Shown here one piece after another: positions 1 through 64,000 of a stretch of 64,000 nucleotides of DNA (within the stretch, counting starts at the first letter, position 1; each line of letters starts with the position of its first letter). Position numbers and translations under genes: made by a program. The notes under the pieces are model-generated. The model ran no database searches, had not been told where the DNA came from, and was given only the letters and a program-made list of their open reading frames with translations. Source of the DNA: Lingula anatina (lineage: Eukaryota > Animalia > Brachiopoda); the NCBI GenBank assembly GCA_051362555.1, contig CM120641.1, positions 8,866,001 to 8,930,000 of the forward strand, given 5' to 3'.

Positions 1-6
1 ATCTCC

Positions 7-999
7 CAGGGTTCCTTTTTGCGCCATTGGCGCGCACAGATTTGTAATGACGCACTTTTTCAATAGCAGTGCGTCCCAAGGGTGCATCAAAAATAAATAA
101 ATTTAAAAAAAGGAGTTTGTTTGTTCAACATATTTTAAACTGTTAAAATTGTGTATTTTTAAACCCACCAAAATTTTACTAAACTTGGAACAAGTGTCAG
201 TCGGGAAAACCGAACTTCAAAGTTCTAGTCTTACGTCAACTGCGTGCGTTCTCTGCATGGAGAGTACCTTCTCTGGGTAGAGAGTACACCGGAAGTTCAG
301 AGATGCCCGCGCCAAAAGTAAAGCAGCCGAAGCTTTCGTTTTTTTGGCATACGAGTAATGTACCAGATAGCGGACATACTAGTGGTAAAGTACCAGATAG
401 GGAGCCTCCACTAACTTCCGTTAAGAAGTTTCAGCAAAGTTGGCTGCAGAGATTCCCGTGGCTGCGCTTCGACAAGGAAAAGTCAACCACGTGGTGTGCA
501 CCATGCAAAAAGGCGGGCAAACGTAATACCATGGCCCTGGGGGTATCGTCCAACCTTCTCACCAGTACGCTCACCCGCCACGTTGGAATGACCAACCATG
601 TATGCGCTATCCAGTAACTTAAATAAATTTACTCTGGTTCGAATTCAATTAAAAAATGAGTGATTTTAACTTAAAAGTGTTTCCACGTGTGCAGCCTACT
701 TAGAGATGTACGCACTCGTACAGGGAGTTGAAATTATTTTGAGTTTCTTGTGCATTTGGCCTTGAGCAAGGTACTACGTTTTTGGTGGGATAAGCAGTCA
801 ATTAACCATATAATTATGTCTTCCATTTCTATTTGTGTTGTTTTGAATACAATTTGGTACTAGTAGTTTATTGCCAAGTTAATGTACTGTATGATGTAGA
901 AATCATTATGCAAAGTAATGGGATTGCATTTTAGTCATTTTAGTTTGAGTATCACTGATTGTTATTATGGACAAAATGATTAGTGAATTTTTAAGTGTC

Positions 1000-1049
<50 letters not shown>

Positions 1050-3150
1050 GGAAATAACCGCCCGTCCCAACGTCCTTGACGGTCTAATTTCATGGAGGAC
1101 GGGTAAAATTAATTTGGAGACCGTCCTGTGGTCGGGCCGCACTTTGAAGTCGTCAGTAGATCTGAGCGTGAAACATCGCGTCTTTCTTGATTTTGAGATT
1201 CACACATTTACTTATATATAAGTGTTTACAATATAAATCACATGAGCATTCCGAATATAGGAAAATAGGTCAATGATACGTCATTACATCGAGTACTTCC
1301 GACTTTTACCGCGGGAAAATTTCACTGCGATAAACCAATAAGTCACGTGAACATTCCAAATATAGGGATATAGGTCAGTGATATGTCATTAAATGACTTA
1401 CTCTCGACTTTTGTCGCGGGAAGATTCGCTGCAATAAGCCAATCAAATGCAAGGTAACATCGGTAATATGATAAAGAAGACAATATGGTGAGCTAATGTA
1501 GCGTAAATTCACGATGCCTTAAATTTTTGCATCCTTTAACGAAGGGTCCATTTTTATATTTCTTCCTTGACAAAAGCGGGCCATAAATGGGTATAAACGG
1601 ATATAAAATTTGACGGTTTTCGTTACATATCAGCCAACTAAACTCTGCTTTCCAACTTGGAACAATCGTCCGCTGCCTCTTATTTTGGTCGTAGTCTTTA
1701 CGGACCTCCGTCGCTGGTCGCTTTTCATGATTTTTTTCAGGAAGACCAAGAAACTTTCGTTGCATGTCGGTGCTTCTAAAGACGTAGAAGTTCAAATGTA
1801 CGCTACATTAGTTTGCCACATTGTCTTCTTTATCATATTACCAATGTCACCACTCATTTGTAACCCATTTAAGTCAGGTAAAATATGCAGTAAATTTATT
1901 GGAGAAAGATTTTTATTAAATACTGAAAAAAAATTTTGTATAGTACTAGTTAAAATGCCTTATGATGAAGGAAATCCAAACGTATGCTTTTTTTTCACAC
2001 TTGCTGATACAGCAGAGTGTGAACGTGGGTTTTCCCAGTTGAAAATAATCAAGAATCAATATAAGAACAAGTTGAAAGCATAATCTATGATTCTGCTACT
2101 GTCAATCCAGCTACATTCAAGCACAATTCAAGAACTTGTCCCCAAACCAGCAATAACTCAGTGGAGCACTGGGGCAAGAAGGCCAACTTTCATGGAAAGA
2201 TGCAAGCCCAAATCTGCTGTTGACCACTTTGAGGAGATTATTGTTGATGTGGAGAAGGGTAAAAGGGAGGGCACCAGCGTTCAGGTGCCAAGTGAGCAAC
2301 CATCAAAATCTATTGACTCGGGCTACGAGTCGGATTTTCAGATATGGAAGAGAGGGATGATAATGACTACAGTGAATCTGGTGGAGATTATTAAGGGAAT
2401 TTATTTAGCAAAAATCTCATGAGTAAATGCAGTTTTTTTTTTTCAATTAAAGGGATAATAACTCTTCAAATGAGATCTATATTTCACAATAAAAACATTG
2501 TGAATAACTCATAGAAATATAATATATTCTGTTTTACCACAAAAATGGCAATTATAGCTATTATTCTGATATCTGAGCTTGTCTTTAGACCACGTGACCT
2601 CCATTGATGGCTATACTCTGTTAAAATCTCTTAAGAGATTTTAACAAAAAACCAAACTTTAAAGAAAAAAACCAGGGACAAACTTTGAATGTAAACATGG
2701 ATTCATTAATCATTGGTAAGTATGGGAAAATTGGTGTTTACTCCAGGAAAATTCATTTTTTGGCCGAAACGAAGAATTATTATCCCTTTAACATTTTGAA
2801 GATTCAAACAGAATGACTTGATCTTTGGTCAAGTGAGGTTTTCATATACCAGGACAGGCACTGTGACTTGCAGTTGACATTCATCAATTTTATTCACCAA
2901 ACTGATACTGTTTTACTTGCAAGCTGCTACTGCTTACCATGCCAATGATTTGATAGTTCAGTTTTGAATTTTAATGCTCCTTTCATGAAAATTTGCAGTG
3001 ATGTAGATACTTCAGTTAAATTAAAATACTTGTTCTTCAGTACTGACTGTATTGACTGTGGTGCATTTTGTTTCTGTCAAATGGTTTTGCTATAATTTTG
3101 TTTTAATAGATATTTGGCAAGGTGCATATATATATATTTATTTTATTTTA

Positions 3151-3222
<72 letters not shown>

Positions 3223-3502
3223 AATCCATGATGTATGGGTGGGGGGACAGACCATAACTGAATATAAAAATAAATTTGATTCTTTGGTATCAAGACAGCA
3301 CTGGTATTATGAGTTTTATTTATGAAGTTTGAAAGAAAACAACATTCAAAAATGTCTTGAATTATTAAATTTAGTCATACATGCACTGTATTATCATAAT
3401 TCTCTCGATTTTATGAGGACAGGTTGGTTTATGGTAGGACAGGTAACTTTCAAGAGTAAGCTGTCCTGCTGTCTGGTTGAATTTTAGGAGGAGTTTCCAA
3501 CC

Positions 3503-3537
<35 letters not shown>

Positions 3538-3945
3538 GTAATTGACAAAGTAAGTACGCAGCATTACTGAATTGCAATGCTTATTTTAACAGGTACCAAA
3601 GGAACAGGTGTACATGAACACAGCAACTACCAAAGCCCTGAATACGCAAGAGAAGGCCATCATGACAGCGATGAAAGCAGTGTTTGCAATGGCCAAGGAG
3701 TGTATTCCACTTTCTAAGTACAGTTCTTCAATGAACTTTCTCCAAGCAGTAGAAGTTCCAGATACAGGTCAGCTGAAGTGCAGCAGTGCAGTCTCATACT
3801 GCTGCAGTTACTGCAACTGACATACTTGATGTTTTATCTTGTTTAATTGATGAAAACATTACACAACAGATTCACCAGTCATTGCTGTCTTATGTGATGA
3901 AAGTGTAGATATTTTAGTTCCCCATAAATTGGTAATCCACTAACT
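7..3945 (+). mobile_element. Decayed hAT (ZNF862-like) transposon in the kinase gene intron, outer element
   Basis: Starts CAGGGTTCC at 7. TTF-type zinc finger KFQQSWLQRFPWL...WCAPC...LTRH at 303-617. DUF4371-like segment KECIPLSKY...SPVIAVLCDESVDI at 3592-3935, with stops and frameshifts. Confidence 0.7.
1043..3505 (+). mobile_element. Internally deleted hAT element nested in a (TA)n microsatellite of the outer hAT
   Basis: Termini CAGAGTTGGAAA and TTTCCAACCCTG with (TA)n on both flanks. hAT dimerisation motif TAECERGFSQLKIIKN at about 2009-2080 (+). Zinc-finger remnant SWKAEFSWL...GPFVKGCKN on the minus strand at 1493-1795. Confidence 0.8.
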
Positions 3946-4001
3946 TTAGCCCCCAAAACCATGTGTAAAACCATGTGTAAAAAAAAACAAATGCTACTTA
4001 C

Positions 4002-4913
4002 CTTTAAAGACTTCTCCAAAGCCACCACTTCCAAGAGAATTTTCGCTGCAGTATTCCTTCATCTTTTCAACACTCATGTACTCAAGCACTGTCCCACTAT
4101 CCCAACTGTCTTCTGCTACAGGTGGGCTGGGCATAGAATCCTGTGCTTGCTCTGGGAACTTAAGGCTACTCTCATCTTCAGGGTGGCTAACTAACAGCAT
4201 ATGATGTTGTCCATCACCCCTTTCCAAGGGAGTGCATGCAGGATGTGTATCAACATCGTCTACTTTTGGACTAATGGACAATTTGGCCATTATGTGCTCC
4301 AGACCTAAACTGTCGATAAGTCTCAAATAATCTTCAGAGAACTCTTTATGCATTTTGGACTTAATATCATTTCTGTGAATTTGTTCCATCAATTGCTGCA
4401 GCCTGCTGTCATCAGTTTCAGAAATGATATCTTTTTTTAACATAGCAGTGAACAACTGAAGAGGTGAATCAATGTTATCTTTTTCTTGGCCCTTAATTTC
4501 ATCTAAAAGAAGGTATTTCATATTATTCAAATCATCAGAAGTCAGCATTTTAGAAACAGAGAACAAAGTAAATATATGTTTGCTAAATGGTTTGCAGTCT
4601 TTGCTTTGCAGCAGAATTCCATGGTTACTGTAAAAGTCCTTTATTTTCTTTACAAGATCCTTTCTCTCAATCTGTTCTAAGCATAGCACCAGCAGTGTGA
4701 AATGACTGCATTCAAGCAAATATCTTTTTTCCATTTCCTCAAAAAGCTTTCTAGGTTTTACAATGTCCTGGAGGACACCAGCACTAATGAAGTCTGTCAT
4801 GAGAAATTTGAGTCCTTCTACATCCTTTTCTCCCAATTGTGAAGCTACATCGTTCAACAGCCATCTGTAGTCAGCTAATGATAGTGTTTTCTTATCCAAG
4901 TGGGGTTCTTCAG
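4002..4913 (-). CDS. Exon encoding two tandem death effector domains, a linker and a kinase glycine-rich loop
   Basis: DED1 YRWLLNDVASQLGEKDVEGLKFL...LFEEMEKR...IERKDLVKKI has the FL and RxDL motifs. DED2 is LFSVSKMLTSDDLNNMKYLL...SPLQLFTAMLKKDII...IHRNDI. The exon ends YCSENSLGSGGFGEVFKG, resembling IRAK/Pelle subdomain I (FSxxNxxGxGGFGxVYKG). Canonical splice sites lie on both sides. Confidence 0.9.
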
Positions 4914-7900
4914 CTGAATAGGATAATCAACAAGGCAGCAAAGCTGTCAAATGTACAGACAAAAAACAGGAAATAACTATGCACAAAATAGGCTACTGTC
5001 AATTCTGTTGCAAAAATACATTATGTTAAATTGCAAATTCAACATCAAATTTTAATTATCCTCAACAGGTAATACCAATGTAATTAAAATATGTGACAAG
5101 TTTACACTTTGAAAATGTATAACTTCCAGAAAAAGAAGTTCCTTAGACTGCTTTTCCAACTCAGACTGCATTTTAGTCCTGTATTTCTTTTTTGAAAGTT
5201 TGGCAATCATAAGTAACATGGTTTTCCCCATAATGGTCATCATGGCAGCAGCACCCAAAATTGTGTTTTCTTCTATTCTGATGCAATATTACATAATGGT
5301 GAACAGCATAATAACTCAATTTTAATAATAAAATATACGTATCATGGATTTTCAGAAAATGTGACTAGCATGGGTCTTCAAGCCTGTGGAACTTCAAAGT
5401 CACACCTTGAAAATGCCAATATGTGAAAAATTAAATTTTCACAAAATAACTGTTTAACTGGCAGCAAGAATTACCAAACAGACTGTATTTCCTACTGAAG
5501 CTGTGTTTTAGTCCCATGTTTCTTTCCTGTAAGTTTGAGAACAGTAAATGACATGGTTTTTCTTAAATGGTCATCATGGAAGCAGTGACCAAAATAGTTT
5601 TTTTTTTTCAAATTTTGATGCAATATTACATAATGCTTAACAGCATAATGACCATCAACTTTAATAATAAAATATTAGTATTATGGATATTCAGAAAATG
5701 TGACTAGCAAAGGTCTTCAGGCCCATGGAACTTCAAAGTCACAACTTGAAAATGCCAAAATGTAAACAAGACAGCACTGTTCTGAAATGTTTTTTTTTTC
5801 CATTTTTAACAATTTTTAACATAAAACAAAATTATCAGTTTTCTGCTGTTTTTATATGATAAACTAAGAAAATTGATGAGATGGGAAAAATATCAACAGA
5901 GCAGTGTTAAATGTCCAATCTCTTCCATTCTGAGATTCTGAACATAGTGAATGATTGAATCTGACAAACTGCAATGATATGAGTTTATTTCCATTTTTGA
6001 AACTTTATTACACAATACATGATAACAAGTTTACCATCATTTTTACATAATCAACTAATAATGTTGTAAAATTGCAGGAAATGCCAAACAAACACTTTTA
6101 CATATCTTATTAGTTCAATAATGAAACTGTTTACATGCCTAAGAATTAAATCTGAGGAAATGTGAAAAAACTGCATTTCTTTAAAATAATGGCCCGATTA
6201 TGCTGATTTTTGAACTCAACCTGCGTTTTAGCAGGAATGACCACTCCTGTGAGTTTAATGACAATTGGCCTATCTGTTTTTCTTATATTGTGTTTACAGT
6301 GTTGCATATATGCTGAAAAGTGAAAAAAAAGCATAACTACTAAAATAGTGGCCCGATCATGCCGATTTTCGGACTTGACCTGCATTTTATGAATATTCAT
6401 CAGCTCTGTAAATATACAGCCAAAAAGTAAAACTGCCTTCCACTTATCGTGTTTACAATGAAAGTGCATGGCGCCGGCGACAGCGACAGCGATGGCAACG
6501 ACGACGACAACAGACACAGGTGATGGCAAAATGGACAGACACATCTGTACATATTAACTGTACTGTTTGAGAACAGTAAGTGACATGGTTTTTCTTAAAT
6601 GGTCATCATGGGAGCAGTGCCCAAAATAGGTTTTTTTCAAATTTTGATGCAATATTACATAATGTTTAACAGCATAATGATCATCAATTTTTAATAATAA
6701 AATATTAGTATCATGGACAAATAGTAAACGTGACTAACAAAGGTTTTTAGGCCGATGGAACTTCAAAGTCACACCTTCAAAATGCCAAAATGTAAACAAG
6801 ACTGCACTGTTCTAAAATGGGTTTATTTCCATTTTTAACACTTTTTTAACATAAAACAAAATTAATAGGTTACTGCCATTTTTATAAGATCAACTAAGAA
6901 AATTGATGAGATGTGAAAAATATCAATAGAACAGTGTTAAATGTCCAATTTCTTCCATTCTGAGATTCTGAACATAGTGAATGATTAAATCTGACAAACT
7001 GCAATGATATGAGTTTATTTCCATTTTTGACACTTTATTACACAATACACGATAACAAGTTTACCATCATTTTTACATAATCAACTAACAATGTTGTAAA
7101 GATGCAGGAAATGTCAAACAAACACTTTTACGTATCTTATTTCTTAAATAATAAGGCTATTAACATGCCTAAGAATTAAATCTGAGGAAATCTGAGGAAA
7201 TGTGAAAAAACAGCATAACTTCTAAAATAATGCCCCGATTATGCTGATTTTCGAACTCAACCTGCGTTCTAGTAAGACTGACCATTCCTGTGAGTTTAAT
7301 GACAATTGGGCTTACTGTTTTTCTTATATTGTGTTTACAGTGTTGCATATATGCTGAACAATGAAAAAAACGCATAACTACTAAAATGGTAGCCCGATCA
7401 TGCTGATTTTCGAACTTGACCTGCGTTTTAGTAAGATTAATTATTCCTGTGAGTGTCATGACAACAGGCCTAACGGTTTTCCTTAAAATGTGTTTACAAG
7501 GTTGCATATATCCTGAAAAGTGAAAAAACAGCATAACTTTCACAATAATGGCCCGATCATGCTGATTTTCGAACTTGACCTGCGTTTTATGAATATTCAT
7601 CAGCTCTGTAAATATAAAGCCAAAAAGTAAAACTGCCTTCCACTTATCGTGTTTACAAGGAAAGTGCACGGCGACGGCATCGGCATCGGCGACGGCGACG
7701 ACAGACGCAGGTGATGGCAATATGTACAGACACAATTGTGTCTGTACATAAAAATGACATAGGTGTGGTGTCACATGGTAACCTACCCGACAATGTTTTA
7801 AACTTTTAACTAATTTGCTAAATTAACGATAACTTTAATTTTCCCATCACATAAAATATGAAATTATTTCAAGGACACACAATATCAAATGCTCAGATCG

Positions 7901-10699
7901 AATTGATTTGTTCTGAATCCCTCAAGTAATGGAAGTTAAACTGACTGCATACATTAATATCTATCAAACACTAGAGGATCAGAGAGGCGATACCGCCTCC
8001 GGATATTGTACCACCAGCTGGAGTAAGCGCAATCGTATGGAAAACCAAAAAAAAAAAAAAAAGGGACACCACCTCCAGTCTTATGCTTAACAAGCTCTAT
8101 AAAATGAAATCAACAAGAGTTCTCAAAATATTAAAAAAAAAAAAAAAAGAAAAAAAACAACATAACTAAAAATGGTCCAATCATGCAGATTTTGGAATTG
8201 ACCTGTATTTTCCTAACATTGATCACTCCTGTGATTTTCTAGACAATAGACCTATTGGTTTTCCTTGAAATGTGTTATCATTGTTGCATCTGTAGTATGC
8301 TGACAAAAGAGTAAACCTTGGGCAACACTATGGGCATATCTCTGCTAGTTTTGAAGATATGAGGGGCAAGAAAATATGCAAAGTTAAGTTCTTGGTGAAA
8401 AAGTAGGTCAAAGGTCAATTTCAAAGTCACAGTATATGACTTCCTATTCAAGTTCAATAGTAACCATGGGAATTTCTTTGCCAATTTTGGAGATATAAAT
8501 GCCAGAAAACATGCAAGGTGCAGTTCATCATAAAAAGTAGGTCAAAGCTCAATTTCAAGTTCATAGTTAGATTGCCAGTATATGACTTCCTATTCAAGTT
8601 CAACAGTAACTTTGGGTGTATCTCTGCCAGTTTTCGAGATATAAAGGATAGAAAATTTGCAAAGTTCAGTTCATGGTGAAAATTAGGTCAAAGGTCAGTT
8701 TCAGGGTCACAGTTAGATTGCAAGTATATGACTTCCTAATCAAGTTCAATAGTAACTATGGTCGTATCTTTGCCAGTTTTGGAGATATGAAGATCAGAAA
8801 AATTGCAAAGTGCAGTTCATAATGAAAAGTAGGTCAAAGGTCAATTTCAAGGTCACAGTTAGATTGCAAGTATATGACTTCCTAATCAAGTTCAATAGTA
8901 ACTATGGTCGTATCTTTGCCAGTTTTGGAGATATGAAGATCAGAAAAATTGCAAAGTGCAGTTCATAATGAAAAGTAGGTCAAAGGTCAATTTCAAGGTC
9001 ACAGTTAGATTGCCAGTATATGACTTCCTGTTCAAGTTCAATAGGAACTATGGGCATATTTCTGCTAATTTTGGAGTAATTCACATTTTATTTTCACCAC
9101 TGAATCTTGCGTTATACTTTTTTATATAGCGCAACGCCTAAACCATATCGAAAACAAAAACGTGGACACCACCTCCAGTATTGTGCTTGACAAGTCCTAC
9201 AAATTGCAAAATTCAAAAGGTCTCTGGCATTTACGGTTCCAGAATTTGAGAGAGTTTTCAGTTTCATATCTAATGGCCGCTTCTCCCATAAAAATGCACC
9301 TATTGACCCCAAACTCTCAAAGATGAAAGGAGACCCTGATTGTAACCCCTCACCATAATATGAGAGCTTAGGTCTGTGTAGTTTCTGAAAATTGGTACAA
9401 ACAAATATTTTTTTGCAGAAAAGTCCCATTTTTAGAAAATTTTGGCCCGTTTGACCTTGAAATAGAGGTCAAAAGTCAAATCTCAGGGCATATTTGGAAT
9501 CTACACATATGACTTTCGGTCAGACTTCTGTAGTAATTTTTCCCATAATTCCTTCGGTTTGGGAGATATTTAGCATTGAATTTTCCAAAATTTTGACAAG
9601 GGTGCGTTTCAACGAGCGTCACGCCCAGGCCAAAGCACCGACTGAGACAAAAATACCAGGGGGTTCAAGTTGAGATTATATGTGACCTAAATCCAAGAGA
9701 TGGGGACACGGGTCCTTGCGGTCTAGGAGGAGAAGCGGTAACGGTGACTTGTATCCCACGACACCCTGCGGAGCCAACGGAGCCGGCGGAGCTCACGGAG
9801 CCGGCGGAGCCGGCGGAGCCGGCGGAGCTTACGGAGCCGTACGAGACGGGTCGAGACTAAAACCATGAGTACCGCCAGCGTACACGCTGGTGGTACTAAT
9901 AATGAGCTCATTTGCTTACAATATACTACTTGATAAATTTAAGGAATGTGTGCATGTGCACTTGCACGCACTTAACAAAAAGTGACAATACTTTTTCTAT
10001 ATAAAATAATGTTGCATTTAGTAAGCCAATGAACCTAAAAAGTTCATAAAAAGTTAATAGAACCCCATTATTGGTACCAGGTTATTGAAATCTGTACAGG
10101 GAGTATACCTTATCTATTCAAACCTACCCATAGTTTGATCAGCATCCATAGCTGGGCAAGTATCCATCATTTTTCCAGCTGGACTTTGAGCCATCCTGTT
10201 TGCTATTTTCCTGAGATCCTTCTCTTCAGCAACTGGGTTGTCTCCAAATATCTGATGAACAGCATGCACTGTTGAAATCTGTTCTGGGAGTCCCTCAGCC
10301 TTTACATCAGCTCCCAAAATAGCCAAGGGAATCAGGGTGTCATTTTCTAAATGTTCCTTCAGTAGGACCTGCCCACAGTATTTTTTCCATGCACCAAATA
10401 CAGGACTTATTACTATGATAATCCATTTTGTATTTTTGCTAAGTTTAGATAATGCAGTAAAGATGTTATGGCCAGGGAGCAAATCCCTGTCCTCATAATA
10501 ACCTTTCAAACTATACTTGGATTCTAAATCACAAACTAATTTCTTAACAAAAATTTCAGTTTTTCTTACTAGATTACAGTTCAGGCATTCCTTAGTTTTT
10601 CTGCAATTTTTGCCATTTTGATGATCCTGCAGAGATTCATAAATCACAGCAAAGTCAATAACAGGAACAACTTTGGGCGTTGTTCAAGAGCAGTCTCAT
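4002..10699 (-). CDS. TIR-DED-DED-protein kinase (IRAK/Pelle-like) multidomain innate-immune signalling gene; 3' part of the kinase not found in the window
   Basis: The TIR exon (acceptor at 10737, donor ATGG|GTAGGT after 10128, phase 1) joins in frame to the DED exon (acceptor TTCAG|CT at 4913, needs phase 1; junction G+CT=Ala). That exon ends at AAAG|GTAAGT after 4002 inside kinase subdomain I. The intervening intron is almost all repeats and no competing exon was seen. The ATG at 10699 is in frame only if one extra T at 10657-10658 is removed. Confidence 0.72.
4929..7754 (+). mobile_element. Helentron-type non-autonomous element (HINE family A), internally duplicated
   Basis: Starts AACAAGGCAGC with sub-terminal TGTACAGACA. 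Contains internal approximately 160-bp repeats, a (CGG/CGA)-type microsatellite and a terminal hairpin ATGTACAGACAC..GTGTCTGTACAT followed by AAAAA. The same family occurs at 15.8-18.3 kb and 32.3-33.4 kb. Confidence 0.7.
7967..9902 (+). mobile_element. Second HINE-like family (B) with approximately 146-bp tandem array
   Basis: 5' GTACCACCAGC (about 8009) is echoed in the 3' hairpin GTACCGCCAGCGTACACGCTGGTGGTAC. GTATATGACTTCC recurs at about 8432, 8578, 8724, 8870 and 9016. CGGAGC(CGG) microsatellite at 9768-9840. Confidence 0.68.
10128..10699 (-). CDS. Exon encoding a TIR domain (MyD88/TLR-type BB loop)
   Basis: Box1-like (Y)DFAVIYES, alphaA FVKKLVCDLESKYSLKGYY, box2 EDRDLLPG, betaC WIIIVISPVF, betaD LIPLAI. 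Acceptor TTCCAG before 10737, donor after 10128. Confidence 0.85.
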
Positions 10700-11131
10700 A
10701 ACTGGCCCAGCTTCTCAATTTCTGTTGATCAAGCAACCTGGAAGAAAACAGCAAATGTACTGAGCTTGTTCTAAACTTGTGATAAGTATGTTTCTGCATC
10801 TAATTTAGCATGTTAACCCTCTTATTAAGACTCACTAATTCCACAATAAATTATTTTAAATTAATAAGTAAATCAAGAAATTTTTAGTTTTAAAAAGCAC
10901 AAAAATACTGAGGAATACACAAGTCAAAAAATCACATATCAAATTTTGTATCAACTTCTGGCTTAAATGTGTTCAATAATTTAGTTAAGGAGCACCCCAG
11001 CCCAGTTACATTTTACTCGAGGTGACTTACTGTTCAGTTTACCACCCTCTGACCACCAAAAGCATCTGGTCTGTTTGATAAGTTACAAAAATTGCAAGTG
11101 CATGCTACAGGGTATTCAGCAAATTTACAAA

Positions 11132-11181
<50 letters not shown>

Positions 11182-11211
11182 AGGGAGGGAGAAGCTCATG
11201 TAGTGTACTAC

Positions 11212-11376
11212 CTTATTCTTCAGGTGCTCACCACACCCATTTAATTATGCCTGAAAAACTTCAGCCCCATCCAGTTGCAACTGAGCAAGAAAATGGACAC
11301 AGGTATGACAACAGGAGTCAACAGCAGGTAGTAGCACACTGAAGGTGGTTCAAAGCAATGGTTCAAAAACTTGGCC
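11212..11376 (-). other. Probable non-coding 5'UTR exon of the TIR-DED-kinase gene
   Basis: Bounded by TTTCAG| and AAG|GTAG on the minus strand. All three frames contain stops. Confidence 0.45.
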
Positions 11377-11733
11377 TGAAATTAAATCAAAACATACTCC
11401 ATTCCAAAGATCAAAATGACTAATCTGTGATTTCCATAGACATCTTATCTGATATCATCACAATTTGCACCCAAGAATTATCTGAACTCATTCAAAAACA
11501 ATGACTTTATTATCAGTGACCACTTCATGTGAAAACAGATGACATAAACCACCATGAAAGGCAACGAGTATATTTTGACCAACCCACTTAAAAGCAATGC
11601 TGCATAATCCCCTATTGGATTCCCCACCTCCCTCATGCACCATCCCTTGACAGTAAGAACATCCCATTGTAATCTCAATGATTTTTACCAAATGTCAAGC
11701 TCTTTTATTTTAAATCTGGAACTTTCTCTACCT

Positions 11734-13863
11734 CAGAGATCGTAAAGTCTGGATAATCCTAGGACCAAAATTTAAAGTGTATTCATGCTCAGCTCTCATA
11801 CTTATTGTGAGGCAAAAATCAAGTAACCAGTAAACTCGTTAGCGTATGAGAGTGCGTAATTACGCGTTGTTTTGCTGTTTTTACGCATTGGCTGGAGCCC
11901 CAGCGCGTACCAATACGCACACCTTTGGCTTTGAAGATCGGCGAAGTTGACCAGTCCGTTGACTGTTGACGGTCAGACTCATGTTGAAAATGTCATAATT
12001 GATTCCCAAGTGTCTCATTTTTTTCTTAAGATATTTGAATTACCCGATTAAAACATGCTTCTTCTTTCACTGACCCGCAGAGGATGACGTAATCTTCTCT
12101 GATTGGTCATAATATGCAAGTTTTAGGTCAAAGCACGTGTGCCTCTCTTTAGTATAAACAAGGTATGAACAACGATGAAATGATCGTTTTTTTATTCACA
12201 TAATTGTTCAACATTTTAATTGAGCAACCATACGTTTAGGACCAATTTAAATCACTCGCCCAGACCAAATACTTTAGGCCAGTAACCCTTGTGACTTTTG
12301 TAGTTTTAGTCGTCAGAATAAATTTTTAGTCGCATTTGACGAGCGGGCGACCGGGAATTTCCAGCTCTGCTGATTACCAGTGATGACAAAATGACGAGAA
12401 AAAGGAAAAGCAAAGGAAAAAAACAACAGTCAATTAAAAGGTTTTGTCATGCAAGGTAGGCAAAGTTATTTACTAGAGATTTCAGAGTCCGACATACCTA
12501 CTTGCGATGGTTGCGTTTCGCAACTAGTTTTATCAGCCGGGCAACTAAAATTTAGCTGGTAGTTGCCCGGAAACGCAAGTGACTTTCGGCTGTTCACTTG
12601 CCCGGAAAATTTGAAGTGTAAAATTTATTATCACAGACAAAATAGATCGTTTATTATTGGCAGTCATTTGCCGGTTGGAAACAAAGTGGTTTGCAGCAAC
12701 CGGCTAGCTCCAGATTTGGCCAGCTTAGAAAACAGTTGAACTTGAAGTGCTGCGCTAACAAACATAAATAAAAATTATCTTTCAACAAACTGTGAAATAA
12801 TATTTCTAGTAATTATTTACAAATTGAAAGCAAAGGTTTAATTTTTATAAACAATTTAGTAAAACTTAAAAACGACGGGTGCCTAAATGTTCCCGACTTG
12901 ACCTATTTTTTGTCGGCATCAATTTTAGGGAGAAACACTAGGAAGAGTAAGAAGTATGAACATTATGATTGATTAAAATGGCTAAATACGTAAATTTTGT
13001 GTCCCTTCTCAAATAGTATACTAAAAAATGCTTGTTTGACAGAGACGGATACTAGGTGACTACTTGTCAGTGTCCAGACATTTTGGCGCCGTTCTCTATC
13101 TCTCCCTCTCCCAACTATTACAGAGCGCTTGTTTGACCTAGTTTTTTTAAAAACTTTACTAAGGAAGCAGTTAGGCCAGGAGCATTTTTAAATCTCAGTT
13201 AAGAATAGATTGTAAATTTTTGGCTATGAAGTGCAGTCGTACTTGTTGTATTTTGATTGTTTCTGTGGTAATTTAAAAGCAATGTAAAATCTCTAATAAA
13301 TTACATGTTATATTCCCCCCCCCACACTGATTTTTGTTTTCAAGCCAAAAGAGGAATGTTTTCCTTTTGTTACATTTACTAGGTAGCACCAGTTACTTTT
13401 ACTCTAGTCAAAGAAACACAGTATCTAGTCGTGACCTATGCGTGACCTGTCCATTTTGTTTTTGTTTTCTTTTTGTTAAATTGCAATAATAAAAGATTTT
13501 GGATAAAAGGATAGTGGGTTATTGTTATGAAAGTGAACTGTGTGATTGCATGATTATTAAGGGGCCGTAGCGATAGTCCGAAGGTTCAATAGTCCGAAGG
13601 TTCATTGGTCCGAATGTTCGCTGTAGAACCTTCGGACCAATGAACCCTTGATTAAAAAATCGATAAAAATGTTACCACTTTTCGGACCAATGAACCTTCG
13701 GACCAACGAACCTTCGGACTATCGAGACGCCCCCATTATTAATACACAAAATTACACCTTGATGAGCATTTTTTAATTTTACCCCTTCATTTTGAAAATT
13801 ACCCCTTCTTTTTTTGGGCAAGGGGTACGGTACTCCCTTAGAAAAATCCTACCGAGTGCACTG
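11734..13863. mobile_element. Cluster of fragmentary hAT-like MITE ends in intron 1 of the immune gene
   Basis: CAG-starting or CTG-ending CpG-rich termini near 11734, 11828, 12369, 12483 and 13863. Pairing and TSDs were not resolved. Confidence 0.35.
13561..13734. mobile_element. 174-bp foldback-like MITE, copy 1
   Basis: Termini GGGGCCG and CGCCCCC, with 16-bp GTCCGAAGGTTCA subrepeats inverted at the other end. 8-bp TSD ATTATTAA. Confidence 0.85.
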
Positions 13864-14067
13864 AGTAACTATATGAGATAAAAATCAAGTTGGGCAACTT
13901 TTTGGGTCCACAAACGACAATAAACTCCCACATGTATAGAATGGTTGAGAAGTCAATTAATACATATACATTTGACATAATAATGTATTACAAGTTGGAA
14001 AACAGCATATACTATTCTCATATGCAGGCCTATTGGACCATAACAGGGGGAATGTAGTTGTGTCACA

Positions 14068-14241
14068 GGGGCCGTAGCAATAGTCCGAAGGTTCAATAGT
14101 CCGAAGGTTCATTGGTCCGAATATTCACTATAGAACCTTCGGACCAATGAACCCTTGATTAAAAAATCGATGAAAATGTTACCACTTTTCGGACCAATGA
14201 ACCTTCGGACCAATGAACCTTCGGACTATCGAGACGCCCCC
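14068..14241. mobile_element. 174-bp foldback-like MITE, copy 2
   Basis: Near-identical to 13561-13734, with its own 8-bp TSD GTGTCACA. Confidence 0.85.
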
Positions 14242-15208
14242 GTGTCACAAGCCCCAACAAGCATCTACAATCATCAATGATCCTCCACAAGAACAAAACG
14301 TTGAAAAATTAACAATTAAACAGATATTTATTATGCGATGGGTTTTGTTTGTATTTTATAATAACACTTGCTGTTATTCATTTTTTGTCTGTTATAATGA
14401 TGCCATTATTGGTGAACATTAAAATATTGTTTTTGATTATTTGCTCTGTCGCCAGGGGTGCATGATTTGTCTCCTTTAAAGGAGAAAAAAGGAAAAAAAA
14501 AAAACTGAACATTATCATGGGACCAAACACCTGACTGGCCGCCCATCAGAATCGAGTTACAAAACATACATGGAATTATGTGTTTCTCTGGAAAAAGGTC
14601 ATGTCTGTGTCCACATGCAAGGCAGCCCCCATCGCCCAAATATAAAAGCTTTTTTTCTGCTTTACTCTGTTTATATCTGTAGAATTAATTCAGTCACTAT
14701 ATGAACCTTCATAGACTTAGTATTTATTTATTAGCTGATTTCATTAATTATTTTGTGTTAAATTGTTGGTCTTCCTTCTATTCTGTGCCTGTGAACGCTT
14801 GTGATCGCTCGTCGGACACAACCGTTTTCTGTTATCCCCTTGTTATCGTTCAGTTGGCCTACATTTGACTCGTGATTGAAAATGAGGTACAGAAAAAAAT
14901 TGTTAACAGTGTCACTAAAACCTGAATATGTCTAGACCTATAGCAACAACTCATTGTCTGAAGTTTAAAAGATAATATTGTGCTAATGTGACAGAAAAAT
15001 TTCGTAAATATATATATACGTTTGATCTCATCAAATAAAGTTTTAAAACTTTGCATTTGGAAAACAGCGGGAGATTCATACTAAGTGTCTCAAAATGGGT
15101 CTCGCGCCGTTAAAAAAAGTTGTTTATTTTTATAGAAACAGCTTGTCAGTGGTTTGAACACTTACAATGTTACAAAATTAAACTCAAGAATAACCCTAAC
15201 CGACTTAC

Positions 15209-15360
15209 CTCTGATAACTGCATAAAAACTATCACAATTATTAGAACGCTTTCAATCGCATGTTTCATCTTGTAGAAATGGCCTCTCGTCTGTGGAGAAT
15301 TTCCCATTACATCACTTCCGCTCTAATTACATCCGGGAAAAAACTAGTGGTGGGCGTAGG
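15209..15360 (-). promoter_or_regulatory. Probable first exon and promoter of the TIR-DED-kinase gene, with kB-like and ETS motifs
   Basis: Strong donor AG|GTAAGT after 15209. GGGAAATTCTCC (minus, 15294-15305) is close to the NF-kB consensus, and CGGAAGTG (minus, 15313-15320) is an ETS core. The region is locally CpG-rich. Confidence 0.5.
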
Positions 15361-15828
15361 GTAGACTGCACGAGGTTTGATTCGGACCACGCAGAGTTTG
15401 GCACAGAATTTTGGGCAGTAAATATTATTATACTTAATCGATTTTGATCATTATTTTTTACAATGTCCGTTACATGTAGTCTACGGAATTCATGCGGTAC
15501 TAGTACCGGTAGATCTAAGTACGTACTGTAGCATATAATTGTTACACAGGTAATACTCAGTACCTCCTTCAAGGGGATTGAACTCCCAAGAAGGAGATAA
15601 ATATGATATTTTGTATTTTGTTGGTGTGCACACAACACAATTGAAATAGGCATTGTTACATAAAATTACTTCTGGCTATGTGTTGTCAAAAATATAATTA
15701 TCAAACAAAGAAAAATTGTGAATGATTAAAAAATAAGAAAGCATTTTGTACTGCTGGGTACTATTTATTGTGTGGCAAATGAAGAATACTAAGCAGTTAA
15801 ACCCTCATTAGAGTTATTTTACAGAACG

Positions 15829-18322
15829 TTTTTATGTACAGACACAGATGTGTCTGTACATATTGCCATCACCTGCGTCTGTCGTCGCCGATGCCGATGC
15901 CGATGCCGTCGCCGATGCCGTGCACTTTCCTTGTAAACACGATAAGTGGAGGACAGTTTTACTTTTTGGCTTTATATTTACAGAGCTGATGAATATTCAT
16001 AAAACGCAGGTCAAGTTCGAAAATCAGCATGATCGGGCCATTATTGTAGAAGTTATGCTGTTTTTTCTTTTTTCAGCATATATGCAACCCTGTAAACACA
16101 TTTTAAGGAAATCCGTTAGGCCTGTTGTCATGAAACTCACAGGAGTAATCAATCTTACTAAAACGCAGGTCAAGTTCATAAATCAGCATGATCGGGCAAC
16201 TATTTTAGTAGTTATGCTGTTTTTTCATTTTTCAGCATATATGCAACACTGTAAACACAATATAAGAAAAACAGATAGGCCAATTGTCATTAAACTCACA
16301 GGAGTGGGCAATCTTACTAAAACACAGGTTGAGTTCGAAAATCAGCATAATTGGGCCATTATTTTAGAAGTTATGCTGTTTTTTCACATTTCCTCAAATT
16401 CAACTCTTAGGCATATTAACAGTCTCATTATTGAACTAATAAGATACATAAAAGTGTTTGTTTGACATTTCCTGCATGTTTACAACATTGTTAGTTGATT
16501 ATGTAAAAATGATGGTAAACTTGTAATCATGTATTGTGTAATAAAGTGTCAAAAATGGAAATAAACTCATATCATTGCAGTTTGTCAGATTCAATCATTC
16601 ACTTTGTTCAGAATCTCAGAATGGAGGAAAATGGACATTTAACACTGTTCTTTTGATATTTTCCCCATCTCATCAATTTTCTTAGTTGATCATAAAAAAA
16701 TTGCAGTAAACTGTTTATTTTGTTTTATGTTTAAATAGTGTTAAAAATGGAAATAAACCCATTTCAGAACAGTGCTGTCTTGTTCATTTTTCAGCATATA
16801 TGCAACACTGTAAACACAATATAAGAAAAACAGATAGGCCAATTGTCATTAAACTCACAGGAGTGGTCAGTCTTACTAAAATGTAGGTTGAGTTCGAAAA
16901 TCAGCATAATCGGGGCATTATTTTAGAAGTTATGCTGTTTTTTCACATTTCCTCAGATTCAACTCTTAGGCATGTTAACAGTCTCATTATTGAACTAATA
17001 AGATATGTAAAAGTGTTTGGTTGACATTTCCTGCATCTTTACAACATTATTAGTTGATTTTGTAAAAATGATGGTAAGCTTGTTATCTTGTATTGTGTAA
17101 TAAAGTTTCAAAAATGGAAATAAACTCATATCATTGCAGTTTGTCAGATTCAATCATTCACTATGTTCAGAATCTCAGAATGGAGGAAATTGGACATTCA
17201 GCACTGTTGTATTGATATTTTTCCCATGTCATCAATTTTCTTAGTTGATCGTATAAAAATGGCAGTAACCTGTTAATTTTGTTTTATGTTAAAAAAAATT
17301 GTTAAAAAAAAAAAAAAAAAACCATTTCAGAACAGTGCTGTCTTGTTTACATTTTGGCATTTTCAAGTTGTGACTTTGAAGTTCCATGGGCCTGAAGACC
17401 TTTGCTAGTCACATTTTCTGAATATCCATGATACTAATATTTTATTATTAAAAATTGATGGTCATTATGCTGTTAAACATTATGTAATATTGCATCAAAA
17501 TTTGAAAAAAACCTATTTTGGGCACTGCTCCCATAATGACCATTTAAGAAAAACCATGTCACTTACTGGTCTCAAACAATACAGTAAATATGCACAGATG
17601 TGTCTGTACATATTGCCATCACCTGCGTCTGTCGTCGCCGTCACTGTCTCTGTCGCCGACGCCATGCACTTTCATTGTAAACACGATAAGTGGAAGGCAG
17701 TTTTACTTTTTGGCTATATATTTACAAAGCTGATGAATATTCATAAAACGCAGGTCATGTTCGAAAATCAGCATGATCGGGGCAACTATTGTAGTAGTTA
17801 TGCTTTTTTTGTTGTTGTGACTTTGAAGTTCCATGGGCCTGAAGACCTTTGCTAGTCACATTTTCTGAATATCCATAATACTAATATTTTATTATTAAAA
17901 TTGATGGTCATTATGCTGTTAAACATTATGTAATATTGCATCAAAATTTGAAAAAAACGTGCTGCTGCCATGAGGACCATTATGGGAAAACCATGTTACT
18001 TATGATTGCCTTGAGTTTCACGACAACAGGCCTATCGGTTTTCCTTGAAATGTGTTTACAGTGTTGCATATATGTTGAAAAGTGAAAAAACAGCATAACT
18101 TCTACAATAATGGCCCGATCATGCTGATTTTCGAACTTGACCTGCGTTTTATGAATATTCATCAGCTCTGTAAATATAAAGCCAAAAAGTAAAACTGCCC
18201 TCCACTTATCGTGTTTACAAGGAAAGTGCACGGCATCGGCATCGCCATCGCCATCGCCATCGGCGACGACAGACCCAGGTGATGGCAATATGTACAGACA
18301 CATCTGTGTCTGTACATAAAAA
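15829..18322. mobile_element. Composite of HINE family A: long minus copy (15829-about 17957) joined to a short plus copy (about 17960-18322)
   Basis: Both outer ends carry the TGTACAGACAC/GTGTCTGTACA hairpin and microsatellite in opposite orientation. The body is the reverse complement of sequence in 5500-7754. Confidence 0.72.
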
Positions 18323-19909
18323 TGAAGACAAATTTAATGTCAGAAATTCCTCCTAAGGTACGCTTTGATTTCCTGCTCATTTTTCAGTTATGTCCATTAT
18401 CTCATAACAGTCTCATTTTTTATCATTTAGTTAGAATAATTAAGTGATACAACATCAACCTGTTTAAAGTTTGTATGTTTTAAATGATATTATCCGTAAA
18501 AATTTTTTGAAATGTTTGTCTCTGTGAAGCAAACATAACTTGTTTTACAACGTGACCTGCATCAATATATTTCCGATGTCATTAAGGATTATTACATGCA
18601 CAAATTAAACTAGAGTTGAAACACAACACTTTTATATCACTTAATTCAGATTTTTTTAAGTTTTTTAAGTTTCTTAATATTTTGCAACATATATCTATTC
18701 AAAAATAATTCTGAGTAATTCTTAATAATTTCAAGACAACAAAAGTTCTTTAGCATGCCTTTGACAACAATACACCTTTCTGTGATAATATATGTGTAAG
18801 CTTATATAGACCCATCATACATAAGATGGATCCAAGATACATGCTATGGCTGCTTTTTTTCAAAAACATTTAATTGGTCCTCATTCTCTCCTGATCACTT
18901 TATTAGTGAAAAGTCATAAGCAATAACTTAAATACTGAGACAATAATCCTTTTAACTTTTTTAAGCATCAAAACCTTCAGTAGAGATGTATAAGGACCAT
19001 CTTGTGTTAGCCTTTAGGCCTATACTAATTGCAGGATTTATCATGATCTCGTTCAACTATCTTCAGGCACCCTGTGGGTGAAATACTTATGGATCATTGG
19101 CACAATAATAAACTAAGTTAGCATTTGTACCTTCACTAACTTAACTCTCACATTTTAATCTTAAAAGGACATAATAAAACGCTTTCACCTGTGTGTGTTA
19201 TAAGTAAAATGGAATTGACTTGTTAATAATACTAATTAAATTGCAACAAATAGATGAAATTTTAAAAAATTGCTTAGCACCAAAATGAATCCTCCTTAAT
19301 TAATTCAAAATCAATTAACTTTATCCAAGGTATGTGAACAATATTATAAACTTTCCATTTAACTCCAGTTTCTACAAATTAATTCCTTCTGAAACCTTTT
19401 ACAGAAGTAAAATGTCACAGGTATGACACACAAGCTACAGACCCTACAGAGTTACAATACCATGCAATGGTACAGACTCTGAGAGTGATATTTTACCAAA
19501 TCATTGAGGATAATTTTTAAATTATAAAATTCCCCAAGTTAAGTTTGTTGACTGTTCCAGATACATCCCATACAGCACTCAGAGAAGTGCATTTCCCAGT
19601 AAGAGATGTTGTTCAAAATTTCGATTCCTCTGTTGATGAAAATGTTTGTACATTCTAATGGAATTCTGAGCAATACTGACAAATGATCCAGTAACCACTA
19701 AACTGGTCAGTACAATTTACAGTAGTGTACAATTTTACAAATCAAAAAATAGTTTTCAATGCTTGTGCAGATAATAATATCTATTTGTAATATATATGAC
19801 ATGGGGCAGGTTAAATTCATTTTTAAACAAATTTCAAAGCATTTGAAATCCAATTATTTTAATTTATTTTCTACTTCTAAGGAAGTCTCCATATGTCCAT
19901 ATATTTGAC

Positions 19910-22900
19910 TCAATACTCTGGATAAAACTGCAAAAACTGAATCAGTCGCTGTGGAAGTGGCAGCTGGAGTACTTCATCTTCTGCAAAACACTGCAAGATC
20001 ACAGTACGGCACAGGCTCTGAAGGTTTAAGGGCTTTGGCAAGTTATAAACCTGGACATAAGTTATTGCATGTTGATCTGGGATGTTCATTGCCATTGCCA
20101 TTCTGCTTGCGCACCCCGAGAACACAGGCATGAAATTAGAGGGGCACATATGTTGACTGCATGTGTAGCGATGATACTGAACACAATGAAGCGGATCTGT
20201 GGTATTGGCATCAAAAACAAATATACTGCACATAATTGGCTGACAATTGCGAAAACGGGTTCTTTTCAATTCTTGGCAATTGCAAATGGTTTCTGTCATC
20301 ATTGTAACAATGAGTGAGCCATCTGGTGTGTACAAAAGTTCTCTCAGGTTAGGATAAAGTGAAGGCCTTGTGTCATCTGCTTTGTGATTGGTTGCAATAA
20401 TCTCCCATGGATTATTGCTGGCGAGATGTACAAGGCTCAGGCTGTTGTCTGTCCCTTGCTCAAAGTTGGTCACTGCAATGCGATTCCAGTGAAACCTGGG
20501 ATCAAAACTGAAGTAAGAGTCTCTGCACTGTAGCTGTACTTCATATATCATGGGGAACCCATTTCCTTTCAGATTGTATAACCGTAAGACATAGCTAGCT
20601 GGCCCCCTGACTGAACTTGGTGGTAGAGGGGTTTTTACCAAGCACTTGGTGCCATCTGGACTAATAGACCCTCGAAGGGATTCGTTTACAAATTCCACAG
20701 TGTGTTTACCAAAAACACCAAGAAATTTGTTGGTCTTTAAGTCAATTACACCAAATTGAGTTCCCATATTCCTAACTAGATGTAACACCACAATTCGCCC
20801 TTGAAAACACAAGACACTTCTAACGTGGAAATTCTGTATAGAGGACAGCTGAGCTGGGATATGATTGTATTCAAAGTGCTCTGCCATCTTGGTAAATTTG
20901 CTCCTTTTTCTGAAACTGAAGATGTGTGAGGATTTGTTGATGTTGATGATACCTTGGCGGTTGATGCAAAAAGCATGGCTACAATCTTTGTGGAGAGCAC
21001 CTTCACATGCCAAGACCTTCTCCTTGAAGCCTGCTGTATCTAAAACCATAAGAGAACTCATGAGAAAAAGTGAAAACAAACATCTGAAAAAAAAATCCTA
21101 ACGAAACAAAATAAGAGCTCATCTTTCCTTGCACTAAATACAATTTATTAACTAAAATAATTAAACTGCACTTTTCAAAATCTATGGCTGGAATTGCTAT
21201 CCCATGTTTCAAAAGCTGATATAGGGCATTCTCCAAATGACTCTGAAGTCTGGATGTCCATTTTTCTAAGACATCATTTCTTAGAAAAAAATAAAATAAA
21301 AAAATTTGACAAAAAAAAAACTTATGAAACAGCAGGCTTTTAAGTGATCAAGAAATCTAATTCAGAAGTAGCATTAAAGTCATACAGCCCAAAGTGTGTC
21401 AGTCAATTGTGAAAGAATCATACTGCAAATCACCCAACTGTTCACAAACCATTTTCATGTTAAAACTGTTAATAACTTATGTTAGCATGTTTAATGTCAA
21501 TCAGAATCTTAAAATCTTGGCAAAACATTGACATTACCACTACCAGAGCAATTCCTAGCACTAACATTTATCTGCTCTGGCAGTGGTAAATACTTTTACG
21601 GTGTGTTGGTTAATTTGTGGGTTATGTAGTTAATATGGGTGTTAGTACCTAAAGCAGATGTGGGGAAAACTTTGGAGGAACTGAAGGTCCAGAGGACCTG
21701 CACTACAAGAAATCTGCAGGTTCTCCTAATTTTTTTTTAAATTGTTATGTACTGTAATTCCAAATAAACCTTGCCGATCCACAGGACCTGTATTCTCAAA
21801 AATCTTGCCCGTCCTCTGGCTTTTCAGGCAGACATGACTGGTCAGACTGACAATTTCCCAACATATGACTTAAAGATCTTTGGGTATTGTTAGTAAATGC
21901 CTAATCCATTTATAAGGCCTGCCAATGGTTCACTTCATTACATCTCTCTTATAAGAAAAGGTGCATATGGTAATTAAAGAAAAAATAGACCCTTAAAACA
22001 GTCTCAGCTGGTTGTTTATAAAACATGGAAAAAAAATAAAGCCCACATGAGATTTTTGACATTTCAGCAGTGCAGATGAATAGATACTCCGTGGTATATA
22101 TTTACTATTTTAACAGATATCTATTGCTAGCTGTCTAGATCAATGTGTACTTACAAGAGGCCCCTGATATAAGATCTTGGGGTCAACTTGTATGCTTCTC
22201 TACAACAGAATGCAGAGCAGAAAAAGCCAACAAAATGGTGAGGTAATGCACAAGACATTAGGTAAAATGTACAAAAAACAAGCTGATATGTGTGCTACCT
22301 AGCTTGTGAGTTTGCCAAGTAACTTGCACATGCCTTCTAAATGATGTAGTTGAGTGAGATATGGAGAAAATGAAAAAGAAGTGTTAATTAATATATTAGC
22401 ATATATGCAGTACAAGTACATGAAAGATGTGCGTGTGTGTGCATGAGAGAGAGAGAGAGAGAGTTAAAAAATCAGTACAGTGAATAATGCATTGTCATCT
22501 AATCAATTAAGAACCGTGTCCTTTAAGAAGCAAAGAACCATTTCCCAAGATTCATGAAAATGATCTATTTGTGAAATACAAGTAAGTTGCTGTCTTGCAG
22601 TGGATTCACTGAAAATCAGATTAATCTATAATCTAATAGGCAAATTGAACTGAGACTCATTTGCAAAAGAGCAGACAATATCATATCACAAAAATTACCT
22701 GTAAGACACAATAAGTCTACATGACTGGAGTGCATACTGTATCATTGTTTTTTTCCCATCAATATTCCTCTTGTAAGTTCATTACTTTAATTCCATGGAA
22801 CTATTGCATTATCATGTGGTAATTTAACACAAGAATCTCCACATTAAATCTCCATATTGAATCTACAAAATTAATTTTCCACTCCCTTATTTGGCATTAA

Positions 22901-23399
22901 GCTATCAATAAAATGCCCAGTCTACAGCAAGTAATACTAGGTGGACCATGAAATGAAAAAAATATTAACACACTGATGATCTTTCTGCATGGCTTTTTTT
23001 CTTTTAGCAAAGAAGGAAGGCGTTTGGTCTCCCCCCCCCCCCCCTTTCTTTTGAGGTTGTTATTTAAGAAAACATTACATGCAATATAAAGATTATCCAC
23101 AAAAATAATGCTATAGGCTGCCAAAACAACTTGCTTATTTTTTCAATCATCTTTTATCCTCAAAACAAAAGCGAACTTTTTGCTGCATGTTCAGTCTGCC
23201 TTGCCTGCAAAATTAATTTTTCCATTCACATGGTACATCAATTTTCTCTTACTGGATGTCATTTGTTGTGACTTAAGATTATTAGATTTTATAGGGCCAT
23301 ACATCCTTTAAGTCATCATTCACATTTCAAGTCCTCAGAGAATGCCTAATATAAGGACATTTTGCATCTTTTAATGACCTCAGCTACGTTGATGGTTGA

Positions 23400-23441
<42 letters not shown>

Positions 23442-24905
23442 CTCCTGTCTGGTTGGGGAAAATTAATTGCTGTTATTTTTGTTTTGTCTTACAATTATAA
23501 TAAGACACATACACACATGCACACTCACATGCACGCATGCACTCACAATTGCACAGCTTCAATTTAAAGACAGGCAAGCCTCAATTGTGTGTTCATGATT
23601 AAAAGTAAATTAGATGGAGAGGAAATTGTGTAAGATGCTGAGCAGCCATATCATCATTAACTCCCATCCTACCCATCAAAACCCAATTTGTAAAACCTAC
23701 TTGCTGCCAACTCATGCTTTCTGTTTCTCTCTACTTGGCAAAACCATGTTCTTTCACAAATTGCTTGTGCATTTCAATTATTAGTATTTGTTGGTTTATT
23801 CAGTATTTGTTGGTTCATTTGTTGGCTTGTAGTAAAACATAACATAATTCTTGGGGGAAAATCTTGTTTTTATAGTATTTTGTTTTGTTTTTTCTTTTAT
23901 ATTGGTTGTCGCGGTTGGTATTTTTTATTTTATATTTATTTGCCAGTTTTGCTTAATTCTTAGATTATGGCAGTGCATTCCCCTTATAGGCAGCATAAGT
24001 GTTCTTCATTTCTGTTGGTACATTCCATTTGTCAGTCATTATCCATCTTTTTTTTTTTCCTTCCACTTAGAAACCTGTTTTGCCCTAAATATTTTTCCAT
24101 CACACACTGCATGGATAACTTAATCATTTGACTGGGTAACCTTAATGTTACAGTGGTGAGGAGAATGATATTAAACCTCCCCCGAGATGAATTTCTTTTC
24201 GTGAAGTTTGCAGGTCAATCCATGCATTATTGAAAGAAAATCTGCTTGTCCAATCTTTACAGTCCCAGTAGTATTGTAGCAACATGGCTTCAAACATATA
24301 CAGGTACATGTAGGTTATAACCAATACTTCATTGTTGTAATTTCTCAGAAAAAATGACACCCTTTCTGCAATTTCTACAATTCTTACATGATGTGATTAC
24401 TAGTATTTAGCTATTAATTTGTCATCACAAGTACAGTACATTATAACATGCATTCGCATAGAATGTTGATGGTACCTCAGGCATGTGGCCATGTTTACTT
24501 TAATATATATTATTTGAATTACAATATCCAATCGTAATGAGTGGTCTAGCCTTTAACTGTCACAGATGTCACATACTTTTACTTATTTTCCTTATTTATC
24601 ATAGTGATTTTTTAAATATTGATTTATTGTGACTCTCCTCTGCCCAGCACATGCATGTACTTCCACTATAATTTGGCATCATGTAATGGCTGCAGTTGTT
24701 GGTTGTAAATGGAGAGGGGGGAATACTTGCCTGCATGTCCACCTTTCCATTCTTGCAAAGTGCACTGATGAAGCAAGGTCCACGGTTTTGTGTCTTCGTG
24801 CAAACTGAAATATGACTGGGTAGATGAGCTGCGGCACCTCGAAACACTGCCATGTCCTCCAGCAACATCTGACATTGAAGTCAGTCGACTTTCCTCAGCT
24901 CCCAT
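19910..24905 (-). CDS. SOCS-box protein, about 434 aa, with MGxxxS N-terminus and a beta-rich (propeller-like) body
   Basis: C-terminal PKPLNLQSLCRTVILQCF...VLQLPLPQRLIQFLQFY is a BC box plus cullin-5 box. The large exon 21039-19910 (acceptor TTTTAG|AT, phase 1) is well supported. The upstream coding exon 24905-24731 (MGAEESRL...WKGGHA, donor CAG|GCAAGT, phase 1) is inferred from phase match. Confidence 0.75.
21655..21867. mobile_element. hAT-type MITE
   Basis: TIRs CAGATGTGGGGAAA and TTTCCCAACATATG, with 8-bp TSD ACCTAAAG/ACTTAAAG. Confidence 0.65.
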
Positions 24906-26567
24906 TCTGCTTCGACTGATGTCAAGTCATCTTCAAGCAATTTCCTGCAATAGATAAATCCATAGAAAAGGAGACAGGGACACATTACCTGCCTAGATAA
25001 ATATGATATGAAATGAGCTTTCTGTAAAATTAGCATTCCAATAAAATCTACCCTTCTTGCAATACTGAAGCCTTGGAACTTAATGGACTGGAACACCATA
25101 CAAGGGTACAATTCTACATCTCTGGGCAATTATTAATTCTAGGAGCTCTGAGAAATGATCAAATAGCACACGTTTCTTGTCTTACTGAAATGTGTATGGC
25201 CTTTAAATGTCAGCAGCAAGCTACATTTTATTCTGATAATATATACAATATACCTACCAGTGAGAATTATATTCCACCACGAAATGAAACTGCAGACCCC
25301 TATGTTTATATGAGATGCAAACTGATGAATGTTTTGTAAATGATTACGTGTGTGCCAACTGGTATATACCACAATTTATTTACTTCAGACTTACCTATTG
25401 TGGTGCCAGTCATTGGAAAATATCAAAATCTTAAATCTCTTCTAGAGAAGACTAACTCCTTCTGCAGATACTTCTCATACCATTAAACTGCCCATCATTT
25501 GCAGATATCTTAAAACAATAAATAAAAAGAATATATAAAAGGGTTGTTTTTGCATGATAATAGGAACATGATAAGCAAGTACAAATACCATTATATATGC
25601 AAGTTGTATTGTGAGCTATCTGACATATTTTCACACAAAACATATACTATTGAACAAAAACATGCTTGGGATTTTTTCAAACCAGAAAATAAATTAATAG
25701 CTTTATAGGCCAATCAACACTGTTCTCAAACTATGTGTATAACTATTTTTATTGCACTGTGAAAGACAGAATGGTCTACAATAGAATTAGCATCAAACAA
25801 GGGAAATGGACTGTAAAAAAGCAGGGACCATAGGTATAAATGCACAGAGTTGCCTGTACCTCTTACCTGAATAGATCATAAGGTTATCTCTAAAACTATT
25901 CTTAATACAAGATTGCGACCTTAGCCGCAATCCCATTTATGATGCGAAATAATGAGTAGGGAGTCGCCCTGACGCCATTAAACAGCCACTTGTGCCTCCA
26001 CCGCACTTGTTTCATCATCTTGATTCTTAATGGGCATTATAAAACTTGGTGCCCCAATGCTCTGACAAAGGCAAAAATACCACTAGTAAACCACTGAATC
26101 ACTAACAAACCATTTTGCAGCACCTTCTGAAGTGATCGCCTCCATGCAGTAAGATGTGACTCATCACTACAATCTTTCACTGATCAATCTCAAAGTTATA
26201 AATAGGTCTGTCTCATTAAGAACAGGAAGGCATGCAGATTAAAAATGGAAAATGTAATGGCTGTGTTTTGTTAACCAGCAATGTAATCTAATAAAATTTC
26301 AGTTTAATACTATTTTATTTGGAGCAAATAAGTCTTATTCACCTCTGAAATTTGTAGAAAAATATAAATGGTTTAAGAAAATACATTTTCACTAGTATAT
26401 AACAAAAATTATTATAATATTAATATACATGCACACAAAAAAATTTATATTGATGATTAAAAAGTTGTCATATGCCAGTACTGAGTTGTCACATACAAAA
26501 AAATCCACAGACCAACCAGAGGTAAAATTAAAGGGATAATAACTGCTGGTTTTGGACAAACAAAAAA

Positions 26568-26843
26568 CAGACCTACCCAACTACCAGATTCGGCACATAT
26601 GGATCCTGAATTAACCGGTATATCGGATCACACAACCCGTTTTCAAGGTGTGTGTCAGATCGCATTTCGGAGTATCATACCCCAGAACAAATTTTGTAGG
26701 ACGACCGCGGGCTTATCCTGTCAGTGTTCTGACTGATACTCCGAAATGCAATCTGACACACACCTTGAAAACGGGTAGTGTGGTCCGATATACCGGTTAA
26801 TTCAGGATCCTTATGTGCCAAGTCTGGTAGTTGGGTAGGCCTG
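26568..26843. mobile_element. Palindromic MITE with approximately 100-bp TIRs and 5-bp TSD; short derivative of the element at 40241-41184
   Basis: CAGACCTACCCAACTACCAGA ... TCTGGTAGTTGGGTAGGCCTG, flanked by AAAAA on both sides. Confidence 0.8.
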
Positions 26844-28368
26844 AAAAAGGATTTCCCTGGGGTGAAGAGCAGTTTTCCTATACTTGCCCAGGCCCTTAGC
26901 CAGCAACTTCCAAGGGGATTGGAGGGGGGGGGCTTTTTTTCTGAAAAAGTGGACCTTATACCATGAAACCTTCATGTACCTTTATTAAATTTTATCCCGA
27001 GCAGACCTTTTCCCAGCAAGAAGGGCAGTTTGTTCGAACCCCCTTATATACAGGCCAGTTGCTAATGGTTAATGAATCTATTCCTACATTCAAAGGTCTG
27101 AGGCAAGTACAGATTCCAGAATTATTGTGATAACTGCTTTCTTGGTGGTAAAATGGAGTTAATTATATTTCTATGAGTTTTTTTACAATGTTTTTATTGT
27201 AACATTTGGATCTTATACGAACAGCTGTCATCCCTTTAAGTTGGGATCTCATTATTTTTAACTAAAAATTGGAGACTCTCAAGCATTCAGGCTTCTTCAT
27301 CTCTCAACCTTCAAATTTTCTCACTTAATTATAATTGGACCCTCACATCTTGCAGTGGGCTTAATTGAAGTTTACCCAGCCAATCATGAAGAATGTAATC
27401 TAGATTTTATGGTTCCAAAGAGGGCCATATGATGTGGTTAATAAACATACATTAAGAATTGATTTTACATATTTGCTCTTCTACATGTAGCATACATGTA
27501 TGTTACAGAATAACAACTGCTGAACATTGTAACAGTGGATATCATTGGTAATGTAAACTGACATTACAGCAAAATATCTGTACTTTATAATGGGTCAACT
27601 GAAGTCTGTACTAATTGCAAGATGCCTGACCAATGCTTTCTCATATCATCATTTCTTCAAGGTATTCATGGGTTTCAAAAAAAACAATTACTCTAATTGC
27701 TATCCTTTGGTGGAAACTGAGGGAGCTAAAATCAATTACAACAAAAAACAGCAAGTTGTCTAGCAATCTACTAGCCCTAGACCAAGATCACACCACAGGG
27801 ACACAAAACTTGATGGCAAATTGAAGTAGAAAGAGTTCTTCGGTCATCATGTCTAAGTCACTGAGTGCAATATTTAGAATTTAGAATAAAGCTTACTGTA
27901 ACTTAAATTGAGTCTGACCGGAAAATACCTGTACTGAAACAATGTCAAAAGCCTAATTTTCTATCAAAAAGATTTGATTACTTTGTTCATCTTATTTGAA
28001 GCTCTTCCATGCACTGGGTTCAAAATTCACTTTAATTACTTATTTTCATTATCCATTGACCAATATTCAAGTTTTTCCTTTTTTAGAAATTTCTGATCGA
28101 GCTAAGTTCACATTGATGAGTGTTATGTTATACTATCTGTGTAGTTCTAAGGTACATGTATATCATGGCATGTTCACATTATCCAAACCTCTGTGCAGCT
28201 CATTTCTCTTGGAGGAGGGTTATTTTTAAACACTGATTGATCTAAAACCAGCAGGAATGCAAAAACAATGTTGTTCCTTGAAAGGATGCCACAGGAGTAG
28301 CAGCAGATAAGAAAAATCTACAGTTACATTCCCTGAGCCCTTTAGAAAACTTAGTTTTATTTCAATAA

Positions 28369-28405
<37 letters not shown>

Positions 28406-28550
28406 AGAGAGAGAGAAAGAGAAAGAAAGAGAGACTATAACCTGTGAGGGTATGGGAGGTGCTATGTTCAGAGGTCAGTTTAGACCCAATTTTACAATAT
28501 AACATTAAAACTTCAATCTACCGTTGGCAATAAAACAGCTTCGTTGCAAT

Positions 28551-29009
28551 AACTCTTCTGTAATCCCAAATAAACCAGCCATACCTCCGGAATTGCATTC
28601 TCAATATAATCAGACATCTACACTGTACTATATATATATATATATATAGTGATGTTAAAACTAAAATGTCTTTTGTTCAAAAAAATTCACTAGTTGCAAT
28701 CGGTAGTAGTCTGAATTGCTTGAGGATCTGTTTAAGGTATCCTATTCAAAATTTTCCTGTCAAATCAAATTTTCCTCGAAACTCTTCTGTAATCCCAAAT
28801 AAACCAGCCATACCTCCGGAATTGCATTCTCAATATAATCAGACATCTACACTGTACTATATATATATATATATATAGTGATGTTAAAACTAAAATGTCT
28901 TTTGTTCAAAAAAATTCACTAGTTGCAATCGGTAGTAGTCTGAATTGCTTGAGGATCTGTTTAAGGTATCCTATTCAAAATTTTCCTGTCAAATCAAATT
29001 TTCCTCGAA
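28551..29009. repeat. Perfect 229-bp tandem duplication
   Basis: AACTCTTCTGTAATCCC starts at both 28551 and 28780. The copies read as identical, including (TA)10. Confidence 0.9.
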
Positions 29010-30028
29010 AAAAAAATCAATTTTTTTCCTACTCACAAATCACTGATCCTGACCTTGGAGATAATTTTTAACATATATACCAATTCTAATTAAATCATTT
29101 ATTTCTGCAGTTGCATTCTCAGCAGTGGAGTAATAATTAGTCTGCAGATCAAATATGGCTGACCCACTTGAATGCTTGGTGCATGATCTCCGCAGGGAAC
29201 TATTCATGCAGGATTAGTCAGCAAGCTTTTAAGTTGGTCACCATATTGATCAGCAGACTAGTTAGGCCTGCTGTTTTGAATGTGGCCTTAATGACTGTCC
29301 AGTCACTTAGCTCATTGTAACTTCCTCCACATTTCAGAAGGAATTCAATATATCAATAAAGGGTAAGTTTATTTGAGGGGATTTATCTTTTTGAAGATAT
29401 TAATTAATCTGAAAAAACAAGTAGTTTTGCAAGATATGCAGACAAAGAAGTTAATACATTGGGATTTTTTCAAAGAAGATAGTATAACTTCAGTGATAAT
29501 GATTATAATATGCCATGATGCAGGGTAACGAGGGCAATAACACATATGCAGGGATTGCTGACAACCTAACATGAATAGATAATGTCTATGAGACCAAATG
29601 CAATCTGCTCTGCAATTTCAATTTATGACAAGCTCTGATGTTTAATAAGTATGTGTGTGTGTGTATGTGTTTGTGTGTGTGTGAGTGCGTGCGTGCGTGC
29701 TCGCCCGAGCGTTTGTCAATCAACACTCCTCATTTGGTTTATCGTGCGCACTGAATTTGTTATAATGCACATAGATTAAATATGTGCGTCATGTTTCCAT
29801 ATGAACTTAACGTTCAAACAACATATCATTAGTGCAGCATGAGAATATCCAGAGTAGCAAACGCTAAAACAAACGCATCTGGTTTTTTTGTGAACAGATT
29901 TAAAAAATCGAGCCAGGGTAGGTCTAAGAACGAGACGAGCACTGTCAGAACTTGAGAAGCAACGAGGCAAACTCTGATACAATTAGAGGGTTAATTACAA
30001 AGTAAAACATTTGAGGCGTCTCCCTACC

Positions 30029-30240
30029 TTTAGTCTGTGTGGGTTCTCGTTTGTAGTGCTACTTTTCAAAACTCTAATAACTTGACAAGGACCCAACGCA
30101 AAAATTATGCAGATGCAACACGAACTTCAACCTCGACGTTCTATTTTGTTTGGGTTTTGTAATATTGACAATAGATGTCGTGCCAAGACAAGCCACAGCA
30201 AAATTGCTGTTCCGCCGGAACACTGCTCGGCGAGTACCGA
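30029..30240 (-). promoter_or_regulatory. Candidate first non-coding exon/promoter of the SOCS-box gene
   Basis: Donor AAG|GTAGGG near 30028 and a CpG-enriched patch around 30170-30240, located just downstream of the SPOCK-like 3'UTR. Confidence 0.35.
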
Positions 30241-31357
30241 CTAGAAAGTTGCAATTAGCCTATTCCAATTTAAACAAGTTTGTTCTAATTTAGATACAGT
30301 GCCAACATAATTACCCCAAAGTAGTTTATTTGAAGAACACACAAGGTATTTTCAAACCATTTTATTGCTTCTGTATCTTAAAATGAGTTCCCTACTTCAG
30401 AATAAGGTTAAACATCTTTTATTTGTAAAATTCTATCTGAAAAATGGTTCTTCAAGACAACTCACGATAAAAGAAACATTCTCTTACTGTATAGAACAGA
30501 AGCCTTGTGACCTAACAAATGCAAACAAATTTCACAACCGTTGTGGAATTAAAAATCGTAACTTGCTTACAATGGTGCTGGAGAAATTAGGTCTATATTG
30601 TGTTGAAATAGTAAATTCAAAAGTATGTTACATGGCTCTTCTGGTAATATCATCGATTTTCATCAAAGAGGTACCTTTTAGGTCAGGAGGAATTTTCTTC
30701 AACTGCATGTAATAAAGCCAAAAAAGATAAAAAATACCCAATGTAGAAATCAAAAATTTTGGAATATTATAAATAACTCTACTTTTTCTTATGATAGGCC
30801 TTGGTAAATCTATTATATATATATTTTTGAAAATAAATGCAACATGTTACTTTAAATTCATGAGTCAGATCTCAAATTCTTATTCAAAAGCACAAAATGT
30901 ATGCTATTACTAGGTGGGTACACTTGGCAAGCGATAATAATATTCATAAAACTTTGTAAAAGCAAGCTCTATATGTAAAGTTCAGCATAAAAATTTAAAT
31001 CACAATTACTCTGCTTTAAATCACAAGCATATCTCAGATATCTACATGAAGTATTACAAATAGTTCTTCGTATGCATCTATTTCTCTAACATACATGACA
31101 TCTGCACATAAAAAATGTTTTGAACTGCTTGATACATGTAAAAAATCAACATTTACCAAAAAGTGCAAGCTAGGTTTTCATAGACGTCCTTTTAATAATT
31201 AAGTACATTCTTGCATAATTGTATCATCATCAGCAATAACAGAGATAGGATGTCATGCTAGAGATCTCTCCTATAATGCTTAATTCACTGTCCTTAATAC
31301 CCTTATGATTGGAAGCTGTGCTGGTAAAAAGACATCTGATATGGTTCTTCTAAATGC

Positions 31358-34300
31358 TTAGTCTGAAAAAAAAAATAGGTCATTTCATAAATCTGTTGAA
31401 TCTTGTACATGATAATATAAGCAATACAAATGGATATGCCTTTTAATGAAAAAAAAACTTTAAGGTACACAAAATATTATCCAATGAAATTATCAACTTG
31501 CACATTGCAAAAAGGAAATATTCTCACCCCAAGTGAAAATATTTTCATTCAGTTCATTTCCATGGAAGAAACAGATTCTTATAATTCTTGAACAGTAATT
31601 CTTGCCAAGTAGGTTAAACCACAAGATAATATAACTTGGGGTAGTAGCTTAACAGAGAGGGTCCAGTATCACTTACCACATTTGGCCTCTCCCCTCTTGC
31701 GAGTGTTCCCTATTTCTCTGCCATGCTGGTCCACACACCAACACTCCCCAGTACTGCCATGACACTGCTGTGCCTTGAAAAACCCATCTTCATCACACTG
31801 TGGCAGAAATGCACCTGACAGCATAACAAAGATGGTTATATATCTATCATAAATTAAAGGGAAACTACAATAGACACAGAATCAAATCTGAATTTCTTGT
31901 ACTGATCTTCAACTTGAGCTTTCTTCAAGTTTGTAAAATATGTTAGGTATAAATGATGCACAAATTAAATATACATACCCCTTGCAATCACATTTTCTTA
32001 CTCCCCCCCCCCCCCCCCAAACACGCACTGTTACATAATAAATAGAAATTTTCATTACAGAAAATGCTTTGTTTTTAGAGCACAAAATCATACCTGGCAT
32101 CAACTGTGGTTGTCCTCCTAGAAGAGTGGCCGGAGTTTTCTTCAGTGCTTCAAAACAAGGTGGGACTAAAAGAAAACAATTACAAGAAAATAAGAATATG
32201 TTTTCACCTTATAAGTATCAGCTCCAATTCTACATTAACAAAACTTTCTGCAATATCAATAAACAAGGCAGCAAAGCTGTCAAATGTACAGACAAAGAAC
32301 AGAAAATAAAGATGCAAATAAGTGAAAAATTAAATTTTCACACAAAACTGTTAAATTGCCAGAAAAATTTACCAAACAGACTGCGTTGCCTATTGAAGCT
32401 GTATGTTAGACCCATGTTTCTTTCCTGTAAGTTTGAGAACAGTAAGTGACATGATTTCCCTTAAATGGTCATCATAGGAGCAGTGCCCAAAATAGGGGTT
32501 TCTTCTAATTTTGATGCAACATTACATAATGTTTAACAGCATAATGACAATCAAATGTTATTAAAAAAATATTAGTAACATGGACATTCAGAAAATGTGA
32601 CAAGCAAAAGTCTTCAAGATCATGGAACTTTAAAGTCACACCTTGAAAATGCCAATACAATTGGCCAATCCGTTTTTCTTATATTGTGTTATCAGTGTTG
32701 CATTTATATTGAAAATAGTGAAAAAACAGCATAAATTCCCTCAAAATAGCCTAATCATGCCGATTATCGAACTTGACCTGCGTATTATGAATATTCATCA
32801 GTTCTGTAAGTTTCAAGTCAAAAGGTAAAATGGTTTTCCACTTATCGTGTTATCGGTGCTGCATATATGCTGAAAAAAGTGAAAAAACAGCATAAATTAC
32901 CTAAAAGTGACCCGATCATGCTGATTTTCGAACTTGACCTGCGTATTATGAATATTCATCAGTTCTGTAAGTTTCAAGTCAAAAGGTAAAATGGTTTTCC
33001 ACTTATCGTGCTATCGGTGCTGCATATATGCTGAAAAAAGTGAAAAAACAGCATAAATTCCCTAAAAGTGACCCGATCATGCTGATTTTCAGACTTGACC
33101 TGCGTATTATGAATATTCATCAGTTCTGTAAGTTTCAAGTCAAAAGGTAAAATGGTTTTCCACTTATCGTGTTATCGGTGCTGCATATATGCTGAAAAAA
33201 GTGAAAAAACTGCATAAATTCCCTAAAGGGGCCCGATCATGCTGATTTTCGAACTTGACCTGCGTTTTATGAATATTCATCAGTTCTGCAAGTTTCAAGT
33301 CAAAAGGTAAAATGGTTTTCCACTTATCGTGTTATCGGTAAAAGTGCACGGCGACGACGGCAACGACGACGACAGACGCAGATGATGGCTATATGTACAG
33401 ACACATCTGTGTCTGTACATAAAAACTGACAATGTTTTTTCAATAAAATAACTCATTTCGACTCGAAATCTTGGGGCATTTTTATAAAATGTATAGTCAA
33501 CACTTGACACTCCTCCAAAGGACAAGGTTGTTAAAAGCATGGCTAAAAACAACAAAAACTGGCTAAAGAAAATTTGTATCATTAATTTGACAGAAAGATT
33601 TCCAGACCTTAACTTGATGTTTTAAGTTAGGGTGTGAAAACTAAGGAATTTCACTTACCCACATGAGCAAAACAACAACACCATTCCTTGTCAGATAGTT
33701 TAGTGTCCTTGTTGGTGTCACATTTTTCCAGGAATGGCTTCATGCAATGTTCATAGCCATTGTTCTCTACATCATTCAGTTCAGCTGTGGTCAAGTAGGT
33801 GTCCTCATCCTTGTCCATCTTCTGGAACACGTACCCCACTGGACCAATGCAAGTGCAATCACCTGTGCAGACATAGTCAAGATCAACTTTATTATTTATA
33901 AACACAATTTCAAGATAACATTAAAATACTTTCCATTTTGATGTATTTATTTTACCATATAAACTGTACAAGTGTTTACTATGTATGACTTATTTTTTAA
34001 TGTCTTTCACTAACATGTTATCTCACTCATTAATATATGAACACTTACGGATTTGCAATATACGAACATAGATAAGAATTGCTACAAATATTACTTGAGA
34101 CCACTGTCAATAAAAGTTATGATCAAAAAACATCTATAATTTAGCATTTAAACCTCCTCTTACCTTCTTGACCCAATTCCTTCTTGACACTCCTCTTGTG
34201 CCTCTTTCCTCCATTCTTGTGTTTCTTTCCACCTTTCTTGTGCTTCTTTTCCTTCTCTTTGTGTTTCTCGCTGTCTGGGTGATGGTCTCTGTAGTCTTGG

Positions 34301-37300
34301 TCTTGCTGGGCCTTAAACCAGTCCAACATTCTCTTTCCCATCACATCCATCTCCCTAGGGGTGCACTCGCCTTTTTGTCAGAAAAAATCATGGCTCTCAA
34401 TTATTCTTTTAACTTAATGTAACACTTGTGATGCTTGGTTAATTATTGCAATAATTAAATATTTTTTATATCTAACTTTCACTTTTAAAACAATCTATGA
34501 TTTCTCAAGCAAAAGATCACAGAAAAGGAGAGGTTATGTAAAGGTGAGTGAAAGTTCTAATCAGTGCCTGACAAGAAGTCAATAACATGGAATGTTGTCA
34601 TAATAACTATAATGAAGCACAAGCGCTTAAAACAACTTTTGCTACTTATGATATCAAAATGCTGCACTCTTCAAAAATTGTTTAATTACCGAGTAAAACT
34701 GGCTTCTCTTTTCCAGCCATCACTTCCTTAATGTGCTTGTGCTTGCCATGTTTGTTATGAGAGAGCTTCAAATGTTCCATGTGGGTTTCAATGTGGACAT
34801 TGGGTGCATCTTTTGACTTCACAACATCTAATGCCACCTGAACATGGTCCTTCTTGTCCTGAAATAATATATATCATAGAAGTGACACAAAGAAAAATAC
34901 TAAAACTATTACATGGATGCTATAAATAAAATACATTTTCATGTACTTATATCTACTGTGTAACTGAATACAGTTGTGTTGACTTCAAAATAACATCAGT
35001 TTTTGCCTAGTATTCTACCTACCTTAAAAACCTTCCTCATATGTTTTGCCTGCACTTCATTTTCTGGTTTCTGAATTAAAGTGATAATCAAATGTAAATA
35101 ACCTTTAATGATTTGAGGTGCAACTCGTTAGAAGATATTTTATTTAAGGCAATCATGTCAGTCAATATTTTACAAAAATGGACTCTTTTCAATCAGTAAT
35201 AAGAATATTATATATATATATACTATCTTTTAAGCTGGCTGTTCAAGCCATTCAAGCAAAAAAAAAAAAAAAAAAAAAAACATACTCTTATGTCTTTAAG
35301 AATGTCTTCAATCTTGTTCTCCACCTCCAATTTGGTATGTTGAACAGCTCTCATACGGGAACTAAAATCAGTGAATAAAGAAAGTAAACTGCAATATTAT
35401 GTAAACAAATGAACCATGTAAATAACTGACCTTTTCTTACATAAAAAAAACACCACTTATTTCAAACATACAAAAAACTTAACTGTTTTAACATTGCACC
35501 TAAGTTTTCAAAACCCGTAGTTATCATAGACACAGGCCACTATAAGCATTATGAAAGGTTTTTACACTAAACAAAGTCAACTGATCAGGTGTGTGGTGAA
35601 GGGGGTAGTGTTAACTTACATCCTTCGTAAATCCCTCTTTGCCACGCACATGACCTGCTTGGTGTCCTTGTTGAACAGGCATACATGATGCTTCTTGCAC
35701 TTGAGTCTCTTGCAAGCAGCACCTGTAAAGACGTCATCAGTTTAACTTACTGGCTGATCATTGAGCTAATACTCATCATGAAAAGGAGCAACCGGCATAG
35801 TTGAGTGCAACCGTCCTCAGCCAGCCTACAGCTGTGCAATGTTGGCCATTATATTAAAGTTGTGCAACAGCACTCTACCTAAAAAATGATGTACTTAACA
35901 ATAGCTATTGAGATAACTCCATCTGCTTTACCTTAAGATTACACCTGTCATCCATAACAAGTCGGGTTCATAACACACCATGGTAATGGCTCAATCATTT
36001 CAAACAGGAAAATTATGAATTTTAAAGATTCTGTATTTTTAAGTAATAAATTCTTACAATTAGAACATTCCTATTGAGTGGTATGTGGGTCCATGGTTTA
36101 AGTGGATAGAATGGCTAAGGGGCTTAGGCAGGTTGGCATGGACCCAACAGTTCTTGCTGATGAATGTGGGATCAAAAAGCAGACTACCTATACCAAAATG
36201 CTACATATAAATGTATTAAATTATGTATCTAAAATAGTGATAATTTTTCCTGGTTGAAATGACTGAGCCATTACCATGAGAAGCTTTTGCATGTACATTT
36301 CTTCCTGGTAGTAACATACAGGTAGCCATCTCACAAAAATTCCTCTCTCTTTAATTAATGATAACAATATCCGATTGCTTGGTTCAGAGGCACAAATTCT
36401 ACAGCCAGTTTTAAGTTTGAATGATCTATAGATATGGCCCTGCAGTCAAATCTTGACTGCAAGACACAATTCAAAACGTGCAATTCCTTTTCCCATTAGT
36501 TCTTGGTTGTGTCAAAGACCTGAGCAGGAAATACATTTGACCGTCTGGCAGTTACATTCTATACCTATATTCTTCTTGAAAGAAAGGGAAAGGCTACTAC
36601 TGTTTAAAAGTGAAGGGAAAATATTAAATTCAAATTGAAATACTTTATAGTCAACATCGTTCATATTACATAAAGCAGATACATTAGCCTTAATATGAAT
36701 CTTGTAGAGCATGACAAACTTCATAGAGTGCTTTTTCCACGAAATGAACAGATAACAAAAGAAACCTCCAAAGTGTAAAAGACCTATACAAAAATGGATG
36801 ATTGCTGATCTATTGATACTTGTTTGCTGAAAGAAATTTTCCCCAAAGGTATTTAGACTGAATAAACAGTGATAACTCAAATCCATGAGCTTCGATGCTC
36901 AGGTAACCACTTTATTTTCTTTTTTCCTTTTCAAACAGCACCAGACAATTTCCACAAAATACAATCATCAAACCATTCTGCACGTTACATACAGTTTGAA
37001 AGTGGGTGGGTAAACTCATTTCAGGAGACACATTCATCACAATCCTAGCGCACTCATCACAAAGCCACCAGACTTCTACTGATACTATCTTATAACATTC
37101 CTCAGGTGATAATCTTTCTTCTAGAAATGACTTAACTTGGATCTGATGTATTTCAGTTTTTTTTTAATTCATCTCTCTTTATCTGACAACTGAAATATGA
37201 TAGTTGTTTTAACATCTAGAGACAAACAGTTTTTTTTCACCATCCAGAGCTACAAGATATCACTGTGCACACAGTGTAGGACTGTCATCAAGTAAGTACT

Positions 37301-38971
37301 GAAATAACTTTGCTGTTATAAAACCATTCTCTATTCTTAAGAAGAATGAAGTTTACAATGACCCAAGACACAGGCTGGTTCCCCCAGCCAAGTGCAGGGG
37401 TGAAATAAAAGATAAAAAGGGCACAACAGTTAAGACCAAAGAATTTGTCATACACAAACTTTGTGTGATGCTCCCTTGAAATGGAAAGTATTCTCGTCAG
37501 CTATCTCACCTCAAAACCATTATCTGAATGATGCTACACAATGTATACATTCATTCAAATCTTTACCTTTTTTTATTTTCTTTGGCCATTGTCACACCAG
37601 TTTAAAATGGCAACATGAAAACCTAATTAATGGCACCTTTCTGAAAATTGGGAACTTTCTTTGTTACACATACACTCTTACTTCTTGTAAATAAAATACA
37701 TTCTATTTCTGGTAGATTATGTTAACTACAGGTCTGGTGATTTCAGGTGACATTTTACATATAGAAAACAATCCTATTAAAGCTGTATTTTATTAGGTGT
37801 TGGTGCATATTTGTTTGAATTAAGCAGTTGCGAACACTCCGATATAAAAAAGTTTTCTGTATTTATTTTGATTCTAGTGCTTAAGCAAAACATGTGCACA
37901 TAATCTTGTGAATGATCCAGTTGTGACCTTGTTTACCTTTCCACTAACCTCTGGCTCCACGCATAGCATAAAAAGCAACAAATCAAGCTGACAGTTAGAT
38001 AAGGCAAATCTCTTTACTCAACATGACTACACTGAGATCCCAAACCTGATCAAATTTATTAATAGTACATAGTTTAATGCATGCCACACTCAACATATAT
38101 CAGAAAACCTTTATGACATCTAACATGTTCAGCAAATGTATAAAAGCACACAAGAGACTGAAGAATTCCCCCAAGCTTTCCAAATTTAACACAAAAGTAA
38201 AAAAAAAAATGCAGGCTTATACGGGGAGGGGTGTCATCAAAACATATTACAAAGTATCCTGGCTCTCTTGGCCTTAAAATTAGTCCACTGCCTGATAATT
38301 TCAACTGCAGCATGTCTATCAAAGATTTATCAGTATTAAATATTCTTTTTCTCTGATTCTAGTCGACTAACAATATCTATGTGGTCTAAGGGCCTTGGAA
38401 CACAGAATTCAGTCAACGTTAAGATGTACTTACTGGACCCAGATGTGTCATAGTTAGTCATTTTCTTCCATTCTTCTTTGTAAACGCTGTCCCTGCTCTC
38501 CTTCTAAAAAATCAACCCAAACATCATAAAAACATAAAAACTGTCCCAGGAAACATCAAGTCAAAACTGTGATATTACATAATTCAAATCTCTTTACTAA
38601 ATTTTCTTTAGTGGGTTAAAAATCTGAGCTAGATATTCTTAACGTTAAAGTACCGACGAAGGTTCCACTGCTTATTCCATCACTAAATCAATTGCTAGCT
38701 GCTATTTAAACTTTGGTGTATTAATAATTTAAATAAATTCGCAATCAAAGTAAAATAGTACCACTGGCTTGTGTCCATCAAGCCCTCTACCGTGTCCTTT
38801 GTGGGGATGCTTATGCTTCTTGCCGTGGTGTCCACGAAAAAGCTCGCCATCTTGTTTCTCGTCGAAGACCACTCGGGATTTGTCCTGCGATTTGTGCTTG
38901 TGGTTCTTCGCACTCGCCAGCGACAGTACGAAGAGAAGTCCGAGGACTGCTAAAAAATATGAGGCCCGCAT
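31358..38971 (-). CDS. SPOCK: Testican/SPOCK (Cow)-like secreted protein, 433 aa, 11 coding exons
   Basis: Phase-consistent exons: 38971-38762 (signal peptide [21 protein letters not shown]), 38503-38434, 35722-35620 (follistatin-N [14 protein letters not shown]...MCV), 35361-35286, 35070-35023, 34858-34690, 34370-34164 ([19 protein letters not shown]), 33862-33659 (SPARC EF-hands [12 protein letters not shown] and [17 protein letters not shown]), 32165-32094, 31814-31677 (thyroglobulin type-1 PQCDEDGFF...CWCVD), 31362-31358 (D, stop). Total 1302 nt, open throughout. Confidence 0.88.
32262..33425 (+). mobile_element. Compact HINE family A copy in SPOCK-like intron 8, with four approximately 161-bp tandem units
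   Basis: Same AACAAGGCAGCAAAGCTGTCAAATGTACAGAC start and hairpin end. ACTTGACC recurs at 32771, 32932, 33093 and 33253. Confidence 0.75.
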
Positions 38972-39538
38972 CTGAGAGCCGTCACGGTAGACCTTCGTTG
39001 TTTTCTAAAGTTTTAACTGATCGCGTACAAGAAAACAAAAAACTCGGGCTATCTATCGCACTGAACAGTGAGTCAACTATAGACTATGGGTATTCTTAAA
39101 TCAGAGGGGTGGAAAAGTTATGCTTCACTGAACTATTTTATACTACAACATGCCAACATATATGCACTCAAAACTGTTTTCAATCAGGATACACTTTTAA
39201 GAAAACGTCACTTTTTAAAGACATATAATAATATTTGGAGACCAAATTTAATACAAGTTATATTTATTACATCCTGTTTTACCTATTGAAGTAGACTCTT
39301 CGTATGGCACATTCATGTGAAACCGAGACCCGTCTCAACTAATGCAATCCAATTTTGACGGGAGGTCAACTTTTTCTTGTTTTTTTTGGGGGGGGGGGGG
39401 TGTCAGTGTTGAATGCTCGATTTTTGTAGCTATTTCATATCCATTTTAATACGCTGGTGCATCCATGAATATCAAAAGAGTAAATGTGATATTTACACGG
39501 CACGAAAGGGAGACAGAGCAATAAAACACAATGTTGTG

Positions 39539-39764
39539 CAGTGGCGGATTTAGAGGGGGGGATCAGGGGGTCCTGACCCCCCTTCGGTTTCTGAAAAATA
39601 TATCACACCAATATTCCCCTCTTGAAATTAGAATTTTAGCTAGCTGAGTCATAGTTCTAAACAATACCAAAACCACCGTTTGCCCTCCAAAACACCAAAA
39701 AAATTTTGGGGACCTTTGAGCATGGTCGGCTTCGTATCCGAGGCTTGGCGTTCTGGACCCCCCC

Positions 39765-39795
<31 letters not shown>

Positions 39796-39828
39796 ACACA
39801 CACTTCAAATAATCCTCGATCCTCCCTT
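39539..39828. mobile_element. Degenerate MITE with CAGTGGCGGATTTAG terminus
   Basis: The right end TCCTCGATCCTCCCTTG is an imperfect inverted match. TTGTG flanks both sides. Confidence 0.5.
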
Positions 39829-39989
39829 GTTGTGAATTGTAATATGGGGAAATCGTCTCGGGTTTGGGGAAATTTTTCCAAAAGGAAAACAAGAAACCTG
39901 AGCTGTATGCCGATATTCAGATAAATAAAATGGGCAATATATTCTCGTCTTCTTGACAATTTAAAGGGTATGCCAATTATCGGGTTTTT

Positions 39990-41530
39990 TCCTTAACTGG
40001 ATTTGGGCAACGTCAAATTTGGCTTCATGTTGGGAACTAAATCACTCAAATTCAACCACAACTGACAATAAAATCTACAATCACCAAAATCTAGAGAATG
40101 AAAAAGCCTACAAAATAAAATCAGAGTTTTGGGAGGAGTTCTGCAAAGAGGAAAAATTAAAAAGCACTATGAGCCTAAACCATACTTAAAAATTAATATC
40201 CCACTACCCACAAAAAAGCTTTTGGCAAAAATGCGAATCACAGGCCTTCCCAACTACCAGACTCGGCACCTACGGGTCCAGTATAAACCGGTTTATCAGA
40301 CCACACTACCCGTTTTCAAGGTGTGTGTCAGATCGCATTACAGAGTATCAGCCACCACACCGATTTTGCCTGGTGCGCGATGTGATAGCAATGATCCTAA
40401 GCGGGGTTGGAAAGTAGTGCATCTCATCTAGATTCATGCGCTGCTGCAATTTTCTCTGTTTATGCTCAAATCTGACAGTACCGCAATTTTTAACATAAAA
40501 TTTAGGTTCGGACATAGCCATTGATGTTTTGTAAATAAGAACTTGCAAACTTATATATTAATTTAGAAAAGTATACCTAATTTTGATAGCAGAAGCATAT
40601 TCTGTCGGGGGTTAAATATTTTTGTGACTACCGGGATGGACGAGATTGAGGGCAGGGGTAATCCTAGAGAGGGGTGAGAAACGTCCATTGTTCTCGTCAG
40701 CGAGGCTGTCCTTTTTCAGGGTTTGTACGCACGGACAGAAAACTTAAGTATTGTGGGAACGTTACTAATGAAGCCACTGGTAGTACTAGTAGATATCAGC
40801 CTGTAGTCTTGAACAAGCGCCTCGATGACGAGTGAACAGTTGTCAAAAACAAAAGACCCAGGTGTGGTAGTTCAACTACTGTTGATGCGTGCCGCAACGA
40901 CCAAACCTAATTGCTCCTCAAGGTCACAAAACAATAACCGGTACTGACGGCTAGGCTCGTCTTAATCATATAAGTAGCCCGTTTCCACCCCCTGATTGAG
41001 GGAGTCGTCTGTTGTATTCATGTGACTCCTACTTGACAAAAACGAGGCGCGATACCCGGATGACAGGTAGGCTTACAGAATTTGTGATAGGGTATGATAC
41101 TCTTTTATGCGATCTGACACACACCTTGAAAACGGGTAGTGTGGTCAGATATACCGGTTTATTCTGGACCCGTAGGTGCCGAGTCTGGTAGTTGGGAAGG
41201 CCTGAATCAGTAATTACGACCTAGAGATTGAAAGAGGGCGATACACAAATCCCAAGACAAATGTCAGATCGAAAATGTCCCCACTGTTACCGGGTGGAAG
41301 ATGAGATACATTTTTTCTTGAATGTAACAATCATGATCGAAGTTGAAAGAAAATTACTCTTTGAGTCTATACCAGATGTAAACTTGCAGACACCTTGAGA
41401 CCATCCTAAATCCACCCTCTGCCCAGGGTACGACTGCCGTGGCGAAATTTATAAGTAGGCCTAATGTAATGATAAAACGCAAATAATAGGAAACAAATAG
41501 ACAAAGGATCTCACTCATTTTACTCGTATC
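39990..41530 (+). mobile_element. 3' fragment of a non-LTR retrotransposon ORF2, interrupted by the DNA element
   Basis: Removing 40241-41184 and one TSD restores YLKINIPLPTKKLLAKMRISNYDLEIERGRY...FFLEC, the typical C-terminal KLRISxHxLxIExGRY...EHFLLxC motif of LINE ORF2. Confidence 0.75.
40241..41184. mobile_element. 944-bp non-autonomous DNA transposon with long TIRs and 5-bp TSD, inserted in a LINE relic
   Basis: CAGGCCTTCCCAACTACCAGACTCGGCACC ... GGTGCCGAGTCTGGTAGTTGGGAAGGCCTG, with TSD AATCA on both sides. Confidence 0.88.
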
Positions 41531-41603
41531 TCTTTATAATGTAGGCCTATACTGTATAACACTATTTTTAACATTTCATTACTATTATCACACACACACA
41601 CAT

Positions 41604-41647
<44 letters not shown>

Positions 41648-44600
41648 GCCTATACAAGATATATATATATATATATATATAATAGTCAGAGAGCCTTTAA
41701 ATGTAAAATTATTTCTGTGCTCAGTAAAATTATTATTATTATTATTTACTCAAGAATTCCAGCGAATTATTTTTCTACAAACCGAAGACTGCAGACCCAT
41801 CTGAGAGATTGTTTCCTCTTTGTGGAAATATGACATGCACGAAGACATACATCTAATGCTTTCAACAGAACCAGTGTGGAAGGTATGAAAATGTGGTCCC
41901 AGAATAACCTGACAAATAGCTATACGAACTTTTGACCGACAGCAAAAAATTGTAGACAAGCGTCTAAAATTGATTCTCTCGGTTATGTACACTCTGAGGC
42001 GTGCTAAGGGGTGTTTTTTGAGTTAGGAGGCTCGTGTGGCACGTGCTTGTGTGTTTTTGTCACGTGCTAATCGAGTTATTAAATTGGCCTCTCCGGTGGC
42101 GAAAAAATAGATATTACACAAGAACAAAACCTGCAGTAGGCTCTAAGCTGCCCTAGCGGCCTTTTCTACGATTTTTAAAGGTAGGTAACTCTTTCATCTA
42201 GAAGTGATGTGAGTGTCTTATGTAAATTTTTATTTGTTCTTAGAGTTAATAAAAATAAATTTGTTAGATTTCATTTGGACTAGTTATGCCTAAAGAATGT
42301 AAATTGCAAGAGTGTGTGACGGAGAAAATAAATACAAGAGGTTAATTGACAGGTGCACCGCTATAAAACGTCAGGGACCTTGACGTCAAATGTTAGATCT
42401 TATGCATTATTTAAACAAGCGTGTCTTCGTTCGTACTTTAGTACGTTTTAAACTGTTGTATCAGTGATGGGAAGGAGTCCCTGAGGAGTAGGTCTATTTT
42501 ATGTCATTCTGTGAATCACAACGACCCTTTTCCAGTTTTCTCCATAGCAGTAAACTATACACCCCAGTGTTTATGCCAGTTATTAAAAAGTGATTTGGTG
42601 ACTGTGGACTAGGATCTTTTTAAGAAATGCACGATATGTACCTTACCTGTTTTGATAATCAGTAATCCAATCTGTCAGTTATTACATCGCCTCGGTTATG
42701 CTTGTCAATAAGCATATATTTCTTGTATGAATCAGATAAGTACTACACCTCTTAAGCTTTAGATGTGGCGGTTGGCGGTAAAATCAGGGTGGTCTTCGAA
42801 AGAATATCCTTTAATTGTTTCCTATTTACCTGACCCACCTTTACTGTAAACACACGAGTGCACATTGGATTTCCCTATAAAGCATACGGTATCCACACAT
42901 GAAACGTTATTAATTTTGAAAGATAAAGCAATGGATGTAATGGTCAGTAAGATCCCATAATCGCCTAAGAAAATGAAGGAAGTGTAACAGAAAAAAATGA
43001 TTGACGAGTTTCCTTTCCAATTATAAAAATTTGTTTCTTTTATTTTGATAACGTTTTTTTTAAATGGACACAAAATAGTTTTATTGTGCACTTTTGTTCA
43101 TTTTGGCACTGTTCAAAAGATTATCGCAGATTGTACATGCCAGTGGTATACCAGTCTTGCTCTGTTGTCATTCTAAAGCGATTGTGCGCAAATACATGAA
43201 CCCCATTCTGGTGACTTTAAACAAAAAGACATTGCTATTAAAATCTTTTCCCCAAAACAAACGTGAAGTTTCATTAAATGAGTTTCTACCTCAGACGAAA
43301 AACTTGTGTTAAACATTTTTCATTTCGAAACGGGCGGAACTTTCTTCTGCAAAATGCTCAAAGGCAGTCTCAAATTACTATGTAAAAACTTTCTGGCACT
43401 ATTTTCAACACAGAATCCTGTCACTGCCTTAATACCCTACAAGCTTATTTTGTCTTATGTTGTGAATCTACAAGTACTATGGGCGTGTTAACTCGAAAAG
43501 AGCCATAGGTAAAATGTGAGCACTTCAGCACTGGGCCTCCACATGTAAGTGTAATAGCCTGTTTGTTTTAAAAAACTTAACACATTACGCAGAGTCAAGT
43601 CATGTGCGTGAATCAGACGGTTTTTCTTTAACTGAATGCTGACGCTAGTCGTGTAAGAGAGCAGGTTTCGTTGCTCCTGTTATTCAGTGTTAAACAACTC
43701 TTTCACCTGTGCTGCCACTCTACCCTTTGTCAGTGATGGTTTTTTTAAAACTAACTCAGTGTTCCGAACGTTGACAGGAGTGAACATGGACTAACCATCT
43801 ACTGAAAACTTCACCAGAAGGGTTGTTTCGGTCCATTAAGTTCACATGGAACTTTAATCCAATCAGTTAAAAAGAAAAAGGGAAAGAACGCTTCTAGGTT
43901 CAAATTTGCTGAAAGGCGGAGGCTTTTTAGAGGGAAAGCAAAGAAAAAAAGTAAACCGAAGCCTAATTACATAAAGGCAACATGGTAAAACAACAATTGT
44001 AATTTTAACACGAGTCAAATCGTTTATTCGTCGCCTAAAGTCTACAGACAAAGAAAGGTCTTTAATTCGGTCCATACTTTTTTCAATTACTTTCTCTTTT
44101 CATTGTCTTGTTTGAAATTTTTCATGAAGTCTTTAATACGACGACCATAATTTCATAGAATAGCGACTAGACAGGTCATTTAAATTTTGAAAGAAAAAGC
44201 AGTCAAAGTTTTTGACCTAAAAGGGAGTGACATAACATCACAAGAGTAACAAAATGTGTGTGTATGAGAGAGAGAGAGAGAAACTTAATAATCTACCTAC
44301 CATTTGCAAATAAATAAGGGTTACTCACAACACGTTTTTGTGTTTTATGTTTTGAATGGTTTGAACTAATTATTCTCACTTTTTATGTAGGAACACAGTA
44401 CCTGATGAACCAGGAAAAGCGATTTTTTAACCCAAGGGAAGTAGAATGCCCTTGAGAAGGCATATCTTCTAATGTTTTAAGTTAAATCAGCGTGATACCC
44501 TGGTTTTGTTTTCATGAAAAGACTATCATTGCGATACGCCTTTTTTTTTTTTAGGTCCAAGGTCTTATGAACACTCTATTTCACTAGTTAATTTCTGTGG

Positions 44601-46079
44601 TAAACTGGCCCATTCTGTACAAAATTTATCACAGAAGAAATATTTTCACTAATTATCAGGACTATGTCCACTGAAAAGGTCATTTACCATTTTGGCATTT
44701 CGGTACCTGAAGATCAAAATGAACATGGAACCGTTGTCTGGCATTCCCCAATGAACTTAAAACACGGAAAAGCCCCAGATTAACTCATTTGATAACCCAA
44801 GCGTATTATAGTCAAGGTGCCTAACTGCATAACACATTTTGAAACAAATTTTGGAACGGCGCAAGGAGTGAGGAGTGGTTGCTCAAGCTTTAAGTAATGG
44901 ATTGATGGGAGAGTGAATGGGCGGATGGGTGGATAGATAGATAAGTAGATAGTTGAACTGAATGACAGACACATGCTTGTAAATAAGCTGACAGAGATGG
45001 GGTGTTTAACCAAGGAATTACATATCTATTTCTTTGGTTTAACGTACCGAATATATATTTGCAATAATTTAAAAACTCTGTGATTAGCTTTGAAACCTAT
45101 TTTACGAGGAGAAAAAATATATAGATAGATTGGATAAATGAATGAATGAATCAATGGATGGATATTTAAGGGTATATGGACGGAAAGTCTGTAAACAGAC
45201 TGAGAAAAGATACACCAAAACACAATGGCGCTAATTCATATAAAATTATAATAAGAACTGCAAGATTAAGAAAGGTGAATTTTTCTGCTTAATAACTCAG
45301 CTATGCCCTCCTTTGTTTCTAGATGTCAAAAATTGAATGTCAACAACAAATTTTGCATGACTGCTCACAGTTTTTTGTGCTTACCGTATCCATGTAAAAT
45401 ACCCTTTTCATTTACATTTCCTTGGTTATTCAAGGAATGACAAAATGCCGATTTCTTGTTGCTTTAAAGATTTCTTTAAATCTAAATCCAAGATTTTTGG
45501 AAAGAATTCGATGACGTCAATTCCAGCGACGGTGTTTATGTTACCGATCAAGTCCATCTAACAGATTGCTCCTTGTTTAAGATTGTCAGTTGGCGTCAGT
45601 GCAAGCTGTGACACGGTGCCATCTGCTGCCTTCTTAGAATACATTATGTTCAGACTCGTTGAACCCTTCAAGGAAATAATCTGAATAACCACATGTTTCC
45701 GAGTAACTCATGAAAACATTATCTAACCTGATCGGTACAGCATATTTTTTTCATTAGATATGTTATTCGGGGTTACTAGTGCAACTCGTTGCATTCCAGG
45801 TTTAAACAGTGACAGGGTTTATTAAGGTTCCTCCGAACACGTACGATGACACGGGAGTTGCACTGCATGGCGTACATGTTGTACCCTTATATCTACCAAT
45901 TTAGTAGTGATAAAGTAATAAGAACGACGTAAAAGCGTTCAGTTAAGAGCTGAAAAATTCATATGTATGCGAATGTGCGCGCGGACGTACATTTCATCAT
46001 GACAAATATAAAGCAAACGACGTGTAAATGCACACCTTTCCATCGCATCTGGCTAGTGCGTGCTTTTTTTTCCATATCC

Positions 46080-46313
46080 ATGTCAAAAACGGGTACGTAT
46101 CCACACGCACTTCCGGACAAGCGGACGAGTGCGTACACTTGTACGCAGCGTGTCAAGATGTGTCGTGTTACCGACATATGAACAGCTTACTAACTTGTTT
46201 ACGCGATCAACGGCTTGCATAGGCATTACTTTGAAACGTGCGGCATCCAAAGAACGTAAAATTATCTGCATGTTTCTACCATAAAGTTATGCATACCAGT
46301 AGTTTGGAGAGAG
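46080..46313 (+). promoter_or_regulatory. Candidate promoter/first non-coding exon of the GPCR
   Basis: CpG-rich patch at 45960-46250, ETS core CACTTCCGG at 46108-46116, donor GAG|GTAAGA after 46313. Confidence 0.3.
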
Positions 46314-49300
46314 GTAAGAAGTGATGCAAAAACGAATATACAGTATAATACGACGACAGATTACCACAAGATGTTGCTTAACATGTCGTACATGTCTATC
46401 AGCGAAGCCCAAAAATGATCCCAATAAGAGGGTTTTAATATTTTGTATTGACAGGTAGGATTTAGTTTCAGGTGGGTTTTTTCTGCCTTTGTGTGTTTAT
46501 ACAGAGTTTCATTATTCAATATTTCTAAAGTTATGGGAACTTAAAGCAGATTGTTGCTTATAGGATTTTTTTGGGAAAAGCCGTTTGTAACGCATTACAA
46601 TTATTTTCAGTGATGAAAAAATCGGGCCTGCATGGGGAAATAAGAATGAACCATGTCTTTCATTACACACGATGGACCTATAGTGAATCTTGGAAAGACC
46701 AAAACAAATAGTTCTGGTAAGTATTCACGAATCAGACTCTCTCTCTCTCTCTTTCGTAACGCTGAGAATCCAGCCGCTGGGTCAGGCAAAATGCATTAAC
46801 TGAAGAGTAAAAAACGTCATTTCGTTATGCGATATAGGTACTTACTTAGCGGACATATGTTAGGCGTGTTTGACGTTTAGTGGGCTTTTTGAAAAGGCCA
46901 AAACAACCAGATGTTTAATATGTTTTGGAAATTATTCAAGAGTCGTTCTTTCTCTCTTTCACACACACACACACACACACGCACACGCTCGCGCGCGCGA
47001 GGATGTAACTACATGTATATTATATATATTGGCAGCAGCCCGTTCACGCATCCAATTAAACAGGCCATACTTTCGAAAAAAAAGGCAAAAGAAAATGCAG
47101 AAAGGTGAGAAGATCAGCAGGCAACATTCGAATGGTCAAAGAAAATGAGATTTTCCCACCTGCGCTGACATAAAGGTCCCGAAATAGCGGGATATGAATC
47201 AAAGCTTGGCATGACCGTGTGTTGGTCTAAAAGAATCTTATTTCATTTGATAGGGAACAGTGATTTACATTTTGACCCATTAAAGAGTATGATCTTTTTC
47301 TTTGCCCGGTACTGGCAGGGGTAATTGCCCAGGCCGTAATCGTGTTTCTCAGCTAAATAAGATTATATATTGGGCGAACAGTGAATTGGGTCCAGCTGTA
47401 ATGAGTAAGTATAGCATGGCATTGGTTTGTTTACTTGTTATTTTTTGTACCATCATGTTATGTTGGATTAAATGAAAGAATGCATGTAAATAATTTTTCA
47501 AACACGGAGGCTTTCCTACAAAAGAACCATGTATCAAAATTGCTGTATAGTGAACAATTGCTTCAAACCGATACGGCATTATAGCATGTAATAACTCAGA
47601 ATTGAAATGTTTATATGGCTTGGGGTACCAGTTCCCACATAAACATAAGCAAACGTTTACATTCGTCAGAATGCCAGTAACAACCATTAGGAATTTCTGA
47701 TGTCTTAACAATGGATAGCCTCACATTAGTTCAAGGTTCTAAATTACGGCGCCAAGTGGCTTACATTCTCCTGACACGGTTGTGAGATACCTGAGACTAC
47801 TTAGCCTGATAACCCAACTCTATGTAATTGGGAGCGTAAAACATTTGTTTAGCTTTGTTTGAATGAGAAGGATATTGGATCCAGAAATTTGGTGCGAGTT
47901 TTTACTGGCCACAAAAAGAGAAAACTCGCTCTTTCTCACCCGGAGAGAAATACTGTGTAACCTTTGTCTGATACAATTTACACGCATCCGTTTTGAAGCA
48001 GTTTTTTCAGACATTCGAGTACAAAATGTAAGCATAATTAAATTGAAAAGGGGCATGCCAATCGCTAATGTCAATTGTAAAGGCTAAGCACTGAACACAA
48101 TCACATTATTGTAACTAGCAAAGCAAATAAGCTTTCTTGTACTGAGATAACAACTGTTTTTAGAGAGGAGTACCGCAATGCATTATTTCTTTTAGCGAGC
48201 TCAACTCCCCGTGGAGCATTTTTTACACGGTTAATGTACCTGTCTACACTGTGGTAGAATTCCTTAAAGAACGCGGGCGCTTGTTACATGTCTACATGGT
48301 GCCCTTAATGTACTTCCCAGTCATAGCCTGTAGTTACGTGCAGTTACTCCACGTAGGGCCATTCACACTACATAACATTGCACCGTTCGTGAATCGGTCT
48401 AAAATGTTTACAAAGTTAGGGTTGCTCATCGTTTTGTGTTTTGTAACACTTTAAATCCACGGTATTGTATGACCAAAAGACTGAAAAATGTGAGATTGGA
48501 AAAAAAAAAACAGAGCAAGAACAATCAAACTGTAATCACATTCTAAGATCATTCAATCGGTTCTCTCAGGAAACAATGGAGTGAATACTGTTATAGTTCA
48601 GTGATAGTTTGGTCAATTATTTTCTGTAAAAGAACCAATTGGCGCCCAGAAAGTGGCGTAAGTGGCTAAGTATTACACGAGCCAATAAACCGCAAGTACC
48701 GGCCTCATCCGGTTCTTTTTTTTTTTTTTAATCTTTTTGGATCAACTGAGATCCCCAAAATTGCATGCATGTTAACTTCACGGAGCGGATGATAAGACAG
48801 AAACAAATATTTTCTATACGCGTAACAGGTATGCAAACCTATCATTCACTACATCTGACATATTGGACTTGTTCATGAATGAAAGGTAAACCGTTATGTC
48901 AATTTCAATATGGGGATATAGCATGTGATCTCCTTTAAATTGTCATTAAAAGAGATTGAGTGGGACATTCATCATTATCTTGAAAAGCCCTCACCTGACC
49001 ACTCCCTTATCTCCGCCAGCACCTGTGCTCGTCTCCTGCCTATGATAAACGAGAACGCTAGCTGTTTTTGCTACTTACTCCACTGGCACTAGAAAGGTGA
49101 TTCGAGGTAATTTTGCTGAAACGTATTTTGCAACGCTTTTAACCTCTGATTCCTTTTTCATTTTGGATAACTGTGTTGAAATGTTGTTTAATAGCTTTTA
49201 ACTCGAGCTGTCAATGCTTCTTCTGTACATTCCAGGAGAAATACGATTCTTTCCAATTTCGCTAAAAAGTAATTAGCGATTTTTTTCGTTTATGTACTTT

Positions 49301-51678
49301 TTGCTTTCTCCTTTGTTCATTTAGGTAATTTTGTTGAAATTCGTTTCAAATGATAGCATTTTTGTCTAGTTATTGGTGGCAGTGGCAAATTAAACAGTTC
49401 TTATATTTTGCCTTGTGTGTTTGCTATATGTATTCTGCTGCGATGTTTTGCAGAAATGTTTAGGTAGATTTCTACCTGAACTCTTGCTGTTTTTCTTGTT
49501 AACTCCACTAGAAAGAGTTTTGAGTCAATTTTATCAGAATGTAATTTTTTAACCGGTGGGAAAGAGATTAGATAAAGGCAGGCCCCTTGTTGCTATTTCT
49601 TGTTATGTGTGATTTATGTTTACTTTGATTCCATCCTACTGTGCAGAAAAAAACCTGTTGGTAATTAAAGAACATTTTCTTATTTAACGCGACGCTGATC
49701 TTACATTTAATGGAGGTCGAGGATTTTGATTTGTAACTATCTAAAATAATCTTGACAGCGTTGGAATGCAGGCTGTTGATTATTTCTCGGAAACTCTATG
49801 AATGAATTATTAAAAATGCCTTTCTTCTTACACTCTTAATCTGCCTAATTTTAGTTTTCTCTTTTCTTTCTTTTTTTTTTCTTATAGTCATTGAATTAAT
49901 TTTTCTTCCTTTCTTCCTCTCTCTCTCTCTTTTTGTCCCTACAGTGTTTCTGTCTATCAATCCATCTATCTATCTTTCTATATCTATCTATCTATCTATC
50001 TGTCTGTCTTTCTGTTCTTCAGTCTGTCTGGATCACTTTTTAAAACTTCATTTCATTTCATCTTTATCTATGTATTTTCGATATTTATGTTTTCTTTTTT
50101 TTTCTATTTTGGCTATTTTTTTTCGGACCACATTCCTAGCCCATGTCATACAAGCTGCAGATTAACACGCTACACAGACCTGAAAATTTCTCTCATTTGA
50201 AGTTGATACAATCTGGTAGATTCACTTTCACCGTACATGCCCTAAAACATCCAGTTAGAGTAAACAGTATTAAGGGTATCTGTTCAAACATCTGTAAAAT
50301 TTGGCAAAAGTTCAGTTGTATTTGACCTTATCCGAGCAGCCCCCTCTTGAGTCTTTGACAAGTTGCATTAGCGACATTGTAAACCAATATATACCATACG
50401 GCGACCTTGCGAACTGTGTCAGGAACGGTTTGTTTCGCCACAAAAATGAGAGGTCTTGTTTAAACCCGCTCTTTCTCCAAGGTTCACGCTTCGTTCTCTT
50501 TAAAGCCAAGGCAAGGATGTTTCTCAGCATTTGTTCATGTTACATCAGTTGGAACAAGTGATTGGAGGTAAAGTACAAGCGGTTAGTTAGTTTGGTTTCG
50601 ACTGTGGTATAACAACAAGTCATGTAGATTGTGGAATCACGAAATCCTTTGGGCCGTTTAGAAATAGGATGATTGATTCATGAATTTATTTGTCGATTTT
50701 GCTACAGAAAGGGCTTTTAGTTATTCATTAATAGTTTTCATTGTGTAATAAGAGTTATCCTTTTACACAAAAGTAATTTTATTTTGTAAAGGAGTTTGGA
50801 TGTATACTCACGTTCCATCTCACACACATAATCAAGTAGCTCTGGTTGACAGGTAGAATACTCAAACAGGACAGATACAGTGTAACCTGTATTTCAGCAC
50901 AGTGTCGGGCACTCTACCCACCAACACGTTACCTATTGAAACAACATGCCTATGAAAATATTTTAAAGGTAAGTTTCCGATGAAAAAGCTGAGAGCCAGG
51001 ATGAGAAACGTGTTAACAGGAGTGGACATAAAACCTAAATAGCACCAGAAACTTTTTTATTCGTAGTTTTTTTTCTGTCAAGTTTGTCATAACAGGCAGG
51101 TTCTCTGTCTAAAACACTAATGTGATAAAAAGATGCAACATTTGCTGATATTTTATAGATAAATAAAGGGTCAAGATGTAATAAGTTATATTATTTATTA
51201 TTCTTCTCTCTTGATTTCAGATACAAAATTATGTTATTATGTATGAATATTGAATAATTCTTGATATTTTAAATTTCGGTAAAGCTGAAAGGCATCAAAC
51301 ATGGTATCATTGTTGCCTTCCCAACTTCATTGCAGATACCCCGTAATAATATCAAAAGACATGTTGTATCCCTTTGTTTCAACGAAATTAATACCCAGTC
51401 AAATGTGTAACCATAACTGCTGACTCGGTATATGTCAGTTGCAAAAAGAAATTGTATTAATAACGTGTTTAAAGGGCATATGTAACTTAAGAAGAATATA
51501 GTACAATGGTCCGTGTCATAGTGGCATAGTGGTTCCTGAAGATTATTGAGTAAAGGTCTTGGCCGAGCATTAATGCCGTATACGACACCTTTAATCCGCA
51601 TACTATCATCAAATAAAGCACTCATAGGAAGCCTCAAAAAACGATAAGAAATAAACGTCTGCATTTAACTGCAACCCC

Positions 51679-51717
<39 letters not shown>

Positions 51718-52924
51718 GTTAAAGGTATTCCATGCGGAATTTTTGCGGATGAATCATTTACGGCGTCATTTACCTCACACTTAGTTTTACGTTTTATACA
51801 ATCTCCAACTAAATTATTCACTTTTACACGTTAGACCAGCATATTTTCAAAATATTAACATCAGGAACTTGAGTTTTTTTTTTCTGATTGGGAAGCATAA
51901 GTAGCTTTGCGGGGTATTCACACACACACACACACACACACACAAATTAATAAATGGGAACTTTTCGCAAAGTATACCTTTAAGGTTGGAGGCAACCTGT
52001 ATTGTCCATATTTTCTTCTCAGTTGGGAATGAAAAAAAGGCAAAAACACAGTTTAGTTTTCAATAATGTGATTTGTCCAGCCATGACTGAGAGCTCCGAA
52101 AAAATAAGAAAGCTGGCAAACCACTTGCCTGTAACTTCTTTCTTAATGTCTTGTCATCAATGGTATGAACTAAACTGGTGTTAAACTCCATTTATATGTT
52201 TGCTAACACAAATATTTATATCCATTTGACGTTATATGTTTATACCTGTTGAATGTTTAAAAAAACATTACGAGTTAAGTCAGACCTAAAAAGGAATTAA
52301 ACATCCTCCGCCTATGGTTTCAATTCACCATAGATCTTTGTGAGATCTAGTTAATGCCAAATTTTAATGCCACGAAAGGTATCGAATTGCGTAAATATCT
52401 TTGTTGTAAAATAGTTTTTATCAAAACACCTTATCTATCATATTGGATCGAGCACTGTGTCTCCCTAATTTAATGTTTTGAAAAACCAGAAGCACAAAAA
52501 GAAACATTGAAGCAGTTATTGCTTCCAAATTGCCGATGGAATACAAAAAGGAATCTGTATAAAGGAAGGAAAATAATAGATCGTTTTCCTTTAGGCAAGT
52601 TTTTTCTTTAAAGTATTTACTCAAAATAGAATACACTAAGTAAAAAGATCTATTTAATGAACACAGTTTGCTAACGGCGGTTTTTCTTACATGCTCCCAT
52701 TTTGCCAAGGATTTGCTGCAATAGGCATATCTAAATAAGATTGTCGTTGTTTTTTCTGTTACAAAATTGAAAACTTCTAGACTTTACGTGTTTCTTCATA
52801 AGAACTTTTAGGGAATCATTTATTGATCATGGGTTGTAAATGATCCAAGTGCCTCTTTGCTTCTGCGTAGTCATATTGTTGTAAGTATTCACCTAGCTGT
52901 TGAGTCTAGTTTCAGAAGTTCTAA

Positions 52925-53130
52925 AACCCTCGTTACACTGGACGGCGTCCTTTCTGCGTCCCGTAGTACGGCCCCGTTTGGGAATAAAAAATAATTCTTT
53001 ACGTGCCGTCAACTTGCCGATCATTGAGCATTCATTCTGCAACCAAATCGATACTTGTGTCTCCTATCTACGATAGTTTCATGGCCGCACAAAGGATGCA
53101 GAAAGGACGCCGTCCAGTGTAAAGGGGGTT
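52925..53130. mobile_element. PIF/Harbinger-type MITE
   Basis: TIRs AACCCTCGTTACACTGGACGGCGTCCTTTCTGC and GCAGAAAGGACGCCGTCCAGTGTAAAGGGGGTT, with TAA TSD. Confidence 0.75.
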
Positions 53131-54020
53131 TAAGGTCTACACAAGTTACTTTTCCCGAGGCGTGTTTCCTATAAATGGATATCAATAACCTTACAAGTGA
53201 GATTTGAAAGGTAAACGGTGTTTTTCTGTCATGGTTATATATCAAGTTGGCAGCGACGGAAAATTTTCTGAAGCCAAATGTGCGCTTAGCACGACATATT
53301 TATAAAGATGACGAATGGCAATGTTTTTGACACACCTTTCTTATGCTGTTTCTTAGAAATGCCTGATGGCCACAGTAATCATGTCTGATTTTTACATTTC
53401 ATCAGTAAAACTTCATCAGCAACATAGGCAGGCTTCGCCATTTCATACACATTTGTTCCAGAGCAGTGCTTATAAGGATTTCCTGTGAAATATGGTTTCA
53501 TCGTTCATAAGACACGACGACATCTTATAAGTGTTGAAAATCAACGACTTGATGTTGGATTTTAAAAAAATGCGAGTGCATGGATTTAGACACCTTCCAG
53601 AACGGCTTAACCAGGTGTACTGTTAGCAAACCTTTCACGGTGTCAAAACACGTTCGATGAAATGTACAAAAAGCATGCAAACAAATAACTTATACATGTA
53701 CTTTGCTTGCTGCAGAAAACATTTCAAAGGTGCAACAATATAGGAGGAGTTGAGGTAAATTAGAATAGTCTGTCCGGCCTCAGTACACATGTTTGTATAC
53801 TTTCACATGTGATTGCTCGTAGCATTTCGTTCAAGAAATGTTTTCACAAGCATAGCTCTTGCTGAGATGCGAATAATACCACTTAGAGCGATTGTTTCTT
53901 TTTGCAGATGTCTGGACAAATTCAGTAATGACCTAAAAAGAGGGTTCACATGCTGAAGATCAAGCCACTATCCAAGGGACTTCAGCCGTAGTGACTGGAA
54001 CCAAGTTCCACGGAGTCAGA

Positions 54021-57000
54021 ATGGTTCCTGCGACGGCTGTGTTTGTGAACATTACAAATCACATAACACGCGAAGAACCCAACACTGTTGATGGATTGGA
54101 AACAATAGGGATGGATACCACCACTTTGTCAGGAAATGCCTCAAATAATGTGACAGAAATACCATATTTTATAGTACCTGGATATGTAACGGGTATATTG
54201 ATTGTCTTGTACTCGGCCATCACTGTATTGGCAATAGGTGGGAACTCTCTAGTATGCTATGTCGTATTGGCGTATCAAAGGATGCGAACTGTCACAAACT
54301 ATTTTATCGTCAACCTGGCAGTGAGTGACATTTTGATGGCAGTTTTGTGTATTCCGTTGACTTTTGTCGCAAATATCTTACTGAACTACTGGCCATTTGG
54401 CGCATTGCTCTGTCCTATTGTCTTATACGTACAGGCTGTGTCAGTATTTCTGAGCGCCTTTACTTTAGTGGCGATAAGCGTAGACAGATATGTTGCCATT
54501 ATTTATCCTCTTCGGAAGCGTATGACAAGCAAAATGGCCGTCATCGTCATTGCAAATATCTGGTTTCTGTCCCTGGTTGTCCCTTTACCAACAGCAATAT
54601 TGTCAAAAGTAGATGAAGATAACAAATGCTACGAACATTGGCATGACTGGACACAGAGGTTCCAGTATACGGCAGCAATCATGGTCTTACAATACGTTCT
54701 GCCTCTCTGCGTCTTAAGTTTTACCTATCTAAGAATTGGTGTTGTAATTTGGGTGCAAAAGATTCCTGGGGAGGCCCTCAATAACAGGGATCAAAGAATG
54801 GCAGCTTCGAAGAGAAAGGTAAGCAACGTGAACATTGTGCATGCTAATCCTAAGAGACAATAGATTCTTTTGACAAAATGCTTGGTTTATCCAATCATTA
54901 TAAATTCGGCTAGCGTTTCTTGTTTTAATTATATGATTCCAAGACAAGACAAGACAAGACCACCTCTATTAGAAATTGTATCATCTAGGGAATTTTTTCC
55001 TAAAAACGCTTATTCTCAGTTCCGAGTCACAAATGTGATTTTCCAGTGCGCGTCTGCAAGTGTTTTATCACCAGTTGCGCAACAGGTGTGGATAGTTATT
55101 GCAACCTAAACAAACGTTGGAAGCTTTTTAAAGGAATAACAAGTCAAATTATATGACACCCCTAAGAAGGGGGGGTACCTGTTTAATTTTACGTAAATTA
55201 TGTAATTGTAATCAAAGAGGATAATTTAACAAGATCAGTCGGGATCTACCGGTAGAATATATTATTATGTAAGTACGTAAATGGCCGAAGGCCAAAGGTT
55301 GCGCAGTGCATATAAGATGAAACTTTTACATTTGTTTAATTTATTTTTAGTTAAAATTCTCCAAACTAAATGAAATAGTATGTAGTTTTTATTTCAGTTG
55401 TCTTCTAAACGTAACAGGGCGCTGGATTAATGTGATTAATTTGATAGCGACCACTGTTTCTGCCTGACGCTAGCTATAGGGCCTAACCATCCATGTGCTA
55501 TGGCAAGTTGCGGTCATCTTGTTTTCTTTTTTCAAAATAAGCAGATTTCACGCTGTTACACACTTCTTAACAACCAGATATATATCATAGGGGTAATAAG
55601 TATGTGGAAAACACTGAGAAGCAAACTTTATCTGATAACGAACATTATATTTATGGCCATTTTATATAGTTAAAACCCAGGAATTTTCATGGAAAATGGA
55701 GGCCATCTTGGGTTTTCTCAAAATGCCAAAGAACGCACACTTTTTACCGACCATTAACATATATTATAGGGATATTGAAGCTGTGGAAAACACCGAGAAA
55801 CAAACATAATTTGATATTGGGCACTCTTTTTCCTAGTAGTAGTAGTTGATACCCATGTACGTGTACTCGCAGGACATCGGCGACCAAGGATACGTGCTTG
55901 TTACCACCAGATATGTATTGTTGAATTTGTTGGGATTAAAAGGGTGAGGAATCCACTGAGAAAAAATTCATCCGCCTGGCTATTAGCTGAGCTTACTGGA
56001 ATAAGTATATCCAAACGTTCCATTTTACGATATTTATCTAGTATAATCATCACACCCGTGTGTTCAAAATCGTCGCAGTCAATGTCTTAAATGTAATTCA
56101 TTTATTGAAATTCTAATGCACTTTGACGGTTGGCGTACCTTATCAGCTACGTTAAAGGTTTTAAATGCACAGAACATCTGAACCATTTGGAAACAGTAAA
56201 AACTGATAGACACCCATCCCAAGGATTGGCCATGTTTAATCTGTTAGGTTAACTTGAACCACACGCCTCTACCTGCGTGCTGACGCATGCGTTAAATAGT
56301 AGCAAGTTTTTACTTTGCTCAAAGACCAAAGTGTAGAGGGAATAAAATTACAGTGATAGTTATTGTTTTCCAGTGTGTTTCTATGCATATTTTAAAATTA
56401 AGAGCAGTGTAACCAATTTGTTACCTACATGGCCCTTTCTCCTGCAACCTAAACTGCTATATTTGCACAAGCATGGTTCTTTTATTGTTTGCATACATTC
56501 AAAATGCATTGCATTCTATGAATAAAAAGGTATTCTCAGCGTTAACTGTTCGATGAATATGCCCATCCCACATGATATAGACATTCTTCGGATTGGGTCT
56601 CACTTTTCAAATGCAGCTTCTCTGAAGTGTTAGCCATGTTTTCGTGTTAGAAACCAGGCGCAATATTTCATGTAAAGGGACAAGCATATGATTTTAAAGA
56701 CGCGTTTTTACTTCAATCACTTCTTATTGAACAAGGAAAAATACTTTTCCATCTTTTTTAACAAATATATACCATGATTTAACGTCGCCAAAATCAATCT
56801 AATTCATCACTCTCCTGACGAGCCTGGCCACCAGTTTGGCAACGTTTGGAATCACGGTCAGTGCTCGAAGTGATGACGGAGTTTGAAAATCCCATGCTTT
56901 AAGCATGGGTAAATGATTTTTTTAATTATCTTAGATCTTATGTTATGGCAAGTGCTAGGAAAGGAGGATCAAAGATTGGCTTAGTCAGAGAAAAATACTG

Positions 57001-57712
57001 TTTACTCCAGGAAAATTCGTAAAGCATGATTTTTTGGCGGAGAAACCTATGCTGCACAGTATTGGTTGGACTACCAGTCTACCACTAATTTTACGTGGGT
57101 CTAAGTAGACTAAAATTTTTGTCTGAAAGATAAGATCAAATTTCTTTTTCTGAAAAAGACCCTTGATCATATCTTTTTTTCTTTCAGATGGTGAAAATGA
57201 TGATAACGGTTGTCTCCCTGTACGCCATATGCTGGCTCCCTCTCCACGCTATAACCTTGATCGGCGATCGTCATCCAGGTATCTATTTTTATAAATACAT
57301 TAATCTCATCTGGATTTCCATACACTGGCTGGCAATGAGCAACTCCTGCATCAACCCGATCGTGTATTGCTGGATGAATTCAAAGTTTCGTAATGGATTT
57401 CGTTTTGCGTTGCGGTGGTGTCCGTGTTTTAGAATTGATCTGCGAAGGGCAATGTCGGATCGACTAAAGAGTGCCCAAAATGGAGGTTCAAGACGCACAA
57501 GTGTAAGAAACTCTGTGGCTTTAACGCTGTCGAATTTCTCAAGTTACAGGAAGCATTCAGAGGATTCTCCCGTGCATTTGGCCAATGGAGATAGGCGGCA
57601 AGCTAACAGAGAAGAACGTAAATTAGGATGTTTAAAAGAGTATATGACGCGTCGGCCCAGTCTTGAGAGTCCAGGACGCAGTTGTAGTATTGCTGACAGT
57701 GACAGTCGATAA
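54021..57712 (+). CDS. RYa-R: Class A neuropeptide GPCR, luqin/RYamide receptor type, 440 aa
   Basis: Exons 54021-54818 and 57188-57712, phase 0 (AAG|GTAAGC ... TTTCAG|ATG). TM1 GN, RMRTVTNYFIVNLAVSD, YWPFG, DRY, ICL3 RDQRMAASKRKMVKMM, CWLP, HWLAMSNSCINPIVYCWMNSKFR. N-glycosylation sequons in the N-terminus. Acceptor of the first coding exon at 53907/53908. Confidence 0.9.
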
Positions 57713-59804
57713 TGTTATATGATAATGTTATATATGAGTTAAATTGTTAGATGAACAAGACATTATTGAAATATTATAATGCTTTATATTATTAGTATAT
57801 CACGTAAGTTGACAACCACTGACTGTTGTGGATATCCCTATATGCCCTTTGTAATTTTCAATGTTTATAGACATTTAGCCTACAGTTAGAAGCAAAATAT
57901 GCCTATTTTATTTATTAACTAACATAGTCTGTTCGATTATGCGTTGATGTGTACATTTGTCAGCGAATAAAAAAATTAATTTCATAATAGTGAGCATTAC
58001 CTGCTTGTTGCCTTTTGTTTATATACCGGCAGCAGTACTGGTAGTTGCTAATGGTGACACCAACATTAATTGCTATGAAAAAAGTAATGGGCTAGTGAAA
58101 TGAGAAACTGTTGCCTTCCCCTGCGCCATTTGATACACAAATATAAGCTTTAAATAATTAATTTTTTTTATTTTAAAATCTGGTTCTTAATGGTTTTATG
58201 ATAGGCCCTATAAATATCTCTCCATTAAACCACAGTAGCTGATTTCATTGCTGTCAAAACAAATATTCATTTTAAATAAAATAATTTAACTGGTATAAAA
58301 GAACCATGTAAGATATTAAAACATTTTTGTTGAAGCAAACCAACTTTTTTAAAATACTTTTTTTGAGAACAATTAAGAACAATTAGTCAGTTCTTATGCG
58401 AAATTGCTGTTAAGAAAGATACAGAATTTTTTGGTTTTGAGCAAGAGGTCGAGTAAGTAGGCCTAAAAACATACATGTATAACCGAATGGTGGCAACGTT
58501 TGTTTTTAAAACAATTCCCGATTGTATACTAAAACGTAAAGGATACAACGGGTTTTCTGCACCCAGTAAAACTCTTTATACATAGGCCCGACAGGCTACC
58601 GGAACAAAAGTAGGACATGCTTGATCTGTGATTCTTCAAGCGACTATGCCATCATCTATAACAAAACATGAAAGGCGCCAATACGTTCCAAAGGTCTTAA
58701 GGCATACCGGTGTTTTAAGTAATTACTCTACAGCGTTATTCATGGAATCTGTTACCATGAAATCACCCAAGCTATATCCAATTTACGCTCCTGGAAACCT
58801 CAGTGAAATTGTTCCATACCGTGTCTTTGGCCGGATACGCAGCAGTACTCTTGCCTCAACTTTGATACGTATGCATAACTCGTCCGAAACCAGCAGGAAT
58901 ACACGCCGGTTGATCTATTCTTTTTCACGAAACGATATGACCCCCCGTTACATTGATGGTGGTTCTGCTCGGTTAACGGGGAATGGTTTTTTCCACTCTT
59001 CAGGTCTGATTTATTGTCCAAAAATGCCACCGATTAGAGGTTTCTAGACATAACAATTTCGGAGCAATTTAACAAGGGGGCGATTCTTGAAGTCCTTCTC
59101 AGTACTGAACGAGTTCACAAACTAAGACGTTTTGACTGGTCGATGTTTTGTTTCTTTTATAAGTATCTATTCAAATAAGATTTTATATCATTTTTTTCAT
59201 TTAATATCACTGTGACGTCATTAGAGACCAGAAAACGTACGAATATCCACGTGAGGTGGGGTTAACTGTGCAGAGATTACTTAAGCTTGCACATTGTAAG
59301 GTAAGATGTCAAATATCTTTTGTAAAAGCCTTCAAACAAAACAATCAAACAAATATATGTCTGACAATCTCGAGTCAACTCTATGTCCTTCAATGAAAAA
59401 ATTCTTAATATTGCGATAGAGAAGACTTACTACTGGAATGTGAGATGTATCTGCTCTTTTTTTTTCCTATTGAAAAGTTCACCGTGAACTTCTCGACTCC
59501 AAAAGGACAAGGTTAAGGCAGATTGACAAGCTTGACTGCACTGATGTTTCACTACATGGTCTAATAAAAATGAAGATTATGTCCATGTGTATTTTTTCAA
59601 CTTTATTTTTATTTTATTTTCACAATGACACAGTTACTACAATCACAAAAATAAAGTATGATTCCGCAAAGACATTATGAAGTTCAAAATGAACCAAACA
59701 TCGCCATTTACAGTGTGAAGTCCAAGTCATAAATCTACTACTAAAAACTACCCGTCTCAAAGCCTAGAGGGACTGCAATATTCAGCATTGAAGATAACCA
59801 TCTG

Positions 59805-59998
59805 ATTGTGGTGACCTGACCAGTGTCCCATCGATTCAGATGGACACAAACAGTCCAGTAGCCAGATGTTGACAAGTGACGAAGAAAACCACCCAGTGTT
59901 GAGGGTGTTGGAGGGTGTGGAGGGGATCCTTGTCAACCATTTCAGTAAAAATGAATCTGGGGATATTCGCGACCAGACTAGTGCCTCCTCTGCTTCTC
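59805..59998 (-). pseudogene. Possible FGF-like pseudogene fragment
   Basis: Frameshifted translation KQRRH*SGREYPQIHF / MVDKDPLHTLQ...FVTCQHLATGLFVSI*IDGTLVRS resembles the FGF core (RRLYxxxGYHLQI ... GVATGLYLAMxxDGxLxGS). Recognised by eye only. Confidence 0.25.
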
Positions 59999-60232
59999 CC
60001 TTTGTGGATTCAAGGATTACTTATTGAACCAACAACGAGAGTTATTTATTTATAAAATCTCAACTCTGGCTATGGGGATATATTCTCACGCTTGATTTCA
60101 CAGAGCATGTCAAGTTGTATCGCTGCCAGATACAATTTTACTAACTCCATGCCTGAAAACCCTGTGTGGCCTGGCCATGATCCTGCCACCGAAAAAATAC
60201 ACCTAGGGATATTTTTTCAAATAAAACTATCA

Positions 60233-60524
60233 CTGGGAGCCGGTTTCACAAAAGAAACTTACACCGACTTTAAGACAAACGTTTTAGACTACTGTGACCT
60301 GAATTTAATCAATTTGGTAATCCACTTACATGCAATTAATTGAAATGTTGTGCCTGTTTAAAAATAGAAAGAAGTGGCCAATGTTTGATACCAAATGTTA
60401 GGCCTACTTTATTTTAGCGAACCACCAAAGACATATCCAGAATTGTACTAGATCAACAATCCGGTCTTAAAATTAAGTTACAATTACGGTCTGAAATAAA
60501 GTTATTTTATCAAACCGACCCAGA
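60233..60524. mobile_element. Degenerate MITE
   Basis: CTGGGAGCCGGTTTCACAAAAGAAACTT versus AAGTTATTTTATCAAACCGACCCAG form imperfect inverted termini. Confidence 0.45.
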
Positions 60525-61479
60525 GGTTACCTATCCATACTATTCATAAACTAGATCAAAAGTTTATAATGGCGGGCTCCTTCAGTATCTTCAAATGCAA
60601 CTTGACGAACATACTGTGGGTCATTTCAAGGTGAAAGTCGGGAAAATCGGAGTTTAAATGAGAAAATAATTTATTGAATCTGCAAATAGGTAAACTTAAA
60701 ATATTCATGATGTTTAGAATCTTACTTATTTGAAATCCTGCTGACAGTTTCGTGTAGATCTCATCTAGACCTACAAATGAAAGCTGTCAGTGATTTTTAT
60801 TCACTCTACACACCATAGAACACCAGAGAGTGAGTAAAAATCACCAATAGTTTTCAGTTGTGAGCAGGTCTAGTTAAACTCTCAGTGTGGTTTTCTCGCA
60901 GTTGCAGTAGGACTTTGGAGTAGTCCTCAGCACCTTTACAGCAACTTTGTCATTACTAATTAGGGCTTTGCATGTCATCGGCGACCTCAACCATTACAGC
61001 ACAATCTCTCCTAAGTGCAAAGCAGGATGCTCCATTCTCATAAGCCGATTGACAAAAGCAATGGCGATGGAGAAAGCATTCAAGATCGAAGCGGACATTG
61101 TTGTTTGAGGCATCGAGATCGTGAACCAAAATCCAAAATCTTGTCAGCCACTCTTCGAGCACGGGAGGTTCAGTATTGAAAATTCTGAAATTCTGGCGAG
61201 AGGGTGTATTATTTGACATAGGTCCCCCTACGTACCAGCCTCATAACAAGACACAACGCTTATTGAATGGCTAGATAGTAGCAATGACAATACATCAATA
61301 AATTACAAATGATATTGTTTTTTTATACTTAATTGGCGTCAAACACTTAAAATATCGGCAGTTGTAATTCTCATATTTTTATGAATTAAAATCACCTCTT
61401 AACTAGCTTCATAAATAAAAATTACTTCTTCACTTTATGCTCTTCATTCCAACTTTTCTAGAGTTTGAGGCTACATGTA

Positions 61480-62775
61480 GGGGAGACCGGGGCTAGTTGG
61501 ACCCCGGGGTAAGTTGGCCCCCCGTCAATTTATGAAAAAGTAACTACGAGGTAAAAAAAATTGGCCACATACTCTTGCAAAGTGACCGTAGCCTACAATG
61601 CTAAGGAAGTGTCGGACGTTAAAAAGTTTTACTTAAGCGGTGAGTCGAAATAAACGATTTTTGCACCTAAAAGTAATTTTGTTTAAGAGATTTAAAAATC
61701 TATTTTCATAGGCTTTTGATCGAATTTAAGATATGTATAGAGCATCAAACTGAAGCTCATTGTTTCAAGTTTCACAGAGATGTATCATCGTTGCTCTTTC
61801 TAGCACCATAAATGGCTACCATCCTTTAAAATAAATAATGTGCACCCGGGGCTAGTTGGCCCCCTTGACTCGGGGCAAGTTGGACCCTCATATTACCCAC
61901 AAACCTTTGCGCGCAACGCTGTTTGAAATAAACAAGTTGGTGAAATTGACAAAGCTTGCCGGTGTCTATTACCGTCTGATTGATTTTTTTAAATTTTCTC
62001 TCTGGTGTCGTTTTGAAAATTTATATTAGAAATATTCTGTTGATTGTAAGTATTAAAAAGCAAAACCATTGGACTTTCCGTAGAAAAAACATTTATTTTG
62101 CCTTAATTCATTGTAAGGGGATTCCCTTTGTATTTATTGTGTTATATGTGGCCCCAAGGGGATTTTCCACCACTCCCTAGCTAGAGACCATTGTTGAAAC
62201 AAACTCAATGGTTTAAAACTGAATTTGATACTTTCTTTTAAAAAGAAAATTTATTATTCGTTTTCATTCATTAAAAACCTTCTTTATACCATTATTTATT
62301 TATTCTTAATTAAAACAAAACACATTTTATTGATAGATATTTTGGTTCTTGCAACACATCCCCCCCCCCCCCCCCCCCAACAACGTGACGTACGGAAACC
62401 TCAATAAATCTGCCTAATTGAACTGTTTATTCATCAAAGACTCTCAAAAATCAATTAAATAAATTAAAATTTTATAAAAATGTATTTCAAAGCGTTTACA
62501 TGGGATATATACTTCATTTTCGTATATGGGGGCCAACTTGCCCCAACCCTGGGGCCAACTTGCCCCATGGCGGGGCAAGTTGGCCCCCCTGACGTCAACT
62601 GCGTTTTTTGTCAAATTGTGAGCCACCTGGCATTATATTTGAAAAACAATGACGTTGCATACGTAGCTTAGTTCATGGGGCTTAGTTTGAAACCGGTTTT
62701 GTTACTCTAACCCACTCCTAGTTGGCTCTACAAGGCCAAAAGTGTCTAACTGGGCCAACTAGTCCCCGTCTCCCC
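61480..62775. mobile_element. Tc1/mariner-pogo-type non-autonomous element with TA TSD
   Basis: TA|GGGGAGACCGGGGCTAGTTGG ... CCAACTAGTCCCCGTCTCCCC|TA, with internal GGGGCAAGTTGG subrepeats at about 61847-61890 and 62528-62590. Confidence 0.8.
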
Positions 62776-63334
62776 TACTTCTGTCTGCACAAATTTTGCG
62801 TAGGCATCGACAAAAGCAGGGAGAAAGTGTCGCCATGGCAAGAGTTCTAAAAGTCTTCATCGCCTGTTCAATTCTTCTTTCGAAATTACTGCGTGAGTTT
62901 CGCCTCCCTGAGCCTTGTGGATTGTGGCATTTAAAGATGTGATAGTGGCGATTGGGCGGCCGCTTGCGTTCGGTGCGCTTGCTGTGTTGTTGTCGAATGA
63001 TGCTGATTGATAATTGTTCGATAACGAAACGAAAGTACGTCGGTTTCATTGGTAACCCTGTCATTTTGTCTCGTTTACACTTGAAATAATATGTGAACAG
63101 TGTAACCACACAGCTCAGATGGGCCTGGCTGGACCTTGGCCATATTTAATGCAAGCCATAAAATAGCTGGCGCAGTTAGCGGGGGAATTAACTTTGAACC
63201 GAAAGTAGAATGCGCCGTAAGGGACAGGGCCCATACTCGGTTTGTAAAGTGCAGACAACTGGGCGAAGACTTTAATATTTTAAATAGGGCCTACTCTACC
63301 ATCCGATAGTAGGCCTACGAACATTGACAAATTA

Positions 63335-63578
63335 GGGGAGACCAGGACTAGTTAGACCCCGGGGTAAGTTGGCCCCCCACGAAGTCTCTTTAATAAAGTT
63401 ACTTTAAGATGCTAGATTATTTCATTTGGACTCACTGCCGACGCTTTCTTAGCACTATTGGATACGGTCACTTAACAAAATGATGTGATCAATTCTTTTA
63501 CCCCATAGTTAGGCCTACTTTGTCATAAATTGATGGGGGTCCAACTTACCCCGGGGTCCAACTAGCCCCGGTCTCCCC
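63335..63578. mobile_element. Short MITE of the same GGGGAGAC family
   Basis: TA|GGGGAGACCAGGACTAGTTAG ... CCAACTAGCCCCGGTCTCCCC|TA. Confidence 0.8.
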
Positions 63579-64000
63579 TACATGTTTATACACTTAGGAC
63601 ATGTTTAAACTAAAAAAAAGTATTAATTTTTTTATTTATGAAGATCGAACATAGGCCTATCTAAAGAACACTCGGGGCACAGTGCCGGAAGTTTTAACAA
63701 GAAAGAAATCCCCAATGACCCGGGGATATAAAGACTTTTAACAATGCCCTTACGAGAATGGTGTAATGATTATGTGTAGATACCCCCATCCCCCACCCTC
63801 TGGCTGTTTAATTCCCCGCCCTGTCGCGGGTTTCCGGGCGGGGTTTCAATAGGTGCATTAGGCCTATTGCCAAGATATCTTCGAGTAGGCTACAGTCTAA
63901 AAAATGTCACAATTGCAGCTTGACAAAATCGTAGAGGATACGGAGTCTGTGAATCCTTACAATTTTGTACGACTACCGCCTAGCGGCCTCTGCATGAATG

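What the first reader, a model, noticed from the sequence alone, without database searches (positions are those of the whole stretch)
4002..10699. TIR + tandem DED + IRAK/Pelle-like kinase in one gene: a candidate single-chain link between Toll signalling and death signalling
Seen: a TIR exon ending in phase 1 is followed on the same strand, after a repeat-filled 5.2-kb intron, by a phase-1 exon with two DEDs and a GSGGFG kinase loop in IRAK-like context. The splice keeps the frame open. Established: TIR adaptors (MyD88, which is DD-TIR) recruit IRAK/Pelle kinases through death domains, while tandem DEDs belong to caspase-8/10 and cFLIP and bind FADD. These modules normally sit on separate proteins. 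Inference: this protein could dock on a TLR or TIR adaptor through its own TIR, engage FADD/caspase-8 through DED filaments and signal through its kinase. I do not know a characterised protein with this architecture, although invertebrates have many shuffled TIR/death-fold proteins.
Basis: partly seen in the sequence, partly recalled or inferred. Interest (0 to 1): 0.92.

Follow-up and report, generated by a model that had tools for sequence, protein, structure and literature searches.

The report
TIR-DED kinase family carrying animal metacaspase
In a brachiopod, RNA reads of this gene or its sister copy join a Toll-type TIR exon to two death-effector domains and an IRAK-like kinase, and the sister copy and relatives in worms, molluscs, acorn worms and lancelets add a predicted metacaspase-like protease of a kind thought absent from animals, so the family likely packs immune and cell-death signalling into one protein, although this copy has a mutated TIR start codon.

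Summary
The exons are real. The window is Lingula anatina. The TIR exon (10737-10128) is spliced to the tandem-DED exon (4913-4002) in 35 reads from 3 of 4 runs, mostly from a sister copy. RefSeq continues the gene into a complete IRAK/Pelle/RLK-type kinase. Correction: the ATG at 10699 is out of frame. The TIR start is codon 10680, ACG in the window but ATG in 32 of 32 reads; 31 of 36 reads carry a stop at TIR codon 85. So the TIR is broken in most Lingula copies seen. The larger result: the sister copy continues into a RING-like finger and a His-Cys protease whose PDB hits are metacaspases, with no caspase among 12 hits. An annelid protein carries TIR-DED-kinase-finger-protease in one predicted chain. 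Relatives in molluscs, hemichordates and amphioxus keep the core with swapped N-termini (DED, CARD, DD, ankyrin), and 20 of 20 protease domains keep the dyad. Ten literature searches found no description; the main Lingula immunity paper could not be read. Function is inferred, not tested.

The parts
11212..11243 (-). 3' end of an upstream, apparently non-coding exon (predicted acceptor at 11375, not read-verified)
   Evidence: 27 reads in 4 of 4 runs leave at 10739 with loose ends matching 11214-11243 at 29 of 30 letters
10128..10737 (-). TIR exon, ends in phase 1
   Evidence: read depth confined to 10114-10742, minus-strand RNA in stranded run X1, loose ends at both borders
10655..10699 (-). 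14-codon upstream ORF from the ATG at 10699; overlaps the TIR start out of frame
10678..10680 (-). TIR start position: ACG in the window, ATG in reads (A at -3)
   Evidence: 10679 G>A in 32 of 32 covering reads, 4 runs
10186..10659 (-). TIR domain (residues 8-165 from codon 10680), BB-loop DRDLLPG, Cys-rich insertion after the first strand
   Evidence: Pfam weak; model and Foldseek; profile vs PDB; Atlas TIR clusters 0.91
10426..10428 (-). TIR codon 85: AAA in the window, TAA stop in most reads
   Evidence: 10428 T>A in 31 of 36 covering reads (X7 16/16, X8 7/8, X9 8/11, X1 0/1)
10192..10194 (-). First in-frame ATG (MAQSP), strong context; start of the sister copy's RefSeq model
4914..10127 (-). 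5.2-kb GT-AG intron with tandem (146- and 159-bp units) and dispersed repeats
4002..4913 (-). Phase-1/phase-1 exon: DED1, DED2, linker, kinase start
   Evidence: identical to XP_013382060 residues 1-267
4633..4869 (-). DED1
   Evidence: Pfam PF01335 residues 15-93; best PDB hits caspase-8 and cFLIP prodomains
4348..4569 (-). DED2
   Evidence: Pfam PF01335 at P0001 78-151
4002..4047 (-). Start of the kinase domain with the GSGGFG loop (4032-4015); the remaining kinase exons lie outside the window
   Evidence: P0001 Pkinase 252-535, 1e-38; tblastn finds no further kinase exon in the window

Best explanation
This is one of several Lingula copies of an apparently undescribed bilaterian family built as [TIR or death-fold module]-IRAK/Pelle-type kinase-RING-like zinc finger-metacaspase-like protease, which likely works as a one-chain immune and cell-death signalling unit; in this copy the TIR start codon is ACG, so the TIR would be made weakly or not at all. 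Shown: the exons, the spliced TIR-DED junction in same-species reads, the domain order in database models, and the conserved catalytic motifs. Inferred mechanism: the TIR docks on activated TLR or adaptor TIR assemblies and the tandem DEDs polymerise with themselves or with FADD/caspase-8. Crowding would then switch on the non-RD kinase and the Arg/Lys-type protease, which would cut signalling regulators or death effectors, with the finger possibly acting as a ubiquitin ligase. The N-terminal module is the swappable input and the kinase-finger-protease core the fixed output. In Lingula the TIR input is being lost in some copies (start loss here, a stop in the main read type) while a minority read type appears to keep it open.
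For: Junction reads. Sister copy XP_013402827: DED 1e-30, kinase 5e-38, Peptidase_C14 3e-6, and its model spans the same junction. Owenia CAH1794974 has a TIR-like N-terminus matching the window TIR (BLAST 4e-6; score 78, 0 of 5000 shuffles reach it), then a DED, kinase, finger and protease. Other N-termini on the same core: DED-DED (Glandiceps), CARD-DED (Gigantopelta), DD (two Branchiostoma), ankyrin (second Owenia copy). Kinase keeps VAIK, HMDIKPSN, DHG and a Tyr gatekeeper; its model ranks IRAK1 Z 31.2, IRAK4 30.1, RIPK3 24.1. The 20 family kinases group apart from 33 other hits (86/90). 20 of 20 protease domains among 156 fetched proteins keep SGH and D-x-C (about 17 loci); the profile's PDB hits are 10 metacaspase and 2 GPI-transamidase chains. 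An in-frame 6-nt deletion just after codon 10680 and a mild synonymous excess in the TIR frame (10 of 21 against 6.4 expected, p 0.07) fit past or present translation of the TIR.
Against: No AUG for the TIR in the window; 31 of 36 reads have a stop at TIR codon 85; both RefSeq models lack the TIR. The reads that show the junction, the ATG and the stop agree with the sister copy at 10 of 14 amino-acid differences and come from other animals, so they are not direct evidence for this locus. RefSeq starts this locus at 4800, inside DED1, and ends it just after the kinase, without finger or protease. ATG and open codon 85 were not seen on one read; the intact type is inferred from counts. The Owenia protein is a gene model, only one of its DEDs scores, and by phmmer its TIR is no closer to the window TIR (11.0 bits) than MyD88 is (16.7 bits), so the two TIR fusions may be independent. 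The RING assignment is weak. The synonymous excess is not significant. No binding, kinase or protease activity was tested.
Confidence: 0.62

Rival explanations
1. The window's copy is a decaying or truncated duplicate: it has lost the TIR start and, by its RefSeq model, the finger and protease, so it makes little protein or a DED-DED-kinase fragment. The family function rests on other copies. This can hold together with the family-level reading.
For: ACG at 10680; 11-12 upstream AUGs before the next in-frame ATG; model XP_013382060 ends after the kinase with an unrelated tail; kinase 281 of 294 identical to the sister copy but DEDs 171 of 204; few window-like reads (X1: 10 of 18 at 99% or more).
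Against: TIR, DED and kinase frames are all open with no stop or frameshift; window-like reads exist on the right strand and are spliced at 10737; the missing tail may be an assembly or gene-model limit, which could not be checked without the genome; the ACG may be one allele or a base error.
Confidence: 0.4
2. In Lingula the TIR exon is now 5' leader in all copies; the real product starts at MAQSP as DED-DED-kinase-finger-protease, a caspase-8-like death signalling enzyme with no direct Toll link.
For: Both RefSeq isoforms of the sister copy start at MAQSP; strong context there; two different TIR lesions seen; Glandiceps has the same TIR-less DED-DED architecture.
Against: 5 of 36 reads are open at codon 85 while 32 of 32 have ATG; only one stop among 21 differences, in-frame deletion, BB-loop proline kept; 11-12 upstream AUGs make MAQSP a poor scanning start; Owenia keeps a TIR at the same place.
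Confidence: 0.25
3. The protein is a decoy or brake, like cFLIP or IRAK3: its TIR and DEDs cap receptor filaments and its enzymes are weak or inactive.
For: DFG is DHG here and D-P/V/T/A-x in relatives; IRAK3 pseudokinase is structurally as close (Z 29.4); a review warns that a His-Cys dyad alone does not prove activity (PMC5756287, passages).
Against: Catalytic Lys, HxD Asp, Asn and the Mg-binding Asp are kept in P0001/P0002; the dyad is kept in 20 of 20 protease domains across five phyla.
Confidence: 0.12

Closest known systems
IRAK1/IRAK4/Pelle (and plant RLK/Pelle kinases)
   Same: Kinase fold ranks IRAK1, ScRIPK, IRAK4, IRAK3 on top; Tyr gatekeeper; non-RD like IRAK1 and Pelle (PMC3498205, passages); predicted link to TIR signalling.
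   Different: No death domain in this copy; TIR and DEDs sit on the same chain; finger and protease follow the kinase; best sequence hits in PDB are plant RLKs (1e-28) ahead of IRAK4 (1e-16).
Caspase-8/-10 and cFLIP
   Same: Tandem DED prodomain, best PDB hits caspase-8 1e-10 and cFLIP 3e-7; a C14 protease lies downstream in the sister copy.
   Different: A kinase and finger lie between DEDs and protease; the protease has SGH and D-x-C, not the caspase QACxG motif (motif recalled), and no caspase is among its PDB hits.
Metacaspases and bacterial orthocaspases (C14B)
   Same: Best PDB hits AtMC4 5e-8, yeast, plant and trypanosome metacaspases; Atlas neighbours are bacterial Peptidase_C14 clusters at 0.94; the Asp of the metacaspase 'ND' motif and the Asp of D-x-C are invariant in alignment A3.
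   Different: Found in animals, where two reviews state metacaspases are absent (PMC5756287 section 4; PMC12914765 passage); fused behind a kinase; D-x-C-H in only 3 of 20.
MALT1 / paracaspases
   Same: Animal C14 protease behind a death-fold module in immune signalling; Arg-type pocket predicted.
   Different: No Ig domains; D-x-C-R in 0 of 20; type 2 paracaspases are described as stand-alone domains of early-branching animals (PMC5978004, passages).
Lophotrochozoan caspases with kinase or TIR pro-domains (Krasovec et al. 2024, PMC11463336)
   Same: Kinase-plus-caspase and TIR-plus-caspase fusions are in print for Macrostomum, Eisenia and Metaphire.
   Different: Those are treated as species-specific true caspases with P20/P10; the accession prefixes of the Lingula, Owenia and Gigantopelta members here are not in its supplement. 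Their sequences were not compared with this family.
RIPK1/RIPK3
   Same: Kinase coupled to death-fold signalling at the FADD/caspase-8 junction; RIPK3 scores 1e-17.
   Different: Kinase is central, not N-terminal; structural Z 24.1 against 30-31 for IRAKs; Tyr gatekeeper.

Membership tests
IRAK/Pelle | N-terminal death domain | tested here: not met
   DED 4e-34, Death 0.25; some amphioxus relatives do have a DD
IRAK/Pelle | Tyrosine gatekeeper | tested here: met
   LMYPYM aligns with LVYEFM of the top RLK hit; feature from PMC3498205
IRAK/Pelle | Kinase fold of the IRAK/RLK group | tested here: met
   VIA Z 31.2 IRAK1, 30.1 IRAK4, 24.1 RIPK3 on the sister copy's model
IRAK/Pelle | Orthology to IRAK4/Tube or IRAK1/Pelle by phylogeny | not tested
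   No identified IRAK, Pelle or RIPK sequence was in the tree
Caspase-8/-10/cFLIP | Tandem DED prodomain | tested here: met
Caspase-8/-10/cFLIP | Caspase-type catalytic domain (QACxG, recalled) directly after the DEDs | tested here: not met
   Kinase follows the DEDs; protease motif is D-x-C in 20 of 20
Metacaspase / orthocaspase (C14B) | Caspase-haemoglobinase p20 domain with His-Cys dyad | tested here: met
   In the sister copy and relatives, not inside the window; model pLDDT mostly 80-94 over 690-820
Metacaspase / orthocaspase (C14B) | D-x-C-H motif at the catalytic Cys | tested here: inconclusive
   D-x-C-H in 3 of 20, D-x-C-F/Y/M in the rest, D-x-C-R in none
Metacaspase / orthocaspase (C14B) | Acidic S1 pocket, cleavage after Arg/Lys, calcium dependence, monomeric | not testable with these tools
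   Two invariant Asp at the expected places (their pocket role is recalled); activity needs an assay
Metacaspase / orthocaspase (C14B) | Placement among metacaspases in a C14 phylogeny | not tested
   Only an in-family tree was built
Paracaspase (MALT1 type) | DD + Ig domains and D-x-C-R motif | tested here: not met
   No Ig Pfam hit in family members; D-x-C-R 0 of 20
TIR adaptor domain | Flavodoxin-like TIR fold with BB-loop proline | tested here: met
   DRDLLPG aligns with ERDLIPS of IL-1RAPL2
TIR NADase (SARM1/plant/bacterial) | Catalytic Glu in helix C | tested here: inconclusive
   No Glu at the expected spacing in window or Owenia TIR by eye (position recalled); model too weak for placement
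RING E3 ligase | Eight zinc ligands in RING spacing | tested here: inconclusive
   Seven Cys and one His invariant in 7 of 7 rows; RNF4 RING 0.009 for a tandem construct, about 0.5 single; zf-RING_2 0.099 in 1 of 7; zf-C3HC4_3 0.001 in P0142

The most novel reading that the evidence does not exclude
Bilaterian animals have an ancient, overlooked branch of metacaspase-type proteases, welded to an IRAK-like kinase and a RING-like finger, that forms a single-chain Myddosome/DISC equivalent. Swappable TIR, DED, CARD, DD or ankyrin inputs trigger kinase, ubiquitin and Arg/Lys-protease outputs. Its TIR input is switched on or off between Lingula copies by start-codon and stop polymorphisms.
Probability: 0.4. 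Interest if true: 0.88.

Novelty: new variant of a known kind. Interest (0 to 1): 0.74.

Why it matters
Reviews state that metacaspases are absent from animals and that animal C14 proteases are caspases or paracaspases. A dyad-intact metacaspase-like domain kept in brachiopods, annelids, molluscs, hemichordates and amphioxus would revise that and point to a lineage present in the bilaterian ancestor. The fusion also puts TIR, DED, IRAK-like kinase and protease, which act as separate proteins in the Myddosome and the DISC, on one chain, giving a directly testable model of how invertebrates couple Toll sensing to cell death.

Tried and rejected
No indexed RNA holder was listed; only raw 2026 runs under the same species label were available. 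One search did not show the 4913 or 4002 loose ends because a repeat at 4929-4983 filled the table. A homolog search with the TIR exon among longer proteins found none of 668 candidates (weak evidence). Selenocysteine or readthrough of the three upstream TGAs was considered and dropped once reads showed an ATG downstream of them. An assembly frameshift linking ATG 10699 to the TIR was rejected: no such indel in reads. P0137 looks TIR-like by eye but does not beat shuffles against the window TIR (2790 of 5000); it was one of three rows in alignment A2. The kB-like site is not above chance (4 found, 2.7 expected). Foldseek and VIA on the full 1090-residue model were filled by kinase hits, so the protease fold was not searched structurally. 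The complex predictor was not available, so protease dimerisation is untested. Three look-ups of earlier scan findings were empty. Literature: searches (six accessions, 0 papers) found no description. Gerdol et al. 2018 on Lingula immunity is not held, and Gerdol et al. 2017 on TIR proteins and Hulpiau et al. 2016 were not read; any of them, or supplements not seen, could list these proteins.
Full report
1. Observation. The minus strand holds a 610-nt exon (10737-10128) and a 912-nt exon (4913-4002) separated by a 5.2-kb GT-AG intron with tandem and dispersed repeats. Both splice sites are phase 1, and the joined frame from codon 10680 runs 488 codons without a stop. The second exon has two DEDs (Pfam 4e-34) and ends in GSGGFGEVFK. 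The first scores TIR weakly, under Pfam's cut-offs. A model from a three-row alignment (pLDDT 59.7) shows alternating strands and helices and retrieves TIR structures first; the same profile hits TIRAP at 1e-8; the Atlas lists TIR clusters at 0.91. I take the TIR as real, with a BB-loop proline and no clear NADase glutamate (position recalled).

2. Identity. The DED exon is identical to residues 1-267 of Lingula anatina XP_013382060 (P0001, 568 aa, auto-named after a plant receptor kinase), which continues into a full kinase. A sister copy, XP_013402827 (P0002, 1090 aa, another scaffold), starts at the MAQSP methionine at the end of the TIR exon, crosses the same junction, and reads DED-DED-kinase-Cys/His finger-Peptidase_C14. 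The two are 281 of 294 identical in the kinase and 171 of 204 in the DEDs. Further Lingula loci exist (XP_013408857/862, XP_013412717).

3. RNA. Five of nine listed runs were laid, four per call. On 10040-11125, depth is confined to the exon and is minus-strand in the stranded run X1. 35 reads in 3 of 4 runs leave at 10128 into the DED exon, and 27 reads in 4 of 4 runs leave at 10739 into an upstream exon ending at 11212. The reads are 90-99% like the window and come from other animals. In the DED exon their amino-acid differences agree with P0002 at 10 of 14 places (only the 23 listed differences I entered), so most belong to a P0002-like copy. X1 also holds window-like reads (10 of 18 at 99% or more), but too few to list a junction at 10128.

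4. The start problem. Codon 10680 is ACG in the window and ATG in 32 of 32 covering reads. However, 31 of 36 reads covering TIR codon 85 have TAA. The five open reads (X1 1, X8 1, X9 3), with ATG fixed in the same runs, suggest a minority type with an intact TIR, but this is not phased on single reads and lesions under three reads would not be listed. Differences in the TIR frame are 10 synonymous of 21 against 6.4 expected (p 0.07; 0.03 without the two stop-linked changes; one three-read variant left out), and a 6-nt deletion near the start is in frame. The fallback start, MAQSP, lies behind 11-12 upstream AUGs. So the TIR was coding and is now broken in at least two ways among Lingula copies. 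For this locus the TIR-containing protein would need ACG initiation or a different allele.

5. The family. A search of 1.84 billion representatives with P0002 (best 150 listed, mostly plant kinases) plus one search yielded relatives with the kinase-finger-protease core. Named ones: Owenia CAH1794974 (TIR-like, DED) and CAH1796071 (ankyrins), Gigantopelta (CARD, DED), Sinanodonta, Glandiceps (DED-DED), Ptychodera, Saccoglossus, and three Branchiostoma species (DD in two). The Owenia N-terminus aligns with the window TIR (BLAST 4e-6; 0 of 5000 shuffles), giving TIR-DED-kinase-finger-protease in one predicted chain; a second DED there did not score. Whether the two TIR fusions are orthologous or parallel is open, since MyD88 scores as well by phmmer and the trees do not resolve Lingula with Owenia. 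Kinase and protease trees recover the same genus-level groups, so the core travels as a unit while N-termini change. In the kinase tree, 20 family rows group apart from 33 others (every fourth of 130 non-family hits) at 86/90; no IRAK or RIPK reference was included.

6. The enzymes. The kinase keeps VAIK, HMDIKPSN (non-RD), DHG for DFG and a Tyr gatekeeper. On the P0002 model (mean pLDDT 66.7; mostly 75-95 over kinase, finger and protease, below 50 in linkers and much of DED2) the closest chains are IRAK1 (Z 31.2, rmsd 2.6, 282 aligned), ScRIPK, IRAK4 and IRAK3, ahead of RIPK3 (24.1). The finger has seven invariant Cys and a His with weak RING similarity. The protease keeps SGH and D-x-C in 20 of 20 domains among 156 fetched proteins, some being isoforms or re-annotations of about 17 loci. 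A five-row profile hits ten metacaspase chains (best AtMC4, 5e-8) and two GPI-transamidase chains, and no caspase or MALT1 to E 5. Two Asp residues at metacaspase pocket positions are invariant, which predicts Arg/Lys cleavage (pocket role recalled).

7. Mechanism. Inferred from how TIR and DED filaments, IRAKs and C14 proteases work in known systems: the N-terminal module nucleates on a receptor or adaptor assembly, proximity activates the kinase and the protease, and the outputs are NF-kB-type signalling or death. None of these steps is tested. The RefSeq model of the window's copy stops after the kinase, so this locus may be a truncated duplicate; the finger and protease are shown for the sister copy and relatives only.

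8. Prior knowledge. Read: PMC11463336 (passages, section 6, supplement search), PMC5756287 (section 4, passages), and passages of PMC5978004, PMC12914765, PMC3498205, PMC2575513, PMC8195603 and PMC8662601. They document shuffled TIR and death-fold proteins in amphioxus, species-specific caspases with kinase or TIR pro-domains, and the statement that metacaspases are absent from animals. None of the passages seen describes this architecture, and six accessions return no paper. Subscription papers, above all Gerdol et al. 2018 on Lingula immunity, were not available.

9. Verdict. The finding opens onto an apparently undescribed bilaterian kinase-metacaspase family with exchangeable TIR and death-fold inputs. 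Interest 0.74: high for the family, lowered because this copy's TIR start is mutated, key reads come from the sister copy, function is untested and part of the literature was closed.

Noticed in passing
window 19913-21097 (-): 395-codon open frame with a C-terminal SOCS box (Pfam 8e-8) and no other Pfam domain; about 9 kb upstream of the TIR exon on the same strand.
   Followed up: no
window 53937-54860 and 57167-57709 (+): Two exons of a rhodopsin-type GPCR (7tm_1 8e-47 and 5e-11).
   Followed up: no
window 12353-12362: Perfect kB-type site about 1 kb upstream of the leader exon; the count in the window is not above chance. CCAAT- and CRE-like words lie near 12085-12110 (seen by eye).
   Followed up: partly
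window 4929-4983: Short intron repeat covered by hundreds to over a thousand RNA reads per run with unrelated flanks; a second copy at 32258-32316. Likely an abundant short dispersed element.
   Followed up: no
window 5145-7760, 15829-18307, 32308-33431: A roughly 1-kb repeat family with internal 159-bp units and long open frames without Pfam hits, in several copies and both orientations.
   Followed up: partly
window 183-617 (+): 144-codon frame with a weak zf-C17orf113 zinc-finger hit (4e-6), probably a transposon remnant.
   Followed up: no
P0008 and P0011 (Owenia fusiformis): Two close paralogs share kinase and protease (100/100 in both trees) but one starts with TIR-DED and the other with ankyrin repeats: a direct case of N-terminal swapping.
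   Followed up: partly
P0001, P0005: RefSeq names these animal proteins after plant receptor kinases because their best sequence hits are RLKs, which probably hides the family in annotation.
   Followed up: partly
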